Shown here piece by piece: positions 1 to 64,000 of a stretch of DNA of 64,000 nt (the stretch's first letter is position 1; each line of letters opens with the position of its first letter). A model generated the notes under the pieces. The model saw nothing but the letters and a program-made list of their open reading frames with translations. It was not told the origin of the DNA and searched no databases. The translations under genes and the position numbers were made by a program. Location of the stretch: the NCBI GenBank assembly GCA_034437355.1, contig DAOTUA010000179.1, positions 1,790-65,789 of the forward strand. The letters run 5' to 3'. This DNA is from Anaerolineae bacterium. GTDB taxonomy: Bacteria; Chloroflexota; Anaerolineae; Aggregatilineales; Phototrophicaceae.

Positions 1-931
1 TACCAGACCAATCCGGCAGGATGCGCGTCATCCCCTCCGGTAGATGCAGCTCTCCGGTTCGCTCCAGCGCAGCGGCACGGGCGGGGTCCGGTAGGGCCGT
101 CAGCAACCCGGATAACGTCATCGTCTTACCCGCTTCTGGCTGTCCGGCCAGCACAAACCCGTAATCAGACGCCATCAACGCCCGCAACACCCGCGCCCCC
201 CGCGCATCAAGCGTCTCGCGTGCGACCAACCCTTCAAGTGTCGGCCCTTCCACCGGATGCAGCCGAATATCCAAACTCAATGCCACCGTAACCGGCGGTG
301 CCGCCAAATTCACCGATATAAACCGCCCGTTCTCCGCCTGAAACCCGACCTCAATCAGCGGGTTCTCATCGGTTAGCGTGGCGTCGGCCCGTTGCAGCAA
401 GCGCCCAACCACATCCTTAAAATGGCTGATGTCCTCAAAGAGAATATCAAGCGGCATCATCTCGCCATGACCCCGCCGCACCGATACCTTATTGGCCCCC
501 TCCAACGAGATCGTCGTGATCGCCGGGTCGTCAATGAGCGCGTCCAATGGCCCCAAGCCAAACAGATCGCTATACGCCAGGCGCATCAGCTCCGCCGTTT
601 GATCGTTATTCGCCTCCACCGATTCGACCGACAACACGTAATCTACCACCGGGCGCAACAACTTCAAACGATCGGCACGGGTTTTTGCCGCACGGATAGC
701 CGAATCATCCGGCGTGTGTTCGGCAGTGACGGCGTCCACAATACGCTCTACCAACGCCGAGACGGTGATCGCCGCCCGTCCCAGCCGCGCATCTAAAAAC
801 TCTGGCTGCGGGCGGCGGCGCTGGACGGGTTCCGGCTTGGGGTAGTCGAACAATGGCTCATCGTCGCCGGGTTGATGACCGTTGTTATCCTCTGGTGGAT
901 GATTCTGGTTCATTTTATCAAGTATCGGCAT
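1..931 (-). CDS. CpaF/TadA-family (type II/IV secretion) pilus-assembly ATPase, N-terminal ~310 codons; the gene continues beyond the left edge
   Basis: Absent from the ORF track because it has no stop inside the window. My reverse-strand translation from ATG 931-929 (GGAGG 4 nt upstream) stays open down to position 2: MPILDKMNQNHPPEDNNGHQPGDDEPLFDYPKPEP...AITTISLEGANKVSVRRGHGEMMPLD...GFVLAGQPEAGKTMTLSGLL...ERTGELHLPEG. The Walker A motif (GQPEAGKT) and the N-terminal layout fit CpaF/TadA/VirB11-type ATPases. The listed + ORF 392..796 is its antisense shadow. Confidence 0.7.
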   Translation of the reverse strand, partial: MPILDKMNQNHPPEDNNGHQPGDDEPLFDYPKPEPVQRRRPQPEFLDARLGRAAITVSALVERIVDAVTAEHTPDDSAIRAAKTRADRLKLLRPVVDYVLSVESVEANNDQTAELMRLAYSDLFGLGPLDALIDDPAITTISLEGANKVSVRRGHGEMMPLDILFEDISHFKDVVGRLLQRADATLTDENPLIEVGFQAENGRFISVNLAAPPVTVALSLDIRLHPVEGPTLEGLVARETLDARGARVLRALMASDYGFVLAGQPEAGKTMTLSGLLTALPDPARAAALERTGELHLPEGMTRILPDWSG

Positions 932-975
932 AAAACCTCCTGTTGTCTTGGCGGCATGATATCAGGTCCTTTTTT

Positions 976-996
976 GTGAAAATCGAAGATTTTCAC
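976..996. promoter_or_regulatory. perfect 9-bp inverted repeat GTGAAAATC-gaa-GATTTTCAC upstream of the secretion ATPase gene; candidate operator
   Basis: Read directly from the sequence. It lies 45-65 nt upstream of the ATG at 931 and has no U-tract on either strand, so it is not a terminator. Confidence 0.25.
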
Positions 997-1072
997 AGCT
1001 AAAGTTTTGGACAAGCTCTTGCAATGGCTTGTCTAGGTTTGGGAGCGTAAACCCCGGAGACGTTACGATAGA

Positions 1073-2434
1073 CTACGAGAACGCACTCAAATCGACCGGC
1101 TGCAAATCCTCATTGTCACACGGCTGACGGCCCGTTTTTGCGATGTCCACCCATTCCCCATCAATCCGAACGCGCACCAGGTCCATTGTGAAATCCGTGT
1201 TGGTGCCCAGGCTGCTCTCGTTAGAAAATAAACTGGACCCCACGCCATACGCCGCGACCGGCATCCCGTTCTGCTCAAACCGTTCGATTTTCTCTCGTGT
1301 GAACCCCCCAGAAACGGTAATCCCAACATTTTTGCAGTAATCCTGCGCCGCAGATGCCAGGCTCGGCGGCACATCCCACTTGTGATACGCCTGGTCGATA
1401 GCCTCTCGCACCACACGCACCAACTGCTCATTAACCCCCGTTGGGCCGTCCGGCTGCAACGACCGATCCACCAACCCCCCACCCGTATCCAACCGCACCC
1501 CGCTAAGCGTCCAACGCTTCTGATCGTCTGCATCCCCACGAGCCAACGCCGCCGCATAACGGCCCCACATCATGCCCATCGTCGCTAGCGTCGCGCTCAC
1601 CGTGTCGTTGTTAAAATCCGCCAGCACCACACGCGGCACATCCGGCGGCATATACTCGGCAAAGGCCAACATCGCGGCGGTCGTATCCGCCAGAAAATTG
1701 GCGATAATCGCATGGGGGATCGTCCCAACACCCCTGCTCCCCCACCAGGCCGCCTGCGCGTCGGTGCTAACCAACGGCGGGATATTCGCCTTAAAATCCT
1801 CATTGTGGCGCTGCACCGCCAACCAATAGGCGTACCCATCAATCGCTTGCACCTGTGGCATATCAAACCGTGCCGGGAAGAACAACAGCCGCTTACCGTT
1901 GATCACCTCCAGCAAATTATAAACATTGGTCGCGATCCGGCTCGCACGCGAGAACACCCCTAGCAACGTTGTTTCCAGCACCGCAAAATCTCGATAGCGC
2001 CCCTGTATTTCTAACACCGTCTGAACGTTGCGTGGGTTGCCTTCATATGCCGTAAACACCCCATCATATACCGCCCGCACATCAAGCTGATCCCACGTTG
2101 GTACCCACTCGCCGGCCTGGTTGTAATACCCGGTGCCGTGTCGCAACATCCACAGCGCCGCATCGATCCCGGCGATCAACGCACGCGGCTTGCGTCGGTT
2201 GAAAATCTGCGACTCCACCACCAACTCGCCGGGGATCAGCTTCGCCGGGTCGTGTGGGAGGTCACGCGGGCTTTGGCCGCCCAACTCACCGAAAGTCTTA
2301 CCATCCGCCGCGACCCGCTGTAAAATATCGCGCACGTTCACAAAATATTTATCCGCGTATGTCCCACGCCGGACACCCTCCATATCAAAGCCATAATTGA
2401 CTTGCGTCATCCGTTTTTGATCAAATACGGTCAT
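1073..2434 (-). CDS. nicotinate phosphoribosyltransferase-family enzyme
   Basis: 453-aa ORF. The length and segments such as RYRDFAVLETTLLGV..., GTIPHA and VRLDTGG resemble the ~450-aa NAPRTase / type II phosphoribosyltransferase family. This is recognition from memory only. Confidence 0.6.
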   Translation of the reverse strand: MTVFDQKRMTQVNYGFDMEGVRRGTYADKYFVNVRDILQRVAADGKTFGELGGQSPRDLPHDPAKLIPGELVVESQIFNRRKPRALIAGIDAALWMLRHGTGYYNQAGEWVPTWDQLDVRAVYDGVFTAYEGNPRNVQTVLEIQGRYRDFAVLETTLLGVFSRASRIATNVYNLLEVINGKRLLFFPARFDMPQVQAIDGYAYWLAVQRHNEDFKANIPPLVSTDAQAAWWGSRGVGTIPHAIIANFLADTTAAMLAFAEYMPPDVPRVVLADFNNDTVSATLATMGMMWGRYAAALARGDADDQKRWTLSGVRLDTGGGLVDRSLQPDGPTGVNEQLVRVVREAIDQAYHKWDVPPSLASAAQDYCKNVGITVSGGFTREKIERFEQNGMPVAAYGVGSSLFSNESSLGTNTDFTMDLVRVRIDGEWVDIAKTGRQPCDNEDLQPVDLSAFS

Positions 2435-2549
2435 GTATATGTCACTTTCTCAGTTTTTTGTTAACCTAAACGTAGAAATATTACCGACATTCGATATACT
2501 TGCCCGTCGGTTATGAGCGAAAATATAAGATCAGAGAGAAAAACAATAT

Positions 2550-3509
2550 ATGGATATTATAGTCACTGGCTCCATTGCCTACGACTACCTCATGAGATTT
2601 CCGGGACGGTTTAGCGAACATCTGCTACCGGACCAACTGCATCAGGTTAGCGTTAGCTTCCTGGTAGACGAAATGACCAAACACTGGGGCGGTGTCGCTG
2701 CCAACATCGCCTATAGCCTGGGGATGCTCGGCTTAAACCCGAAACTCTTTGGCACCGTCGGGCGCGATTTTGGCGACTACCGCGACCACCTCCAAGCTGT
2801 CGGCGTCGATTGCTCCACCGTCCGCGAGCTAAACGACGTGTTTACCGCGTCCTTCTTCGCCAATACCGACCAGGACAACAACCAGATCGCCTCCTTCTAC
2901 GCCGGGGCCATGGCCTTTGCTAAAGATTATACACTAGCTGATGTCTACCAGGGTGAACCCGACTTAGTTGTCGTCTCTCCCAACGATCCCACCGCCATGG
3001 TCAACCTGACCAACGAGTGCCGCCAACGCGGTATCCGTTTCATGGCGGACCCCTCCCAACAGGTGCCGCGCTTATCTGGCGATGAACTCGCCACCATGAT
3101 CAAAGGCGCTTACCTGCTCGTCGTCAACGGTTACGAGGCCGAGATCATCAGCAATAAAACCGGCCTCAGCAAGCAGCAACTCCGCGATCAAGTCGATAAC
3201 TTGATCGTCACCCGTGGCAAAAACGGCGCAGAAATCTACCAGAACGGCGATGTAACCCAGATTGGCATCTTCGATACCGACCACATCCTCGACCCCACCG
3301 GCGTCGGCGACGCCTTCCGCGCTGGCCTTATCCGGGGCGTCGCCTCCGGCTGGGATTTAGACCTGTCTTGTCAGGTCGGCTCGCTTTGCGCCGCCTACAC
3401 CTTAGAACAGGTCGGCACGCAAAATCACGCCTATACCATCCGTGAATTTGTTGAACGCTTCCGCACTCAATACGATGACGGCGGCAAATTAGACGAACTG
3501 CTCGCTTAA
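2550..3509 (+). CDS. PfkB-family ribokinase-like kinase, probably adenosine kinase
   Basis: 319-aa ORF. The N-terminus MDIIVTGSIAYDYLMRFPGRFSEHLLPDQLHQVSVSFLVD closely resembles the mycobacterial-type adenosine kinase N-terminus as I remember it. The C-terminal DPTGVGDAFRAG is the PfkB anion-hole motif. It sits directly upstream of ahcY. Confidence 0.65.
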   Translation: MDIIVTGSIAYDYLMRFPGRFSEHLLPDQLHQVSVSFLVDEMTKHWGGVAANIAYSLGMLGLNPKLFGTVGRDFGDYRDHLQAVGVDCSTVRELNDVFTASFFANTDQDNNQIASFYAGAMAFAKDYTLADVYQGEPDLVVVSPNDPTAMVNLTNECRQRGIRFMADPSQQVPRLSGDELATMIKGAYLLVVNGYEAEIISNKTGLSKQQLRDQVDNLIVTRGKNGAEIYQNGDVTQIGIFDTDHILDPTGVGDAFRAGLIRGVASGWDLDLSCQVGSLCAAYTLEQVGTQNHAYTIREFVERFRTQYDDGGKLDELLA

Positions 3510-3591
3510 AAAACGTAGCGACATCCACATGGGCCTATGTTAAACTGTGCCCGTTTTGTAATATTGTATCGAATCATATAGGAGAACATAA

Positions 3592-4857
<1,266 letters not shown>

Positions 4858-4912
4858 ACCGCCCGCTTCTCCCAACATCACGAACTCAAAGCAATCACAA
4901 GAAAGGCTAGCG

Positions 4913-7090
4913 ATGCACTACATTAACCGCATACTACCGCTAGCGTGGGTGATGGCCCTGATCTTTAGTGCCACCGCCTATGCCCAAAGCGATGTACAAG
5001 TCCGATTCGTACACGCTCTGCCCGGTGCGCCCAACGTCGATATCGCCCTCAATGGCGAACTTGTCGCACAGGATGTCCCCTACGGACAAGCCTCCGACTA
5101 CATCGACGCCCCCACCGGCGACCTCAACCTGACCGTCACCGCCACCGGCCAAAGTGACGCCCTTTTTGAGCAGACCGTCACCACCGGGGCCGAACCCGTC
5201 ACCCTCATCGTTAGCAGTGCCGACGGTTTCACTGCCTACACCGATAACATCGACCCGCTTAACATCGGCCAGGCCCGGCTAACAGCCGTCCACGCCATCG
5301 ACGGCGGCCCAGATGTCGATGTCGTCCTTACCGATGGGCGTCCGGTGATTGCCGGGTTAGCCTACGATACCCCCTACGGTACGCTCGACGTTCCGGTATT
5401 TAACTACAGCCTGAACGTCATCCCAGCAGGTGAAGGGTTGACAAACGCGCTCTTCCCAGAGCCATTCAGCGCCCCCCTCAGTACCGGTACATCCTATATG
5501 GCTGTCGTCTATGGCGCTGTCGATGCTCCCGAAGTCCTCTTGCTAGATACCGCCGTGCGCCCCAACCCCGGTAGCGGCTTTCTACAAATCACACACGACA
5601 TCGAAGATGGCCCCGCCGTCGATGTTTACGCCAACGACCGCCTGGTTGCCCCCGGCCTTACCAGCGGACTTAGCACCGTCGCCTTCCCCGTCCCGGCAGA
5701 TACCTATAACCTGCAAATCACAGAAGCCGACACCGTGAATATCCTGGGCGGTAACGATGTGCTGGTCAACGAAGGGACCATCACCGCCGCCAGCATCGCC
5801 CTCGATGGCGAGACCGTCGTTGTCTCCGCCGAACTTGGCGAGCCGGACATCACAACGGCTGTCACCGATCCTCAACCCACCCAGGCCGCTAGCAGCGCCA
5901 GTGAAGTTGTGACAGCCGCCCCCGCCCCCACTTCGGCGGAAGTCGTCGCCGCACAATCGACACAACCCCCCGCACAAGCAACGCCTGTCTCGGCTGGCAG
6001 CACCAACCCCGATGCCCTGCTCACCGGGCGCGTTAACCTGGACCCCGGCGCAAACCTACAACTGCGCCAATACCCAGATTCATCGGCGCTCTCGCTTGGG
6101 TTGGCCCCCGCCGGTGCCACCCTGGATATCCTGGGGCGCGAAGGCCCCCCCGCCCAAATCGAAGGCTTGTTTAGCCAGGAAGTACAAGACGAGATCGACG
6201 CCTTTGTTGACCCCGCCGAGGACCTCCCCCGCGAGGAAGACCTCTCCCCCGTCGATACCTGGCTTCAGGTGAATTACACCCCCCCGGATGGCGGCCAGAT
6301 CGAAGCCTGGGTCCTCTCCCAGTTCCTAGACATCCCGTTACCGGATACCGGCCCCGTCCGCCGCCTGGCAGACCTACCGCTTGTCCCCAATAACGACGCC
6401 GGACAAGCTGCCGGGACCGAAGTCACCCCGCCCCCGGTGCCCGATGATGTCGTTAGCGCACAGGTGTTCAACCTCAACCCCGGCGTTAACCTGCAATTGC
6501 GCCGCACCGCTAGCCGCTTCGGAGAATCCCTGGCGTTGCTACCAAACGGTACCGTCTTAGAGTATCTCGGCTTTGAGATCACCGACGACGAAATCCCCGG
6601 CGAAGAGGCCGCCCGTAACGCAGAATGGGTCTTTGTCCGCTACAGCCCACCCGAAGGCGGCGAGATCACCGGCTGGGTGTCCTCCCAATACGTTCAACTC
6701 TACTGGCGCGGCGAACGGATCGACATAGAAGAGATGGTCGCCCGTACCCTGCTGTTATTCGAGGACCCCACCACACGCGGCGAACTCGGTACCGGCGCAA
6801 CCCCGCCCCCAGCCCCAACCGTAGACCCGCTAAAAGACCAGGCCATTGCCACGGTCGTTTTAGACCCCGGCGCGAACCTGCAATTCCGCCGCGACCCGTC
6901 TACCACCGCCGAATCCCTTGGCCTGATCCCCACCGGTACACAACTATTCGTCAATGCCCGTGATGCTTCCGGCGAGTGGCTCCAAGTGGAATTTGAAGGC
7001 CAAACCGGTTGGGTTGGTTCCAACTTCGTCCGCCTAACATTCAACGGCGAACTGTTGGACATCGACGAACTGTTGATCGAAGGCGAATAA
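4913..7090 (+). CDS. secreted protein with N-terminal DUF4397-type repeats and three C-terminal SH3b-like domains
   Basis: 725-aa ORF with a signal peptide (ALIFSATAYAQS). It has repeated VRFVHALPGAPNVDI / LTAVHAIDGGPDVDV / LQITHDIEDGPAVDV motifs and a Pro/Ala/Thr linker. Three similar modules follow (NLDPGANLQLRQYPD...WLQV...GWV). Confidence 0.7.
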   Translation: MHYINRILPLAWVMALIFSATAYAQSDVQVRFVHALPGAPNVDIALNGELVAQDVPYGQASDYIDAPTGDLNLTVTATGQSDALFEQTVTTGAEPVTLIVSSADGFTAYTDNIDPLNIGQARLTAVHAIDGGPDVDVVLTDGRPVIAGLAYDTPYGTLDVPVFNYSLNVIPAGEGLTNALFPEPFSAPLSTGTSYMAVVYGAVDAPEVLLLDTAVRPNPGSGFLQITHDIEDGPAVDVYANDRLVAPGLTSGLSTVAFPVPADTYNLQITEADTVNILGGNDVLVNEGTITAASIALDGETVVVSAELGEPDITTAVTDPQPTQAASSASEVVTAAPAPTSAEVVAAQSTQPPAQATPVSAGSTNPDALLTGRVNLDPGANLQLRQYPDSSALSLGLAPAGATLDILGREGPPAQIEGLFSQEVQDEIDAFVDPAEDLPREEDLSPVDTWLQVNYTPPDGGQIEAWVLSQFLDIPLPDTGPVRRLADLPLVPNNDAGQAAGTEVTPPPVPDDVVSAQVFNLNPGVNLQLRRTASRFGESLALLPNGTVLEYLGFEITDDEIPGEEAARNAEWVFVRYSPPEGGEITGWVSSQYVQLYWRGERIDIEEMVARTLLLFEDPTTRGELGTGATPPPAPTVDPLKDQAIATVVLDPGANLQFRRDPSTTAESLGLIPTGTQLFVNARDASGEWLQVEFEGQTGWVGSNFVRLTFNGELLDIDELLIEGE

Positions 7091-7126
7091 GCGTCACATC
7101 GCCCACCATTTACAGTCAACATCAAA

Positions 7127-7158
7127 GGCCCGCAGCGTTAACACGTTGTGGGCTTTTT
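7127..7158 (+). terminator. rho-independent terminator after the first DUF4397 gene
   Basis: GGCCCGCAGCG-UUAAC-ACGUUGUGGGC hairpin followed by UUUUU, 37 nt after the stop at 7090. Confidence 0.6.
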
Positions 7159-7177
7159 CACAACCAAAGGACCCCAT

Positions 7178-9193
7178 ATGTTACACATCCAACGCATCCG
7201 ACACGCGCTAATCATCCTGATAGCTGGGGCCGTGTTGGTCGCCTGTAGCCCCCAGGCCACCCTACCACCCACCGTCACTCCGCCGCCGACTATCACACCA
7301 ACCCCCGCCCCAACCGCTACCACCATCCCCACACGGGCCCCGCTACCCACCGCCAACTCACCAGAAAACGCCCCATCCCCCGACCGTGACATCGCATACG
7401 TCCGCGTGATCCACGCCGGCCCCACACTGGATCGTGTCGATGCTTACGTCGGAGATCAGGCGGTCGCTTTTGGGCTGCGCTACTTACGCGCGGGTGGGGT
7501 CGTCGCCGTTGATGCCGCCGCTACGACCCTCGCCCTACGCCCCGCCGGGGGTCGCCCAGACGCTGATCCGCTGTTTTCTGTTCCCCTCACCCTTAACCCC
7601 GACGACGCGCTAACCGTCACCCTGCTAGGCGATGCCATCCTCACCCACCCGCTATCGCTCGCCCCACTTGGGCCTGGCCAAGCTCGCCTCACCCTGATCC
7701 ACGCCCTCCCAGGCGGCCCACCAACCACTCTCGCAGACGATAACGGCGATCCCGCCTTCCCCCGCGTAGACTTCCGCCAACAATCCGACCCTGTTACCCT
7801 CCCCGCCGGGGAAACCCGCCTCACGCTCGAACGCCTGCTAACCGCTTATCCCCTTACCCTGGAACCGCGCCGTAGTTATACGCTCGTCATCACGGGGGAC
7901 CCCGCCGCGCCTGATCTCATCGTGGCAGATACCCCCGTTCCCGCCAAAGCCGATCTCACCTTTGTTAACGCCTCGCCTCAGGTCGGCCCGGTCGATGTCT
8001 ATCTCGACGGCGCACCCCTCGTCACCACCGTCACGCCTAGCAGCCATAACAGCCCAGCAGCCCCAACCGCCGGCACACAAACTATTACCGTCTACAGCGC
8101 CGGAGCAGACCCCGACCGGATCGAGCCACTACACCAGGCCACCGTCACCCTCGCCCCCGACGGCGAAACCTTTCTGATCCTGCTCGGCCCAGCCGCCGAT
8201 CTGACGCTAGTAACCCACGTCGATCCCTTTCAGCCCACCGCCGCCAACGACACCCGCCTTACCCTGATAAACACCCTTCCCAACCTACCCACCATCGAAG
8301 AAACCGCCAGCACCGAACAACCGATCCGGCTGTTATACGCACAACCCATCACCCGCACCTATACCGCCCAATCGTTAGAGTTTGGCTTTTTCACACCAGC
8401 CACCGACCAGGCACGCCAGCGCGTCGAAGCCATCCCCCCCCGTGATTTCCAGGCCGGGCGCAGCTACCTGGTCCTCATCACCGGGCAACCTGGCGACGAC
8501 CCATTGATCATCGCACGCACACGCGGTACCACCACTGAAACCGCCCCCAGCAACATCGGGCAGATCTACATCGTTAATAGCACGTCACAACCGATTCAGG
8601 TCGTGATCGACGGCGTGATCGTCGCCGGCGCACTCCCACAGGCCGCCACCACCGCCCCCCAGTCATTACCCCCCGGTAACCACACCATCACGCTACTCAA
8701 TGCCGATACACTCGATCCGCTGCTCACAGAAACCGTCTTTACCGAGGCCGGGCGCACCCAGGCACTCATCTACGATGGCAGCCTCTCCGCTTTCGCATTA
8801 GAAACCGACACCTCCGATATTATCGGCAGCGCCCAACTTCGCCTGATCAACATCAGTGACCAGGCAACACGCCCCGTCAGCATGGCATACATGGCCGCCG
8901 TCACCCCAGATCGCCGCCTGAGTACCGTTATCAATGCCTCAACCGATGTCATGATCCTGCCGGATTCCGTGCCGCGCATCCGCAACGGAGCCGCCGCCCG
9001 CATCGGGGACGCCACCCGCTTCTACTCGACCGAAGCCGGCGCTTACGATATTCACCTCTACGACCCCGCTACCGACCGGCTGTTAGGCTCGGCCTACGCC
9101 GTCGAACTGGCAACCGGGGGACGCTACGACGTGATCGCCCGCCCTGGTACAGAATTGCTGGCATTAGATGTGCTTGTCGTCCGTACCAACTAA
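7178..9193 (+). CDS. lipoprotein with multiple DUF4397-type repeats
   Basis: The ORF track starts at GTG 7148, which lies inside the upstream terminator stem. ATG 7178 has AAGGA 6 nt upstream and gives MLHIQRIRHALIILIAGAVLVAC with an LVAC lipobox. Repeated xRxIHAxPxxxxVDxY-type motifs run throughout. Confidence 0.7.
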   Translation: MLHIQRIRHALIILIAGAVLVACSPQATLPPTVTPPPTITPTPAPTATTIPTRAPLPTANSPENAPSPDRDIAYVRVIHAGPTLDRVDAYVGDQAVAFGLRYLRAGGVVAVDAAATTLALRPAGGRPDADPLFSVPLTLNPDDALTVTLLGDAILTHPLSLAPLGPGQARLTLIHALPGGPPTTLADDNGDPAFPRVDFRQQSDPVTLPAGETRLTLERLLTAYPLTLEPRRSYTLVITGDPAAPDLIVADTPVPAKADLTFVNASPQVGPVDVYLDGAPLVTTVTPSSHNSPAAPTAGTQTITVYSAGADPDRIEPLHQATVTLAPDGETFLILLGPAADLTLVTHVDPFQPTAANDTRLTLINTLPNLPTIEETASTEQPIRLLYAQPITRTYTAQSLEFGFFTPATDQARQRVEAIPPRDFQAGRSYLVLITGQPGDDPLIIARTRGTTTETAPSNIGQIYIVNSTSQPIQVVIDGVIVAGALPQAATTAPQSLPPGNHTITLLNADTLDPLLTETVFTEAGRTQALIYDGSLSAFALETDTSDIIGSAQLRLINISDQATRPVSMAYMAAVTPDRRLSTVINASTDVMILPDSVPRIRNGAAARIGDATRFYSTEAGAYDIHLYDPATDRLLGSAYAVELATGGRYDVIARPGTELLALDVLVVRTN

Positions 9194-9330
9194 GCTCTAA
9201 CGCCTGATGTCTGTGAGGTGAAACCCCACAATATCCTAATCTCTACCTGAGTAGTTACCGATATTGTATCGCTATCTGAGTCGTGACAGTTTTTCTTAAC
9301 TGCTCAGGGGAAAAGCCTTGGACGCTCACA

Positions 9331-10131
9331 CTATGCTTCGATGAAATTCGCTAGATAAGCGTCAAACTCACCAGCCGCGCACGCCTCAACATAATTAGCG
9401 AACACCCGCCCCTGTAGCCGGTAAAGCGGATAACAACTGGTCGGCCTGGCCCCACGCGGCACATGACAGACGTAATCAACCCCCGCCGCCGGGATAAACG
9501 TTTTATGCGGTGCCGGCGTGATGCGCTCTACCTGTGTTTCTGCCGTCACAATCACCGTATCCGCCGCGTAAACAAGCAACTGATCGATCCCTAGATTATT
9601 GTTAATGGCGACATTCCCCGCTCGATCCATCTCTAGCGCGTGCAAAACCGCCACATCAACCCCAATAGCAGGGAAGGCCGTCAGCGCCTCATTCGTGTAC
9701 GGGTCCGTGATCGTCGTCACGTCATCGCGCAGGCGCAGCAAGTCGGTTCCCTGCCACGCCCGCGACGGTAAATGCCCCACCCCAGCAACACGAGCGCGTA
9801 ACCCCATCACCAGGCTTGTTTCCGTCTCTTCGATAATATGCAACGTCCCGTTGTTGGCCCGTTGCGTGAACATCGGTGCCAGCCCGAACGATTCTAACCC
9901 CACGTACACACTACGGATCGCCGCTACACACCCCGCCCCGATCAACAAATCTGCTGCATACCCACCCGTGAACGCCAACAACGTTAGGTCGGTTGCCGTG
10001 GGCGTCCGTTGTAACAGCGCCCGCACAAACCCCACCGGACGCCGATAAAGCGCCATCCCCCCGAGTGCCAGCGTACAACCCGGCTTGACCAACGCCGCCG
10101 CCGCCGCCAATGAGATCAACTGTGAACCCAT
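9331..10131 (-). CDS. CoA-transferase family protein (glutaconate/3-oxoacid CoA-transferase subunit A-like)
   Basis: 266-aa ORF. The N-terminus LAAAAALVKPGCTLALGGMALYRRPVGFVRALL and its overall length resemble CoA_trans subunit A proteins. No subunit B gene is adjacent. Confidence 0.5.
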   Translation of the reverse strand: MGSQLISLAAAAALVKPGCTLALGGMALYRRPVGFVRALLQRTPTATDLTLLAFTGGYAADLLIGAGCVAAIRSVYVGLESFGLAPMFTQRANNGTLHIIEETETSLVMGLRARVAGVGHLPSRAWQGTDLLRLRDDVTTITDPYTNEALTAFPAIGVDVAVLHALEMDRAGNVAINNNLGIDQLLVYAADTVIVTAETQVERITPAPHKTFIPAAGVDYVCHVPRGARPTSCYPLYRLQGRVFANYVEACAAGEFDAYLANFIEA

Positions 10132-10210
10132 CCTGTATCCTCCACTTGTTCGGAATAATGATATTCGCTTATATCATACGTTCTATGTGAAATTCAAACG
10201 TGACAATATA

Positions 10211-10264
10211 GGGTTATTCCCCTCGCGGCAGTTTGAGCGTAGCACCCTCAACAACGAACTAGCA
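10211..10264. repeat. intergenic repeat module, related to 57984..58040
   Basis: GGGTTATTCCCCTCGCGGCAGTTTGAGCGTAGCACCCTCAACAACGAACTAGCA aligns by eye with GGGGATAAAGCCCCCTTGCAAGCGTTTGAGAGTAGCACCCTCAAGAACGACCCAGCA. Confidence 0.6.
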
Positions 10265-10420
10265 ACCAAGGTCGGTTATGTCGGCTATGCCCACAACACC
10301 AAAACACCGATCCTAGCAAATTGTGAGCAACTATACAGTTTACTTTGTGGGGTATGCCACAATATAGTACAGTGTATTTGACCATACCTGGATCGTACTG
10401 GAAAGCGAAAGTATAACCCC

Positions 10421-12280
10421 ATGACAGAATCCGGCGACAACCTGTTACAACAACTCGACCGATATACGGTGCAAGAGCGCATCGGTACCGGGGGGATGGC
10501 GCGGGTTTACCGAGCGAGCGATAATACCCTCGACCGGGACGTGGCAGTGAAAGTGTTGCACGAACACCTCGCCGACGATGAAAACTTCCGCGCACGCTTC
10601 GAGCGCGAAGCAAAATTCATTGCCAAGCTAAACCACCCCAACGTGATCCAAATCTTTGACTACGCCACCCTGGAGCGTAACGACAATTATCTATGCTACA
10701 TGGTCATGACCTACCTGCCGGGGCAGTCGCTCAAGGATATTATGGATGAAAATATGGAATCCGAGCGCGTTATGCCCAGCGACCAGATATTGCGCATCAC
10801 ACAAGATATTACCGCCGCCCTCGACTACGCCCACCGCCAAGGTATGGTCCACCGCGACATCAAACCCGCCAACATCCTATTCGATGAACGCGGTCAAGCT
10901 ATTCTCACCGACTTCGGTATTGCTCGGCTAGCAGAAAGTAGCAAGCTCACCCAGGAAAATGTCGCCGTTGGCACCCCCGCTTACATGGCACCCGAACAAG
11001 CCGCCGGGGAGAAAGTAGACGCCCGCACCGATATTTACGCTTTCGGGGTCATCCTCTACGAACTGCTTGCCGGGCAACCCCCCTTTGGCGACGACGGCAG
11101 CATCTCCGTACTGATCAAACACCTCAATGAACCCGTCCCCCCCCTAACCGAACTTGAACACATCGACAACGAGTACCTCGACGCCATTGTAATGAAGGCC
11201 CTCGCCAAAAATCCGACCGACCGTTATCAGTCCGCCGGCGAAATCGCTACCGATCTCGAACAAGCCATCGCTGGCCAGCCGCCCCAGGCACTAACCAACG
11301 CCCCCCAAGCACCCACACCCATCGAAGGCCCCAATACCACTCGCATCACCGCCCCGTTTGCCACCGTTGATCAACCCACAACCCCGCAGCGCAACAACAC
11401 CCCCCTCACCATCTTGATCGCCGGGCTGTTGGCGGTCATCCTATTGCTAGGCACAGCTTTTTTCCTCAACCAACAAAATGTGCGCGTCGTGGTCGCCCCC
11501 ACCCTCGAACAACCTGCCATCCCAACCGCCACCCCCACCCTAGACCCATCCGCTTTCCGCAACCTCGGCGGCATCGACAGCATGACGCAGGATGAAGAAA
11601 ACGCCTCCGATGTCAACAGCATGACCTCCGCCGATGATATGGGCTTCATGACAGATTTCTCCCCAAATGACGACATCGCCCGGGCATATTGGCCCCTTCA
11701 AACCACCGTCATCGGCTCGCGTGAAGGCGAAGTCACCCGCGAACTAAGCGATCAGGGCGTCTACATCATCACCAACACGATCCGCAACCTCGCCGCCAAC
11801 AGTATCATAAGCGATTTTTACTACAAAAAACCGATTTCCATCCGCGCCGAAATGTCACTCACCACCGAAAGCGAAAACAACAGCGGCTATGGCCTGGTAT
11901 TCCACTACCAAGACGAACAAAACTACGGTGTCTTTGCTGTAGACGGCGAAGGCCGCTATAGCATCTGGTTTTTAGAGGCCGGCCAATGGCGTGAACTGCG
12001 TAACCTACCCGATGAAGACTGGACCCGAAACGCCGTCGTCAACCAACGCGGCAAGCCGAACAGCATCCGCCTAGATATTCGAGACGCAACCCTGGCCGGG
12101 TTTGTCAACGGTGAGAAGCTGGTTGAACTCACCGACGATAGCATCACCGAAGGCGGTGTCGGCGTATACATGGCCAACCCCAACCGAGAAAACGCCATCG
12201 CCGAGGTCCTAGTCGATTCCTACGAAGTTATCCTTGTGGATGAGGAAGACGATAACACCTCCTCCATGACCGGCAGCTAG
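10421..12280 (+). CDS. Ser/Thr protein kinase with one TM segment and an extracytoplasmic jelly-roll-like (DUF1080/LamG-like) C-terminal domain
   Basis: 619-aa ORF with Hanks motifs GTGGMARVY, VAVK, HRDIKPANIL, DFGIA and APE. A hydrophobic segment (PLTILIAGLLAVILLLGTAFFL) follows. The call for the C-terminal ~200 aa is a weak family guess. Confidence 0.85.
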   Translation: MTESGDNLLQQLDRYTVQERIGTGGMARVYRASDNTLDRDVAVKVLHEHLADDENFRARFEREAKFIAKLNHPNVIQIFDYATLERNDNYLCYMVMTYLPGQSLKDIMDENMESERVMPSDQILRITQDITAALDYAHRQGMVHRDIKPANILFDERGQAILTDFGIARLAESSKLTQENVAVGTPAYMAPEQAAGEKVDARTDIYAFGVILYELLAGQPPFGDDGSISVLIKHLNEPVPPLTELEHIDNEYLDAIVMKALAKNPTDRYQSAGEIATDLEQAIAGQPPQALTNAPQAPTPIEGPNTTRITAPFATVDQPTTPQRNNTPLTILIAGLLAVILLLGTAFFLNQQNVRVVVAPTLEQPAIPTATPTLDPSAFRNLGGIDSMTQDEENASDVNSMTSADDMGFMTDFSPNDDIARAYWPLQTTVIGSREGEVTRELSDQGVYIITNTIRNLAANSIISDFYYKKPISIRAEMSLTTESENNSGYGLVFHYQDEQNYGVFAVDGEGRYSIWFLEAGQWRELRNLPDEDWTRNAVVNQRGKPNSIRLDIRDATLAGFVNGEKLVELTDDSITEGGVGVYMANPNRENAIAEVLVDSYEVILVDEEDDNTSSMTGS

Positions 12281-13560
12281 TTCGTATACGCCATAAACAC
12301 CGCAATATAAAGCGGGATCAAACAAGCCACTGCCACAAATGCCAAAAAAGCTAATACAATAGTAACAGCATCTAACCCGCCGCCCGCATCAATGCCTTCA
12401 GTAGCATTAGCGGCCCGTTGTCGGCGCACATCCGGCGGCGGGACCATCCCCCCAGTTGCGCTAGCATTGGGCATCTGCGCGGCTGATGTCGCCGCCGGCA
12501 CACTCGCCCGGCCCACGGGCGACGGCGCATCCGGCACAACGTTATACCGTTGCGTCGGGTCTGCTGGTGGTTGCTCCGGCTCGCGGTATAAAGGCCGCCC
12601 CTGTTGTGGCGGGTTGGCCCCCGGACGTTGGAAGCGTGCATCCGGCGCGGGGATAGACGCCCCCGGCTGCGGCGCGTCCGGCTCCGGTGATGTTTGCTTG
12701 CCAAATACACGCGGGTTCGGTGCGGTGTGCTGTTGCGCCTTATCACGGTACTTCACCAAAATCTGCCCAAGCTGGTCCGCCATACGATACCGCCCCGCCG
12801 GTTCCTTACCCATCACCTTGTAGATAATGCGCGATAGCTCGTCCGGTACTTGCGGGTTAATATCCGACACACGCGGGATGTCGTCGCGAATGTGTGCAAT
12901 CGCCAACTCCTGTTGATTATTACCAGTATATGGCAGTTGCCCCGTCAACATCTCAAACATCACAATGCCAATCGAATATACATCCGACGATGGCGTTGGC
13001 TTCTCGCCGCGTGCTTGCTCTGGCGCGAAATAGTGCGGGCTACCCCACACCACCGCCTCGCGTTCGGCGGTCACATCCGCTTTAGAAAACGCCTGCGCGA
13101 TGCCAAAATCCGTCACTTTCACCTGCCGGCTAGACGTGAGCAGCACGTTCTGCGGCTTCACGTCCGCATGGACCAACCCGGCCCGATGCGCTAGGCCGAT
13201 CCCCGCGCAAATCTGAATCCCCAGGTCCACCGCCACATCGACCGGAACTTTTGTCTCTTTGCGGATTAACTTCTTCAAATCGGACCCGTCGATAAACTCC
13301 ATCACAATGTAATGCGTGTTGCCGTCGCTGCCCACATCATACACCGTCACAATGTTCGGGTGGCTCAAATTTGCTACGTTGCGTGCCTCATTTTTGAACC
13401 GCTTCAGAAATTCCGGGTCGTTCGTCAGGCTAGGGCGTAAAATCTTCACCGCCACGGTACGCCCAAGCTCCTGATCGACCGCTTTGTAGATGACAGCCAT
13501 CCCGCCAGACCCCTGTTGGGCTACCAGCCGATAGCGCCCATTTAACATCGTTTCGCTCAT
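12277..13560 (-). CDS. Ser/Thr protein kinase (non-RD type), Pro-rich linker, C-terminal TM anchor
   Basis: 427-aa ORF with GSGGMAVIY, VAVK, HADVKPQNVL, DFGIA and APE motifs. The C-terminal segment is hydrophobic (VTIVLAFLAFVAVACLIPLYIAVFMAY). Confidence 0.85.
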   Translation of the reverse strand: MSETMLNGRYRLVAQQGSGGMAVIYKAVDQELGRTVAVKILRPSLTNDPEFLKRFKNEARNVANLSHPNIVTVYDVGSDGNTHYIVMEFIDGSDLKKLIRKETKVPVDVAVDLGIQICAGIGLAHRAGLVHADVKPQNVLLTSSRQVKVTDFGIAQAFSKADVTAEREAVVWGSPHYFAPEQARGEKPTPSSDVYSIGIVMFEMLTGQLPYTGNNQQELAIAHIRDDIPRVSDINPQVPDELSRIIYKVMGKEPAGRYRMADQLGQILVKYRDKAQQHTAPNPRVFGKQTSPEPDAPQPGASIPAPDARFQRPGANPPQQGRPLYREPEQPPADPTQRYNVVPDAPSPVGRASVPAATSAAQMPNASATGGMVPPPDVRRQRAANATEGIDAGGGLDAVTIVLAFLAFVAVACLIPLYIAVFMAYTN

Positions 13561-13627
13561 GACGCCCTCTCACCTTTGCGTGCCTAAACTGTTTGTCATT
13601 CTAACGACCCCTCCCCCAAAAAAACAC

Positions 13628-14779
13628 CTATGGTTTCATCGCTGGGTCGAACAACCGACGGTATTCAAGCTGTGCGCTGCGGTCCGTCAGGCTCGCGATA
13701 TAATCCGCTACCACCCGGTGTTCGCCCTCCTCCGGGATCAATTGGCGATACCCATCCGGCAGTTGTAACGGCTCGCTCACGTAGCTGTTAAATATCTGCG
13801 TGATGAAATGCTCGGCCCGCTGCGCCATCCGCACTACCCGATAATGCCGATACATTTTATCGAACAAGAAATCTTTTAGCGCCCGGTTCATCGTTTGCAT
13901 ACTCGCGCTATACTGAACCACATTCTGCGTATGCTGCTGGATGTCCGCCGGGGTAGTCGGCTGCAACGCCTCCAGGTTGGCGTTCGTCGTGCTTAGCACA
14001 TCATCCACCAATATACCAACCAACTCCCGGATAATGTGATGCCGCGATAAATCGGATAACTCGCCGCCGTCCCAGCGCGAACTTTCCGTGACCCGCCGCC
14101 AGATTTCCAGCACGCGCAATTGCCCCGGCGTGATCAACCCCGCTTTCAACCCGTCGTCCAGATCATGAGCGTTATAGGCCAGTTCGTCCGCCACATCCGC
14201 AATCTGCGCTTCGATGCTGCCGCGTATTGCCGCATCGAACGCCGTCACCCCCGCCATATCGAACTCAGTTTCGTGCTTGGCAATCCCTTCTAATGTCTCG
14301 AACGTCAGGTTGAGGCCCGCCCAACGCTCGTAACGCTGTTCCAACTCCGTGACCACCCGGTAACTCTGGTGATTGTGGTTAAACCCGCCATAGGCCGCCA
14401 TCAACTCATCCAGAATATCCTCCCCGGCGTGCCCAAACGGAGGATGTCCCAAATCGTGCGCTAGGCAGATCGTCTCTACCAGCGTTTCATTCGCCCCCAG
14501 CGCACGGGCAATCGTCCGCCCGATCTGCGCCACCTCTAACGTATGCGTCAACCGGGTTCGGTAATAATCGCCCAAATCGTTCACGAACACCTGCGTTTTA
14601 TACTCCAGCCGACGAAACGCCGCCGCATGGGTAATGCGATCCCGATCACGCTGGAACGCCGTCCGATATTGTGGTTCCGGCTCGTGATGAACGCGGCCCC
14701 GGCTATTCTGGCTGCGCATAGCATACGGCGCGAGCATCTCCGCTTCGATAGTTTCCTGACGGTGGCGATCTGCGTACAC
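13628..14779 (-). CDS. dgt: dGTP triphosphohydrolase-like HD-domain protein
   Basis: HD signatures are present (THTLEVAQIGR, AHDLGHPPFGH, DRITHAAAFRRLEYKTQVF). I prefer GTG 14779 as the start because it has AGGAG 7 nt upstream, over the longer track start at 14845. Confidence 0.85.
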   Translation of the reverse strand: MYADRHRQETIEAEMLAPYAMRSQNSRGRVHHEPEPQYRTAFQRDRDRITHAAAFRRLEYKTQVFVNDLGDYYRTRLTHTLEVAQIGRTIARALGANETLVETICLAHDLGHPPFGHAGEDILDELMAAYGGFNHNHQSYRVVTELEQRYERWAGLNLTFETLEGIAKHETEFDMAGVTAFDAAIRGSIEAQIADVADELAYNAHDLDDGLKAGLITPGQLRVLEIWRRVTESSRWDGGELSDLSRHHIIRELVGILVDDVLSTTNANLEALQPTTPADIQQHTQNVVQYSASMQTMNRALKDFLFDKMYRHYRVVRMAQRAEHFITQIFNSYVSEPLQLPDGYRQLIPEEGEHRVVADYIASLTDRSAQLEYRRLFDPAMKP

Positions 14780-14961
14780 ACTAAGTCTCCTATTCTCACG
14801 ACCCGATCTGTTAACTCTATTGTACGCCAGCCAGGGCTTTTGCAAAGTTACAGGGCTGATAACTGGGCGCGGCCCAAACCCGTCACTTCTTCACACCTCA
14901 CAACGATGTGATATAATCGCGCCAATACAACAACGTGAAACCAACGTGAAAAGGGGCCACT

Positions 14962-16254
14962 ATGGACATCAACCAGGCCATGAAGATGATCGAATGGCTA
15001 GACGAAGAACGCCGTCGCAACAAAAGCCAGATCAACCAACTAGAAGAACAACTCAGCGGGCAACAAGAAACTATCGACCAACTCAACCGCCGCCTCAATA
15101 GCGTCGAATCCGAAAATACGGTGTTCCAGACCAAACTAGAACACAACCGCACCGGCGGACCCGGCGACAACCTGTTAGAAACCGTCCGCCAAGAAATGCG
15201 CAACCTGCTCGAACAACAAGAAGCCAAACGCCTGACCGCCGAACGCGAAGTCGAAAAACGTCACGAACTCGCCCGCGAAGGACTCATGCGCCCCGTCCGA
15301 GACTTAACCGAACGCCTCGCCAACATCGAAGCCCAACTCCAAGATTTACCAGGCTTCCAACTCGAACGCGCCCGCACCGGCGAAGCCGTCGCCTCTGTCC
15401 AACAACAAATTGAGGACATCAAGAAACGCTTCGATGAACCCGACCGCCGCCTGACCTTCCTCGAAGAACAACGCCGCCAAGACAACCGCCGCCTTGCCGA
15501 AATCCAATCCGAACTCCCCGAAATGCAAAAACAGATCGACGCCGTGCGCCCCAAGGTCGGCCTGATAGAAGAACTTGCCCTGCGCAACGAACGCAAAATC
15601 AACGAAACACAAACTGCGGAATCTTCCCGCCGCGACCAAATGCAGCAGTTTGTAGACCAACAAACCCTCATGCTCCAACAACGCGACCAGCAGGTCCAGG
15701 CCCTACTCGACCGTTTCGGCGAACAAGACAGCGCCATGCAACGCAACCTGGAACGTTTTGAAGGCTGGTCCGAAACACACCGCGAAATGAAACGGATCAT
15801 TGAGGACTTTGAGCGTATCGGTGACCGCCTGGAACGGCGTATCAACGAAGTCGCAGAAATGCAACGCCTCAGCGAAGAACGCTTCCGCCAAGAGTGGAAC
15901 GACTGGCGCACCGACGACCAAAAACGGTTCAAGCAATTTACCCTGGCCAATGATGATGTGTGGCGCAACCACGACAAAGAATTTGAGCGACACCTCAACC
16001 GTGTCGATTCAATAGCCGCCAGCATCCCACCCCTACGCGAAAGCATCAGCCGCCTATGGGAACTCGAACGCGCCCGCGCCGAAATGTACCGCGAACGCTA
16101 TCAAGCCCTGTTAATGCAATTCGACACCCAAGAAAACATCCGCGCTACCACTACCGGCACCGTCCCCGCCGTCCACCTTCCAGAAACACCCCCCACCAAC
16201 GGAGCCGATACCCTCACCGCCGATGACGACCCCACCGACCCCGACCCCGCTTAA
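14962..16254 (+). CDS. coiled-coil protein of unknown function
   Basis: 430-aa ORF, strongly E/R/Q/L-rich with a heptad-like character throughout and an acidic Pro/Thr tail. I recognise no catalytic motif. Confidence 0.6.
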   Translation: MDINQAMKMIEWLDEERRRNKSQINQLEEQLSGQQETIDQLNRRLNSVESENTVFQTKLEHNRTGGPGDNLLETVRQEMRNLLEQQEAKRLTAEREVEKRHELAREGLMRPVRDLTERLANIEAQLQDLPGFQLERARTGEAVASVQQQIEDIKKRFDEPDRRLTFLEEQRRQDNRRLAEIQSELPEMQKQIDAVRPKVGLIEELALRNERKINETQTAESSRRDQMQQFVDQQTLMLQQRDQQVQALLDRFGEQDSAMQRNLERFEGWSETHREMKRIIEDFERIGDRLERRINEVAEMQRLSEERFRQEWNDWRTDDQKRFKQFTLANDDVWRNHDKEFERHLNRVDSIAASIPPLRESISRLWELERARAEMYRERYQALLMQFDTQENIRATTTGTVPAVHLPETPPTNGADTLTADDDPTDPDPA

Positions 16255-16280
16255 CCAACCAGGGGGGGCTGTGCCTTCCC

Positions 16281-17573
16281 CTACGCCGAGATCGTCACCC
16301 GTTCGATCTGCGCCCCCAACCCCTTCAGCTTTGCCTCGACGTGCGCATACCCCCGGTCGATCTGCTGCACGTTCGAGATGCGCGTCTCACCATCTGCCAC
16401 CAACGCCGCCAATAACAACGCCATCCCCGCCCGAATATCCGGGCTAGGCAACAATCCCCCCGCCCGTAACGCTGTCGGCCCCTGCACCAACACCCGGTGC
16501 GGATCGCACAACGTGATGCGTGCCCCCATCTGCCGCAGCTTATCCGTAAAGAAAAAGCGGCTCTCATACATCCAATCATGGAACAACGCCACCCCCGCGC
16601 TTTGTGTCGCCACCACCAGCGCAATACTCATCAAATCCGGCGGGAACGCCGGCCACGGCTGCGCCTTGATCACCGGCATCTTGCCGCCAAAATCCGGCTG
16701 AATCGTCAACGCTTGCCCCGCCGGGACGAACACGTCCTCCCCCTGGGTTTCCCACTCCACCCCCAATCGCCGGAACGTCAGCGCGATCATATCCAGGTGA
16801 TGCGGGTCCGCCTGTTGGATCGTCACCGCACCCCCCGTCACCGCCGCCGCCCCGATAAAACTACCGACCTCCATAAAATCCGCCCCGACCCGTGCCTCGC
16901 CACCCCCCAAAGCCGATACGCCACTGATCACCAACTGATTAGACCCGATCCCCTCAATCTGTGCGCCGAGCGTATTCAACATATGGCATAAGTCCTGTAC
17001 ATGCGGTTCACCCGCCGCGTTGCGAATGACTGTCGTCCCCTGCGCCAACGTCGCCGCCAAGATCGTGTTTTCAGTCGCCGTCACGCTGGCCTCTTGCAAC
17101 AAGATGTCCGTTCCGGTCAGGCCATCAGCCGCCTCAAACCGCAGATACTCACCATCGTGATGCACTTGCGCCCCCAACGCCACCAGCGCATTGATCAACG
17201 TATCCAGCCGACGCTCCCCGATCACATCGCCACCCGGCAGCGGCAACGCTGCCCGCCCCCGCCGGCCCAATAACGCGCCACTTAACACAATCCCGGCCCG
17301 CGTTCGGGACATATCCGGGTGAACCTCGCTCGTGTGTAACGTCGCCGCCTCGATCCGCACCGTCTGCGAATCGACCCACGACACCGACGCGCCCAAATGC
17401 CCGATCACATCACACAACACCCGCACATCCACAATATCTGGCACGTTATGTAGCGTGACCGGCTGGTCCGTTAGCAAACAAGCCGGGATCATCTTAGTGG
17501 CAGCGTTCTTGTTCCCCCCCGGCCTAACCGTCCCGTTTAGGGGAACACCGCCGCGAATAATAAACTGTTCCAT
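16281..17573 (-). CDS. murA: UDP-N-acetylglucosamine 1-carboxyvinyltransferase
   Basis: 430-aa ORF. MEQFIIRGGVPLNGTVRPGGNKNAATKMIPACLL and the rest of the sequence are typical of the MurA/EPSP-synthase fold. Confidence 0.95.
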   Translation of the reverse strand: MEQFIIRGGVPLNGTVRPGGNKNAATKMIPACLLTDQPVTLHNVPDIVDVRVLCDVIGHLGASVSWVDSQTVRIEAATLHTSEVHPDMSRTRAGIVLSGALLGRRGRAALPLPGGDVIGERRLDTLINALVALGAQVHHDGEYLRFEAADGLTGTDILLQEASVTATENTILAATLAQGTTVIRNAAGEPHVQDLCHMLNTLGAQIEGIGSNQLVISGVSALGGGEARVGADFMEVGSFIGAAAVTGGAVTIQQADPHHLDMIALTFRRLGVEWETQGEDVFVPAGQALTIQPDFGGKMPVIKAQPWPAFPPDLMSIALVVATQSAGVALFHDWMYESRFFFTDKLRQMGARITLCDPHRVLVQGPTALRAGGLLPSPDIRAGMALLLAALVADGETRISNVQQIDRGYAHVEAKLKGLGAQIERVTISA

Positions 17574-17575
17574 GC

Positions 17576-18883
17576 CTACTCCGTTAGTAACTCGGCTTGA
17601 GCCTCATCATCTGGGGGTATTAATTCCGTGATGACGGGCATATCCGCCCCGTTCAAAAACGCCAACGCGCTTTGAAGTTGCGGGTCGCCCGCCAGTGATT
17701 GCGCATCCGCAATATCCAGGATATACGGTTCCTCCGGGTTCCACTCGATCACAATATCCGGCTCGATGCCCTGCTCATGAATCCACGATCCATTCGGGGT
17801 CAGCCAACGCGCAATCGTGATCCGCATACCGCCGCCATTGCTCAGGCCGCGCCAGCTTTGCACCGTCCCCTTACCGAACGTCGTTTCTCCGATAATCGTT
17901 GCCGCACCGTGATCCTGTAACGCCCCGGATACCAACTCCGACGCACTCGCGCTCGTCTCATCTACCAGCACCACCACCGGGAAATCGTACCCCATGTAGC
18001 TGTCATCAGTACGCAGTTCCTCGTTACGATTGGCGAACTCCTCCCGCACGATCACCTTATCATCCAGAAACGCGCTGCTCACCTCAAGCGAGCTATTCAG
18101 CGTGCCGCCGGGGTTCCCCCGTAAATCCAGGATCAACCCGTTCAGTGTCGCCTCGCCGCGCATCTCATCAATCGCCGCTTCTAGTTGCGGGCGGCTCTGC
18201 GAATTGAACTCGAACAACCGCACCAGCCCAATATCCCCCTCTAACAGCACATGCTCTGCCGTCGGAATCGGAATCCGATCACGCTCTATCGTCTTGTCGA
18301 GCAACTCATCCCCGCGCCGGAACGTAATATCCACCGTAGACCCACGCGGGCCCCGCACAATCCCGGCTAGCTCTAACTGGCTGTAACCGATCACGTCCTC
18401 GCCGTCCACCTCCACGAAAATATCCCCCACCATCACCTCGGATTTCTCCGCCGGCGTATCCTTCAGCACGTTTACCACTTCGATCTCGCCCGTCTCCTGA
18501 ATCGTGCGGATCACCACACCGATCCCTTGAATCTCACCGGAAATATCCTCGTTCATCAGGCTGTAAACGTCACTCGCCATATAACCCGTGTACTGATCGC
18601 CCAGCGAATCCAACATCCCGCTGATGGCCCCCTCAACCACCAGATGCGTATCCACCGGTTCCAGATATTGCGAACGAATCATCCCATACGCCTGCCAGAA
18701 GGCGTCGAACTCCTGTTGTTCCTCCTCACTCAAGTTGATCTGTGCGGCTGCCAGCCCAGACTGGCTCCCGAACAAAAACCCGGTTGAGAATACCACTACA
18801 ATCAGGGCGACCGTCCGCATCCCCTGTGAGTGCTTCCATAGCTTTTTCCACATACCGATTGTCGATCTTGGCTGTTTCGACAT
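17576..18883 (-). CDS. S41-family C-terminal processing peptidase with PDZ domain
   Basis: 435-aa ORF with an N-terminal TM segment, a PDZ-like region, and S41 motifs LDLRGNPGGTL and TASASELVSGALQD. Its stop lies 2 nt before the murA start, so the two are likely co-transcribed. Confidence 0.9.
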   Translation of the reverse strand: MSKQPRSTIGMWKKLWKHSQGMRTVALIVVVFSTGFLFGSQSGLAAAQINLSEEEQQEFDAFWQAYGMIRSQYLEPVDTHLVVEGAISGMLDSLGDQYTGYMASDVYSLMNEDISGEIQGIGVVIRTIQETGEIEVVNVLKDTPAEKSEVMVGDIFVEVDGEDVIGYSQLELAGIVRGPRGSTVDITFRRGDELLDKTIERDRIPIPTAEHVLLEGDIGLVRLFEFNSQSRPQLEAAIDEMRGEATLNGLILDLRGNPGGTLNSSLEVSSAFLDDKVIVREEFANRNEELRTDDSYMGYDFPVVVLVDETSASASELVSGALQDHGAATIIGETTFGKGTVQSWRGLSNGGGMRITIARWLTPNGSWIHEQGIEPDIVIEWNPEEPYILDIADAQSLAGDPQLQSALAFLNGADMPVITELIPPDDEAQAELLTE

Positions 18884-19014
18884 GGGATATACTCCACTTA
18901 TGTACTTGAACTTATACTATTATACATACTCTAGCGCATTTGCTTTGGTAAAATGTGCATGGCATGTTAGAAGCCCAAAAGTATCCTCGCCCATCCCCTA
19001 ACGGAGTGACCCAC

Positions 19015-19941
19015 ATGACCCAACACCAAGCCCAAGCTCTGCTCTTTGGCCTCGCCCTCGGTGATGCGCTCGGTTGGCCCACCGAATTCAAAACCCTACC
19101 GGACATCAAAGCCACCTACGGCCCCGATGGTATCCAACAACCACCGGACCCCGCCCTCTACACCGACGATACCCAGATGACGCTCGCTCTGACCGAGGGC
19201 CTGCTAGAAACCGGCCTCAACGCCCCGCTAGATGACCAGATGCAAGCCGTTGGGCGTCACTTTGTCCGATGGAAGCATACCGCCCCCTCCCGCGCCCCTG
19301 GCAATACCTGCCTCACCGGGGTCACACGCTTTGAAAACGGCACCCCCTGGGCCGAATCCGGCGTCGCTCACTCTAAGGGATGCGGTAGCGCCATGCGCGT
19401 TGCGACTATCGGCTATCTTTACCAACACACACCGGACCGCCTGGTCGAAGTGGCGAAAGCTAGCGGGATTATCACCCATGGCCACCCGGCAGCCGTAGCC
19501 GCCTCCGTTGCCGCCGCCTACGCCGTTAAGCTCGCCCTGGATGGCATCCACCCCGACGACTACCTACGCCGCATCCTGGCAATCACCGACGGCATCAGCG
19601 AGGAGTTCGACGCCGCCATGTATCGTGTCGGCCAAGCGCATTTCGCCTCAGACGAACAATGCCTCAAGCATATCGGGCAAGGGTGGGTCGGGGAAGAAGC
19701 CGTCGGGCTGGCCCTCTGGTGTGTGATCCGCTTCCCGGATGATTACGTCGCTGCTGTGCGCCGGGGCGCGAACTCCAACGGGGATAGCGATAGCGTCGCC
19801 TGTATTGCCGGCGGCATCAGCGCCGCCCGCCTCGGCCTACACGCTATCCCCGAACCCTGGCGGGCACGTTGCGAAAACCGCGACTATCTGCTAGACTTAT
19901 CCGAACGAATGTTCAAAGCACGCGAGGCCATCAACCCATGA
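19015..19941 (+). CDS. ADP-ribosylglycohydrolase family protein
   Basis: LLFGLALGDALGWPTEF, GCGSAMRVA and a C-terminal GDSDSVACIAGG are typical ARH/DraG-family motifs. I prefer ATG 19015 (GGAG upstream) to the track start at 18955. Confidence 0.8.
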   Translation: MTQHQAQALLFGLALGDALGWPTEFKTLPDIKATYGPDGIQQPPDPALYTDDTQMTLALTEGLLETGLNAPLDDQMQAVGRHFVRWKHTAPSRAPGNTCLTGVTRFENGTPWAESGVAHSKGCGSAMRVATIGYLYQHTPDRLVEVAKASGIITHGHPAAVAASVAAAYAVKLALDGIHPDDYLRRILAITDGISEEFDAAMYRVGQAHFASDEQCLKHIGQGWVGEEAVGLALWCVIRFPDDYVAAVRRGANSNGDSDSVACIAGGISAARLGLHAIPEPWRARCENRDYLLDLSERMFKAREAINP

Positions 19942-20297
19942 CACGCGACGATGTGATCGCCTATTGTCTAGCTAAGCGCGGGGCCTACACCGATACCCCC
20001 TTCGGACCCGACACACTCGTCATCAAAGTTCTCAATAAGATGTTCGCCGCACTCAGCACCGACCCCACCGTCGAAACGGTTAACCTCAAATGCGAACCCG
20101 ATCACGCCCTCATCCTGCGCAACGCCTACCCCGATCACGTCCAGCCGGGGTATCATATGAATAAAAAACACTGGAACACAGTCACTTTTACCCAGGTGCC
20201 GGACGACGAACTGCGCGACTGGATCAGCGAATCCTACGATCTCGTCGTCGCCAGCATGACCAAAGCCGACCGTACCCGGCTACAAACCGACGACTGA
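19938..20297 (+). CDS. MmcQ/YjbR-family DNA-binding protein
   Basis: The internal ATG overlaps the upstream stop codon (ATGA at 19938-19941). The PGYHMNKKHWNTV signature and ~119-aa size match the YjbR family. Confidence 0.8.
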   Translation: MTRDDVIAYCLAKRGAYTDTPFGPDTLVIKVLNKMFAALSTDPTVETVNLKCEPDHALILRNAYPDHVQPGYHMNKKHWNTVTFTQVPDDELRDWISESYDLVVASMTKADRTRLQTDD

Positions 20298-20321
20298 CCA
20301 TCAACCGAATGACAAGCCACC

Positions 20322-22889
20322 ATGCCCAATCCCGATCTCATCTACCTAGATGATCTGACCATCAACTTCGCCAGCTATCGCTTACTCCGTGACGGCCAAC
20401 CGATCCGCCTCACCCCGACCGAATGGTCCCTGCTACGCGAGTTAACCCAACATCCCAACCAGGTCCTTACCCACCGTACCCTACTCAAACGTGTATGGGG
20501 CGAAGAATACGAAACCGAACTCGACTACGTGCATACCTACGTCAGCCGCCTACGCCGCAAACTAGAGCCGGACCCCTCCAACCCGATGTACATCCTCACC
20601 GAAGCCGGGATCGGCTATCGCTTTAACGGCCATACCATCGCCCCGAACCCCCAACCGGCCCCCACCACCGAAACCGCCCAACCCGCCACCCCGCCGCGCT
20701 ATATCAATCCCCTGCCGCAACTCGTCGGTGAACGCTACGTCGGGCGACAAACCCAACGCGAATACGTCCGCGACCTGCTCACCGACGGCGCACGCATGGT
20801 CAGCCTGTACGGGCGGGCCGGCGTCGGCAAGACCGCGCTCGCCTGTCGTGTCATCACTGACCTACAAACCACCGATCACTTCGACGGTATGGTCTTTCTC
20901 AGCGCCACCAGCACCGGCATCACCCTGGGCCGCATCCTCAGCGACTTTAACCGCCTGCTCGACGACGCGCCCCTCCCGGACCATCAACAGGCTGTTTACC
21001 GCATCACTCACCTGTTAGATCGGCTGCAAAACGGGCGCTACCTGCTGCTGCTAGACAACCTCGAACACCTGCAAAACCCCCTCACCAACGACCTGACCGA
21101 CAAAGATATGGAAATCTTCTTTAAGGTGGTATTAGAACAAGGCGGCGGGCTGCGCATCCTCGCCACCAGCCGCTACCCCCTTAACCTGCCGCGCAGCGTC
21201 AAAATGTGGGAGCGTGTCGTTTCGCTCGAACAAGGGCTGCACCTCACCGATGGGATCGCACTTCTGCGCCAGTCCGACCCAGACGGGCACGCCGGCCTCG
21301 CCAACGCCCCCGCCGAAATTCTCTCGCAGCTTGTCGCCCGCACACACGGCCTGCCGCGTGCGCTAGAAGCCATCGTCGGCATCCTGCTAGAATCCCCGTT
21401 GATGTCCCCCGCCGATCTGCTCAACGACACCGCCCTACTTGCCGATGAGATCGGCGAAATGTTCATCCAGGGCGTAATCGACACACTCCCCGCCGATGCC
21501 GTCCGGGTGATGGAACTTGTCTCGATGTTCCGCCGCGCTGTGCCCCTCCCGCTGCTAGAAGCCTTCACCGCCCCCCACCTGCAACCCGGCACACTCAAAC
21601 CCGTTCTGAACCGTCTCGTTCGGGCCTACTTCCTCACCTACAGCCCATCCGACGAGCGCGTTTCTATGCACCCGCTAGACCGCGCCTATTGTTATGGTCG
21701 CATCCCCACCGATGATCGCCGCCAGTATCACAACCAAATTGCGGACCTATACGCCGCTACCTTTGTCGATGACGGGCGCGTGACCAACATTGCCGATCTC
21801 AGCGTCCCGCTAGCCGCCTTTCAACACCGCGTACTCGCCGCTAAGTACGACCAGGCCGCCACCCTACTATTAGAACTTGACCGCGAATATCTATCCATAT
21901 GGGGCAACCACGCCGAACTTGCCGACAACTACGCCCAGGTCGCCCCCCACATCCACGACCCACGCCTACAACGCGACGCCACGCTACGCTACGGCGAAGC
22001 CCTCCGGCGTATCGGCAAACTACACGACGCCATCCACGCCTTCGAGCAGGTCAACCACAACGCCGCCGCCGCCAACGACCGTCACAGCCAGGCTGACGCC
22101 CAACGTAGCCTCGGTTGGGCCTACTACGATACCGGGCAGTTCCCGCGCTCCATCGACTACTGGAAGCAGGCCCTCGACGTATTCCAACAAATCGGCGATC
22201 ACTACCGCATGGGGGACTTGCTCAGCGGCATGGGCTGGGTATCCTACCTGATGGGCGCTTACGATGAGGCGCTCCACTACCTCCAACAGTCGTTTCTCAT
22301 CTTTGGCGAGATCGGCGATCAGCTTCACCGTATCGGCGTAAATATCGGTGATTCTGGCATGATCCGCGCCGCACAAGGCCACTACACCCAGGCTATCCGC
22401 AACCTGCGCGAATCGCTCTCGATTGCCGAGGTCACCAACGCGATCAACGAAAAAAGCTACAAAGGCGGCTATCTGGCCGTCGTCTTGTTGCTGGATGGTC
22501 AATTCGACCAGGCCGAAGCCGCCGCCCGCACCGCCGTTCAATACGATGTCCCCGCCAACCGTCACTTTGTCGCCGCCGTCCACGGGATCGCCCTCGCACG
22601 CCTCAACCGCACCGACGAAGCGATTCAGGCGTTTGAAGACGCCCTGCGCTATGCCGATAGTATTCTGCGGTTTACATCCGGCCTATACCATGCCCGTTAC
22701 GCCCACGCGCTCGCGTTAGCAGGGCTGGCCCTGCTGCGGGCGGATGATCTCATCCCCGCCGTTGAGGATTACGGCGCGGCCCTCGCCATGTGCGCCACCG
22801 CCGGCGTGATCGAACTCAACTTGAACCTGCTTAAAACACTAGACCCCGATCACAAACTCGACGGCGTGCGCTCGCTGCTGACCGGCTGA
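20322..22889 (+). CDS. multidomain regulator: OmpR/PhoB-type winged-helix DNA-binding domain (no receiver), NB-ARC/STAND P-loop NTPase, TPR repeats
   Basis: 855-aa ORF. The N-terminus is a Trans_reg_C-like domain (LTPTEWSLLRELTQHPNQVLTHRTLLKRVWG...YVSRLRRKLE...GIGYRF). Walker A is GRAGVGKTALA and Walker B is LLLLDNLEH. The C-terminal half has TPR-like repeats (GWAYYDTGQF..., GWVSYLMGAYDEAL...). Confidence 0.75.
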   Translation: MPNPDLIYLDDLTINFASYRLLRDGQPIRLTPTEWSLLRELTQHPNQVLTHRTLLKRVWGEEYETELDYVHTYVSRLRRKLEPDPSNPMYILTEAGIGYRFNGHTIAPNPQPAPTTETAQPATPPRYINPLPQLVGERYVGRQTQREYVRDLLTDGARMVSLYGRAGVGKTALACRVITDLQTTDHFDGMVFLSATSTGITLGRILSDFNRLLDDAPLPDHQQAVYRITHLLDRLQNGRYLLLLDNLEHLQNPLTNDLTDKDMEIFFKVVLEQGGGLRILATSRYPLNLPRSVKMWERVVSLEQGLHLTDGIALLRQSDPDGHAGLANAPAEILSQLVARTHGLPRALEAIVGILLESPLMSPADLLNDTALLADEIGEMFIQGVIDTLPADAVRVMELVSMFRRAVPLPLLEAFTAPHLQPGTLKPVLNRLVRAYFLTYSPSDERVSMHPLDRAYCYGRIPTDDRRQYHNQIADLYAATFVDDGRVTNIADLSVPLAAFQHRVLAAKYDQAATLLLELDREYLSIWGNHAELADNYAQVAPHIHDPRLQRDATLRYGEALRRIGKLHDAIHAFEQVNHNAAAANDRHSQADAQRSLGWAYYDTGQFPRSIDYWKQALDVFQQIGDHYRMGDLLSGMGWVSYLMGAYDEALHYLQQSFLIFGEIGDQLHRIGVNIGDSGMIRAAQGHYTQAIRNLRESLSIAEVTNAINEKSYKGGYLAVVLLLDGQFDQAEAAARTAVQYDVPANRHFVAAVHGIALARLNRTDEAIQAFEDALRYADSILRFTSGLYHARYAHALALAGLALLRADDLIPAVEDYGAALAMCATAGVIELNLNLLKTLDPDHKLDGVRSLLTG

Positions 22890-22890
22890 A

Positions 22891-24132
22891 TCAGGGCGCA
22901 GTCACGGCAAACAAACACTTCAGATACACCCCTTCCGCAAACGTTACCGGATGATCCAGCGCGTGCCCCGTCCGTTCAATCTCACGCAGTGGATAGGCGC
23001 TCGCCTGTTGCACGGTTCGGAAAAAATCATCCGCCGTTACCCGGCTGCTGCACGACGCCATCACAAGCTGCCCACCAGGGCGCAAAAGCTCCGTTGCTAA
23101 CCCCGCTAACCGACGATACGCACGCAACGCACCATCCGCTTCTGATGCTTGCTTGGCAAACGCGGGCGGGTCCACGATCACCATATCAAACCGCCGTCCC
23201 TCTCCGGCCATCCCCGCCATCGCCTCGAACGCATCCGCCGCGAGCATGTCATGGGTTGCTGCCGTTACGTTCGGATGATCCGCATTTAACGCCATATTGT
23301 GCCGCGCCGCCGCCAACGCCGGCCCCGATATATCCAGGCTGGTGACATGGGCCGCACCCCCTGCCGCCGCATACACCGAAAATCCGCCCGTATACGCGAA
23401 CACGTCCAGCACCTCCGCTTTACCAGCGGCAAGCTCGCCTACCCGTGAACGGTTCTCGCGCTGGTCGAAGAAAAACCCGGTCTTATGCCCATCAAGTACA
23501 TCGGCAGCAAACCACAGCCCGTTTTCCCGGAACCGGATCGGTCCCTCCGGCGGCGGCCCGTACAACGTCTGGCCATCCCACAGCCCGAACGTTTCTCCCT
23601 CCGCCACCTGACGGCTTAACCGTAGGACCAGCCGTTCCGCCCCAACCGTATCTACCAACACCGGTAGCAGGTCGCCCAGATGCGGCAACCACGCCGCACT
23701 ATACAGCTTCATCACCAATGTGCCGGCATACCGATCCACAATCAAAGCGGGCAACCCATCATTAGCCCCATACACCAACCGGTACCCCGTTGTCAGCGCC
23801 GCCCCTAACCCCGCCCGACGCGCTGCCGCCGCTTGTAATACCCCCGCAAACCAATCGCGGTTGATCTGCGCTGGCGTGTGATGTTGTAGCACCCGCACCC
23901 GGATCGGTGAATGCGGATCATATAACCCCACCCCCAAAAACCGATCACGATAATCGAAAACAACCGCCAACGTCCCCGCCGCCGCCCCCGTATAATTCGC
24001 ATCCGTGATCGCATCCTCAAACAACCACGGATGGCCCGCTTTCAGGGCGCGTTCCGCTGCCGGCTTGACGTGCAGCGCCAACCGACGCGCGTTTGCTGGC
24101 GGGATGTTCATCAGATGCTCGTGAAATGTCAT
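22891..24132 (-). CDS. class I SAM-dependent rRNA methyltransferase, RlmI-like (PUA-like N-terminus plus methyltransferase domain)
   Basis: 413-aa ORF with LDVFAYTGGFSVYAA (SAM motif I-like) and VIVDPPAFAK (motif IV). The length and order fit the RlmI/YccW family. Confidence 0.75.
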   Translation of the reverse strand: MTFHEHLMNIPPANARRLALHVKPAAERALKAGHPWLFEDAITDANYTGAAAGTLAVVFDYRDRFLGVGLYDPHSPIRVRVLQHHTPAQINRDWFAGVLQAAAARRAGLGAALTTGYRLVYGANDGLPALIVDRYAGTLVMKLYSAAWLPHLGDLLPVLVDTVGAERLVLRLSRQVAEGETFGLWDGQTLYGPPPEGPIRFRENGLWFAADVLDGHKTGFFFDQRENRSRVGELAAGKAEVLDVFAYTGGFSVYAAAGGAAHVTSLDISGPALAAARHNMALNADHPNVTAATHDMLAADAFEAMAGMAGEGRRFDMVIVDPPAFAKQASEADGALRAYRRLAGLATELLRPGGQLVMASCSSRVTADDFFRTVQQASAYPLREIERTGHALDHPVTFAEGVYLKCLFAVTAP

Positions 24133-24165
24133 GGGTGCTGCTCCATCAAATCGAAATAGACGGTC

Positions 24166-26580
24166 TCAAGGCCCGCGCCGTACCGATGTCGTCACAATCA
24201 CTTCTATTTCCGCCACAAACTGATACAACCCATCCATATACGCTTGTAGATAATCCGTCACCACCAACCGCGCCAACGCCACATGCCCCGCCTCTACCAA
24301 CGCCAACACCGGCTCCCGGAAATCCCGCACCGTAATCACCATCTGATCCCGATCATCCGTCATTATGCCCCACACCAGAATTTTTTTGTCGTTATCATCC
24401 TTCGCGCTCGAAAACCGCCGCACCGATGACCCTGTTACCACCCGCCCTACGTTGCTAAATACCTCCTCCCCCTTAATCGCCTCATTGACCACCGTCAACT
24501 GCCCCGGAATACTATCCATAACCTGTTGCATCGCTTTTGGTAGCCCCGCAATTAACCGAATCGCCGTCGTCCCCATACTTTCCCCCCGCGTGGCGATCTC
24601 CCGATACCGTTCCATCAACGCCCCAAACGCCTGCAAATAACCTAAATACGCCTCGCGCTCATCCAAAAATGCCCGGATCACCTCGCGATCCGGCGCACCG
24701 TTTGCTTTCGGTTGACGCGCCAACTCGCGGAGCGCCACCAGCTTCTCATGCTCTCCCCGGAAATCCGGCAGCGGGCTACGAAAGGTACTTGGAAAGACCC
24801 GTTCTTTCGGATCGTAGCGTGTCGCATCAATCGGAATCAGCAGTGATGGGTTTTGCTCCCGTTGCGCCCGGAACATCCCTTCCAGGTCTTTCACCAACTC
24901 CGCGCCACCCGGATGCCCCGCTAATGCCACGAACCGATCTCGGACCGCATTTCCGGGCGTATACCCCGCATTGAAGATCGTCCGGTACAACACCAACAAG
25001 TCATTGACCGTCAACCGTAACCCCGTCCGCGCCTTGAGCGTTGTTCGCAAACGCTGTATCGGCTCGATCTCCCCCCGGGTTTCCGCACTCACACCCGGCC
25101 TAGCCACCTCATAGCGTGCCGCCGTCGCCCGTAGCCTATCCGACGCCGCCAGCCTCAACGGGGCTGTTGGGGTCGCCTCCGGTTGTGGGCCAGCCATGCC
25201 ACACACAATATGCAGATACTTGCTCGCCTCGTTGGTGAGCATCTCCGCCACGGCCAAACTCCACGGACCATCAAAGAAAATGTGCGAAAAGTCAAACACC
25301 GTACTTTCACCCGTGCGCAAAATCGTCAGCGCGTGATCACCGATCCCACGTTGCCCCTGCCGGATCACCGGCAACGGCACATCCGCCGGGCGCTCATCCC
25401 AGTTGATCAGAATCGGGGCCTTACGCAGCCTCTCTAAATCGTGCCGCTGTTGCTTATCCAAGGTCGCCCGCAAACGCAGTTGCGCACTGCGCGGCGCTGT
25501 CGTCAGTATCTCTGTCGCCCCGGCTCCCAGCACGCGCCCCCCCTCTAATATTCCCCGCACCTGCCCGATCAATCTGCGCACCGCCTCCACCGACCCCAGC
25601 GCCGGCACTGCTAGCAGGTAATACGCCCCCCGGTAAATTATGCCGATCTGTAGCTCATCCGCCTCCAACGGATAACGTTCATCCCCATATTCCCCTGGTT
25701 CTAGCTGTCGATGAATCGACATCTGCCGCACATACGCCCGCTGCCGCCGTCCTCGTGCCTCCTGGTTTTCCGGGTCATACCACACCCCCGCGAACGCTTC
25801 CCACTGCGGTTTAGATACCTGCGATAAATAGTAATCACAAAATTGGTCGAATACCGCCTCACGTGCCACCACCAACCCCGTTTTGACATCTGGCGCGGCA
25901 AATGGCTGTATCCGTTGCCATTCCTGATAAAGCCCGGTTAACCCTGTCGTCTCCTCGATCACCCGTAACCGGACGCTCTCGGCCCATCTTAGTTCCAATA
26001 AGCGATGATAATCACGCAGCATCGCCGCGCACGCCATCACCCATGCCGCCAGTTGTAAAACCGGATCATCTCCCCCCGCCACTTTGCCCCACACCCGTTG
26101 GAACCCCACCGTTTCCGTCTGATGATGGGCCGCATCCTCTCGTAAACCGAACTCAACGTAAAACTGCCAGGCCCCTTCCGGCAGATAGTCCGCCGGATCG
26201 TTGCCGGCTAGCTCTAACAGCATATTATAGCCCGCCAATACAGTTGCCGGGCCAGTAAACGCCATATGATACAACATATTGTTGCGCATCAAAGACAGCC
26301 CCTTAAACAGCGCGTTCACATGCGAACGCCCTGTCGCCGTCTTATCCCCCTTACGCGCACTCAACAACCCGCTAAACACAAAGTTGACCACGTTCCCCGC
26401 CGGGATCACTTGCGCGATCTCATCGATCAACTCATTACGCTCCGCAACCGATAGCATAGACACCGCTGGATCTGTGGTGTCATCCTGTTGTGCTAATAAG
26501 TTGCGGATACTGTCCGTCGTTAGCCGGGTCGCCCGTGCCATCTCCTGATGGTCATCGGCAGAGGGCATCTTCTGAGCCAT
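24166..26580 (-). CDS. hypothetical protein, 804 aa, no recognisable family
   Basis: A long ORF with coding-like composition. It sits 9 nt downstream of the preceding membrane-protein gene and 33 nt upstream of the methyltransferase gene. I see no TM segments, P-loop, HExxH or other motif I can name. Confidence 0.7.
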   Translation of the reverse strand: MAQKMPSADDHQEMARATRLTTDSIRNLLAQQDDTTDPAVSMLSVAERNELIDEIAQVIPAGNVVNFVFSGLLSARKGDKTATGRSHVNALFKGLSLMRNNMLYHMAFTGPATVLAGYNMLLELAGNDPADYLPEGAWQFYVEFGLREDAAHHQTETVGFQRVWGKVAGGDDPVLQLAAWVMACAAMLRDYHRLLELRWAESVRLRVIEETTGLTGLYQEWQRIQPFAAPDVKTGLVVAREAVFDQFCDYYLSQVSKPQWEAFAGVWYDPENQEARGRRQRAYVRQMSIHRQLEPGEYGDERYPLEADELQIGIIYRGAYYLLAVPALGSVEAVRRLIGQVRGILEGGRVLGAGATEILTTAPRSAQLRLRATLDKQQRHDLERLRKAPILINWDERPADVPLPVIRQGQRGIGDHALTILRTGESTVFDFSHIFFDGPWSLAVAEMLTNEASKYLHIVCGMAGPQPEATPTAPLRLAASDRLRATAARYEVARPGVSAETRGEIEPIQRLRTTLKARTGLRLTVNDLLVLYRTIFNAGYTPGNAVRDRFVALAGHPGGAELVKDLEGMFRAQREQNPSLLIPIDATRYDPKERVFPSTFRSPLPDFRGEHEKLVALRELARQPKANGAPDREVIRAFLDEREAYLGYLQAFGALMERYREIATRGESMGTTAIRLIAGLPKAMQQVMDSIPGQLTVVNEAIKGEEVFSNVGRVVTGSSVRRFSSAKDDNDKKILVWGIMTDDRDQMVITVRDFREPVLALVEAGHVALARLVVTDYLQAYMDGLYQFVAEIEVIVTTSVRRGP

Positions 26581-26589
26581 CCCAACAAT

Positions 26590-26949
26590 TTACAAGCCAG
26601 ACGACCGCGCATCCTCCTCGGTCCACCCGGCCTGGGCTTTCCGAGCTAAGGCCGCATCGCGTGCCGGGCGCTCAATCCGAGCGAACAAAAACGCGCTACC
26701 ATACATCACCGCCGATAACCCTAACGCCGTCAGCAGCCCGTAGCCCAAGCGCATCCAGCCCGCCTCGGGCGACGTGATCACTACCGCGGTCACCGTCACC
26801 GGCAGCGCCGCGACCGCACTCGCACTCATGTAATGCAATACCCGCGCTACACTACCGCCGTAAACCGGGTCCCGGCGATGCGAACTACGCTCGACAAAAA
26901 AACCCGCTACCAGCCCAAATACCACACCGATCACAATTGTTATTATCAT
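26590..26949 (-). CDS. small integral membrane protein (119 aa, about 3 TM segments)
   Basis: It has hydrophobic segments IITIVIGVVFGLVAGFFV, AVAALPVTVTAVVI and LGYGLLTALGLSAVMYGSAFLF. It starts 2 nt after the stop of the DUF5989-like ORF. Confidence 0.6.
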   Translation of the reverse strand: MIITIVIGVVFGLVAGFFVERSSHRRDPVYGGSVARVLHYMSASAVAALPVTVTAVVITSPEAGWMRLGYGLLTALGLSAVMYGSAFLFARIERPARDAALARKAQAGWTEEDARSSGL

Positions 26950-26951
26950 CG

Positions 26952-27122
26952 TTAAAACAACGTGTAGATAAATGGTGCGGTCGTTGGACTAGAGCCGAAC
27001 AAAATCGCAGCTCCAAAAACAGTCAATACCAGAATCATCGGTATCAACCAATATAGCTTACGCTCCCATAAAAACTGGAGCAGTTCGCCTACTATCCCAA
27101 GCCTTGCGAAAAACTCATTCAT
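26952..27122 (-). CDS. DUF5989-like (SxtK-like) small membrane protein, 56 aa; below the ORF-track length cutoff
   Basis: My translation of the minus strand from ATG 27122-27120 to TAA 26954-26952 is MNEFFARLGIVGELLQFLWERKLYWLIPMILVLTVFGAAILFGSSPTTAPFIYTLF. The single TM segment and the C-terminal APFIYTLF ending match what I remember of the small proteins encoded next to this type of carbamoyltransferase. It lies 16 nt downstream of the carbamoyltransferase stop. Confidence 0.65.
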   Translation of the reverse strand: MNEFFARLGIVGELLQFLWERKLYWLIPMILVLTVFGAAILFGSSPTTAPFIYTLF

Positions 27123-27138
27123 GCTAGCATTAGCTCCT

Positions 27139-28929
27139 TTATTTATCTTTACGCACCAAGAAAGACCCCAGCGCGAGTATATCTATATCGCTGTTCTGAA
27201 ATGTGTTCCACGCATCACGCGGCGTATTCACAATTGGCTCGCCCCGCAAATTGAACGACGTATTCAAAACAACCGGAACGCCTGTTTCTGCTGCAAAGCG
27301 TTCTATCACACCATAATATCTGAGATTCGTCTCCCGTTCAATTGCTTGTAACCGGCCCGTCCCTTCATGATCTACCGCCTCGATCTCCCCCCGCTTCTCC
27401 TCACGGATCGGGGCCACCATCAACATATAACGCGGGGCCTCATGTTCCTGCACCTTGGGGTAGTCGAAATACTCCAAGGCCCGATCTCGCAACACCACCG
27501 GCGCAAACGGTCGGAACGGCTCGCGATACTTGATCTTTGTGTTGACCACATCCTTCATTTCCGCGCTGCGCGGGTCCGCTAAAATACTCCGATTCCCCAA
27601 CGCACGCGGCCCCCACTCAAACCGCCCCTGGAAAAACCCAACAATCTGCTGCTGAGTCATATCCTGCGCCAGTACATCCAACATCTTATCAATATTATCG
27701 TCGTAACGCTCATACTTGGCCCCAACCCCATCCAAAAAATCCCGACAGGCCGCGTCACTATAAGCCGCCCCCCAATACGCATGGGGCATCACCCAGTTTC
27801 GCGGTTTCCCCAACACCATATGATACGCCCACAACGCCGCCCCCAGCGCCCCGCCATCGTCCCCTGCCGCCGGCTGGATGTAAATCTCCTCGAAAGGCGT
27901 TTCATTCAACAGCCGCCAATTCGCCTTCGTATTAAGCGCCACCCCGCCCGCCATCACTACCTTGGCCTGGCCCGTCTTGGCGTGCAGGTGATTCAATATG
28001 TCGATCAGTGCATCTTCCGTCACCTGCTGGATGCTTGCCGCGACATCCGCGTAATACTGATTGCGCTCCATCAGCGCCTTCTCCCCGGACCGTTCCGGGT
28101 TGGTTTTCATCGTGAAGAACTCCAGGTCCGGCGGGCGGTTCTCTCCGAATAACTCAACGAACTTCTGGCTATAACTGCGCGTGCTGCTATGCTGGAACGC
28201 GAAATAATCCAAGTCTAGCTGATAACTCCCACCCGCCCCACGCCGGAACACCTGCCGCACCTTATCAACATAGCGCGGCTCGCCGTAAGGCGTCATTCCC
28301 ATCACCTTATACTCACCGTTATTGACCCGAAAGCCCAACCACGCCGTAAATGTTGAGTACAACAACCCGATACTGTGCGGGAAACGCTGCTCCTCAAACA
28401 ACTCGATCTTGTTCTCGCCGTTTATATCCCCCTCCCAATAGCTGCTCGCCGTCCCTAATGTCGTGGTCGTCCACTCGCCCACACCATCCACCGTCAACAC
28501 CGCCGCTTCTTTGAACGGGCTGGCAAAAAAGGCACTCGCCGCATGGCTCATATGATGATCGCAGAACAACACCCGATCATACGGTATATCCGTCTGCTTC
28601 TGGATGATCGTCTTGACCCACAACTTCTCGTTTAACCACGCCACCAACGCACCACGCCACACATTCACCGACTGCGGGAACGTATTCAACGTCGTTAACA
28701 AAATACGCTCGAACTTCACCAGCGGCTTCTCGTAAAACACCACATAATCCACATCCTGCTTGCGGATACCCGCCTGTGCCAAACAAAACGCTATTGCCTG
28801 CTGCGGGAACGAATTATCGTGCTTTTTCCGCGAAAACCGTTCTTCCATAGACGCCGCCACCAGCACCCCATCTTTGAGCAACGCCGCCGCCGAATCGTGA
28901 TAAAAACAAGAAATACCCAGGATATACAT
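27139..28929 (-). CDS. NodU/CmcH-family carbamoyltransferase
   Basis: MYILGISCFYHDSAAALLKDGVLVAASMEERFSRKKHD is the typical N-terminus of this family, and the ~596-aa length fits. The track start at 28935 is TTG, so I prefer ATG 28929. Confidence 0.9.
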   Translation of the reverse strand: MYILGISCFYHDSAAALLKDGVLVAASMEERFSRKKHDNSFPQQAIAFCLAQAGIRKQDVDYVVFYEKPLVKFERILLTTLNTFPQSVNVWRGALVAWLNEKLWVKTIIQKQTDIPYDRVLFCDHHMSHAASAFFASPFKEAAVLTVDGVGEWTTTTLGTASSYWEGDINGENKIELFEEQRFPHSIGLLYSTFTAWLGFRVNNGEYKVMGMTPYGEPRYVDKVRQVFRRGAGGSYQLDLDYFAFQHSSTRSYSQKFVELFGENRPPDLEFFTMKTNPERSGEKALMERNQYYADVAASIQQVTEDALIDILNHLHAKTGQAKVVMAGGVALNTKANWRLLNETPFEEIYIQPAAGDDGGALGAALWAYHMVLGKPRNWVMPHAYWGAAYSDAACRDFLDGVGAKYERYDDNIDKMLDVLAQDMTQQQIVGFFQGRFEWGPRALGNRSILADPRSAEMKDVVNTKIKYREPFRPFAPVVLRDRALEYFDYPKVQEHEAPRYMLMVAPIREEKRGEIEAVDHEGTGRLQAIERETNLRYYGVIERFAAETGVPVVLNTSFNLRGEPIVNTPRDAWNTFQNSDIDILALGSFLVRKDK

Positions 28930-28935
28930 ATTCAA

Positions 28936-29169
28936 TTACCCCTGACGCCGCGCACGGTCAATTTCCGTAGATACCGGTTCGCGTGTTAACCACGATGGCT
29001 CATCTCTCGCCCGACGCTGTAGCGGGTCAGTCGCAAAAGTAGAAATCAGCGCAAATGGCACCAAAAATGTGAAATAAAAGACGACAGCTAACAAACTACC
29101 GACCGCTTCACCAACAATCAACGTGATCGTCTGCAATCGTTCTCTAGCCAATTGAAACGTTTCGCCCAA
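28936..29169 (-). CDS. small membrane protein, possibly SxtJ-like
   Basis: 77-codon ORF with a TTG start that ends immediately before the carbamoyltransferase gene. It has one or two TM segments, and the FLVPFALISTFATDPLQRR segment resembles the conserved xPxxLxxxxxxDPLxR region I associate with SxtJ-family proteins. This is weak. Confidence 0.4.
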   Translation of the reverse strand: MGETFQLARERLQTITLIVGEAVGSLLAVVFYFTFLVPFALISTFATDPLQRRARDEPSWLTREPVSTEIDRARRQG

Positions 29170-29334
29170 AGCTCACATCTCCCATTCACCACCTTTTACT
29201 AAGCCAGCATATCATAGGCGATCCCCTCATGAAAACAAGGTCCGTTCGCCCATACCAACCGCTTGTGCTTGTCAAACACCCCCCACGGATATAGAATACT
29301 CGCACCAACAGACCAATAGCTTTTGGGGTAGTAT

Positions 29335-29658
29335 ATGTCTCAAATAGAAGAATTTGATCGCAAAATCCGTGTAAAACGCCTGGAAAAAGTAGAACCCCAT
29401 CTCAAACAATATGCGCCCGTATGGATCATCAACGAAGAACTGATCCCAGAAGATAGCTCGATCATGTTCAACGTGCTATTCCAACACCATCTCTACGGAT
29501 GGGTCAACCGTCGCTATAAATACGATGGCTTTAACAACGTCCTCTACCACAAAGGCCAAACTGAAATGGACGAGGACGACGCCCTCGACATCATCGAAGC
29601 CCAAACTCCCTTCATCCCCGCCGGTATCTCCGACACGCGCAACGCCTACGGCGGCTAA
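29335..29658 (+). CDS. hypothetical protein, 107 aa
   Basis: An isolated ORF with ordinary coding composition (MSQIEEFDRKIRVKRLEKVEPHLKQYAPVWIINEE...). I recognise no family. Confidence 0.5.
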   Translation: MSQIEEFDRKIRVKRLEKVEPHLKQYAPVWIINEELIPEDSSIMFNVLFQHHLYGWVNRRYKYDGFNNVLYHKGQTEMDEDDALDIIEAQTPFIPAGISDTRNAYGG

Positions 29659-29685
29659 CGGGGGCCGCCGCCCGCGATCTTCAGC

Positions 29686-30747
29686 CTATAGCGCCGCCAA
29701 CACCGCCGATGCGAATTCGTCCGTACTCACATACGCCCCGCCCTTCGGCGCAATATCCGCCGTCCGCAGGCCATCAGCCAATACCCGATCCACCGCCGCC
29801 TCGACCGCCGCCGCTGCCTGCTCTAGCTGCAAACTGTAGCGTAACAGCATCGCCGCACTCAAGATCATCGCGGTCGGGTTCGCCTTGCCCGCCCCCGCAA
29901 TATCCGGCGCAGACCCATGAATCGGCTCGTATAACCCAAACGTCCCCGTCCCAATCGACGCCGACGGCAACATCCCCAAAGACCCCGCCAACACGCTCGC
30001 CTCATCGCTCAGGATGTCCCCAAACATATTCCCCGCCAACACCACATCAAAATCGCCGGGACGTGTGAGCATGTGCATTGTCGCCGCATCCACCAGCAAA
30101 TGCTCCAACTCCACATCGGCGTAATCCTCATGCACCTCCACCACGGACCGCCGCCATAACCGCATCGCCGCCAGCACATTCGCCTTATCCACCGACGTTA
30201 ACTTGCCACGCCGCCCCTGTGCCGCCCGGAACGCGATATTCGCCACCCGTTCGACCTCCCCCCGCGAATAATACATCGTGTCATACGCATGATCCCCGTC
30301 CCCCTGTTCCTGCCGTTCCCCAAAATAAATCCCGCCGGTCAGTTCCCGTACAAACAGCATATCCACATTCGCCAACAGGTCCGGGCGTAACGGCGCATGT
30401 TCCGCTAGCGCCGGGTACGCTTTCACCGGGCGCAAATTCGCAAACAACCCGAAGTGCTGCCGAATTTTCAGTAACCCCTGTTCTGGCCGGACCGGGGCAG
30501 TCGGGTCGCTCCATTGCGGTCCCCCCACCGCCCCCAATAACACAGCATCCGCCCCCTCACACAGCGCAATTGTCGCCGCCGGCAACGGGTCCCCCGTCCG
30601 ATCAATCGCAATCCCCCCGATTAACCCTTCCTCAAATGTGAACGTATGCCCGAACTTCGCCGCAACCGCCCGCAAGACCTCAACCGCCTTCGCCGTCACC
30701 TCCGGCCCGATGCCGTCCCCCGGCAAAACTGCTATCTTCGCATCCAT
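29686..30747 (-). CDS. leuB: 3-isopropylmalate dehydrogenase
   Basis: 353-aa [34 protein letters not shown] and GSAPDIAG are IPMDH signatures. Confidence 0.95.
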
Positions 30748-30792
30748 AAAAATCTAACCCCTTCTATGACTATCAATCTATCCAAAAATCGA

Positions 30793-31275
30793 TCACTGTG
30801 AACCGTCTAATACCGCTACGCTCACCCCCACGCGCCCCGCCTGGAAACCGTTAAACGCATTGACCCGCACTCGATACGTCCCTCGCTCCAACTGCAACAC
30901 CGGGATTTCCGCATCTGTCGGGGCCAGTTCTTCATCGCTTGCCGTCTGCCGGTCATCGCCATACGCAAGCTGCACCCCTTCCGCATCCAACACATCCACC
31001 ACCACATCTAACGGATTCCCCGCCCCATCATCCGATAACGCCCTTGCCGTGATCCGCACCTGCTGCGCTTCCGATGCGCTATAGGTCAATACCACATACG
31101 CCCCGCCCGGTAATGCTACCGTTTTCGTCTCGTCCGCTGTAAGCGCCCCCGCCGCAACCGCTGTCGGGATCGCCGTGGGTGGGGTGCGCGGCTCCAATGT
31201 CGGGCGCGGCGTGATCGTCGGCGGTGTTGCGGTTGGTTGCGCCCCACATCCCGCCAGCACCCAGGCCAGCACCAT
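30793..31275 (-). CDS. small secreted lipoprotein (beta-rich, pre-peptidase-C-terminal-like?) embedded in the leu operon
   Basis: The track ORF begins at 31410, inside cimA. ATG 31275 gives MVLAWVLAGCGAQPTATPP with an LAGC lipobox, and TTG 31299 is an alternative start. The domain guess for the C-terminal ~110 aa is weak. Confidence 0.55.
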   Translation of the reverse strand: MVLAWVLAGCGAQPTATPPTITPRPTLEPRTPPTAIPTAVAAGALTADETKTVALPGGAYVVLTYSASEAQQVRITARALSDDGAGNPLDVVVDVLDAEGVQLAYGDDRQTASDEELAPTDAEIPVLQLERGTYRVRVNAFNGFQAGRVGVSVAVLDGSQ

Positions 31276-31285
31276 CACCCCGATA

Positions 31286-32890
31286 CTAATCTGCCGCAAT
31301 GGTACGCTGCCGTTCTGCTTCCTGCTCCGGGACCGCCACCCGCAGCCCATACTCAACGCTATCCACCAGCGCCAACCAACTGGCCCGGATAATGTTCGAC
31401 CCCGCCCCAACGGAACTCCAGCGCCGGTGTCCCATCTGCGTATCGATCAACACCCGCGTCGTTGCGGCTGTCCCCTGGTCACTGTTCAAAATACGCACCT
31501 TATAATCTACCAGTTGGAAATCGCGCAGGTGCGGGTACCGTGGGATCAATGCTTTGCGTAACGCCATGTCTAACGCATTGACCGGCCCGTTACCCTCTGC
31601 CGCCGTGTGCATAATGTCCCCGTCCACGTCGATCTTTACCGTCGCCTCCGCCAACGGGCCACGCCCCCGCCGATCCTCAACAATTGTCGTAAAGTCGATC
31701 AGCTTGAAAATCGGCTCATAATCCGGCTGCGCACGTAATAACCGAATCGCCACCGACGCCTCCGCCCCCTCAAACACATACCCCTCATTTTCCAACATTT
31801 TGATCTCATCCAGCACCCGCCGCGCTTCATCCTTGTTCACATCCAGGCCCAGTTCTTCCGCCTTACTCAACACATTCCCCCGCCCGGATAAATCCGACAC
31901 CAGCACGCGCATCTCATTTCCCACCAGCGACGGGTCGATATGCTGGTAACTATCCACATTCCGGCGGATGGCTGCAACGTGAATCCCGCCTTTATGCGCA
32001 AACGCACTCTTACCCACATACGCCAGATGACCATCCGGCGCAAGGTTCGCTGTCTCCGCTACCGACCGCGCCACATACGTCAGATGCTTCAGATTCTCCG
32101 GCGGCACACAGACATACCCCATCTTGAGTTGTAAATCTGGTATGATGCTGCACAAGTTTGCATTCCCGCAACGCTCCCCATACCCGTTGATTGTCCCCTG
32201 TACCTGCCGCGCCCCCGCCTGGACCGCCGTCAGCGTATTGGCGACGGCTAGCTCGCTGTCGTTGTGCGTGTGAATCCCCAACTGCACACCAGGGAACGTC
32301 TCGCGGACCGTCTCCACATAGTGCGTCACGTCCCACGGCAACGAGCCGCCGTTCGTATCACACAACACCACACAATCCGCGCCCCCGTCTATCGCCGCCT
32401 TGATCGTGTCGAAAGCGTACTCGAAATCCAACTTGGCCCCATCAAAGAAGTGTTCCGCATCGTAGATCACCTCTTTGCCCACACCCTTCAAATACGCCAC
32501 ACTCTCCCGGATCATGCGCAGGTTTTCGTCCGGCGTCGTCCGCAACACATCCGTAACGTGCAACATCGACGTTTTCCCCACCAGGGTCACCACCGGCGTT
32601 TGAGCATCCAACAGCGCCCGGATATTGGCATCCTCCGCCGGCGATGACCCCTTCCGGCACGTAGACCCAAACGCCGTGATCTTAGCGTGCTTCAGGTCCA
32701 TCTCGCGCACCGCCTCGAAGTACCCCGCATCTTTCGGGTTCGACCCAGGCCACCCGCCCTCAATGTAAGCGACCCCCAACTCATCCAACATCTGCGTGAT
32801 CTTCAGCTTGTCCGCTAATGATAACGCGATCCCCTCCCGTTGGGTGCCATCCCGTAATGTCGTGTCGTAGATGGCGACATATTCTGTCAT
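31286..32890 (-). CDS. cimA: citramalate synthase (LeuA-related, CimA type)
   Basis: 534-aa ORF. MTEYVAIYDTTLRDGTQREGIALSLADKLKI...IEGGWPGSNPKD is the typical N-terminus of the CimA/LeuA_rel clade, distinct from the leuA product encoded at 35120..36733. Confidence 0.8.
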   Translation of the reverse strand: MTEYVAIYDTTLRDGTQREGIALSLADKLKITQMLDELGVAYIEGGWPGSNPKDAGYFEAVREMDLKHAKITAFGSTCRKGSSPAEDANIRALLDAQTPVVTLVGKTSMLHVTDVLRTTPDENLRMIRESVAYLKGVGKEVIYDAEHFFDGAKLDFEYAFDTIKAAIDGGADCVVLCDTNGGSLPWDVTHYVETVRETFPGVQLGIHTHNDSELAVANTLTAVQAGARQVQGTINGYGERCGNANLCSIIPDLQLKMGYVCVPPENLKHLTYVARSVAETANLAPDGHLAYVGKSAFAHKGGIHVAAIRRNVDSYQHIDPSLVGNEMRVLVSDLSGRGNVLSKAEELGLDVNKDEARRVLDEIKMLENEGYVFEGAEASVAIRLLRAQPDYEPIFKLIDFTTIVEDRRGRGPLAEATVKIDVDGDIMHTAAEGNGPVNALDMALRKALIPRYPHLRDFQLVDYKVRILNSDQGTAATTRVLIDTQMGHRRWSSVGAGSNIIRASWLALVDSVEYGLRVAVPEQEAERQRTIAAD

Positions 32891-32896
32891 GGTTGG

Positions 32897-33514
32897 TTAA
32901 CCCCTTACCACATCGGTATTAATACGTTTTTTGTTGCTTGTTTCATAGGTCGATGTCGCATCATCCATCCCCAACAAATACCCCATCTGATCCACCCCAT
33001 TTAACAGACAATGCTTGCTAAACGCATCAATTGGGAACGTCACCCGCCGCCCATCCGGGAGCGTGAGCGTCTGCGATTCCAGGTCGATCTCTATCGCGGC
33101 TTCCGGGTCTTCCTGCGCCAAGCTCACCAACTGCCGGTGCGTTTCCTCGTCTACCACCACCGGCAGCAGACCGTTCTTTAACGAATTGTTGCGGAAGATG
33201 TCCGCAAAGTACGTGCTGATGATCGCCTTCAGCCCGGCAGCCTTCAACGCCCACGGCGCATGTTCGCGGGAACTCCCGCAGCCGAAGTTATGCCCGCCGA
33301 TCAACACCTGCGCCCCGTCATACTCCGGCTGGTTTAGCACAAAATCCGGCTTGGGCGTGCCGTCCGCCTCATAGCGCCAGTCCGCGAAGGCGTTCGCCCC
33401 AAGGCCGTTCTTATCCGTCACCTTCAAAAATCGGGCCGGGATAATCTGATCTGTATCAATATCATTGATCGGTAACGGTGCCATCGTCGCCTTGAACTTC
33501 TTAATAGGTTCCAT
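32897..33514 (-). CDS. leuD: 3-isopropylmalate dehydratase small subunit
   Basis: 205-aa ORF with aconitase swivel-domain motifs (DTDQIIPARFL, GGHNFGCGSSREHAPWAL). Confidence 0.95.
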   Translation of the reverse strand: MEPIKKFKATMAPLPINDIDTDQIIPARFLKVTDKNGLGANAFADWRYEADGTPKPDFVLNQPEYDGAQVLIGGHNFGCGSSREHAPWALKAAGLKAIISTYFADIFRNNSLKNGLLPVVVDEETHRQLVSLAQEDPEAAIEIDLESQTLTLPDGRRVTFPIDAFSKHCLLNGVDQMGYLLGMDDATSTYETSNKKRINTDVVRG

Positions 33515-33552
33515 TGCTTGTTTTCTCCCTCATCTTTCTGATATTTTTACCG

Positions 33553-34998
33553 TTACGCCAGCACCGCGTCCGCCTCACCAAGCGTTACTCGTGGGTCGGT
33601 GATCGTCCCGTTGATTGCGGTGGCCGCCGCCGTTAACGGGCTTGCCAAAAACGTTCGCCCGCCTTTCCCCTGGCGGCCCTCAAAGTTACGGTTGCTGGTG
33701 CTAACCGCATATTGCCCCGGCGCAAGTTGATCGCCGTTCATCGCAATACACATCGAACAGCCCGCCTCGCGCCACTCTGCGCCTGCCGCTCGGAACACTT
33801 CATCCAGGCCTTCGCGTTCCGCCTGCTTCTTCACCTGTTGGCTGCCAGGGACAACCATCATCCGCACGTTATCGGCTACCTTGCGCCCACGCATCATCTT
33901 GGCCGCTAAGCGCAAGTCACTGATGCGCGAATTGGTGCAACTCCCCAAAAACACTACATCAACCGGTTTGCCAAGCAGCGATTGCCCCGGCTGCAACCCC
34001 ATATACGTTAGCGCCTTATCTAACGCCTGGCGCTCGCCCACATCCTTCATCGCGTCCGGGTCGGGCACCGCATCCGTGATCCGCATCCCCATGCCGGGGT
34101 TTGTCCCGTAAGTGATCATCGGCACCAGGTCATCCGCATTGAGTTCAATCACCGCGTCGAACTGCGCGTCCGGGTCGCTCGGTAGCTTGCGCCACTCATT
34201 AACTGCCGCTTCCCAGTCTGTGCCGGTCGGTGCTGCCGGACGCCCATAGATATAATCGAAGGTCGTTTCATCCGGTGCCACCATCCCGGCCCGCGCCCCG
34301 CCTTCGATACTCATATTGCAGATCGTCATCCGGCCTTCCATGCTCAACTTACGGATCGCGCTCCCCATGTATTCCAGCACATAACCCGTACCGCCCCCAA
34401 CCCCGATCTTGGCGATGATCGCCAGGATAATATCTTTTGCCACAACCCCTTCGCCCAGGTCGCCCTCCACTTTGATCGCCATCGTCTGAGGCCGATTCTG
34501 TAATAGTGTCTGCGTGGCGAGGACGTGCGCAACCTCACTCGTCCCAATCCCGAAGCCCAACGCCCCGAACGCCCCGTGTGTACTCGTGTGGCTGTCCCCA
34601 CACACAATCGTCATCCCCGGCTGTGTTAACCCCTGCTCTGGCCCGATTACATGCACAATCCCCTGTTTCTCGCCGCCCAATTCAAATAACGGCACATCGA
34701 AATCCGCACAGTTTTTGACCAACGTCTCCAGTTGCTTCTGTGCCAGCGCATCCTGCACCGGGATGATCCCATCCGCATTACGTGGGGTAGTCGGCGTGCT
34801 GTGGTCCATCGTCGCCAACGTCTGATCCGGACGCCGCACGCTTAGCCCGCGCTCCCGCAATTGCGCGAACGCCTGCGGCGATGTCACCTCATGGACCAGG
34901 TGCAGGTCAATATACAACACCGCCGGGGCATCCTCCGTTTGTGGGCGCACCAGGTGCTTATTCCATACTTTCTCGAACAGCGTCTTGGGTTGTCTCAT
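33553..34998 (-). CDS. leuC: 3-isopropylmalate dehydratase large subunit
   Basis: 481-aa ORF with aconitase-family motifs ([42 protein letters not shown]). Confidence 0.95.
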
Positions 34999-35092
34999 TT
35001 CTCGTTATCCCTTAATTACTTTCGTGTTACGTGTATCGTGTTTGTCGTCGGAGGCATCCATTGATACCCACCATCCATAAATAGGTGCAAGC

Positions 35093-35112
35093 GAGGGCCT
35101 CTGTGCCCTCCC
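35093..35112. repeat. GC-rich hairpin GAGGGC-N6-GCCCTCCC in the leuA-leuC spacer (REP-like family)
   Basis: GAGGGCCTCTGTGCCCTCCC, read directly. The same core occurs at 36917, 44841, 49444 (reverse orientation) and 62702. Confidence 0.6.
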
Positions 35113-35119
35113 GTATCAA

Positions 35120-36733
35120 TCACACCTCTTTACGGGCCACACCGACCGTCGCCGCTTCCCCCTCTGGCCGATGATACCCATGCCCGGTAAACGCCAGCAT
35201 CCGGTTGAGCGCGGCTAAGTACGCCTGCACACTCGCCACGATCACATCCGGGTTGGCACCATACCCCCCGAACGTCTGCTTTCCATCCAGTGTAGAAATG
35301 CGCACCGTTACCTCTCCGTGCGCCTCGATTCCCTCCGTCACACTGTGAACATGATACTCTACCAGCGTGTTCTCCGCACCGATCACCGCATCCAACGCCC
35401 GGTAAGCCGCATCCACCGGACCCACCCCCACCGCCGCCTGGATGATTTCCTCCCCTTCCATCGTATTCAGACGGGCCGTTGCCGTCGGCATCCCCATCGT
35501 ACCGCACGTCACCTGAATATCCAGCAGCGAATAAAACTCCTGTAATTCGCCTACCTCATTCGCCATCAACGCCTGCAAATCCGCATCCGTGACGGTCTTT
35601 TTCTCGTCCGCCAGGTCCTTAAACCGCCGGAACACATCCTTCAGCGTCTCATCATCCAGATCGTAGCCCAGTTCACCTAACCGCACCCGCAACGCATGAC
35701 GCCCGCTATGCTTGCCCAGCACCAACCGCGACTGCGTTAATCCGACCGTCTCCGGCGTCATGATCTCGTAGGTACTCGCGTGCTTTAACATCCCGTCCTG
35801 ATGAATCCCGGCCTCGTGCGCAAACGCATTGGCCCCCACAATCGCCTTATTCGGCTGGACATACATCCCGGTATAATTGCTAACCATCCGGCTGGTTTTT
35901 GTGATCTCCGATGTGATCGTATTCGTCCGTAAATTGTAAAAATCCGGGCGTGTATGGATCGCCATTACCACTTCCTCCAGGCTGGTATTCCCGGCACGCT
36001 CCCCGATGCCGTTTACCGTCACCTCCACCTGCCGCGCCCCATTCTCCACCCCCGCCAGCGTGTTCGCCGTTGCTAACCCCAGGTCGTTATGACAATGCAC
36101 CGACCAGATCACCCCGCTACCCGGGCCAGCCCCCGGCGTTTCCGCAATTAGCCCGGTAATCGTTTTGCCCCACTCATCCGGCGTGACATACCCCACCGTA
36201 TCCGGGATATTCAGCGTCGTTGCGCCACACTCGACCGCCACCGTCAACACCTCGATCAGATACGCCATATCCGTTCGGCCCGCGTCCATCGGGCTAAATT
36301 CCACATCATCGCACAGGCTTTTGGCCAACGTGACCGCCATCCGTATCTTCTCTACTCCCTGCTCACGAGTCAGCCCGGTCTGATACTTCAAATGAATATC
36401 CGACGTGCCCAGGAATGTATGAATACGCGGTTTTGCCGCCGCTTTCACCCCCTCCCAACACTTCAGGATGTCTCCTTCTACCGCCCGCGCCAACCCGCAG
36501 ATCGTTGGCCCTGTCTCCGTGCCGACCTCCCGCGCAATTCGCTGTACCGCCGCCATATCATCCGGCGACGCCGCCGGGAACCCGGCCTCGATCACATCCA
36601 CACCCAACCGATCCAACTGCCGCGCAATCTCTAGCTTCTCCGCACTAGAAAGCGTCGCGCCAGGGCTTTGCTCGCCGTCGCGCAACGTCGTATCAAAGAT
36701 GATCACCGTTTCGCTATCATATGTCCTTACCAT
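35120..36733 (-). CDS. leuA: 2-isopropylmalate synthase
   Basis: 537-aa [19 protein letters not shown] and [16 protein letters not shown] are present, with a C-terminal LeuA dimerisation/regulatory domain. Confidence 0.95.
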
Positions 36734-36766
36734 TGGGGGAGTTCCTTTCCAGTTCTCAGACTCATC

Positions 36767-36823
36767 AAAAAAGGTGTTTCGTTAGTATCCGGCACAAGGT
36801 CACTTTCCGACACAGAAACCACC
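36767..36823 (-). terminator. intrinsic-terminator-like hairpin plus U6, 33 nt upstream of the leuA start codon (candidate attenuator)
   Basis: The minus-strand RNA is GGUGGUUUCUGUGUCGG-AAAGUGACCUUGUG-CCGGAUACUAACGAAACACC followed by UUUUUU. The outer arms GGUG(G)UUUC / GAAACACC pair with one bulge. Confidence 0.5.
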
Positions 36824-36916
36824 CCCTTTCGATACGTCAGCCGGGTTATCATCCATTTGGCTTAGCCTCATCAAACTATGACTCGCGCACCTTCTCACAC
36901 CGTTATGCTGTGATCG

Positions 36917-36938
36917 GGGAGGGCTACCGCGCCCTCCC
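36917..36938. repeat. GC-rich hairpin GGGAGGGC-N6-GCCCTCCC just downstream of the ilvC stop (REP-like family)
   Basis: GGGAGGGCTACCGCGCCCTCCC, read directly. No U-tract follows on the minus strand. Confidence 0.6.
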
Positions 36939-36947
36939 GTCTTTGAC

Positions 36948-37958
36948 CTAATCTTGCTGCTTGATTTTCTTCGCATCCAAGAACGGCATCATATCGCGCA
37001 ACTGTTCCCCGACTTCCTCGATCATCAGATCATGCTCTTTGTTGCGCCGCGCATTGAAGTTCGGGCGGCCCTGCTCATTTTCCTCGATCCACCGGTTCGC
37101 AAAATCCCCGTTCTGGATGCGATGCAACACCCCGTCGAACTCCTCTTTGATCATCCCCTCGATCTTGTCGCCCACCTCATAGCCGCCCTGTTCGGCTGTA
37201 TTGCTCACGCTATACCACATATAGCTCAGGCCGCCCTCATACATCAGATCGACGATCAGCTTTAACTCGTGCATACACTCAAAATAGGCCACCTCCGGCT
37301 GATACCCAGCCTTCACCAACGTCTCGAACCCCGCCCGGACCAAGGCCGTCACCCCACCACACAGGATGCTCTGCTCTCCGAACAAGTCCGTCTCCGTCTC
37401 TTCCTTGAATGTCGTTTCGATCACACCTGCCCGCGTGCAACCAATCGCGTTTGCATAAGCCAGCGCCTTCGGCATCGCCTGCCCAGACGCATCCTGATAA
37501 ACCGCCACCAGCCCCGGCACCCCGGCCCCCTCCGTGAACACCTCGCGTACCCGGTGGCCGGGAGCCTTCGGCGCAACCATCGTCACGTCCACCGTCTCCG
37601 GCGGGACGATCGTCTCAAAGTGGATGTTAAACCCATGCGCAAACATCAACATCGCGCCCGCCTTCAAATTCGGCGCGATCTCCGCCTCGTATACGCTCGG
37701 CTGCACCGTGTCCGGTAGCAGGATCATCACCACATCCCCCACCGAAACCGCCTCCGGCACCGTCATCACCGTCAGCCCTTCCGCCTCGGCCTTCGGACGG
37801 CTGCTGCTACCCTCACGTAGCCCCACAACCACCTGCATCCCGTTATCCTTCGCGTTCAGCGCGTGGGCGTGGCCCTGGCTCCCAAACCCGATAACGGCAA
37901 TGGTCTTGCCCTCTAATAAGCTGCGATCTGCGTCTTTGTCGTAGTAAAGCGTTGCCAT
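36948..37958 (-). CDS. ilvC: ketol-acid reductoisomerase
   Basis: 336-aa [38 protein letters not shown] is the classic class I KARI N-terminus. Confidence 0.95.
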
Positions 37959-37999
37959 GTCGTCATACCCTTCTTGAAAATCCTTGTCAATAAAGTCTA

Positions 38000-38022
38000 G
38001 TGGGCAGGCACATGCCTACCCC
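38000..38022. repeat. GTAGG-type hairpin element in the ilvN-ilvC spacer
   Basis: The minus strand reads GGGGTAGGCATGTGCCTGCCCAC, with the same GTAGG lead and GC-rich stem style as the other elements. Confidence 0.4.
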
Positions 38023-38044
38023 ATATCCTGCCAGTTTACACGCC

Positions 38045-38638
38045 CTAAACGTGGTTGTGTACGCCGTCCCCGTTCATCATCTGTTTCTTACGGACCTCCG
38101 GCGGCTCATAAGCGGTGTCAATGATGCGCGTCCCGCGTGCCATCGCCACAATCCCCGTCCGTACCATCTCGATGATCCCAATTGGGCGCAACTCATCAAT
38201 ACATGCCGCGACCCGTTCCTCCGTCGCCGTAATCTCGATAATCGCAACGTCCGTCCCGATGTCCACAATCCGCGCCGGGTAACGCTCGCAGATTTCCGCC
38301 ACCGAATTATACGAATCTGTGTCGTTCGTCCGCACCTTGATCAGCGCCAGGTCCCGCGACACATACGGCTGATCTCGCAGAATCCGCACATCAATCACGT
38401 TCACCATCTTCTTTAGGTTCTCCGAGATCAACCGCGCATTCGACCGCTGCGTATCGACAACAATCGTCATCCGCGAAACGTGCGGGCGATGCGTGCGGCC
38501 CACCGTCAAGCTGTCCACATTAAAACTGCGCCGCCGGAACATGCTCGCCACCCGGTTAAGCACACCCGGCTTATTCTCCACCAGGGCTACCACCGTGATC
38601 TTATGACCTTGCTTCATTTCCTCTGTCATGAGTGTCAC
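38045..38638 (-). CDS. ilvN: acetolactate synthase small (regulatory) subunit
   Basis: 197-aa ORF. HKITVVALVENKPGVLNRVASMFRRRSFNVDSLTVG is the ACT-domain signature of IlvN/IlvH. The GTG start directly follows the ilvB stop, and internal ATGs at 38629 or 38617 are alternatives. Confidence 0.9.
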   Translation of the reverse strand: MTLMTEEMKQGHKITVVALVENKPGVLNRVASMFRRRSFNVDSLTVGRTHRPHVSRMTIVVDTQRSNARLISENLKKMVNVIDVRILRDQPYVSRDLALIKVRTNDTDSYNSVAEICERYPARIVDIGTDVAIIEITATEERVAACIDELRPIGIIEMVRTGIVAMARGTRIIDTAYEPPEVRKKQMMNGDGVHNHV

Positions 38639-40345
38639 CTATGCCTTTTCGTTTGGTTTCGGACGACGGATCATATCGTGTAAATCGGCCCCGGCTGGCA
38701 CCATCGGATACACCATATCATCCTTCTCGATCATATACTCGATCAACACCGGGCCATCCACACTACGCGCAAACTCAACCGACTGCTCGATCTCCGCCCG
38801 CGACGTGACCCGCATACTTGGGATACCGTAAGCCTCCGCCAACTTGCAAAAATCCGGGTTCCACATCGGCGTAGACTGATACCGTTCATCGTAGAAAATC
38901 TCCTGCCACTGCCGCACCATCCCCAAAAACCCATTGTTGAGAATGGCAATATTTACGTTGATGTTCTCCTGGGCTGCCGTTGCCATCTCGCACAACGTCA
39001 TCTGAAAGCCACCATCCCCCACTATCGCCCAAACTTCCTCCTCCGGCTTTGCGAACTTCGCCCCAATCGCCGCCGGGAAGCCAAAACCCATCGTCCCCAG
39101 GCCGCCACTCGTTAACATCGTATTCGGGCGGCGGTGCGGGTAATACTGCGCCTCCAACATCTGATGCTGCCCCACATCCGTAACCGTGACCGCTTCGCCG
39201 TCGGTATACTTCCACAAATCGTTAATCACCTGCGGCCCGATCAACTTATCCCCCACATCATGCTTCAAAATGTCACGCTCGTCGGCGTCCTCGTGCCAAT
39301 CGCGGATGCGGTTCAACCACGGGCTGCGGTCACCCGTTGCCAGCCGGGGGAGCCACTGCGACAACACCGTCCGCACATCCCCCGCGATCCCCACATCCAC
39401 CGTCACATTCTTATGCAACTCCGACGGGTCAATATCCACATGAATCTTCTTCGCGTGCGGGGCATACGTTTTTAAGTTGCCCGTCACCCGGTCATCAAAC
39501 CGCATCCCCAGCGCGATCAACAGGTCCGCCTCTTGGATCGCATGGTTGACCGCCGCGTCCCCGTGCATCCCCATCCAACCGACCGCCATCGGATGCTCCG
39601 GCGGGATGGCCCCCTTACCCAGCAACGTCAACGCAATCGGGATATTCGCCCGTTCCGCAAACTCGCGTAACTCCGCTGTCGCCCCAGACATCAAAATACC
39701 GTGCCCCCCAAGGATGATCGGGCGCTGCGCCGCATGAATCAACGCCAGCGCCGCGTCTACCTCATCGTCGGATGCCAAACTCGGCGGCTGATACCCCGGC
39801 AAAATAATCTCATCCTCCGGGTAATCAAACTCCGCCAGCTGCTTCTGAACATCCTTCGGCACATCAACCAGCACCGGCCCTGGGCGGCCCGTCCGCGCAA
39901 TATGGAACGCCTCGCGCATCACATACGCCAGTTCTTCAACATCCGTCACCAGGTAATTGTGCTTCGTCACCGGCAGCGTCACCCCGGTTACGTCCGTCTC
40001 CTGGAACGCATCGCTGCCAATCGCCCCGGTTGCTACCTGCCCGGTAATGGCTACCACCGGCACCGAATCCATCATCGCCGTCGCCAACCCGGTCACCAGG
40101 TTTGTTGCCCCCGGCCCACTCGTCGCTATACATACCCCCACCTTACCCGAAGCCCGCGCATAACCATCTGCCATATGGCTCGCGCCCTGCTCATGACGTA
40201 CCAACACATGATGAATCTCGTTGCGGAACTTGTGCAGCGCATCATACGTCGGCAAGATCGCCCCGCCGGGGTAGCCGAAAACCACCTCGACCCCCTCCTT
40301 TATCAACGACTTGATGATAATATCCGAACCTGTCATCTGCGACAT
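38639..40345 (-). CDS. ilvB: acetolactate synthase large subunit
   Basis: ThDP-enzyme motifs are present (GYPGGAILP, GPGATNLVTG, GLGTMGFGFPAAIGA). I prefer ATG 40345 (GGAGAGGAG 9 nt upstream, giving MSQMTGSDIIIKSL) to the track start at 40396, which overlaps ilvE and has no SD. Confidence 0.9.
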   Translation of the reverse strand: MSQMTGSDIIIKSLIKEGVEVVFGYPGGAILPTYDALHKFRNEIHHVLVRHEQGASHMADGYARASGKVGVCIATSGPGATNLVTGLATAMMDSVPVVAITGQVATGAIGSDAFQETDVTGVTLPVTKHNYLVTDVEELAYVMREAFHIARTGRPGPVLVDVPKDVQKQLAEFDYPEDEIILPGYQPPSLASDDEVDAALALIHAAQRPIILGGHGILMSGATAELREFAERANIPIALTLLGKGAIPPEHPMAVGWMGMHGDAAVNHAIQEADLLIALGMRFDDRVTGNLKTYAPHAKKIHVDIDPSELHKNVTVDVGIAGDVRTVLSQWLPRLATGDRSPWLNRIRDWHEDADERDILKHDVGDKLIGPQVINDLWKYTDGEAVTVTDVGQHQMLEAQYYPHRRPNTMLTSGGLGTMGFGFPAAIGAKFAKPEEEVWAIVGDGGFQMTLCEMATAAQENINVNIAILNNGFLGMVRQWQEIFYDERYQSTPMWNPDFCKLAEAYGIPSMRVTSRAEIEQSVEFARSVDGPVLIEYMIEKDDMVYPMVPAGADLHDMIRRPKPNEKA

Positions 40346-40382
40346 CTCACGTTTCTCCTCTCCAACTCCTAATGATGGCCTA

Positions 40383-41312
40383 TTACCCGTTGACATGCGT
40401 CAACCAGTTGAATGTGTCCGGCTGTTTACCCGACGTAATCCCGAAAAACCGATCCTGCACCGCCTTCGTGACCGCCCCTCGCGCCCCACCACCGATCCGA
40501 ATCCGATCAACAGAGCGAATCGGCGTGATCTCCGCCGCCGTCCCCGTAAAGAAAATCTCGTCCGCCACATACAACATCTCACGCGGTAACGCCTGGAACT
40601 GCACCTCATACCCCAATTCTGCCAGGATTTGCAGCGCACTATCCCGCGTGATCCCCATCAAAATAGACGATGCCGCCCCCGGCGTATACACCACCCCATC
40701 CGCCACCACAAACAGATTTTCCCCCGCCCCCTCACTGACCAACCCGTTCATATCCAGCGCGATCCCCTCCGTAAACCCGTTATCCTTCGCTTCCATACTG
40801 ATGTACTGGCTGTTGATGTACTGCCCGCCAATCTTGCCCATCGGCGTGAGCGCCCCCGGCGACATCCGCCGCCACGAACTCACCGCCACATCAACCCCCT
40901 GCTCAATCGCCTCTTGCCCCAGGTAGCGCCCCCACTCCATCGTGATAATCGATATATCCGTCGGCGTTGTGCGCCCCTCCAACCCTTGCAGCCCGTTCGG
41001 ATGTGCCCCCCGGTACACCACCGGACGAATATAACAGGACTCATGCCCGTTACGCCGCACCGTCTCCAAGATCGCCGCGTTGATCTCCTCCGCCGTATAA
41101 TCCAGCTCGATCCGCGCAATCTTGGCAGAATTCATCATCCGCGTTGTGTGTTCCGCTAACCGGAACACCGCCGCCCCCTTATCTGTCGCATAGGCCCGTA
41201 TTCCCTCAAATACGCTCGACCCGTAATGCAGCGCGTGCGCCGTCACATGCACGGTTGCATCCTCGTATTTCACGAACTCGCCATTCATCCAGACCCATTC
41301 CGCTGTCGCCAT
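40383..41312 (-). CDS. ilvE: branched-chain amino-acid aminotransferase
   Basis: 309-aa ORF of class IV aminotransferase type (LHYGSSVFEGIRAY, GEGAGENLF, TGTAAEITP). Confidence 0.9.
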   Translation of the reverse strand: MATAEWVWMNGEFVKYEDATVHVTAHALHYGSSVFEGIRAYATDKGAAVFRLAEHTTRMMNSAKIARIELDYTAEEINAAILETVRRNGHESCYIRPVVYRGAHPNGLQGLEGRTTPTDISIITMEWGRYLGQEAIEQGVDVAVSSWRRMSPGALTPMGKIGGQYINSQYISMEAKDNGFTEGIALDMNGLVSEGAGENLFVVADGVVYTPGAASSILMGITRDSALQILAELGYEVQFQALPREMLYVADEIFFTGTAAEITPIRSVDRIRIGGGARGAVTKAVQDRFFGITSGKQPDTFNWLTHVNG

Positions 41313-41337
41313 CGGTGTTACCCTCTTTGCTCAATCG

Positions 41338-41394
41338 TAAAATAAAAAACGCGCCGTTGCCCCTCTCCGATACGCGGTAGGGCAGTCGGCGCGT
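41338..41394 (-). terminator. long intrinsic-terminator hairpin plus U-tract, 25 nt upstream of the ilvE start codon
   Basis: The minus-strand RNA is ACGCGCCGAC-UGCCCU-ACCGCGUAUCGGAG-AGGGGCA-A-CGGCGCGU followed by UUUUUAUUUU. There is no U-tract on the plus strand. Confidence 0.55.
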
Positions 41395-41504
41395 CCTGTA
41401 TACATAACGCAGGCCGGCACGCATCACATATCGCAGATGCCGCTTGTTGGTACGGTATTGCTTGACCAGCCTGTAATCTTCCCACGTTTCTGGTTCCTAT
41501 CCTC

Positions 41505-41536
41505 AAAATTAAAAAACCTCCCTGGCTTGGGAGGCT
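41505..41536 (-). terminator. attenuator terminator of the ilv leader
   Basis: The minus-strand RNA is AGCCUCCC-AAGCCA-GGGAGGUU followed by UUUUAAUUUU, about 47 nt after the leader-ORF stop. Its 5' arm is also complementary to the segment right after that stop codon (see findings). Confidence 0.65.
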
Positions 41537-41582
41537 TCTGATTATCTTTGCTTTGCCTTAGAAAAAAAGCCACCCAAGCACC

Positions 41583-41666
41583 TTAGAACCCGCCTATAAT
41601 AAGTACGAGTACAAGTACAACAATAATACTAATAACGACGCTCAGGCTACGAATTTTTGCGTTCAC
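41583..41666 (-). CDS. ilv-leu operon leader peptide candidate, 27 aa (MNAKIRSLSVVISIIVVLVLVLIIGGF)
   Basis: My translation runs from GTG 41666-41664 to TAA 41585-41583, with an in-frame TGA six codons upstream. Sixteen of 27 residues are Val (6), Ile (6) or Leu (4), including an unbroken run of 11. This is the same style as enterobacterial IlvL (MTALLRVISLVVISVVVIII...). No SD is visible. The ORF is too short for the ORF track. Confidence 0.6.
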   Translation of the reverse strand: MNAKIRSLSVVISIIVVLVLVLIIGGF

Positions 41667-41716
41667 GGCAAAAACACACTTTCATCTGGTTTCAATTACT
41701 TCACTTACACTACAAA

Positions 41717-41745
41717 AGATTACCGCCCCATGCGCAGGCTGTCAA
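41717..41745 (-). promoter_or_regulatory. sigma-70-like promoter for the ilv leader transcript
   Basis: The minus strand reads TTGACA, then a 17-nt spacer (gcctgcgcatggggcgg), then TAATCT. It lies ~50 nt upstream of the leader GTG and ~85 nt downstream of the argH stop. Confidence 0.45.
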
Positions 41746-41829
41746 CCCATTCACTCCCGAAAAAATCGCTTTATCAAAACTTCATATATATTGACCGCTA
41801 TCCGTTGTGCATACCACACAAACCCGATC

Positions 41830-43206
41830 TTATACCTCACCCGCCAAGATCGCCTGGGCTTGCTCAATCTGCTCGCGCACCGCATCCGGCGCAGTCCCCC
41901 CCGCCGCCCGACGGTTCGCCACCGACGCCTCAAAATCGAACACCGCCGCCACATCCACCTCAAATAACCCGGAAATCTCCCGCAAATCCGCCAGTGTAAG
42001 CGCCGACAGCCCCACCCCGCGCGTTTCCGCTAACCTGACTGCTTCCCCCGCCACATGATGCGCCTCACGGAACGGCATCCCCCGCCGCACCAGATAATCC
42101 GCCAAATCCGTGGCCAGCATCGCCGGGTCCAGTGCCGCCCGCATCTTCTCCGGGTCAAAGCGCAACGTCCGCACCACCGCCGTTATCACTGGCAGCAACG
42201 CCAATAACGTATCTGTTGCATCGAACAATGCTTCCTTATCTTCCTGTAAATCCTTATTATAGCCACTCGGCAAGCCCTTCAACGTCGCTAAAAACCCCGT
42301 CAAATTGCCGATCAACCGCCCCGCCTTTCCCCGCGCCAGTTCCATCGGGTCAGCATTACGCTTCTGCGGCATCAAACTAGACCCCGTACTATACCGATCA
42401 TCCAACACCACAAACCCGAACGCCGGGTTGCTGTACAAGATCACATCCTCCGCTAACCGGCTCAGATGCACCCCACACAACCCCAGGCCGAACAACACCT
42501 CCGCCACAAAATCTCGGTCGCTAACCGCATCCAGGCTGTTCTTGCTGATCGCCTCAAATCCTAACCGTTCCGCCAGCGCCGCCCGGTCAATCTCAAACGG
42601 ATTCCCTGCCAACGCGCCCGACCCCAACGGCAACACCGCCGCCCGGCCCCGTGCATCCCCCAACCGCCCAATATCCCGTTCAATCATCCAAAAAAAGCTC
42701 ATCAACCAATGCCCGACCGTGATCGGCTGGGCCGGCTGTAAATGCGTATACCCCGGCATGATCGTTTCCACCTCCGCCGCCGCCTGCTCCATCAATGCCG
42801 CCTGCACGCCCCGCAACGCCCCGACCAACTCATCTACCGCCCCCATCACCCACAACCGAAAATCCGTCGCCACCTGATCGTTGCGAGAGCGCCCCGTGTG
42901 CAGCTTCCCCCCCACCGGGCCTACAATTTCCGTCAGACGGCGCTCAACCGCCGTGTGAATATCCTCATCTCCCGGCTTGTACTCAAACACACCGCTTTCA
43001 ATCTCCCCCCGTACCCGATACAGCCCATCTACCAGCTTTTCAGCTTCCAGTGGGGTGATCACCCCCGCCATCTGGATCGCCCGCGCATACCCCACACTCC
43101 CCGCAATATCTTGTAACGCCAACCGCCGATCATACGGCAAGCTATCGTTTAACTTGCGTAGATCGTCGTCCGTCGGCTCCTGGAACCGCCCGCCCCATAA
43201 TGTCAT
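41830..43206 (-). CDS. argH: argininosuccinate lyase
   Basis: 458-aa ORF. MTLWGGRFQEPTDD, the fumarate-lyase signature GSSLMPQKRNAD, and TGRSRNDQVATD are present. Confidence 0.95.
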   Translation of the reverse strand: MTLWGGRFQEPTDDDLRKLNDSLPYDRRLALQDIAGSVGYARAIQMAGVITPLEAEKLVDGLYRVRGEIESGVFEYKPGDEDIHTAVERRLTEIVGPVGGKLHTGRSRNDQVATDFRLWVMGAVDELVGALRGVQAALMEQAAAEVETIMPGYTHLQPAQPITVGHWLMSFFWMIERDIGRLGDARGRAAVLPLGSGALAGNPFEIDRAALAERLGFEAISKNSLDAVSDRDFVAEVLFGLGLCGVHLSRLAEDVILYSNPAFGFVVLDDRYSTGSSLMPQKRNADPMELARGKAGRLIGNLTGFLATLKGLPSGYNKDLQEDKEALFDATDTLLALLPVITAVVRTLRFDPEKMRAALDPAMLATDLADYLVRRGMPFREAHHVAGEAVRLAETRGVGLSALTLADLREISGLFEVDVAAVFDFEASVANRRAAGGTAPDAVREQIEQAQAILAGEV

Positions 43207-43255
43207 AATACCCTCTCCTTATTTCTGCTCACCTTATGCCGATACCTGGCAGCTA

Positions 43256-43288
43256 CACGGGGGACACATCACACCATGACCCCCGCGA
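43256..43288. repeat. GC-rich hairpin in the argG-argH spacer
   Basis: The minus strand reads CGCGGGGGTCATGGTGTGATGTGTCCCCCGTG, preceded by GTAGGT. The stem is CGGGGG/CCCCCG. Confidence 0.4.
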
Positions 43289-43304
43289 CCTACCGGAAAC
43301 CGCC

Positions 43305-44579
43305 CTAATCTCGCTTGAACCGACTGTAATCCGGCTCATCATGCTGGCCTTCCAACCCACCCTCGATATTCAACAATGCTTGCACCTTCAACGGCAGCCC
43401 AAACAGGTTGATAAACCCTTCTGCGTCCGCTTGGTTATACACATCCTCCTCACCAAACGAAGCGTAATCCTCACGGTATAAGCTATACTGGCTCTTACGA
43501 CCCACAATGATCACATTCCCCTTATACAGCTTCACCCGCACAACCCCCGTCACCGACTGCTGCGTCTTATTCACAAACGCATCCAATGCTTCTCGCAGCC
43601 GGGTATACCATAACCCGTTATACGTGATCTCGGCATACTTCAGCGCGATCACATCCTTATATTGCAACGTAAACTTATCCAGGCAGATACTCTCCAACGC
43701 CTGATGCGCCTTTAACAACAGCGTCCCGCCCGGCGTTTCATATACCCCCCTGGACTTCATCCCCACCAACCGATTCTCCACAATATCCACCCGCCCAATT
43801 GCGTGCTTCGCCCCCACCTGGTTTAACCGCATAAATAGCTCCACCGTTGGCAAATGCTCCCCGTTCAAACTCACCGGGAAACCCTGCTCAAACCCAATCT
43901 CCACATACTCCGGCGTATCCGGTGCATCTTCCGGGCTTTTCGTCAAAACAAACATCGACTCTTCCGGCTCATTCCACGGGTTCTCCAACAAGCCCCCCTC
44001 ATGGCTCATATGGTAGATGTTGCGATCGCGGCTATAAATCGACTGCTCCGTCGCCTCCACCGGTACGTTAAACTCCGCCGCATAATCCAGCGCATCCTCA
44101 CGGCTGCGAATATCCCAATCCCGCCACGGCGCGATCACCGCCAGTTTCGGGTTCATCGCCATCGCCGTTACCTCAAACCGGACCTGATCGTTACCCTTCC
44201 CCGTTGCCCCATGCGCGATAGCATCCGCCCCTTCCTTCTCCGCGATCTCCACCAGGTGCTTCGCAATCAACGGACGCGCAAACGAGGTCCCCAGCAAATA
44301 CTCACGCTCATACACCGCCCCCGCCCGCATCGTCGGGTAAACAAACTCCGTCAAGAACTCCGCCCGTAAATCGCGGATATACAACTTACTCGCCCCAGAC
44401 TGAATCGCCTTCTCCTCCAGCCCCTCCAATTCATCCTTCTGGCCCAAGTCCGCCGTAAAGCAGATAACCTCGCAGTCCTCATAATTGTTCTTCAACCACG
44501 GCACAATCACCGACGTATCCAACCCGCCACTATACGCCAGTACCACTTTTTTCACCTTCGGCTTATCTTTCTTCGCCAT
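43305..44579 (-). CDS. argG: argininosuccinate synthase
   Basis: 424-aa [16 protein letters not shown] (the PP-loop motif) and [13 protein letters not shown] are present, with AAGGAG upstream of the ATG. Confidence 0.95.
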
Positions 44580-44608
44580 CTTTTCTATACTCCTTCACGG
44601 CCTAAATT

Positions 44609-44631
44609 AAAAAACCCGAACCGAGTTCGGG
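44609..44631 (-). terminator. intrinsic terminator hairpin plus U6, 29 nt upstream of the argG start codon
   Basis: The minus-strand RNA is CCCGAAC-UCG-GUUCGGG followed by UUUUUUAAUUU. Confidence 0.6.
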
Positions 44632-44834
44632 CGAAACGTCACAAAACAACACCAAACCGACCGAACGCGCTAACGCGAATGGGTTCTATAGCGGCTCTGG
44701 CGTCGGGTATCGTGCGTAAATTTCGTCATAAGTTGCAAGCATACCGCATCCACCGGATAAATCAAGCAATTGCTACCCGCTAGCAGAGTAAGCGCATCAA
44801 ATGCGGGGCCATATGCCAAAACCGCAAATCTGAC

Positions 44835-44901
44835 GTAGGGGAGGGTTGCCGTGCCCTCCCGATACGCGCACCAGCGGGAGTACACAGTGGTACTCCCCTA
44901 C
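44835..44901. repeat. REP-like element bounded by GTAGGGG ... CCCCTAC
   Basis: GTAGGGGAGGGTTGCCGTGCCCTCCCGATACGCGCACCAGCGGGAGTACACAGTGGTACTCCCCTAC. It aligns over its whole length with the reverse complement of 49401..49468. Confidence 0.7.
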
Positions 44902-44966
44902 AAAACAGCTTTTGGGAACCCTTCATGGACGGTATGATATTTTGACGCGATTGCCCTAGCCCGTCA

Positions 44967-46277
44967 TCACACTTGCTCCGCTTCTCGCTGCTCCCGCATC
45001 AGAATCGCTACGATCTCGTCAATATCCCCCTCCGCTTCATGCAACTGGTTCGGATACGCCGGCACAATATCCGCCAGGTTATCCGTGTGATAATTCACCA
45101 CCGCGTCCGGGTCTTTCAACACATGCCCCGTCAAGACCCCCACCACCAACTCATCCGGCCCGATGACGCCCGCCGCTGCCAACTTCCGCGCCCCCGCCAA
45201 CGAACACGCCGACGCCGGCTCACAGCCGATCCCACTCGCATCGATCAGCGCCTTGGCATCCATAATTTCCTGGTCCGTTACCATCTCCACCACACCCTGC
45301 GTCCATTCCAGCGTGCGGCACGCCTTGGCATAATTAACCGGGTTCCCAATCTTGATCGCCGTCGCCACCGTCTGCGCCTTCATCGCCTCGAACGACTTAA
45401 ACCCATTTTTGTACGCCCAATACAACGGGCTTGCCCCCTCCGCTTGCACAATCGCCAGCCGGGGCAGTCGGTCGATCAACCCCAATTCGTACAACTCAAA
45501 TAACCCCTTCCCAAACGCTGACGAATTGCCCAGGTTCCCCCCCGGCACCACAATCCAATCCGGCACTTGCCACTTCAACTGCTGGATCACCTCAAACATG
45601 ATCGTCTTTTGCCCCTCCAACCGGAACGGATTAATCGAGTTCAAAACATAAATCCCGACACGCTCCGCCGCCTCCCGCACCAACTCCAGGTTCCGGTCGA
45701 AATCCGCATTGATCCGAATCCCCGTTGCATTATACGCAATCGCCTGCGCCAGCTTCCCGGCCGCCACATTCTTATTTTGGAAGAAAACGATCCCCTCTAT
45801 CCCCGCCTGTGCCGCATAAGATGCCAGCGCCGCCGACGTGTTCCCCGTACTCGCACACGCCACCCGTTCCATCCCCAATACCTGCGCATGGGTCACGCCC
45901 CCCGTCATCCCCCGGTCCTTAAAAGACCCGGTCGGATTCTCCCCCTCGTGCTTCAGATACAGCGTTTTTAGCCCCGCCCACGCCGCCAACTTCGGCACCG
46001 GGTACAAGTTCGTGTTCCCCTCCGGACGGCTGACGATCATCGCCTCATCCACATCCGGGTATACCAACTCTTTGAAGCGCCACACCCCGCTATTGTACGG
46101 TGCATCCAACGGCCCCAACCCCAACCGCGCATCGAATGTCTCTCGTGTCACCGTCTTACGCAGCGCGTCTAAGTCGTGCTGCACATCAAGCAACCCGCCA
46201 CAACTTTCACACGTATAGATCAACTTATTAATCGGGTATTGCTGTCCACATTCCACACATTGTAAGATGCTCGGCAT
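44967..46277 (-). CDS. thrC: threonine synthase (long form with N-terminal Cys4 zinc-ribbon)
   Basis: The PLP motif GSFKDRG and the N-terminal CVECG...CESCGG are present. I prefer ATG 46277 (GAGGA upstream) to the track start at 46289. Confidence 0.9.
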   Translation of the reverse strand: MPSILQCVECGQQYPINKLIYTCESCGGLLDVQHDLDALRKTVTRETFDARLGLGPLDAPYNSGVWRFKELVYPDVDEAMIVSRPEGNTNLYPVPKLAAWAGLKTLYLKHEGENPTGSFKDRGMTGGVTHAQVLGMERVACASTGNTSAALASYAAQAGIEGIVFFQNKNVAAGKLAQAIAYNATGIRINADFDRNLELVREAAERVGIYVLNSINPFRLEGQKTIMFEVIQQLKWQVPDWIVVPGGNLGNSSAFGKGLFELYELGLIDRLPRLAIVQAEGASPLYWAYKNGFKSFEAMKAQTVATAIKIGNPVNYAKACRTLEWTQGVVEMVTDQEIMDAKALIDASGIGCEPASACSLAGARKLAAAGVIGPDELVVGVLTGHVLKDPDAVVNYHTDNLADIVPAYPNQLHEAEGDIDEIVAILMREQREAEQV

Positions 46278-46336
46278 GGTCGTCCTCATCCGTTACTCAG
46301 TTACACGTACACGCTACCCAAGGATAGCTTTTCCCC

Positions 46337-47275
46337 ATGTCAAATACCATAGCAGAAGCCTTCGCCCCGGCAACCGTCGCTAACCTCGGTGTCGGGTTCG
46401 ATATTCTCGGCCTCGCCCTCACCGCCCCCGGCGATATTGTCCGCGCCGAACGCCGATCACAGCCCGGCGTCGAAATCACCACTATCTACGGTGACGGCGG
46501 CCAGCTCCCCCTCAACCCCACCGAAAATACCGCCAGCGTCGCCGCCCAGAGCGTCCTCAACGCCATCGGCACCGATCAGGGCGTCACCCTCACCATCGAC
46601 AAACAACTCCCACTTGGTAGCGGCCTCGGCAGCAGCGCCGCCAGCGCCGTTGCCGGGGCCATGGCGACCAATGCCGTTTTTGGCAACATGCTATCCCGCG
46701 AGCAACTCCTCGCCCCCGCCCTCGACGGCGAAGCCGTCGCCAGTGGCTACCACCCCGATAATGTCGGCCCCGCCCTATTCGGTGGCATCACCCTCTTTAC
46801 CGCCCCCCGCCCCGATGCCCTCATCCGTATCCCCGTTCCCGCTAATCTGCACCTCGCCCTCGTCACCCCCGAGGTTATCGTTAAAACTGCCGACGCCCGC
46901 GCCGTTCTCCCACAAACTATCCCCCTCAGCGCCATGATCAAACAGACCGGAGCCGTCGCCCGCCTGATCGACGCGCTCTACCGCCAGGACATCGAAGCAC
47001 TTGGGGCCGCCATGGAAAGTGATTCCGTTATCGAACCCGCCCGTCAACACCTCATGCCTCACTTCCACGCCGTCCGTGCCGCCGCCCACGCCGCCGGAGC
47101 CTACGGCCTCGTTATTAGTGGAGCCGGGCCAACCCTGCTCGCCGTCTGCGATACCGCCATCGCCGCCGCCGCCGTCGCCGGGGCCATGGGTGCGATCTAC
47201 AAGTCCCGCAACATCGACAATACCACCCTGCACGGCCAGGTTGGGCACAGTGGGGCCTATCTGCTCACCGCCTGA
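46337..47275 (+). CDS. thrB: homoserine kinase
   Basis: 312-aa ORF with the GHMP-kinase motif PLGSGLGSSAASAVAG and N-terminal FAPATVANLGVGFDILG. It is divergent from thrC with only ~60 nt between the two starts. Confidence 0.9.
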   Translation: MSNTIAEAFAPATVANLGVGFDILGLALTAPGDIVRAERRSQPGVEITTIYGDGGQLPLNPTENTASVAAQSVLNAIGTDQGVTLTIDKQLPLGSGLGSSAASAVAGAMATNAVFGNMLSREQLLAPALDGEAVASGYHPDNVGPALFGGITLFTAPRPDALIRIPVPANLHLALVTPEVIVKTADARAVLPQTIPLSAMIKQTGAVARLIDALYRQDIEALGAAMESDSVIEPARQHLMPHFHAVRAAAHAAGAYGLVISGAGPTLLAVCDTAIAAAAVAGAMGAIYKSRNIDNTTLHGQVGHSGAYLLTA

Positions 47276-47289
47276 ACCCCAGCGCCGGC

Positions 47290-49176
47290 CTATCTCGCCT
47301 GGAACTCACACGCGCCCGCACTCACCTCACACGTCACCTGCTCCACCCCACGCTGATACACCGTAAAACGCGGCACATCCACCCACACCGTAGACCCAAA
47401 ATCGACCGCCACCCACGCATGGCGCGTCTCACATCCCGGCGGCTTGGGTTGGTTGGGGGTATTGGCGTTCCACACCTGCAAACAATCCCCCGCCGGGAAC
47501 CCGCTTAAACTCGCCGTCAAAAACGCCGTATCCCACCGATAGATCGACAGCGCCCCGCGTTCGCTTTCCAGCAGCACATCCGTCAGATTCACAGGCCGAT
47601 CCCCAATATTTAACACCGTCAGGCTTTGCGCATCCCACAATAACCGCACGTTAGCATCAGACGCAGCTACCGCTGGGGCCGGGGCTGCGTTCGTGGTCGT
47701 CGTCGTCACTACCGGGGCCACCTCCACCGACCCCACCAGCGACACCCCACAGCCCCCCGTCTGGACGTTACACTGCGCTACCACTCGCTCAGACTTCACC
47801 ACGCTAAACCGTGCCACCCCCTGCCAGAATAACTCTGCATCCGGGATCGCGATCCACGCATGACGCACCGCACACCCGGCGGGCTTATCCGGTAGCGCAC
47901 CCACCGATAACCCCCACACCTGCAAACAACCCCCGTCCGGGAACGCCGTTAACGGGGCGCTCAAAAATTCCGTTTGCCAGCGCGTCATCTCCACCGATCC
48001 GCTTTCGCTCTCAAAGCGCACATCCGACAGATACAACGGACCCCCAGACACATTCACCACCGAAAAACTCGTCCCATCCCATACCAACTGTAAATCTGCC
48101 TCAAATGCCGGAATCGGTGTCGGCGTCGGTAACTGCACAACCGAAGGCGGGGGAGTTGCTTCATACGCCATCAACAGCCGCCACACCGCCCGGACCACCC
48201 CCACCAACGGAGCCGTTCCCGTGTGCTGTGGCTGCGTGTTGCTCGGACCGACAGCTACGCTAACGGGTGTTGCCGTTGGGTTGATGTCGGTTGCGGTCGG
48301 TTCATTAGCCGCCGTTAGTGGGCTAATGTCGTCGGTTGCGGTCGGTTCATTAGCTGCCGTTAGTGGGCTAATGTCGTCGGTTGCGGTCGGTTCATTAGCT
48401 GCCGTTAGTGGGTTGATGTCGGTTGCGGTCGGTTCATTAGCCGCCGCTAATGGGCTGATGTCGGTTGCGGTCGGCACCAATACTTCTACATATGCCGATG
48501 TCGCCGTCGGCGGGACAGGCGTCGGCGTGACAGGCGTCGGCGGGACGGGCGTCGGCGGGACAGGCGTCGGCGGGACGGGCGTCGGCGGGACGGGCGTCGG
48601 CGGGACGGGCGTTGGCGGGATAGCGGTCGGCGGGATAGTCGTCGGCGGGACGGGCGTTGGCGGGACGGGCGTCGGCATTGGTGGTGCTTGCTGTTGCACC
48701 GGGGCCGCCTGCACCCCCGGACGCGCCCCCAATACCATCGTGAAATAGTGCTTGCCGTCCGCCGCCACCGCGTAAGCCACCCCGACCTCAACATACGCCG
48801 GGTTGAGCATGTTCTCGCGGTGGCCGGTACTGTCCATCCACTGCTGGAACGCGCCGTTTACATTCGCATCCCACCGATACAGCACATTCTCCGCGCCACT
48901 CGTCATACCGTACCCGGCCCCGCGCATCCGTTCCCAAAACTGCGACCCATCCGACCCGGTATGCGAAAGAAAATCACCTGCCGCCATGTCTGTACTATGT
49001 TGCTGGGCAGCTGCCGCAAGTTGCCCATTATAGGCCAGTGGGCCGTGCCCGGCTCCAGCGCGGGCATTGTTAATCAAACCAAGCATAGCCCCGGTAACAT
49101 CCTGTGCCTGTGATGGGGTAGCCCACACCATCAACAAGAAAAAACCTACTAAAACCGACCAATAGCTTGTTCTCAT
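47290..49176 (-). CDS. secreted CAP/SCP (YkwD-like) domain protein with Pro-rich and 15/16-aa tandem repeats and two copies of a 4-Cys C-terminal module
   Basis: I prefer ATG 49176 (AAGGTGG upstream, giving MRTSYWSVLVGFFLLMVWATPSQA) to the TTG at 49209. The CAP domain is recognisable (LINNARAGAGHGPL...HSTDMAAGDFLSHTGSDGS...GHRENMLNPAY). Repeats are described below. Confidence 0.8.
   Translation of the reverse strand: MRTSYWSVLVGFFLLMVWATPSQAQDVTGAMLGLINNARAGAGHGPLAYNGQLAAAAQQHSTDMAAGDFLSHTGSDGSQFWERMRGAGYGMTSGAENVLYRWDANVNGAFQQWMDSTGHRENMLNPAYVEVGVAYAVAADGKHYFTMVLGARPGVQAAPVQQQAPPMPTPVPPTPVPPTTIPPTAIPPTPVPPTPVPPTPVPPTPVPPTPVPPTPVTPTPVPPTATSAYVEVLVPTATDISPLAAANEPTATDINPLTAANEPTATDDISPLTAANEPTATDDISPLTAANEPTATDINPTATPVSVAVGPSNTQPQHTGTAPLVGVVRAVWRLLMAYEATPPPSVVQLPTPTPIPAFEADLQLVWDGTSFSVVNVSGGPLYLSDVRFESESGSVEMTRWQTEFLSAPLTAFPDGGCLQVWGLSVGALPDKPAGCAVRHAWIAIPDAELFWQGVARFSVVKSERVVAQCNVQTGGCGVSLVGSVEVAPVVTTTTTNAAPAPAVAASDANVRLLWDAQSLTVLNIGDRPVNLTDVLLESERGALSIYRWDTAFLTASLSGFPAGDCLQVWNANTPNQPKPPGCETRHAWVAVDFGSTVWVDVPRFTVYQRGVEQVTCEVSAGACEFQAR
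48281..48474. repeat. in-frame tandem repeat, 45/48-nt unit, about 4 copies (encodes NEPTATD(D)ISPLTAA)
   Basis: The unit GATGTCGGTTGCGGTCGGTTCATTAGC(C/T)GCCGTTAGTGGG(C/T)T(A/G) repeats head to tail with near identity. Confidence 0.85.
48506..48676. repeat. in-frame tandem repeat, 15-nt unit GTCGGCGGGACGGGC, about 11 copies (encodes PTPVP repeats)
   Basis: Read directly. The protein reads PTPVPPTPVPPTTIPPTAIPPTPVPPTPVPPTPVPPTPVPPTPVPPTPVTPTPVPPT. Confidence 0.85.
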
Positions 49177-49400
49177 GCGGCCCACCTTGTGATATTTGCC
49201 AAATTCCAAGGATATTCTTATAAGTTACCTAATCATTATACGCTACAGTCAATAACGTGTCAGGATAGTCGCTTTAAACGGGACTACGAAAGACTTGTCA
49301 GCCATTTTTCGATATCCACTCGATCCGCGAAACATGGTGCCACAATAAATCGCTGGAGGGGCCGTCCCCCTGTGTCGCCCCGCCATGAGTGACGGATTTC

Positions 49401-49468
49401 GTAGGGGCCGTCCCTCTGTGTACTTCCGGTGGTGTGCGTATCGGGAGGGCACGGCGACCCTCACCTAC
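49401..49468. repeat. REP-like element (inverted copy of 44835..44901)
   Basis: GTAGGGGCCGTCCCTCTGTGTACTTCCGGTGGTGTGCGTATCGGGAGGGCACGGCGACCCTCACCTAC. A half-copy, GGAGGGGCCGTCCCCCTGTGT, lies just upstream at about 49345. Confidence 0.7.
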
Positions 49469-49533
49469 GATGTCAGTTAAGACGCACATGCTCCCAAAAT
49501 ACGACCCACTCGCTAGAATCATTGGAGTTCATT

Positions 49534-50553
49534 TTGAACGTCACAGCATACACCACACCAGACGCCTTCGACACCCTGCGCCCTACCTGGGAAGCTCTCG
49601 TCCCCCACAGCACCGCCAACACGCCCTTTAGCCTGTGGGCCTGGACCGTCAGTTGGTGGGAAGCCTACCAACCCGGCGACCTGTGGCTTCTCACCGTCCA
49701 GCACGACAACGAAACAATCGGTATCGCCCCCTTCTTCATCCAAACCGCCGACACGGGCCGAACCGTGCGCTTCATCGGTCATATCGACGTGGTAGACTAC
49801 CTCGACATCATCGCCCACACCGACCACCGCGCCGCCGTCTACCAACAGATCGCCGCCTTCCTCGCCGCCCACACCGACCACTTCGATCATATCGGCCTCG
49901 CCAACATCCGCGAAGCATCCCCCACCTACACCGAACTGCCCGCTGCGCTCAACGCCTGCGGCTTCTCCGTCAGCTTTGAGCAAAACGACGTTGCCCCACA
50001 GTTTGCCCTCCCCGATACCTACGACACCTACCTGCAAGACATCCTCGCCAGCAAAGAGCGCAAAGAAACCAAACGCAAGATGCGCAAAGCTGAAAGCGGC
50101 CTGTACGATGTCCAGTGGTATCGCGTCGATGACAACCACGACCTTACCACCGAGTTAGATCGCTTCCTCGGCCTGATGGCAACCGCCGACGCCGACAAAG
50201 CCGCTTTCCTGCAAAACCCGCAGCACGTCGATTTCTTCAAGCGCGTTATGCCGCCGATGTACGATGCCGGCCTGCTCGAGCTGATCTTCCTGACCATTGA
50301 CGACAACCCCTGCGCCGCCTACCTGAACCTCAACCATAACGACCGCGTTTACGTCTACAACTCCGGGCTAGATGCCAGCCAGTACGGGGCACTCAGCCCA
50401 GGGATCGTGCTATTGCAGTACGCCATCCAACACGCCATCACCAACAATCACGCCGTGTTCGATTTCTTGCGCGGCGACGAAACCTACAAGTACAAAATGG
50501 GCGGCACCGATACCCGCATCTTTCAGATTAACGCCAGCTACCAGGGCAAATAA
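49534..50553 (+). CDS. GNAT-fold acetyltransferase of the CelD/BcsL-like (Acetyltransf_6) type
   Basis: I prefer TTG 49534 (GGAG 6 nt upstream), because the longer track ORF from 49429 runs through the REP-like elements. The C-terminal AVFDFLRGDETYKYKMGG is typical of this family. Confidence 0.7.
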   Translation: MNVTAYTTPDAFDTLRPTWEALVPHSTANTPFSLWAWTVSWWEAYQPGDLWLLTVQHDNETIGIAPFFIQTADTGRTVRFIGHIDVVDYLDIIAHTDHRAAVYQQIAAFLAAHTDHFDHIGLANIREASPTYTELPAALNACGFSVSFEQNDVAPQFALPDTYDTYLQDILASKERKETKRKMRKAESGLYDVQWYRVDDNHDLTTELDRFLGLMATADADKAAFLQNPQHVDFFKRVMPPMYDAGLLELIFLTIDDNPCAAYLNLNHNDRVYVYNSGLDASQYGALSPGIVLLQYAIQHAITNNHAVFDFLRGDETYKYKMGGTDTRIFQINASYQGK

Positions 50554-50556
50554 CCC

Positions 50557-51840
50557 ATGACCCAACGACTCGCTATTCTCAGCGTTCACACCAGCCCCAT
50601 TGCCGCCCCCGGCGGTAAAAAAGTCGGGGGGATGAACACCTACGTCCGCGAGATCGCGCAGGAATTCGCGCAGCGCGGCGTTCTGGTAGACATCTTCACC
50701 CGCCGCACCAACCCCACCCAAACCGATACCTCACTCACGCCAGGCGTACAGGTGATCCACGTCAAAGCCGGGCCGCCCGTCCCGCTTGCCCCCGCCGATA
50801 TTTACCCCCACCTACAACAGTTCACCGCCGGGGTGATCGCCCACACCATCCGCACCCAACATCAATACGACCTCATCTTCAGCCATTACTGGCTCAGCGG
50901 ATGGGTCGCGCACAAGCTCAAAGAAGCGTGCGGAACCCCCTTCGTGCAGATGTTCCACACCCTCGGTCACATGAAAAACCGTATCCCCTCCGTGACCGTC
51001 CCCGTGCCAGATGTCCGCATCCGCACCGAAACCGCAATCGTCGCCTGGGCCGATGCCCTCATCGCCAATACCCACGCCGAACGTGATCAACTGCTATGGC
51101 TCTACCACGCCGACCGCCGCAAGATCGCCATCTGCCCGCCGGGGGTCAACATCCAACGCTTCCAATCGATCCAACGTGACGACGCCCGCCGCCACTTGAA
51201 TATCCCGCCGGGCCAGCACATGCTCACCTTTGCCGGGCGCATCGAACCGTTAAAGGCGGTTGATACCATCTTGCACGCCCTCGCCATCCTCCGCAACACC
51301 CACCCGGAACTCGTCCGTAATATCCGGCTCAACATCATCGGCGGCGATCCCACCGACCCCACCGACCCCGATATGCAATCGCTGCTACGCCTCCGCGATC
51401 ACCTCCATCTCAACCCACAGATCGCTTTCTTCCGCGCCATGCCCCAAGATACCCTCCGTTACTACTACGCCGCCTCCGATGCCGTGCTGATGCCCTCCGA
51501 GTATGAATCCTTCGGCATGGTCGCCCTCGAAGCCATGGCCACCGGAACCCCCGTCATCGCTAGCGAAGTCGGCGGGTTAGCCTATCTCGTCCAAGATGGG
51601 CAAACCGGTTATCTGATCCCGGCACGCTCGCCCGACCTGCTCGCGGATCGTATCGCAACCCTTATCACCCACCCCGCGCTACGCGATCAGATGAGCATCC
51701 GGGCTGCCGCGCTTGCCACCGAATACGCCTGGCCCACCATCACGGACCGCCTGCAAACTATCTTTGCCCAACTCAACCGCACGCCTTCCCGCTATTCTTC
51801 CTCGTCAACCGGCATCACCCCAAATGTACACGAGTTATAA
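50557..51840 (+). CDS. GT4-family glycosyltransferase, MshA-like
   Basis: 427-aa ORF. LAILSVHTSPIAAPGGKKVGGMNTYVREIAQEFAQRGVLVDIFTR resembles MshA-type retaining GT-B enzymes, and the C-terminal EYESFGMVALEAMATGTPVIAS is the GT1/GT4 EX7E region. It starts 3 nt after the GNAT stop. Confidence 0.8.
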   Translation: MTQRLAILSVHTSPIAAPGGKKVGGMNTYVREIAQEFAQRGVLVDIFTRRTNPTQTDTSLTPGVQVIHVKAGPPVPLAPADIYPHLQQFTAGVIAHTIRTQHQYDLIFSHYWLSGWVAHKLKEACGTPFVQMFHTLGHMKNRIPSVTVPVPDVRIRTETAIVAWADALIANTHAERDQLLWLYHADRRKIAICPPGVNIQRFQSIQRDDARRHLNIPPGQHMLTFAGRIEPLKAVDTILHALAILRNTHPELVRNIRLNIIGGDPTDPTDPDMQSLLRLRDHLHLNPQIAFFRAMPQDTLRYYYAASDAVLMPSEYESFGMVALEAMATGTPVIASEVGGLAYLVQDGQTGYLIPARSPDLLADRIATLITHPALRDQMSIRAAALATEYAWPTITDRLQTIFAQLNRTPSRYSSSSTGITPNVHEL

Positions 51841-53459
51841 TCCGCACCTAGTATCACTTCAAAATCCGCCTCACGGTTAGGGTCCGGCACATCGATCACG
51901 TTCCCCCGCCCCAGGTTCAAGATGTCCGCCACATCCGCCCGGCTGCTGCCCTTTGTCTGCCCTGTGAAATCCGTTAACAACGTCTGCTCATAATCCAAAG
52001 ACGCCGCCGGGCCATCCGCATAGGCCGCAAACCCACTGTAACGCAAACGCTCCGCTGCGACCTTATCCAGATCAGCCTTATCTGTCCCGTTCAACACCCG
52101 TACCGTAGACCCGCGCACCTCCACCTGATTCTCACTCGGCGGCGTGTAAAAGTCCTCCAAAAACGGGATCAACGTTTCATACACCGGCAGCTGCACGTTA
52201 TCCCCCTCCGGCGTCGTCCAAGATTGCGTATGATACGTCGGGATCAACGTAAAACTCTCGATCTCGCGGCTCTCCAGGTTTAACCCAATCGGCACCAGCG
52301 ATAACGCCTCATTTAACGTCATATTCGTCTCGACAATCTCATTACCCTCACGCCACAACGCCGGGAGTTGCGCCAACTGACCATCATTCAACGCCTTCCG
52401 AAAAATCGCCCGGACCACCTGCTGTTGCCGCCGTCCTCGGTCAAAGTCGGAACTGTTCCGCCGCGACCGGGCGTACCACTGCGCATCAAACCCATCGAAT
52501 GTGTAATACCCCACATCCAACGTCCGTAGCTTGTAGTTCTCCTCTATTGGGCGGGTTAAATCGAGTTCTTCAATCGGCGCGACCGGGTAATAATCCTGGA
52601 TCGCACAATCCACCGCGATCTCTACCCCTCCCACCAGATTAACGATCTGCTCAAACTCAGTGATATTCACTTTCGCGTAGTAATGCACATTGATCCCGAA
52701 GTTATACAAGATCGTCTGCCGCAACAGCCCAAAGCCGCCCCCCGGCTCCCACCCGACATTCTCACCCCACCCGAACGTTACATTCAGCCGGTTCATCCCC
52801 AAACCCGGCGTGTACACAAACAGATCACGCGGCAGGCTCATCATCGCTACCGTCCCCGTGTCCCGGTTGATCGAGACAATGATCATCGTATCCGTGCGGA
52901 TCGTCCGATCGGCTGTGATCTCCTCATCACTCCCCAATAGCATCACATTCACCAAATCGTAATCCCGCCGGATCGTCGGTAGCCGTGTCGGGATCGCGGT
53001 CGGGGCCGCTATATCCGCCGGGGCATCCGCTGGGAGCAACACCGTCGGCAGCACCAACGGCTCAACCGGGATCGGCGTTGCCGTCGGCGGGGCTGTCGTC
53101 GGCTCCAGCGTATTGACCGCTGGCAGCGTCACCGGGATATCCGGCGCGGGCGTGTTCGTCATAAACGCATCTGCCGGAGGGTCCGGCGTGTCGTCGCCCT
53201 GCGCCTGTGGGCGAGTGTACCCCACCAGCGCGATCCCGCGTGCGCCCTGGTCGCTCTTGTCCGCCGCTAACGTCGCTTGCGCTTGGTAGTCCTCAACGTT
53301 CGCCTGATACGCCCCCCGCAGCGCCAGATAATCGCTCATCGCCCCTACCACCGGACGCGCCAGCCATACCCCCACGCCAATCAACCCGACCGGGACCACC
53401 ACGAACACCAAAAATGCGATCACACGCCGCCACAATGGTTTTTGTGCTTTGTCTGCCAT
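51792..53459 (-). CDS. LytR-CpsA-Psr (LCP) family protein with N-terminal TM anchor and long C-terminal extension
   Basis: The LCP core is present (VMLLGSDEE...RTDTMIIVSINRDTGTVAMMSLPRDLFV). The start is ATG 53459 or GTG 53477. The 3' end overlaps the convergent GT4 gene by 49 nt. Confidence 0.8.
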   Translation of the reverse strand: MADKAQKPLWRRVIAFLVFVVVPVGLIGVGVWLARPVVGAMSDYLALRGAYQANVEDYQAQATLAADKSDQGARGIALVGYTRPQAQGDDTPDPPADAFMTNTPAPDIPVTLPAVNTLEPTTAPPTATPIPVEPLVLPTVLLPADAPADIAAPTAIPTRLPTIRRDYDLVNVMLLGSDEEITADRTIRTDTMIIVSINRDTGTVAMMSLPRDLFVYTPGLGMNRLNVTFGWGENVGWEPGGGFGLLRQTILYNFGINVHYYAKVNITEFEQIVNLVGGVEIAVDCAIQDYYPVAPIEELDLTRPIEENYKLRTLDVGYYTFDGFDAQWYARSRRNSSDFDRGRRQQQVVRAIFRKALNDGQLAQLPALWREGNEIVETNMTLNEALSLVPIGLNLESREIESFTLIPTYHTQSWTTPEGDNVQLPVYETLIPFLEDFYTPPSENQVEVRGSTVRVLNGTDKADLDKVAAERLRYSGFAAYADGPAASLDYEQTLLTDFTGQTKGSSRADVADILNLGRGNVIDVPDPNREADFEVILGADYNSCTFGVMPVDEEE

Positions 53460-53550
53460 ATAGCCTATACCCCACACATTACCGAAAAACTCGGCAACAG
53501 TTTACCGGATGTTCCTACCCGCGAGAATGCCGAGTCCTGGCCCGCCCCCC

Positions 53551-54555
53551 TTACTCAAATATGACCGGCACCTCACACGGCTCAATGAAATTCCCGGTAT
53601 TATCCACCACCGTTAACCGCACCCAATACAGCCCATCGTCAAATATATCGGAGTTGATCTCGCCCAACACCCCGTTAAATACTGGCGTCTCCGACCGAGC
53701 GTAAAAGTTATACGTGTTCGTATAGTCGGGCCGAACCTCAAGCCGATAGAATTGGAAATCCGCACCCTCCAGCGCCCCCGTTCCTCGTAACGTAAACAAT
53801 CCGCTAATCCGTTCACCCGGCCCCGGCGACACAATATCGGACGCCGCCACACCACACCCCACTTTTACTAAAGCCCGCACCGCCGCTTCACTTTCCGGTA
53901 GCACCGGTACCCCCGTCCGAACCGGACCGTTCGGTAACTGCGGTACGAACAACACATCCCCCGTCTGGATATTATCCGCATTTGCCAGACAATTCACTGT
54001 TCGCAACTCACTAACCGTACTCCCCACCGCCCGCGCAATCGAAAATAACGTATTCCCACGCGCCACCGTATACGACGCCCACCCTATAGGCTGCGTACAC
54101 GGTAGGGCAGTCGGCGTGCGAGTTTCGGTGGATGCAGGTGATGGCGTGCGGGTCTCGGTGGATGCGGGTGATGGCGTGCGGGTCTCGGTAGGTGCGGGTG
54201 ACGGCGTGCGAGTCTCGGTAGGTGCGGGTGACGGCGTGCGGGTCTCGGTAGGTGCGGGTGATGGCGTGCGGGTCTCGGTAGGTGCGGGTGATGGCGTGCG
54301 AGTTTCGGTGGGTGCGGGTGACGACGTGCGGGTCTCGGTTGTCGTCGGTGTATTCGACGGAGCCTTCGACGGCGGCGGCGCGGTTTCACTCGCGGATACC
54401 TCCTGCACATTACTAACGATCTCAACTGGTGTACCTGTCGGCTGCTCCTCGGTGTTGATACTCGTCAGAATTAAGCCCGATAACCCCACTGCCGCAATCA
54501 ACAGTACCAGCACCACCGCCGTCTGAATCTCGCCCCGAATATCGCGTTCCATCAT
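53551..54555 (-). CDS. membrane-anchored LysM-domain protein with a TETRTPSPAP decapeptide repeat tract
   Basis: 334-aa ORF with an N-terminal TM segment, about 8.5 decapeptide repeats, a LysM motif (YTVARGNTLFSIARAVGSTVSELRTVNCL...IQTGDVLFVP) and a C-terminal beta-rich domain. Its ATG directly follows the histidine-kinase stop codon. Confidence 0.8.
   Translation of the reverse strand: MMERDIRGEIQTAVVLVLLIAAVGLSGLILTSINTEEQPTGTPVEIVSNVQEVSASETAPPPSKAPSNTPTTTETRTSSPAPTETRTPSPAPTETRTPSPAPTETRTPSPAPTETRTPSPAPTETRTPSPASTETRTPSPASTETRTPTALPCTQPIGWASYTVARGNTLFSIARAVGSTVSELRTVNCLANADNIQTGDVLFVPQLPNGPVRTGVPVLPESEAAVRALVKVGCGVAASDIVSPGPGERISGLFTLRGTGALEGADFQFYRLEVRPDYTNTYNFYARSETPVFNGVLGEINSDIFDDGLYWVRLTVVDNTGNFIEPCEVPVIFE
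54110..54339. repeat. in-frame tandem repeat, 30-nt unit, about 8 copies (encodes TETRTPSPAP)
   Basis: The unit GGTGCGGGTGA(T/C)GGCGTGCG(G/A)GT(C/T)TCGGT(A/G) repeats head to tail with only a few substitutions. Confidence 0.85.
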
Positions 54556-57500
54556 CTACGCCCCCACCTCTACCGGAAACCCTACCGGCAACGCCATCAC
54601 AAATGTTGTGCCCTGGCCTGGTTCCACCTCAAACCACATCTGCCCCTCATGCGCCTCGACCAACGCCTTTGCGATAGATAACCCGACCCCCGTATCCCCT
54701 AGCCCAGTTACCAGTTGATGTTCTGTCCGGTAACGCCGTGCAAACACCTCGCTCTGCTCATCCTCCGGGATGCCCCCGCCGCTATCCATCACCGCCACCA
54801 CGACCTGCGCCAGCTCGTCGCTCTGCTCTAGCGATGCTCTGATCGTTACCGCCGTCTCTGCCGGAGACACCAAATACGCATTCGTCAACAGTTGCCCCAC
54901 CACCTGCTCGATGCTATCGCGATCCGCGTTGACATCCGGTACGCTGTCATCCAACAGAATTTGCACCGTCAAATCTTTCTCACGGAACTGATACGTCGCA
55001 TTTGTGATCGCATCCTCCACCAACGCAATCACGCTCGTCGGCTCCGGGGTTAGTTGGTGCATACCTGTATCCAACGCCGTAATATGCGACAGATCGTTCA
55101 ACATCGTATCTAACCGAACCACATTCGCAGAAATACGCTGGATGAACTTACGCTGCATCTCACTTAACAACCCCGCCGATTCACTCACCAACAGGTCGAT
55201 ATACCCCACAATCGAGGTCATCGGCGTCCGCAGCGAATCCACCATACTCATTAATAGTTCCGGGTTGGCTCCTGTGCCGTTCGTCCCCTGCGCCTGATCC
55301 GGGGGAGTCGGCACGGACAGCCGGCGCTCTACTTCCTCCAATACGATCTGCATCGCGTTAAGCTCCGCCTTCAGATCGTCGCGCTCCGTCGTAATCTCTC
55401 GCATCACGCTGCGTAAATCCTCGTGTGCTTCGTTGCTTAGTTGCTCTAACCGTTCCCGGTTGCCTTCAATCCGCGCCAAAAGCTGATCGCGCTCATTTTG
55501 CACCGTTTGGAACTCCGCCCGTAACGACTCATGCTGGGTTGCTAGCGTGTTACGCTCCTCCGTTACCCGTTGTAACGTTGCCCGCACCGTTTCAACCCGA
55601 TCTTGCAACTCGGTTATATCTTCCTGATACGTCGATACATCCGCCAGTAGCCGCGCCCGCTGCTCCTTGATCCGATCCAGCTTTGCCTGTAACTGCTTAC
55701 GCTCCTGCCGTAGCGCGTCCCGCTGCCGCGTGATCGCCTCCCGATCCGTTGCCAGGTGACGAATCTCGGCCCCCATCGTTTCGATCTGCGTCTCGCGCTC
55801 ATCCTCCGCCCGGATGCGCTTCTCAAACCGCTGACGCTCATTCAGCAGCGCGTCACGCTCCACCTGTAACTTTTCCGCCCGTGCCTGCAACACCGCCCGC
55901 TGCTCGTACAACTGCTGCACCAACTGCGTTAAGCCCAGCGTGCCCCCGTCAATACCTAGCGCCTCCAACTCATCTTGAACCGACAGCAAGCGCGTATTGA
56001 GTTCCTCTTTGCCGGCCTCTAAACGCTCGCGCTCGCGGGTCATCCCTTCTAACACATCCGCGGCTTTCTCCGGGGCTGCCTCCCCTTCGATCCCCTCTAA
56101 TTCTGTCAGTTGATCGCGCAGCGCCTCCAACTCGACCGTCAGTTCGGCCTTCTCCCGGTTTAACGTTTCGATCTGCGTTTGGAACAGCGCGTCCTCATCG
56201 GTCCCGGTGGCGGTTGTTAGGGCTGTTTCCGCTTCCTGCAACCGTTGCGCCAATTGATCACGCTCATACCGCAACCGTTCATGCTCATCATTGAGCGCCT
56301 CAATCCGCTGTGTTACCGACATGCCCTCCTGTGTATCCCCCAACACCCGCTTTAGCCGTGTTCGCTCATCGTCCAACCGAATCCGTAACGAGGTTAACTC
56401 ACGCTGCAAAGCCTCGTTCTGCACCCGCGCCCCCTCCAGCGCATCCCGCATTTCTTGTTGGCCCCGTGCGATGTCAACATCCGTGATCTCATCTAACGGC
56501 ATCCCAGACACCATCGCATGGATCACGCGCTCCTCTGCCCGTGTCCGCGCATCATCCGCCGCATAACTCAGCGCCAACAAACTACCGGAGATAATCCCGA
56601 TCCCCTTCAATAACTCGCGTTCCGCATCGCGTAACTCACGCTTACCGTATGGCAGCGCCACCACCAACACCGCGATCAACTCCCGATCCCGCATCAACGG
56701 CTGGAAATACGCCGGGCCGATCTGCGGTACGTCCAACCGGCTATATAAATCCTCCAATTCTTCCCAGTTGCGATCCGGTAATAGCGGGCGCTGCTGCTTA
56801 CGATCAATCGCATTTGCCAACGTCATCTGCTGGTCCAAATTTAACGACAACATCGCCGGGATCGGTCGCCGCATCGCATGATCATAAGCCGTCAAAATAT
56901 CCGCGTAATTCGCATCCTTCACCCCTAGCAACGCCCCCACATCCGCCTTCAAAACTTCCACCGACGCCCGCACAATCCGCGCCGGTATATCTGCCGGAGC
57001 CGTCCCCTCCAAGATCAACCCCAACGTTCGCAATAACTGGACCGACTCACGTTCGACCGGCGAACTGTTCCCGCCCGCCTTCGATGCCGATAACGGGGCT
57101 GCCACCGTTACCTCGCTCGCCGCCACTGTCTCCGGGGAGGAAGCCGGCACCACTGGGCGCGGCGTCTGGTGCTGCTGCGCTTGGATCACCAACTCGTACC
57201 CGTAAATCACCTTGCGATATAACACATACGGCACAATTGGGATCGCCAAAAACAACCCCATCCGCCCCAACCCGCTGTAATCTCCGATGATCCGACCCGT
57301 TGCCATCTGCCACAACGTCCCCCCGTACCCCGCCAGCAAAATCAACACGAACAAGAACTTCAGCGGCGCATCTAACACCCGCCGGAACCCGATCGCAATC
57401 AACACCCCGCCCCCCAGCGCCACCACCGCCTGCGCAAACGTCCAAACCAACCCGTACAGGCTCAAGTTGAAATCCGTATCCGCTGAAGCCCCCACCCACT

Positions 57501-57894
57501 GCACCCCCGTAAAGATATACCCCAACGCCGTTACCGCCACCAACCCCAGTAAAACTAGCGTGCCCGTATTCCCATCTTGGGGCGTATCCGCCGTTAAAAA
57601 CGCCCACAACAACAATAGCATCATCCCCACCGTCACCGCCCGTTCCAACGGCGGCAAGATCGCCCGCGCCTCCTGCCCGCTATACACACTAAACACCGCC
57701 CCCGCTACCACAAAAAACCACCCCGCTACCGCCCCCAACAACGCCATGCCATAGACCGCCGCCGTGTGGCTCTGCGGGCGCTTCAAGCGTTGCCCATAAG
57801 CGATCATCAACCCGGTGCTGAGCATCAGCACCACAATCACATGATAGAAAAAATCGCCCGGTGTCCGAATAAACAAATCTGTGAACGTAAGCAA
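54556..57894 (-). CDS. giant sensor histidine-kinase-like protein: polytopic membrane N-terminus, GAF-like region, ~400-aa coiled coil, HisKA-like plus HATPase_c domains; H-box His replaced by Asp
   Basis: 1112-aa ORF with a TTG start (GAGGGG upstream). It has about 7-8 hydrophobic segments in the first ~240 aa. The long E/R/L/Q-rich coiled coil begins LQRELTSLRIRLDDERTRLK. The H-box reads MVDSLRTPMTSIVGYIDLL. The N box (LLTNAY), G1 (DSGGGIP), F (VFARRY) and G2 (GDTGVGLSIA) motifs are intact. Confidence 0.85.
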   Translation of the reverse strand: MLTFTDLFIRTPGDFFYHVIVVLMLSTGLMIAYGQRLKRPQSHTAAVYGMALLGAVAGWFFVVAGAVFSVYSGQEARAILPPLERAVTVGMMLLLLWAFLTADTPQDGNTGTLVLLGLVAVTALGYIFTGVQWVGASADTDFNLSLYGLVWTFAQAVVALGGGVLIAIGFRRVLDAPLKFLFVLILLAGYGGTLWQMATGRIIGDYSGLGRMGLFLAIPIVPYVLYRKVIYGYELVIQAQQHQTPRPVVPASSPETVAASEVTVAAPLSASKAGGNSSPVERESVQLLRTLGLILEGTAPADIPARIVRASVEVLKADVGALLGVKDANYADILTAYDHAMRRPIPAMLSLNLDQQMTLANAIDRKQQRPLLPDRNWEELEDLYSRLDVPQIGPAYFQPLMRDRELIAVLVVALPYGKRELRDAERELLKGIGIISGSLLALSYAADDARTRAEERVIHAMVSGMPLDEITDVDIARGQQEMRDALEGARVQNEALQRELTSLRIRLDDERTRLKRVLGDTQEGMSVTQRIEALNDEHERLRYERDQLAQRLQEAETALTTATGTDEDALFQTQIETLNREKAELTVELEALRDQLTELEGIEGEAAPEKAADVLEGMTRERERLEAGKEELNTRLLSVQDELEALGIDGGTLGLTQLVQQLYEQRAVLQARAEKLQVERDALLNERQRFEKRIRAEDERETQIETMGAEIRHLATDREAITRQRDALRQERKQLQAKLDRIKEQRARLLADVSTYQEDITELQDRVETVRATLQRVTEERNTLATQHESLRAEFQTVQNERDQLLARIEGNRERLEQLSNEAHEDLRSVMREITTERDDLKAELNAMQIVLEEVERRLSVPTPPDQAQGTNGTGANPELLMSMVDSLRTPMTSIVGYIDLLVSESAGLLSEMQRKFIQRISANVVRLDTMLNDLSHITALDTGMHQLTPEPTSVIALVEDAITNATYQFREKDLTVQILLDDSVPDVNADRDSIEQVVGQLLTNAYLVSPAETAVTIRASLEQSDELAQVVVAVMDSGGGIPEDEQSEVFARRYRTEHQLVTGLGDTGVGLSIAKALVEAHEGQMWFEVEPGQGTTFVMALPVGFPVEVGA

Positions 57895-57983
57895 GGCACC
57901 CCTCGCAGAAACCTACCGACTAATTAGAAACTCAAGATCGAAACCTACAAATATGATGAATGTTTAGCCTGTTTTTATCAAAG

Positions 57984-58162
57984 GGGGATAAAGCCCCCTT
58001 GCAAGCGTTTGAGAGTAGCACCCTCAAGAACGACCCAGCATTTAAGCTAGGCGCTATCGACGTTTGAAATTTCGATCTCATTAAAGACTACAACGATTCA
58101 AAACGTAGGGGCATAGTGTGCTTGGGTTCAGCACGCGGAACCCCTACAATCACCGTTTTTTT
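57984..58162. repeat. composite intergenic repeat: a module shared with 10211..10264, followed by a ~120-nt module (58044..58162) that recurs inverted at 62558..62683
   Basis: The ~120-nt module is AAGCTAGGCGCTATCGACGTTTGAAATTTCGATCTCATTAAAGACTACAACGATTCAAAACGTAGGGGCATAGTGTGCTTGGGTTCAGCACGCGGAACCCCTACAATCACCGTTTTTTT. A 24-nt core, TGAAATTTCGATCTCATTAAAGAC, is identical in both copies. Confidence 0.8.
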
Positions 58163-58247
58163 GCCTAAATGTCAACACAACTTAAGTATAGCACGCCCGT
58201 TTTATTTGCAGCTTGCCCCAAGGTTTTATAACCGTTAGAACCCGATC

Positions 58248-58274
58248 AAAAAAAGGCGAGCCAATCGGCCCGCC
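58248..58274 (-). terminator. rho-independent terminator of the DUF59 gene
   Basis: The minus-strand RNA is GGCGGGCC-GAUU-GGCUCGCC followed by UUUUUUU, ~30 nt after the stop at 58307. Confidence 0.7.
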
Positions 58275-58306
58275 CCATATCCCGTAACAGCGCAGCAAAC
58301 TCTCGT

Positions 58307-58612
58307 CTAAAACAGGCCCCAATCATCCGCCGCGCCATCCTCCATCATCGATGGGTCCCACATCTCCAACCCCATCTCAATCGTCGTCGGGCGCTCCAGA
58401 TAATCCTGCGCTGTCCGCCGCGTTTGTTCCAGTAATTGCGGCGCATACGGGCAGAAAGGCGTCGTCATGATCATGATCACATGGCCCTTATCTTCTTCAA
58501 TCTCCGTCATCCGCACCAACCCCAACTCAATGATATTCATCCCGATCTCCGGGTCGATCACACTCCGTAACGCTTCAATCAAACCTTCTTCTGTCTTAGT
58601 CGTTGTCGTCAT
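58307..58612 (-). CDS. DUF59 / SufT-like Fe-S cluster assembly protein
   Basis: 101-aa ORF. LIEALRSVIDPEIGMNIIELGLV and TTPFCP are typical DUF59 (MIP18/PaaD-like) motifs. It is divergent from sufC. Confidence 0.85.
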   Translation of the reverse strand: MTTTTKTEEGLIEALRSVIDPEIGMNIIELGLVRMTEIEEDKGHVIMIMTTPFCPYAPQLLEQTRRTAQDYLERPTTIEMGLEMWDPSMMEDGAADDWGLF

Positions 58613-58691
58613 TTTCTATCACTTTCTAACCTTGTTATTAGATGCCCATCTTCCCTGTGATGTTAACATAAGGTCCAGATGACGTCAATTT

Positions 58692-58709
58692 TTATGATGA
58701 CAATCATAA
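58692..58709. promoter_or_regulatory. 7-4-7 inverted repeat TTATGAT-gaca-ATCATAA abutting the suf promoter -35 box; candidate operator
   Basis: Read directly. It is AT-rich and centred ~13 nt upstream of the -35 hexamer, in the divergent DUF59/sufC control region. Confidence 0.4.
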
Positions 58710-58712
58710 TTA

Positions 58713-58741
58713 TTGACACCTCCCCCACAACTTGCTATACT
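58713..58741 (+). promoter_or_regulatory. near-consensus sigma-70-type promoter for sufCBD
   Basis: TTGACA, a 17-nt spacer, then TATACT, ~75 nt upstream of the sufC ATG. Confidence 0.55.
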
Positions 58742-58814
58742 ATCCCAAGTTCGTACTACAGGGTACACAAGAAATTTTACACCCCTTAAATCACACTCAG
58801 GAGGATACGCTCGC

Positions 58815-59600
58815 ATGGGCGCAAAAATAGAAATCCGTAACCTTCATGCTATCGTCACCGACCAACCCGAAACCCCCATTCTGCGTGGCGTAAACCTAAC
58901 CGTACAGCAAGGCGAAATTCACGCTCTCATGGGGCCGAACGGCTCCGGCAAAAGCACACTCGCCAACGTTCTTGCTGGCAATCCCGCCTACGAAGTCATT
59001 GAAGGCGAAATTCTTTTTAATGGCGAAAACCTGCTCGATATGGAACCGGACGAGCGCAGCCGCGAAGGGATATTCCTTGCCTTCCAATATCCTGTCTCCA
59101 TCCCCGGCGTTACCCTGGCTAACTTCCTGCGCCAAGCGATCAACTCGCGCTACAAAGCAGAAGACCCAGATAGCAAAGGCATCTCAATTCCTAAGTTCCG
59201 CCGTATGATGAAAGAAAAGATGGACTACCTCGGTATCGACCATAAATTCGCTGGTCGTTACCTTAACGAAGGCTTCAGCGGTGGCGAAAAGAAACGCGCC
59301 GAAGTGCTGCAAATGGCCGTCCTCGAACCCCAATTCGCCATCCTCGATGAAACCGACTCCGGCCTCGATATTGACGCCCTGCGCACCGTTGCCGAAGGCG
59401 TTAACAAACTCGTCGGGCCAGACCTCGGCGTTCTCGTCATCACCCACTATCAGCGCATCCTCGACTACATCAAGCCTCATAACGTTCATATCATGCTCGA
59501 CGGGCGCATTGTCGAAAACGGCGGGCCAGACCTCGCCCTCAAACTGGAAGCCGAAGGCTACGACTGGATTCGCGAAAAATACGAATCCGTCACCGAATAA
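58815..59600 (+). CDS. sufC: Fe-S cluster assembly ATPase SufC
   Basis: The ATG at 58815 has AGGAGGA ~9 nt upstream, whereas the track start at 58713 lies inside the promoter. Motifs are MGAKIEIRNLHA..., Walker A GPNGSGKST, the ABC signature FSGGEKKR and Walker B AILDETDSGLD. Confidence 0.95.
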   Translation: MGAKIEIRNLHAIVTDQPETPILRGVNLTVQQGEIHALMGPNGSGKSTLANVLAGNPAYEVIEGEILFNGENLLDMEPDERSREGIFLAFQYPVSIPGVTLANFLRQAINSRYKAEDPDSKGISIPKFRRMMKEKMDYLGIDHKFAGRYLNEGFSGGEKKRAEVLQMAVLEPQFAILDETDSGLDIDALRTVAEGVNKLVGPDLGVLVITHYQRILDYIKPHNVHIMLDGRIVENGGPDLALKLEAEGYDWIREKYESVTE

Positions 59601-59648
59601 GCCACCCACCACCCATCACGTTATTTATTAAACTACGGAGCTAACCCC

Positions 59649-61103
59649 ATGGTTCAAGATTACATCCCAAGCGAAAAAGAATTAACCGAAGAAGAATCCA
59701 ACTTACATGATGTTCGTGGCTCCTATGACGAACAATACGGCTTTCATATGCCGGAAAACTACAACTTCAAAAGCGAAAAGGGCCTCACCGAAGAAATGGT
59801 CCGCAACATCAGCCAGATGAAAAACGAACCCCAATGGATGACCGACAACCGCGTCGAAGCTCATCGCATCTTTGAAGCCAAGCCCACACCCCAATGGGGC
59901 GGCGGCGGCCTACTCGATACCATTGACTACGCCGACATCCATTACTTTGTACGCGCCACCGACGGCCAGGGCCGCGACTGGGACGAAGTACCGGACGAAA
60001 TCCGCGAAACCTTCGACCGCCTCGGCATCCCACAAGCCGAAGCCGAATTCCTCCAAGGTGTTAGCGCACAGTACGAATCCGAAGTCGTCTACCACAAGCT
60101 CCGCGAAGACCTCGAACAAAAGGGCGTGCTATTCACCGACATGGATACCGCCATGCGCGAACACGAAGATATCGTTAAAGAATACTTCGGTACCATCATC
60201 CCCGCCGACGACAACAAGTTCGCTGCCCTTAACACCGCCGTCTGGTCCGGTGGGTCTTTCATCTACGTCCCCCCCGGCGTTCACGTTGAAATGCCACTCC
60301 AGGCTTACTTCCGCATCAACACGGAAAGCATGGGGCAGTTCGAGCGTACCCTCATCATCGTCGATGAAGGGGCCTATGTCCACTATGTAGAAGGGTGTAC
60401 CGCCCCCACCTACAGCCGCGACAGCCTACACAGCGCCGTTGTGGAAATTGTCGTCAAAGAGGGCGGACGCTGCCGTTATACCACCATTCAGAACTGGTCC
60501 AATAACGTCTATAACCTCGTGACCAAACGAGCCGCCGCCTATAAAAATGCCACCATGGAATGGGTCGATGGTAACCTCGGCTCTAAGCTCACCATGAAAT
60601 ACCCCGCCGTCCTGCTCATGGAAGAAGGCGCACACGGTGAAGTGCTATCCATCGCCTTTGCTGGCAAGGGACAACACCAAGACGCCGGCGCGAAAATTAC
60701 CCACCTGGCACCCAATACCACCAGCCAGATTATCTCCAAATCCATCGGTAAAGATGGCGGGCGCGGCAGCTATCGCGGCCTACTCAAGATCGATGAGAAC
60801 GCCCACAACTCCAAGAGCAACGTTGTCTGCGATGCACTGTTGCTAGACGACCAAAGCCGTTCCGATACTTACCCCTATATCGAAATCGAAGCTCAAAATG
60901 TTACCATGGGCCACGAAGCATCCGTCAGCAAAGTTGGCGAAGAACAACTCTTCTACGCCATGAGTCGCGGCCTCAGCGAAGCCGAAGCCAACGCCATGAT
61001 CGTCAACGGTTTCTTAGAACCACTCGTGAAAGAACTCCCGATGGAATACGCAATGGAACTCAACCGCCTGATCCAGATTCAGCTTGAAGGCTCCATCGGC
61101 TAA
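59649..61103 (+). CDS. sufB: Fe-S cluster assembly scaffold SufB
   Basis: 484-aa ORF with typical SufB sequence ([37 protein letters not shown]). Confidence 0.95.
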
Positions 61104-61188
61104 ACCCGACTCAAAACCATGCTATCGCGGGGGTACACACTGTGCCCCCGTTTGATTTAAACACCGCAATCACACAAAGGAGATTTAC

Positions 61189-62526
61189 GTGGTCGTTGTA
61201 AAACGTCGCTCAGACCGAGCCGAAACCCCCGTCTACACCCGCCAAGATGTCGAAACCCTCGTCGCCAAACATAACGAACCCGACTGGCTTAAAACCTTCC
61301 GCCTCAACGCCTGGGATATCTACGAAAATACCCCCATGCCCACCCTACAAGACGAAGCCTGGCGGCGCACCGACTACCGCCACATCAACTGGGAACAGGC
61401 CTCCAAACCCATCCAGGCCGATAACCCCTCACTCGATGTCGTCCCCGCCGACAAACTCGCCCCACTCATGGGCGAAGAACACGGCGCACTCATGGTCTTT
61501 GTCGATGGCGTCCTCGTCCATGCCGACATCCCCGCCGCCCTCACCGACCAAGGCGTCACCTTCAAAGACTTACGCACCGCCGCCAAAGAAAACCCAGACC
61601 TCGTGCAAAAGTACCTCATGACCCAGGCCGTGCCCCCCACCGACGGCAAATTCGCCGCCCTGCACGCCGCCCTCTGGGATTTCGGCTGGCTTGTCCACGT
61701 CCCGCGTAGCGTCGTCGCCGAAATCCCCATGCACATTGTCGTTTACAACACCCAGGACGGCGCAACCATGGGCCACTCTCTCATCGTTGTCGAAGAAAAC
61801 GCCCAGGCAACCGTTCTCGTAGACTACGCCTCCGCCGATGGCTCCGCCCACTCAGCCTACATCAGCGCCACCGAACTACTCATCGGCGACAGCGCCAACC
61901 TGCGCTACGTCGCCCTCCAAGCCTTCAACCGCCAAACCTTCGAGTTCAGCCACCAACAAGCCCACATCGGACGACAAGCCAACCTCGATTGGATCATCGG
62001 CGTGCTAGGCACCCAATTCACCAAATCCTTTATCGAAATGGATGTAGACGGCATCGGCGGGACAGGCCGCGTCTCTGGCTTTTTCTTCGCAGACAAAGAA
62101 CAACTTTTCGACCTGGACACCCAACAAAATCACAACGCCCCCAGCACCGTAACCGATCTACTCTTTAAAGGGTCCGCCAAATCCTACGCTCGCACCGTCT
62201 GGCAGGGCATGATCAAATCCCTCCCGCAAATGCAAAAAATCGACGGCTTCCAGGCCAGCCGCAACCTTATGCTAGACGATACCGTCCGTATGGATGGCAT
62301 CCCCGGCCTGGAGATCGAAGCCGATGACGTGATTTGCTCCCACGCCGCCACCTTCGGCACCCTCGAAGAAGAACCGATTCACTACCTCATGAGCCGCGGC
62401 ATCCCACGCGGGCAAGCCGAACTCATGATGATTAACGGCTTCTTCGATGAACTCCTCCAGCGCATCCCCTTTGATAAAGTCGTGGACCGCCTACAGGAAG
62501 CCGTCGAAACTAAGATTCTCAGCTAA
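61189..62526 (+). CDS. sufD: Fe-S cluster assembly protein SufD
   Basis: 445-aa ORF with a GTG start (AGGAG 6 nt upstream). It has the SufB/D-family beta-helix C-terminus (SHAATFGTLEEEPIHYLMSRGIPRGQAELMMINGF). Confidence 0.9.
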   Translation: MVVVKRRSDRAETPVYTRQDVETLVAKHNEPDWLKTFRLNAWDIYENTPMPTLQDEAWRRTDYRHINWEQASKPIQADNPSLDVVPADKLAPLMGEEHGALMVFVDGVLVHADIPAALTDQGVTFKDLRTAAKENPDLVQKYLMTQAVPPTDGKFAALHAALWDFGWLVHVPRSVVAEIPMHIVVYNTQDGATMGHSLIVVEENAQATVLVDYASADGSAHSAYISATELLIGDSANLRYVALQAFNRQTFEFSHQQAHIGRQANLDWIIGVLGTQFTKSFIEMDVDGIGGTGRVSGFFFADKEQLFDLDTQQNHNAPSTVTDLLFKGSAKSYARTVWQGMIKSLPQMQKIDGFQASRNLMLDDTVRMDGIPGLEIEADDVICSHAATFGTLEEEPIHYLMSRGIPRGQAELMMINGFFDELLQRIPFDKVVDRLQEAVETKILS

Positions 62527-62557
62527 CTGAATTTTCTAGGTTCTGTTGACGTTTACC

Positions 62558-62683
62558 AAAAAAAACTGGTGATTGTAGGGCTTAAGCGTGCTGAACGCAG
62601 GGCATAGCACGCTATGCCCTACATTTTGAGCCGTTGTGGTCTTTAATGAGATCGAAATTTCAGATGTCAACACAACCTAGCTT
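62558..62683. repeat. inverted copy of the ~120-nt repeat module at 58044..58162
   Basis: The reverse complement is AAGCTAGGTTGTGTTGACATCTGAAATTTCGATCTCATTAAAGACCACAACGGCTCAAAATGTAGGGCATAGCGTGCTATGCCCTGCGTTCAGCACGCTTAAGCCCTACAATCACCAGTTTTTTTT. Confidence 0.8.
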
Positions 62684-62695
62684 AGCCGTCAATTT

Positions 62696-62721
62696 GTAGG
62701 TGAGGGCCACCGTGCCCTCCC
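62696..62721. repeat. GTAGG hairpin element (GTAGGTGAGGGCCACCGTGCCCTCCC)
   Basis: It has the same 26-nt core as 44835..44860 and the reverse complement of 49444..49468. Confidence 0.7.
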
Positions 62722-62762
62722 ACCGACAACCTGACCGTTTTTGACAGGAGGCAATAATACCC

Positions 62763-63095
62763 ATGTCCGACTACCGAACCGTCGCCCAAACCAGCGACAT
62801 CGACCCCGGCGAAGTCTTACTCGTCACCTTCGGGCGTATGATGGTCCTGCTCTTTAATGTAAATGGCACCTACTACGCCATAGAAGACCGCTGCTCCCAT
62901 GCCGATGTCGAACTCAGCGGCGGCACAATCGATCTCAACACCTGCCAAATACAATGCCCCAAACACGGTGCAGAATTCGACATCAAAACCGGGGCCGCCC
63001 TCAGCCCGCCCGCCATCGCCCCCGTCATGACCTTCGATGTGCGTGTCGAAGGCCAAAATATCCAACTCGCACGCAAAACAAGGCGCACCTCATGA
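62763..63095 (+). CDS. Rieske [2Fe-2S] ferredoxin-like protein
   Basis: 110-aa ORF with Rieske ligand motifs CSHADVELSGG and CPKHGAEF. A Rieske gene is a frequent member of actinobacterial-type suf clusters. Confidence 0.85.
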   Translation: MSDYRTVAQTSDIDPGEVLLVTFGRMMVLLFNVNGTYYAIEDRCSHADVELSGGTIDLNTCQIQCPKHGAEFDIKTGAALSPPAIAPVMTFDVRVEGQNIQLARKTRRTS

Positions 63096-63871
63096 CACCC
63101 GATGAGCGCCTCGCCGCCTTCTACCGCGATGACCGCCCCCTCGTCTTCGCCCACCGTGGCGCGATGGCCCACGCCCCCATGAACACCCTCGCCGCTTTCC
63201 AACTCGCCGAACAACACGGCGCAGACGGCATCGAACTTGATGTCTGGATCACGCAAGACGACCAGATTGTCGTTATCCACGACTTTGAGCTAAACCATAC
63301 AACCAACGGCGAAGGACGCATCGGCTCAACCACACTCGACACTATCCGCCAGCTTGACGCCGGTAGCTGGTTCTCCGACAAATTCGCCGGCCAAAAAGTC
63401 CCCACCCTCAACGATGTCTTTGAAACCCTTCGCGACGATACCCTCGTCAACATTGAAATTAAATCGCTCCAACTCCAAAACCAACACGTCGCCTGGCATA
63501 CTATCGAATGTATCAAAGCCCACAACCGACAAGAGCGTGTCCTCATCTCCTCCTTTAACCCGCTCGTCCTCCGCCAGGTCCGCAGCATCGCCCCAGAACT
63601 TCCCCTCGGCTATCTCGAATCCCCAGAGATCAAATGGCGTATTAAAATGCTGCTGATCGGCCTACGCTTCCACGCCTGGCACCCAGAAAACGTCCAGATC
63701 ACTGCCACCAACGTCGCCCGCGCCCACCAACGCGGGCGCAAAGTTAACACCTGGACCGTCAACGACCCCGCCGAAGCCCGCCGCCTCCGCGACTTGGGTG
63801 TAGATATGCTCATCACCGACGACCCCGCCCTCATCCTGCAAGCTCTTACCGAAAGCCCACCCGATGCCTAA
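63092..63871 (+). CDS. glycerophosphodiester phosphodiesterase family protein
   Basis: The ATG overlaps the Rieske stop codon (ATGA at 63092-63095). Motifs are FAHRGAMAHAPMNTLAAFQLA..GADGIELDV and VNTWTVNDP. Confidence 0.85.
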   Translation: MTPDERLAAFYRDDRPLVFAHRGAMAHAPMNTLAAFQLAEQHGADGIELDVWITQDDQIVVIHDFELNHTTNGEGRIGSTTLDTIRQLDAGSWFSDKFAGQKVPTLNDVFETLRDDTLVNIEIKSLQLQNQHVAWHTIECIKAHNRQERVLISSFNPLVLRQVRSIAPELPLGYLESPEIKWRIKMLLIGLRFHAWHPENVQITATNVARAHQRGRKVNTWTVNDPAEARRLRDLGVDMLITDDPALILQALTESPPDA

Positions 63872-64000
63872 CTTATGGTGGCGGATCGTTCGCTTCGGGT
63901 TCCGCCTGCTCTACAACGAATTGGCCTTCACCTACGATACCGTCAGCAACGTTGTCTCGCTGGGACAGTGGCGCTGCTGGCAACGAACCGCCCTGGCCCA
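63864..64000 (+). CDS. N-terminal fragment of a probable class I SAM-dependent methyltransferase; continues beyond the right edge
   Basis: My translation from ATG 63864 (8-nt overlap with the GDPD stop) is MPNLWWRIVRFGFRLLYNELAFTYDTVSNVVSLGQWRCWQRTALA. This N-terminal pattern resembles methyltransferase-type-11 proteins I remember from cyanobacteria and Chloroflexi. Only ~45 codons are visible. Confidence 0.4.
   Translation, partial: MPNLWWRIVRFGFRLLYNELAFTYDTVSNVVSLGQWRCWQRTALA

What the first reader, a model, noticed from the sequence alone, without database searches (positions are those of the whole stretch)
24166..26949. 804-aa protein with no recognisable family, co-packed with the carbamoyltransferase module
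**Operon structure**
Immediately downstream of the triad lie a 119-aa polytopic membrane protein, then an 804-aa soluble-looking protein, then an RlmI-like methyltransferase. The gaps are 2 nt, 9 nt and 33 nt. This spacing argues for one transcript of six genes.

**The 804-aa protein**
I cannot place it in any family. It has no P-loop, no metal-binding motif that I recognise, no TM segment and no repeats. Yet it has clean coding composition over 2.4 kb.

A large uncharacterised protein hard-wired to a conserved module of unknown function is the best candidate in this window for a genuinely undescribed system.
Basis: inference. Interest (0 to 1): 0.62.

Follow-up and report, generated by a model that had tools for sequence, protein, structure and literature searches.

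The report
Divergent carnitine-type acyltransferase, Chloroflexota family
The 804-residue 'orphan' protein is a real, conserved gene that turns out to be a very divergent, enlarged bacterial relative of the carnitine/choline acyltransferases, and its position next to the carbamoyltransferase genes is local gene order in one lineage rather than a hard-wired new system.

Summary
The protein is not family-less.

- **Fold:** a confident AlphaFold model (pLDDT 83, pTM 0.84) has choline/carnitine acyltransferases as its 22 best PDB matches (Foldseek E 1e-11 to 4e-8).
- **Sequence:** relatives 48-58% identical pass the Pfam PF00755 cut-off. A family profile aligns the invariant motif SHIFFDG (His433, Asp437) onto the catalytic FEHSWGDG (His372, Asp376) of CPT2.
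- **Distribution:** about 800 aa, found in about 480 species genomes; every named hit is Chloroflexota.

The most likely function is an acyl-CoA-dependent acyltransferase with an unknown acceptor.

The link to the SxtJ-like/carbamoyltransferase/DUF5989/119-aa module is synteny within one clade.
- It is directly adjacent only in the window's genus and two further genera.
- An opposite-strand gene intervenes in other sister genera.
- At least seven sister genera keep the module intact without this gene.
- Other orders carry the gene without the module (co-occurrence p = 0.36).
- The RlmI-like neighbour is specific to this species.

In the largest clade the gene is instead translationally coupled to a Hanks Ser/Thr kinase. 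Interest is modest: an uncharacterised variant of a known enzyme fold.

The parts
24166..26580 (-). 804-aa protein 'X': an enlarged, divergent protein with the choline/carnitine-acyltransferase fold (the alternative start at Met5 gives the 800-aa public gene call)
   Evidence: ORF. Homologues. AF2 model with pLDDT 83.4 and pTM 0.84. Foldseek best 22 hits are ChAT, CrOT, CrAT and CPT2, E 1.4e-11 to 4.3e-8. Pfam PF00755 is passed by homologues.
25267..25350 (-). Catalytic-core motif RGIGDHALTILRTGESTVFDFSHIFFDG (residues 411-438); predicted general base His433, with Asp437 and Gly438
   Evidence: Translation. S432, H433, F436 and D437 are invariant in 36 sequences. HMMER aligns FdlSHifFDg with INFEHSWGDG of CPT2, and DhaLT with DKSFS. 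The CPT2 motif was verified in PDB chain 2deb_A. In the model a strand (427-432) is followed by a helix (438-460).
26101..26181 (-). Family-specific, near-invariant N-terminal motif PEGxWQFYVEFGLREDxxxHxxETxGF (residues 134-160); role unknown
   Evidence: Translation. Invariant columns W138, Q139, F140, Y141, L146, R147, E148, D149, H153, E156, T157 and F160. No counterpart was identified in CPT2.
24316..24474 (-). Conserved C-lobe block KGxEVFSNVG...RFxSAKDDNxKK..WGIMTD...LRDFR (residues 703-755); candidate acceptor/CoA-site strands
   Evidence: Translation. Invariant K703, G704, E706-N710, R722, F723, D728, D729, K733, W737, R752, D753 and R755. Predicted beta-strands at 706-713, 720-724, 735-741 and 746-753. 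Not alignable to CPT2 by sequence.
26590..26949 (-). 119-aa polytopic membrane protein; a fourth conserved member of the carbamoyltransferase module, not a partner of X
   Evidence: It follows DUF5989/CT in genomes with and without X (cluster c6/TM119). No Pfam family.
26952..27122 (-). 56-aa DUF5989 small membrane protein
   Evidence: Pfam PF19451, E 4.1e-18.
27139..28935 (-). NodU/CmcH-type carbamoyltransferase, 598 aa
   Evidence: PF02543 (E 7e-83) plus PF16861 (E 5e-65).
28936..29169 (-). 77-aa small membrane protein in the SxtJ position upstream of the carbamoyltransferase
   Evidence: ORF. Conserved cluster c13 in the same position in relatives. No Pfam or NCBIfam hit here, so the 'SxtJ-like' label rests on position only.
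29335..29658 (+). 107-aa conserved gene divergent from the carbamoyltransferase unit (cluster c3)
   Evidence: Found in the same divergent position in many relatives. No Pfam family.
22891..24132 (-). RlmI-like 23S rRNA m5C methyltransferase (PUA plus SAM-methyltransferase domains), 33 nt downstream of X; this adjacency is species-specific
   Evidence: PF10672 and PF17785. NF033380 Rlm_2499C5, E 2e-134, below its cut-off. In the five congeners with the downstream flank assembled the downstream genes are an opposite-strand Pyr_redox_2 gene and, where the contig continues, purH.

Best explanation
The 804-aa protein is a soluble enzyme with the two-lobed fold of the choline/carnitine acyltransferases (the CoA-dependent acyltransferase superfamily).

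**Proposed mechanism.** It most likely uses His433 as general base, held by Asp437 in the motif SHIFFDG, to move an acyl group from an acyl-CoA onto a hydroxyl (or amine) group of an acceptor. The acceptor is not yet known and is probably not carnitine.

**Family.** It belongs to a family of about 800 residues that appears restricted to Chloroflexota. The family carries roughly 150-200 extra, mostly helical residues and its own invariant motifs.

**Relation to the neighbours.** It is an independent gene. In the window's genus it has come to lie directly behind the four-gene carbamoyltransferase module (SxtJ-like, CT, DUF5989, 119-aa membrane protein) and is probably co-transcribed with it there. 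It is not a component of that module.

**Shown versus inferred.**
- Shown: the fold, the homology, conservation and alignment of the catalytic motif, and the phyletic and synteny pattern.
- Inferred: enzymatic activity, CoA dependence and acceptor class.
For: **Fold.** The AF2 model has pLDDT 83.4 and pTM 0.84. Foldseek against the PDB puts only ChAT, CrOT, CrAT and CPT2 in ranks 1-22 (E 1.4e-11 to 4.3e-8, target TM 0.47-0.59). NRPS C/E domains and WS/DGAT follow only at E about 1e-5 to 1e-4.

**Sequence.**
- Five of 36 family members, plus two further close homologues scanned separately, pass the Pfam PF00755 cut-off of 22.3 bits (25-32 bits, profile positions 132-371).
- The family profile scores positive against nearly all 197 CPT2 sequences tested. 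It aligns H433/D437/G438 with CPT2 His372/Asp376/Gly377, and D415-H416 with D353-K354.
- hhalign gives the same register for residues 280-400 (E 0.0024).

**Conservation.** S432, H433, F436 and D437 are invariant.

**Established knowledge.** The catalytic histidine sits at the interface of the N and C domains in CrAT and ChAT (PMC11852590).

**Independence from the module.**
- Synteny and co-occurrence tallies.
- Single-clade origin of the adjacency.
- The module is intact without X in L134, L135, L136, L138, L142, L143 and L145.
Against: - The window protein itself gives no Pfam, NCBIfam or PDB sequence hit.
- Profile-profile probability against CPT2 is only 12%.
- The C-lobe, which holds the acceptor and CoA sites, could not be aligned, so substrate class is untested.
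- No structural superposition at residue level was available.
- No expression or biochemical data exist.
- The 0-9 nt gap to the 119-aa gene in all six species of the genus, together with retention of the c3-to-X block while both flanks changed in this species, leaves some room for a local functional link with the module.
Confidence: 0.65

Rival explanations
1. X is a functional component of a larger system built around the SxtJ-like/carbamoyltransferase/DUF5989/119-aa module. It could be a second tailoring enzyme that O-acylates the same sugar, lipid or metabolite that the carbamoyltransferase carbamoylates, possibly together with the Acetyltransf_6 and GT4 genes that lie upstream in relatives.
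For: - Tight packing: 0-9 nt between the 119-aa gene and X in the window and five congeners.
- Adjacency or near-adjacency in 15 of 19 members of the window's clade.
- In this species both flanks were rearranged, but the c3-to-X block stayed together.
- A second clade keeps Acetyltransf_6-GT4-c3 upstream of X, with a GH-like 644-aa protein in place of the carbamoyltransferase module.
- An acyltransferase is chemically compatible with a tailoring cluster.
Against: - At least seven sister genera have the intact module at the same site without X.
- In most genera of the clade an opposite-strand Pyr_redox_2 gene separates X from the module, and X is instead followed at 21-106 nt by purH.
- X occurs without the carbamoyltransferase in G016, G039, G048 and G051, and on other contigs in all other orders.
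- Co-occurrence counts are 26/5/22/8, p = 0.36.
- Most of the family (clade IV) is linked to a kinase instead.
Confidence: 0.12
2. X is primarily a signalling-linked enzyme. The family's ancestral partner is a Hanks-type Ser/Thr kinase that phosphorylates and controls the acyltransferase, or is controlled by its product. The window's clade has lost that linkage but retains the same biochemical role.
For: - A Ser/Thr kinase is the immediately downstream same-strand gene in 25 of 80 species-level loci, with a 4-nt start/stop overlap in 13.
- Kinases make up only about 1% of genes, 22-62 per genome.
- The association needs at least 5 independent changes on the tree, and no label shuffle matches it.
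- Kinase architectures and positions vary: upstream FGE-sulfatase fusions in L047-L049 and a double kinase in L046.
Against: - No kinase lies next to X in the window or anywhere in its clade; the nearest kinases are 11-13 kb away.
- The link is concentrated in one large clade, so it is partly inherited.
- There is no evidence of phosphorylation.
- Adjacency does not say which partner acts on which.
Confidence: 0.15
3. X is a non-catalytic scaffold or binding protein that merely retains the acyltransferase fold (a pseudoenzyme).
For: - Large helical additions relative to the roughly 600-aa enzymes.
- The canonical N-terminal and C-lobe signatures of the carnitine acyltransferases were not recognisable by sequence.
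Against: - His433 and Asp437 are invariant and Gly438 is usual, with the same spacing to the upstream D-[HK] motif as in CPT2.
- 75 invariant columns, many of them charged, argue for a conserved active site.
Confidence: 0.05

Closest known systems
Choline/carnitine O-acyltransferases (Pfam PF00755: CrAT, CrOT, CPT1/2, ChAT; e.g. PDB 2fy4, 1xl7, 1ndb, 2deb)
   Same: - Two-lobed fold; these enzymes fill the 22 best structural matches.
- Homologous N-lobe strands ('RKGHFYVFDV' against 'YRGAYYLLAV') and the catalytic segment D-[KH]...x-H-x-x-x-D-G, with His433 aligned to His372 of CPT2.
- Close homologues pass the Pfam cut-off.
   Different: - About 800 rather than about 600-660 residues.
- Only about 10-13% identity in the structural alignments.
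- The window protein is below detection for the Pfam model.
- It has its own invariant motifs (WQFYVEFGLRED; KGxEVFSNVG...AKDDN).
- Carnitine/choline-binding residues could not be identified.
- It is bacterial and appears restricted to Chloroflexota; no substrate is known.
NRPS condensation/epimerization domains and WS/DGAT wax-ester synthases (HHxxxDG acyltransferases)
   Same: Same superfamily fold and the same HxxxDG catalytic logic. They are weaker structural matches (E 4e-5 to 5e-4).
   Different: - Much poorer structural match than the carnitine acyltransferases.
- No second His before the catalytic His (the motif is S-H, not H-H).
- No carrier-protein or adenylation domains in the protein or its neighbours.
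sxtI-sxtJ-sxtK-type trio (O-carbamoyltransferase with two small membrane proteins), the neighbouring module
   Same: The neighbouring genes match this arrangement: carbamoyltransferase plus DUF5989, plus a small upstream membrane protein.
   Different: X is not part of that trio in any described cluster. Here the trio, plus the 119-aa protein, persists without X in sister genera.

Membership tests
Choline/carnitine O-acyltransferase family (Pfam PF00755) | Sequence scores above the Pfam gathering threshold (22.3 bits) | tested here: not met
   The window protein gives no hit at E <= 1, and a six-frame search of its own genome finds none. Homologues P0002, P0004, P0008, P0012, P0014 and P0016 (48-58% identical) score 25.5-32.4 bits over profile positions 132-371. 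Only 5 of 36 family members pass.
Choline/carnitine O-acyltransferase family (Pfam PF00755) | Two-domain (N and C lobe) acyltransferase fold | tested here: met
   The confident AF2 model has ChAT, CrOT, CrAT and CPT2 as Foldseek ranks 1-22: probability 1.00, E 1.4e-11 to 4.3e-8, TM (target-normalised) 0.47-0.59.
Choline/carnitine O-acyltransferase family (Pfam PF00755) | Catalytic His in an [DE]-H-x(3)-[DE]-G segment following a beta-strand, about 19-22 residues after the R-x-x-D-K motif | tested here: met
   S-H433-I-F-F-D437-G438 is invariant. HMMER aligns it column for column with E-H372-S-W-G-D376-G of CPT2, and D415-H416 with D353-K354. The CPT2 motif was verified in 2deb_A. In the model, strand 427-432 is followed by helix 438-460. 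The residue before His is Ser, not Asp/Glu.
Choline/carnitine O-acyltransferase family (Pfam PF00755) | Carnitine/choline-binding residues of the C lobe (from memory of Jogl & Tong 2003: CrAT Tyr452, Ser454, Thr465, Arg518 and the S-T-S motif; in CPT2 Y486, S488, T499, R554 and S588-T589-S590, which are invariant in alignment A2) | tested here: inconclusive
   The C lobe could not be aligned by hhalign or HMMER. The Foldseek tool returns no residue alignment. No S-T-S motif is present in the conserved C-lobe blocks.
Choline/carnitine O-acyltransferase family (Pfam PF00755) | Acyl-CoA:carnitine or choline transferase activity | not testable with these tools
   This needs an enzyme assay.
Carbamoyltransferase / SxtJ / DUF5989 module (as a component) | Co-occurrence and conserved adjacency with the carbamoyltransferase across lineages | tested here: not met
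   - Among 61 relatives: both genes in 26, X only in 5, carbamoyltransferase only in 22, neither in 8; Fisher p = 0.36.
- Adjacency occurs in only one clade.
- The module is intact without X in at least 7 genera.
Known anti-phage defence or phage protein families | Match to a PADLOC or PHROGs model | tested here: not met
   No PADLOC hit. The only PHROGs match is sub-significant (E 0.0045).

The most novel reading that the evidence does not exclude
X founds a Chloroflexota-wide family of enlarged enzymes with the carnitine-acyltransferase fold. These enzymes would have abandoned carnitine or choline for a different, lineage-specific acceptor. In the family's largest clade they are translationally coupled to Hanks Ser/Thr kinases. 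That would be a kinase-controlled acyl-transfer module with no described counterpart. In the window's clade the same enzyme has been re-wired next to a carbamoyltransferase and glycan-tailoring block.
Probability: 0.3. Interest if true: 0.55.

Novelty: new variant of a known kind. Interest (0 to 1): 0.35.

Why it matters
Carnitine/choline acyltransferases are thought of as essentially eukaryotic enzymes. A family found in hundreds of Chloroflexota species keeps their catalytic core but differs in three ways:
- it is a third longer;
- most members are missed by Pfam;
- in its largest clade it is coupled to Ser/Thr kinases.

That makes it a defined target for finding a new acyl acceptor in a poorly studied phylum.

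For this scan the practical result is corrective. The 'best candidate for an undescribed system' is a recognisable enzyme fold, and its link to the carbamoyltransferase module is lineage-local gene order. The module itself is better described as four genes, including the 119-aa membrane protein, without this protein.

Tried and rejected
**Searches that led nowhere**
- Direct Pfam, NCBIfam, PDB-sequence, PADLOC and PHROGs searches of the window protein found nothing useful.
- A profile of the family against PDB sequences gave only noise. The hits were stonustoxin, ECF sigma region 2 and tryptophan dioxygenase, E 0.2-1.3; I treat the sigma-like hits as chance.
- A PF00755 search of the window's own genome gave no hit.

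**Aligning to the carnitine acyltransferases**
- To get a residue-level alignment I fetched CPT2 sequences with an X-padded query built from a motif verified in the PDB.
- hhalign of the family against a vertebrate CPT2 alignment was weak (E 0.0024, probability 12%) and stopped before the catalytic motif.
- Global mode failed.
- A permissive local mode shifted the His motif by 4 residues at zero confidence. I rejected that register in favour of the HMMER alignment.
- The last large homologue search, meant to broaden the carnitine-acyltransferase profile, returned only vertebrate CPT2 among its 120 listed hits (plus one arachnid sequence) and added nothing.
- The reverse CPT2-profile search showed that only the CPT2 ~245-435 region is detectable, so acceptor-site residues could not be mapped.

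**Other checks**
- GC and GC3 do not separate X from the carbamoyltransferase gene (0.65 against 0.67), so there is no compositional argument for separate origin.
- Literature searches found no paper on this family or on DUF5989/SxtJ modules outside saxitoxin clusters.
Full report
**1. Observation**

The minus strand of 22.9-29.2 kb carries six co-directional genes:
- a 77-aa small membrane protein (28936-29169);
- a NodU/CmcH-type carbamoyltransferase (27139-28935; PF02543 plus PF16861);
- a 56-aa DUF5989 protein (26952-27122; PF19451, E 4e-18);
- a 119-aa polytopic membrane protein (26590-26949);
- the 804-aa ORF (24166-26580);
- an RlmI-like m5C rRNA methyltransferase (22891-24132).

The intergenic gaps are 0, 16, 2, 9 and 33 nt. 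No terminator-like hairpin lies in a gap.

The 804-aa protein has no P-loop, no segment hydrophobic enough to span a membrane and no internal repeat. On its own it hits nothing in Pfam, NCBIfam or PDB sequences.

**2. The gene is real and belongs to a sizeable family**

- A word-indexed search found more than 150 full-length relatives, 33-58% identical and about 790-880 aa.
- An exhaustive HMMER search of 1.84 billion cluster representatives found 207 clusters.
- A motif scan of one genome per species found relatives in 480 species. All named records are Chloroflexota: Anaerolineae, Aggregatilineales, Caldilinea aerophila, Herpetosiphonaceae, Brevefilum and Ca. Villigracilis.
- The distribution is patchy: 31 of 61 close relatives and 16 of 401 genomes sampled evenly across the phylum.
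- A 36-sequence alignment has 75 invariant columns. They cluster in four blocks:
  - PEGxWQFYVEFGLREDxxxHxxET (residues 134-160);
  - RGIGDHALTIFRTxxSxVFDxSHIFFDG (411-438);
  - LTVNDLLxLYR (523-533);
  - KGxEVFSNVG...RFxSAKDDNxKK..WGIMTD...LRDFR (703-755).

**3. What it is**

*Annotation and Pfam.* Some GenBank records for homologues are already named 'choline/carnitine O-acyltransferase'. Six homologues, 48-58% identical to the window protein, pass the Pfam PF00755 cut-off (25-32 bits against 22.3). The matches cover profile positions 132-371 of 574. Only 5 of the 36 aligned members pass.

*Structure.* An AlphaFold2 model built on the family alignment is confident: mean pLDDT 83.4, pTM 0.84. 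Foldseek against the PDB returns only choline acetyltransferase, carnitine octanoyl-, acetyl- and palmitoyl-transferases in ranks 1-22. These have probability 1.00, E 1.4e-11 to 4.3e-8, and target-normalised TM 0.47-0.59. NRPS condensation/epimerization domains and WS/DGAT follow at E about 1e-5 to 1e-4.

*Residue-level check.*
- I verified the CPT2 active-site sequence in the PDB: 2deb_A reads ...NRWFDKSF...AVHFEHSWGDGVAVLRF....
- I fetched CPT2 sequences.
- I then scored them with the family profile. HMMER aligns FdlSHifFDg with INFEHSWGDG. That gives His433 = His372, Asp437 = Asp376 and Gly438 = Gly377. It also aligns D415-H416 with D353-K354.
- hhalign independently aligns residues 280-400 with CPT2 207-333 (E 0.0024, probability only 12%).
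- In the model His433 follows strand 427-432, and Asp437-Gly438 open helix 438-460. This is the expected topology.

The catalytic histidine at the N/C-domain interface is the defining catalytic feature of CrAT and ChAT (PMC11852590).

*Limit.* The C lobe, which holds the acceptor and CoA sites, could not be aligned by sequence. Whether a carnitine- or choline-type pocket exists is therefore open. No S-T-S motif is visible in the conserved C-lobe blocks.

**4. Most likely mechanism**

- Shown: fold, homology, and an invariant, correctly aligned HxxxDG.
- Inferred: an acyl-CoA-dependent acyl transfer to a hydroxyl or amine acceptor, with His433 as general base. The many invariant Arg, Lys and Asp residues of the C lobe suggest a charged ligand such as CoA or an ionic acceptor.
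- Unknown: the acceptor.

I put 0.9 on the fold and homology and about 0.6 on genuine acyltransferase activity.

**5. Relation to the carbamoyltransferase module**

*Co-occurrence.* Among 61 relatives, both genes are present in 26, X only in 5, the carbamoyltransferase only in 22 and neither in 8. The odds ratio is 1.9, p = 0.36.

*Adjacency.*
- They are directly adjacent only in the window's genus (six species, gap from the 119-aa gene to X of 0-9 nt), in G023, and in a Phototrophicaceae genome (L061).
- In other genera of the same family an opposite-strand Pyr_redox_2 gene lies between the 119-aa gene and X. X is then followed at 21-106 nt by purH.
- In G027 the two genes are 24 kb apart. 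In all other orders they are on different contigs or 140 kb apart.

*Tree.* A maximum-likelihood tree of 80 family members places all module-adjacent copies in one clade with 100% support, 15 of 19 rows.

*The decisive case.* At least seven sister genera that lack X keep SxtJ-like/CT/DUF5989/119-aa/[Pyr_redox_2]/purH at the same site (L134, L135, L136, L138, L142, L143, L145).

*Conclusions.*
- The 119-aa protein belongs to the module. X does not.
- The RlmI-like gene follows X only in this species. Where the downstream flank is assembled, the congeners have Pyr_redox_2 and then purH there.
- The upstream flank is likewise rearranged here: the leu operon replaces the Acetyltransf_6-GT4 pair seen in some congeners and sister genera.
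- The c3-to-X block survived both rearrangements, and the gaps are tiny. Co-transcription in this genus is therefore plausible, and a local functional link cannot be excluded. I give it about 0.12.

**6. Other contexts of the family**

- *Clade II (8 rows).* Acetyltransf_6, GT4 and c3 lie upstream. A 580-676-aa protein with weak glycoside-hydrolase-like hits replaces the carbamoyltransferase module. purB overlaps or abuts X downstream.
- *Clade III.* FtsK and peptidase M1 lie upstream.
- *Clade IV (43 rows).* A Hanks Ser/Thr kinase is the immediately downstream same-strand gene in 25 rows. In 13 of these the start and stop codons overlap by 4 nt. Kinases are only about 1% of genes in these genomes. 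The tree needs at least five changes of this label, and no shuffle matches it.
- Genomes with two copies carry one copy of each type.

The kinase coupling is the strongest conserved association of the family, but it is absent from the window's clade.

**7. Comparison with what is known, and novelty**

The protein works like, and is homologous to, the choline/carnitine acyltransferases. It fails the Pfam threshold itself, is a third longer, and has its own invariant motifs. No family member has been studied: no paper was found. Part of the family is already labelled by automatic annotation. I therefore class it as a new variant of a known kind, with modest interest (0.35).

Another first-stage note flagged a look-alike 800-aa 'domain-less' protein in a different genome. 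The same explanation probably applies there.

Noticed in passing
L099:5947-8415 and following gene; likewise L091, L101, L108, L109, L113, L114, L117, L119, L129-L132: In the largest clade of the family the X gene is followed on the same strand by a Hanks-type Ser/Thr kinase. This holds in 25 of 80 species-level loci, and in 13 of them the start and stop codons overlap by 4 nt. Kinase architectures vary, including upstream kinase-FGE-sulfatase fusions in L047-L049 and a double kinase in L046.
   Followed up: partly
L060:8404-..., L062, L063-L069 (purH); L088, L096, L097, L103, L118 (purB): In clades I and II the gene directly downstream of X on the same strand is a purine-biosynthesis gene. 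It is purH at 21-106 nt, or an adenylosuccinate-lyase gene overlapping or within 5 nt. This may be inherited synteny or a shared transcript; the meaning is unknown.
   Followed up: no
L096:4051-5985 (also L088, L103, L118, L126): A conserved 580-676-aa protein has only sub-threshold glycoside-hydrolase-like Pfam hits (GHL6, GHL15, Glyco_hydro_42M). It occupies the exact slot of the carbamoyltransferase module, between the c3 gene and X, downstream of Acetyltransf_6 and GT4.
   Followed up: partly
window 26590-26949 and 29335-29658: The carbamoyltransferase 'triad' is really a larger conserved unit. The 119-aa membrane protein follows DUF5989 in almost every relative, with or without X. A 107-aa protein with no Pfam family is conserved as a divergent upstream gene.
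   Followed up: partly
window 18000-30000: GC skew on the plus strand is strongly negative throughout (-0.09 to -0.33 in 500-nt windows). This includes the plus-strand 855-aa STAND regulator gene (20322-22889), so it is not simply a coding-strand effect.
   Followed up: no
window about 10463-11230 (+) and 12778-13530 (-): Two Hanks-type protein kinase domains lie 11-13 kb from X in the window, out of 33 in the genome. They are not adjacent to X.
   Followed up: no
window 22891-24132: The RlmI-like methyltransferase scores best against the NCBIfam model for 23S rRNA C2499 m5C methyltransferase (448 bits), but this is below that model's 650-bit cut-off. Its target position is therefore uncertain.
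   Followed up: no

Follow-up and report, generated by a model that had tools for sequence, protein, structure and literature searches.

A candidate ribosome-mediated attenuator upstream of the ilvE...leuB gene cluster in Anaerolineae (Chloroflexota)

The region from 41745 to 41313 on the minus strand of the DNA analysed here (a stretch of 64,000 nucleotides, hereafter the window) is very likely the regulatory leader of the ilvE...leuB operon. Its first stage is well supported as a multivalent ribosome-mediated transcription attenuator with a predicted response to branched-chain amino acids (BCAA), and it very probably switches the operon on when Ile, Leu or Val is short. Judged from its sequence, this leader is a new family within the known class of ribosome-mediated attenuators, because no Rfam, Pfam or NCBIfam family matches it. 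Leader-peptide attenuation itself is textbook biology; what is new here is the Chloroflexota family. The features of the locus are collected in Table 1.

Table 1. Positions of leader features in the window (all on the minus strand).
Feature	Position	Strand	Remarks
-35 hexamer TTGACA	41740..41745	-	sequence reading; conserved in homologous leaders
-10 hexamer TAATCT	41717..41722	-	family consensus TAnnCT
Leader ORF 1, MNAKIRSLSVVISIIVVLVLVLIIGGF	41583..41666	-	27 codons + stop; GTG 41666, TAA 41585-41583
Segment 1, GCCUGAGCG	41639..41647	-	codons 7-9; can pair with segment 2 in the absence of a ribosome; tentative
Segment 2, (G)CUUGGGUGGCUU	41567..41579	-	5' strand of antiterminator; CUUGGGUGGCUU = 41578-41567
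Segment 3, AAGCCUCCCAAGC	41525..41537	-	3' strand of antiterminator; also 5' arm and loop of terminator 1
Terminator 1	41511..41539	-	11-bp hairpin 41539-41512, 3' side into U6 tract 41516-41511; terminator scan
Shine-Dalgarno-like AGGAA	41493..41497	-	7 nt (41492-41486) upstream of ORF 2 GTG
ORF 2	41318..41485	-	55 codons, GTG 41485 to TAA 41320-41318
Terminator 2	41339..41397	-	stem 41393-41350 (extendable to 41397), run UUUUUUAUUUU 41349-41339
ilvE	40383..41312	-	first structural gene of the ilvE-ilvBN-ilvC-leuA-leuCD-cimA-leuB cluster

The host of the window belongs to the Chloroflexota, class Anaerolineae, in agreement with an earlier note on this DNA, which had called the organism Chloroflexota-like. 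The gene order is argH / leader / ilvE-ilvB-ilvN-ilvC-leuA-leuC-leuD-cimA-(small ORF)-leuB; the cluster runs to position 29686 and measures 11.6 kb from the start of ilvE to the end of leuB. All its genes from ilvE to leuB gave NCBIfam equivalog matches, which bears out the gene identities behind the proposal that ilv, leu and cimA genes lie in one operon of ~11.6 kb downstream of the leader, and no strong terminator was seen on the minus strand inside the cluster. The arrangement would place the ilv, leu and cimA genes under a single multivalent control.

A promoter made of TTGACA, a 17-nt spacer and TAATCT had been proposed at 41745-41717, and we found it at these positions with both its sequence and its place kept in relatives. 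Indeed, 39 of the 45 homologous leaders have a perfect TTGACA separated from TAnnnT by exactly 17 nt, at a fixed distance to the leader ORF. The promoter was absent from the calls of a generic sigma-70 scan, because its -10 hexamer matches TATAAT at just 3 of 6 positions, and was recovered by the comparison of the 45 loci. Transcription probably starts at about 41710, and TTGACA-17-TAnnCT is likely the promoter type of these organisms.

We then considered the short ORF that follows. The earlier note had described 27 codons on the minus strand from GTG 41666 to TAA 41583, 16 of them for Val, Ile or Leu with 11 in a row, and every element of this description held (6 V, 6 I and 4 L; 11 consecutive residues). 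The regulatory I/L/V run covers codons 10-24, and no second ORF of 15-60 amino acids with at least 10 I/L/V in 12 residues occurs in 128 kb (both strands of the window). When compared with the codon usage of 13 window genes, Leu in the leader is encoded by CTT or CTC (each 3% of Leu codons), Val inside it never by GTG (65% of Val codons), its sole GTG being the start codon, and Ile never by ATC (54% of Ile codons); the regulatory codons of the run are rare ones in the host genome. The GTG start has no Shine-Dalgarno sequence, as in most relatives, a motif search having found a Shine-Dalgarno-like motif before the candidate start of only 5 of 45 leaders, and the peptide sequence is poorly conserved outside the I/L/V run.

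Segment 2 begins 4 nt past the leader stop codon in the window and 2-4 nt past it in most relatives, while in some relatives it lies within the 3' end of the leader ORF; the last I/L/V codon of the window leader is 16 nt upstream of it. Its core, GCUUGGG, is nearly invariant in alignment A1. Within segment 3, AAGCCUCCCAAG (41537-41526) is complementary to segment 2 in 11 of 12 positions, as had been claimed, and this second segment does hold the 5' arm of a terminator, the hairpin 41539-41512, which is followed by a U-tract. With so short a distance (2-4 nt) from the stop codon to segment 2, a ribosome that terminates there would mask this segment; the size of the ribosome footprint on which this geometry relies is established knowledge, and the masking put forward in the earlier note thus fits the distances found (4 nt in the window).

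The antiterminator is supported by comparison of the homologous leaders. Segments 2 and 3 pair in 87.7% of alignment cells, a share that drops to 36-60% once one strand is shifted by 1-3 columns against the other. Compensatory changes were found from C-G to U-A (L001, L011, L021 and L025), from U-A to G-C (L045, L047 and L048) and from U-A to C-G (L025). These changes sit in the terminator loop and are unpaired there, meaning that only the 2:3 pairing explains them. When the 3' arm of the terminator was withheld from folding, the 2:3 helix formed in 41 of 45 sequences, and in the window the antiterminator then reached -18.6 kcal/mol against -16.5 kcal/mol for terminator 1, these being the two alternatives whose energies the earlier note had proposed to compare. 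A hairpin of -12 to -19 kcal/mol followed by a U-run was present in 45 of 45 homologues, and the stem of terminator 1 (3:4) covaries at stem positions 4, 6 and 7 (45 sequences). This last result comes from per-sequence extraction of the hairpins; in the MAFFT alignment the 3' arm was misaligned, and RNAalifold predicted just 4 pairs for the terminator. Both the 2:3 and the 3:4 pairing, for which the earlier note had expected covariation, therefore covary in relatives.

The pairing of segment 2 with segment 1 is of another kind. In the window it appears in the minimum-energy fold of the whole leader, and the terminator formed in the minimum-energy full-leader fold of 42 of 45 sequences, segment 2 pairing with some upstream stretch. 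No specific conservation of the 1:2 pairing was found in the 45 sequences: its position varies, and shuffled upstream sequence pairs about as strongly (mean z -0.41), so that the role of segment 1 is tentative. Shuffled sequence likewise folded about as stably as the region itself (z -0.25 to -0.40), and the support for the switch is therefore comparative, not thermodynamic.

The leader is conserved well beyond the window. Of the 48 closest genome loci, 44 have the same design ahead of ilvE, so the prediction that related genomes would carry a short V/I/L ORF at this place was borne out, and the ORF, the terminator and segment 2 are also upstream of ilvE in 13 metagenome loci; among the metagenome loci scanned, just L081 (79%) falls in the clade of the window. 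The homologous leader ORFs are 22-30 codons long and their stop codon lies 2-4 nt before (G)GCUUGGG. In more distant Anaerolineae, related versions of the leader precede ilvD-ilvE. A covariance model, R1, built from 44 relatives with the window excluded, matched the window over its full length at 41510-41633 on the minus strand (76.9 bits, E 5e-16), with no other significant match of the model within the window, and gave 29 further matches in other loci. The family counts ~70 sequences in Chloroflexota (Anaerolineae) and is marked by a conserved sequence of its own, GCUUGGG ... CCCAAGC, within a G/C-rich terminator. It is absent from Rfam; with the calibrated model R1, annotators can label a so far unannotated regulatory gene in these mostly uncultured genomes.

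Searches of known families were negative. No Rfam 15 family reached its gathering score anywhere in the window; with the cut-off relaxed to E 10, the best match was Phe_leader, with 25.4 bits for a threshold of 55, and it was driven by the terminator, while the best Rfam score among 10 relatives (E up to 1) was 34.5 bits, also below threshold. No T-box (RF00230) or riboswitch was found at E up to 10 in 41200-41900, nor in 10 relatives (E up to 1) or 20 distant loci (gathering score). Membership in the T-box, riboswitch or known leader families was rejected on these grounds, the sub-threshold Phe_leader match lying on the terminator only. The leader peptide had no NCBIfam match at E up to 10, and in Pfam just two unrelated families at E 0.2-0.7, below the cut-offs.

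These results bear on an attenuator that works by RNA alone or through a factor (a riboswitch, a T-box-like element or an RNA-binding protein) and in which the ORF is incidental. Such a device would agree with the good conservation of the run (GUACUCGUCCUUAUU) and of GGCGGGUUAUAA as nucleotide sequences in their own right and with the scarcity of Shine-Dalgarno sequences at the leader starts, and T-boxes have been reported in Chloroflexi (PMC3766115). [quoted passage not shown] A real small hydrophobic membrane peptide, perhaps a toxin or assembly factor, that has a terminator to itself and no control over ilvE is still less credible. The leader product does look like a single transmembrane helix, related peptides show weak sub-threshold similarities to small membrane proteins, and gene callers could list the ORF as a hypothetical protein. 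However, the core of the peptide family consists of L (24%), I (24%) and V (22%), that is 70% I/L/V in nearly equal shares, F, A, M, W, Y and C add up to less than 3%, and the interruptions are polar, so it is unlike a membrane helix; moreover, the ORF always stands directly upstream of ilvE or ilvD, a fixed 2-4 nt separate its stop codon from a segment covarying with the terminator loop, and its rare codons, missing Shine-Dalgarno sequence and poor conservation outside the run also speak against such a peptide. Finally, the hairpin 41539-41512 as a plain terminator of argG-argH, with an independent and unregulated ilvE promoter and a coincidental ORF and complementarity, would suit the unremarkable folding z-scores and the fact that, besides hairpins 1 and 2, no terminator was seen between the argH stop codon (41830) and ilvE, but it is hardly tenable. 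Ahead of the hairpin, between argH and the leader ORF, there is a conserved promoter; the ORF, segment 2 and the terminator stay associated in loci whose upstream genes differ, including before ilvD; and the 2:3 covariation would go unexplained.

The preferred reading of the first stage is thus attenuation by a translating ribosome. It rests on the sequence anatomy and its conservation, on covariation in both helices and on codon bias, from which we infer the ribosome positions. Transcription would start near 41710 from the conserved TTGACA-17-TAnnCT promoter, and a ribosome would translate the 27-codon leader. With Ile-, Leu- and Val-tRNAs charged and plentiful, this ribosome would reach the stop codon and cover segment 2, segment 3 would then pair with segment 4, terminator 1 would form and the polymerase would halt at 41516-41511. 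If any one of the three amino acids were scarce, the ribosome would stall among the 15 I/L/V codons of the run, most of them rare, leaving segment 2 free to pair with segment 3, in which case terminator 1 would be blocked and transcription would go on.

The leaders of ilvGMEDA (ilvL) and ilvBN (ivbL) in E. coli and Salmonella are the classical multivalent BCAA attenuators, and the earlier note had recognised their design here. We agree, as the codon cluster, the terminator, the covarying antiterminator and a geometry that would allow masking are all present. Like ilvL and ivbL, the leader has a run of Ile, Leu and Val codons in a short ORF, an intrinsic terminator before the first gene, a predicted control by ribosome position and an antiterminator built on the terminator's 5' arm, so that only one of the two can form; as in ilvL, all three amino acids occur in roughly equal numbers. 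Unlike them, it belongs to the phylum Chloroflexota and shows no sequence or profile similarity at threshold (Pfam, NCBIfam, Rfam), its stop codon directly adjoins segment 2, a Shine-Dalgarno sequence is missing, its 1:2 'protector' helix is not demonstrably conserved, it would control a fused ilvE-ilvBNC-leuA-leuCD-cimA-leuB cluster, and it is followed by a second terminator. T-box leaders (RF00230) are the usual amino-acid sensor of Firmicutes; they share with the present leader an amino-acid operon, a choice between terminator and antiterminator and the same genomic position, but the specifier-loop architecture is missing here and a translated ORF is found instead. A survey by Lopatovskaya et al. 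in 2010 reportedly covers attenuation across bacterial phyla; leaving it aside, our literature search found no leader-peptide attenuator in Chloroflexi/Chloroflexota, nor did Rfam, in keeping with the view that none has been characterised for the lineage. Most documented cases of leader-peptide attenuation come from Proteobacteria, Actinobacteria and a few Firmicutes (PMC2965389, PMC1262725, PMC10272879). The Corynebacterium ilvB-II uORF and the ilvB-OMG and ilvB (Leptospira) motifs of the Breaker laboratory are BCAA-codon uORFs that have been read as attenuators (PMC10272879). They resemble the present leader in being BCAA-rich upstream ORFs before ilv genes outside Proteobacteria, but differ from it in preceding ilvB and in encoding peptides that are also Thr-rich (PMC10272879); cmscan with all Rfam 15 families found no ilvB-related model matching the window (E up to 10) or any of ten relatives (E up to 1).

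Between terminator 1 and ilvE lies a second terminator that the earlier note omits. In the window it has a stability of -26 kcal/mol with seven G-C pairs at the base of its stem, and it lies 37 nt before ilvE; a simple terminator scan misses it because its loop is longer than 8 nt. A homologous strong terminator (-15 to -37 kcal/mol) was found in 26 loci, 26-44 nt before ilvE (74 nt in L034), and 18 relatives have attenuator 1 alone. Terminator 2 is overlapped by ORF 2, which reads through it and ends 5 nt before the ilvE ATG. The leader is therefore bipartite, and transcripts that merely read through the 41536-41505 hairpin stop short of ilvE. The AGGAA before ORF 2 in the window aligns with AGGAA-N8-ATG of L025, and a purine-rich motif precedes most ORF 2 starts in relatives (by reading of the sequences). 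An ORF reaches or abuts terminator 2 in 26 of 26 loci by tabulation and in 24 of 26 by a stricter test for which 9.9 were expected, counts that overstate independence because the 26 loci are phylogenetically related. For the window alone the result was not significant, since an ORF reached terminator 2 in 42% of shuffles (p 0.42).

The codons of ORF 2 follow a marked pattern. In the part of ORF 2 that lies more than 8 codons ahead of the terminator, I/L/V account for 3.3% of the codons (30 of 910) in its own frame and for 20.3% in the other two frames (26 loci), a depletion of about six-fold; from there onward they are at a normal level, 14-17% compared with 13-17% in the other frames. The ORF 2 of the window is not depleted, with 10 I/L/V in 55 codons when the GTG start is counted as V, three of them (L4, I10 and I19) in its upstream part. 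The conserved 5' arm of the hairpin is read in different frames by different clades (DALS, CAF or TRL), meaning that the ORF is maintained but its peptide is not. The stop codon of ORF 2 falls inside the hairpin loop in most relatives. Close pairs of loci showed no frameshifting indels, and a codon-position substitution test gave a weak third-position excess, indicating that the peptide is mostly unconstrained; in one clade, conserved ORF 2 motifs vary synonymously. A profile search with the ORF 2 peptide returned no family. ORF 2 was also considered as a classical leader for another amino acid and rejected as such, for it has no codon run, A, Q, S and M being just mildly enriched.

The anatomy of terminator 2 recalls the pyrL leader of E. 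coli pyrBI, in which a terminator is suppressed by a closely following ribosome and UTP is sensed via polymerase pausing. As in pyrBI, the ORF, here with an AGGAA site ahead of it, runs on past the terminator to stop shortly before the structural gene, and no RNA antiterminator is evident: a search for a consistent RNA partner of the 5' arm of terminator 2 in 14 loci found none. Read-through would rest on a ribosome over the hairpin. Unlike pyrBI, no UTP or pausing signal is evident, and the stop codon of most relatives is in the hairpin loop, not beyond it. Ribosomes are known to repress an intrinsic terminator when the stop codon is within a few bp of it (PMC4824070). Tentatively, then, it is quite possible that a ribosome on ORF 2 masks terminator 2 in the pyrBI manner, the case being weak for the window itself; the avoidance of I/L/V codons would suggest that the signal is general translational competence during BCAA starvation. 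How masking would be made conditional under a constant lag between ribosome and polymerase is not obvious.

Two other readings of terminator 2 compete with masking. It is possible, though a little less likely than masking, that terminator 2 is a constitutive partial terminator or is controlled by a trans-acting factor, ORF 2 not being functionally translated. This would account for an ORF 2 that in the window is not distinguishable from chance and not I/L/V-depleted, for a peptide that is unconserved, and for 18 relatives that do with attenuator 1 alone. On the other hand, it would not explain why ORF 2 is kept across clades despite the frame changes, why it has Shine-Dalgarno sites when leader 1 does not, why the I/L/V avoidance is specific both to frame and to position, or why one clade shows synonymous variation in conserved motifs. 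A second BCAA sensor, in which I/L/V codons at the 5' arm would stall a ribosome that then masks the hairpin, seems improbable. At least one I/L/V codon does lie inside the 5' arm or within ~8 codons of it in 24 of 26 ORF 2 sequences, the 20-48 codons before being nearly free of them (by reading of the listed peptides), and the window has L27 (TTA) and I29 (ATA, a 6% codon), the latter 2 codons before the arm. But the similar I/L/V levels of all frames near the terminator indicate that these codons are tolerated there, not enriched, L011 and L032 have none at that place, and in the replete state a ribosome reaching the stop codon in the loop would mask the hairpin as well.

If masking by the ORF 2 ribosome is retained, a polymerase that has passed terminator 1 would meet terminator 2, and a ribosome on ORF 2 close behind it would physically keep hairpin 2 from forming, so that full expression of the operon would take BCAA-specific stalling on leader 1 together with otherwise competent translation on ORF 2. 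The two stages would then form a hitherto undescribed logic gate, an attenuator opened by stalling followed by a terminator held open solely by the ORF 2 ribosome, an idea that we regard as less likely than not. The Salmonella mgtCBR leader (PMC3641672), with its two ORFs mgtM and mgtP for ATP and proline signals, is similar in having two short ORFs that each sway termination downstream and integrate two signals; it uses alternative stem-loops, whereas here ORF 2 overlaps the terminator itself.

Were the gate real, the operon would be transcribed only if a BCAA shortage specifically slowed translation, and would stay silent under general starvation, ribosome shortage or stalling at the Ser, Asn, Gly and Thr codons of leader 1. 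Stage 2 would then be a built-in specificity filter, with ORF 2 purged of I/L/V codons up to the hairpin. It would also offer a simple natural case of a stalling sensor joined to a coupling sensor for specificity, of interest for research on transcription-translation coupling. In more distant Anaerolineae, two I/L/V-rich leaders stand in tandem, and the second stage of such a gate would therefore have been exchanged in evolution.

On the minus strand, the gap from the argH end (41830) to the ilvE start (41312) contains every element that the earlier note had placed there, at the positions it gave (see the table). The operon of about 11.6 kb with ilv, leu and cimA genes that it had described downstream was also borne out, NCBIfam equivalog models giving the order argH, then ilvE, ilvB, ilvN, ilvC, leuA, leuC, leuD, cimA and leuB, and no strong minus-strand terminator was found inside the ilvE-leuB cluster. 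On both strands of the window (128 kb), leader ORF 1 is the sole ORF of 15-60 codons with at least 10 Ile, Leu or Val (I/L/V) residues in a 12-residue stretch. As a generic promoter scan of the window did not call the leader promoter, and folding of the leader region gave a stability not above that of shuffled sequence, the window by itself leaves the question of attenuation undecided.

Features of the argH-ilvE gap, and coordinates of tandem leaders in more distant loci
Feature	Position	Strand	Remark
-35 TTGACA	41745-41740	minus	sequence; 17-nt spacer to -10
-10 TAATCT	41722-41717	minus	sequence
Leader ORF 1, product MNAKIRSLSVVISIIVVLVLVLIIGGF	GTG 41666 to TAA 41585-41583	minus	translation
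Segment 2 CUUGGGUGGCUU	41578-41567	minus	starts 4 nt past ORF 1 stop
Segment 3 AAGCCUCCCAAG	41537-41526	minus	sequence
Terminator 1 hairpin, 3' side into U6 tract	41539-41512	minus	called by terminator scan
ORF 2, 55 codons	GTG 41485 to TAA 41320-41318	minus	AGGAA 7 nt before GTG; stop 5 nt before ilvE ATG
Terminator 2, stem -26 kcal/mol, then UUUUUUAUUUU (41349-41339)	stem 41393-41350; element 41339-41397	minus	37 nt before ilvE
Tandem-leader loci	L039:791-1087, L044:862-1173, L046:879-1162, L050:880-1162		
Tandem-leader loci	L053:861-1182, L057:910-1194, L060:2481-2780, L065:884-1184		

Eighty loci around ilvE relatives (ilvE identity 56-83%) were fetched from species-representative genomes; all are from Chloroflexota, mostly Anaerolineae MAGs (Aggregatilineales, Phototrophicaceae and others). 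The short ORF with its I/L/V run, 22-30 codons long, is conserved upstream of ilvE in 44 of the 48 loci closest to the window, and three of the four exceptions have related leaders upstream of ilvD-ilvE instead. Further leader copies came from 13 metagenome loci. A covariance model (R1) built from 44 relatives, with the window left out, scored the window element at 76.9 bits (E 5e-16), gave no other significant score in the window and found 29 more instances outside it.

The hydrophobic core of the leader peptides is made of Leu (24%), Ile (24%) and Val (22%), is interrupted by S, N, G, T or D, and contains F, A, M, W, Y and C at jointly less than 3%. Such a composition is expected of regulatory codons for all three branched-chain amino acids (BCAAs) and not of a membrane helix. 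Compared with 13 window genes, the run in the window leader is written in rare codons: Leu is CTT or CTC (each 3% of Leu codons in those genes), Ile is never ATC (54% usage) and Val is never GTG (65% usage), the only GTG being the start codon.

We then consider the competing helices. The motif (G)GCUUGGG(U/C)GG, the 5' strand of the antiterminator (segment 2), lies 2-4 nt past the leader stop across the family, or inside the end of the ORF in some relatives (L003, L005 and the distant '...GVGRA' leaders); in the window the last I/L/V codon is 16 nt before it. Its partner, segment 3, is the 5' arm and loop of terminator 1, which in 45 of 45 sequences is a hairpin rich in G/C, with a folding energy of -12 to -19 kcal/mol and U5-9 behind it. 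Both helices covary, as the earlier note had proposed to check. In the terminator stem, positions 4, 6 and 7 alternate among C-G, U-A, G-C and A-U. For the 2:3 helix, 87.7% of the cells of the leader alignment pair, compared with 36-60% after a shift of the partner strand by 1-3 columns, and compensatory changes are seen from C-G to U-A (L001, L011, L021, L025), U-A to G-C (L045, L047, L048) and U-A to C-G (L025); as the terminator leaves these positions unpaired, only the 2:3 pairing explains them. This helix forms in 41 of 45 sequences when the 3' arm is withheld from folding, and in the window it reaches -18.6 kcal/mol versus -16.5 for the terminator. The minimum-energy fold of the full leader, with no ribosome, contains the terminator in 42 of 45 cases, with segment 2 paired somewhere further upstream, in the window at 41647-41639. 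Since the strength of this 1:2 pairing does not exceed that obtained with shuffled sequence, and its position is not fixed, we keep the classical 1:2 helix as a candidate only.

A perfect TTGACA, exactly 17 nt and TAnnnT (mostly TAnnCT) precede 39 of 45 leaders, or 41 when one deviation is allowed, and the end of the -10 hexamer stands at a fixed distance of 100-138 nt from the leader stop. This conservation of sequence, spacing and distance supports the promoter proposed earlier (41745-41717) and a transcription start near 41710. The -10 forms, in the window and in the equivalents of 41 loci, are TACGCT, TACTCT, TAATCT and similar, not TATAAT, and may be what the housekeeping sigma factor of these Anaerolineae prefers. 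The predicted leader 5' UTR is short (about 25-45 nt), and a motif search found a Shine-Dalgarno-like sequence before the candidate start in only 5 of 45 leaders, unlike ORF 2 and ilvE, which have such sites.

Conservation, covariation of both helices, the geometry of stop codon and segment 2 and the rare-codon bias thus support the reading of the leader as a ribosome-mediated attenuator. According to the established model, a ribosome at the leader stop would cover segment 2 and let terminator 1 form, while a ribosome stalled in the I/L/V run would leave segment 2 free to sequester the terminator 5' arm, and transcription would continue. Functionally it would belong with the enterobacterial leaders of ilvGMEDA and ilvBN, and with the upstream ORFs rich in BCAA codons that have been proposed in Corynebacterium (ilvB-II), for ilvB-OMG and for ilvB of Leptospira (PMC10272879). 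Judged from sequence comparison, it is a new family, in Chloroflexota, within this well-known class; the principle will not surprise specialists, and the family is clean, large and unannotated. Searches of the window and relatives against Rfam gave at best Phe_leader, at 25-35 bits for a threshold of 55, a score driven by the terminator; Pfam and NCBIfam leader-peptide models did not match the peptide, and a covariance-model search found no T-box in the window region, 10 relatives and 20 distant loci. Naville and Gautheret stated in 2010 that, until their own Firmicutes examples, systems of this kind had been known from Proteobacteria and Actinobacteria alone (PMC2965389). The assignment to Chloroflexota holds, and, as the earlier note had supposed, we found no description of leader-peptide attenuation for this phylum in the literature searched, an earlier mention being possible (broad survey of Lopatovskaya et al. 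2010).

From terminator 1, 198 nt remain to ilvE, and they hold a second terminator and a second ORF that the earlier list lacked. The loci form two classes by the distance between leader stop and ilvE: about 95-190 nt with a single terminator (18 loci) and 248-368 nt with an extra element (27 loci including the window). No Rfam family matched the terminator 2 element in the window region and relatives. In 26 analysed loci an ORF begins 10-40 nt past terminator 1, usually with a purine-rich ribosome-binding motif, and stops inside the terminator 2 hairpin (18), at its foot (1) or beyond it (7, among them the window). It thereby reaches or abuts terminator 2 in every one of them, and by a stricter test in 24 of the 26 loci for 9.9 expected from dinucleotide shuffles, counts that overstate independence since the loci are related. 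The reading frame of the conserved 5' arm GCGCUUUCC changes from clade to clade (DALS, CAF or TRL), meaning that ORF 2 is maintained and its peptide is not. No conserved RNA partner of this arm was found in 14 loci. Most telling is the use of I/L/V codons: in the part of ORF 2 that lies upstream of the terminator by more than 8 codons they make up 3.3% (30/910) versus 20.3% in the other two frames of the same DNA, an about six-fold depletion, and from that point on they are at background level (14-17%).

We tentatively propose that terminator 2 is of the pyrBI type, a ribosome on ORF 2 masking it. In E. coli experiments, termination at an intrinsic terminator drops from about 90% to less than 10% when a ribosome stops no more than a few bases away (PMC4824070). 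The upstream avoidance of I/L/V codons is expected if the ribosome must reach the hairpin unstalled in BCAA starvation, a stall on the hairpin being harmless. The window's own ORF is however not distinct from chance, 42% of shuffles giving an ORF that reaches terminator 2, and its upstream part contains three I/L/V codons; a constitutive or factor-controlled terminator is a reasonable possibility. That the ribosome stalls directly on the terminator 2 arm is improbable. A terminator overlapped by an ORF in which BCAA codons are avoided according to position is a real lead to a gate with two signals.

In one clade (L006, L007, L010, L018, L019, L020, L024, L083, L089) ORF 2 has 63-67 codons (e.g. 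L019:2747-2938) and conserves TSPWTE(A)(F/Y) and PTHDALS(D/A)IYNRGY. The Pro codon takes each of its four synonymous forms there, and synonymous variation is also seen at Thr, Glu, Ile and Tyr. This indicates that the peptide, which may be an arrest or sensing peptide, is itself under selection.

More distant Anaerolineae carry two tandem I/L/V-rich leader ORFs, each with its own terminator, before ilvD-ilvE (ilvE in L060). Their types are '...LLVIVLLVIIGGVFGVGRA' and '...LSLIIVIVLGLLLVIEKE..RVGT..', both apparently with the segment complementary to the terminator loop within the ORF, and many are detected by R1. A Thermoflexales MAG (L070) has three R1 matches (2001-2138, 4265-4377, 4509-4640), one just upstream of ilvE and two downstream of it, which suggests several attenuators in one ilv cluster. 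Several distant Anaerolineales loci (L054-L056, L061-L063, L068, L077; about 2380-2900) have one or two tRNA genes directly 5' of ilvE and no leader. The window operon (29686-41312) has cimA (citramalate synthase) and lacks ilvA and ilvD; isoleucine presumably comes from the citramalate route with ilvD encoded elsewhere, and in more distant relatives ilvD is immediately 5' of ilvE. Finally, the 538-nt cimA-leuB gap holds an ORF of about 160 aa (30793-31299, minus strand) without a Pfam match, whose N-terminus reads like the signal peptide of a lipoprotein (VMVLAWVLAGCGAQP...); this small gene has no relation to the ilv-leu cluster in which it sits.
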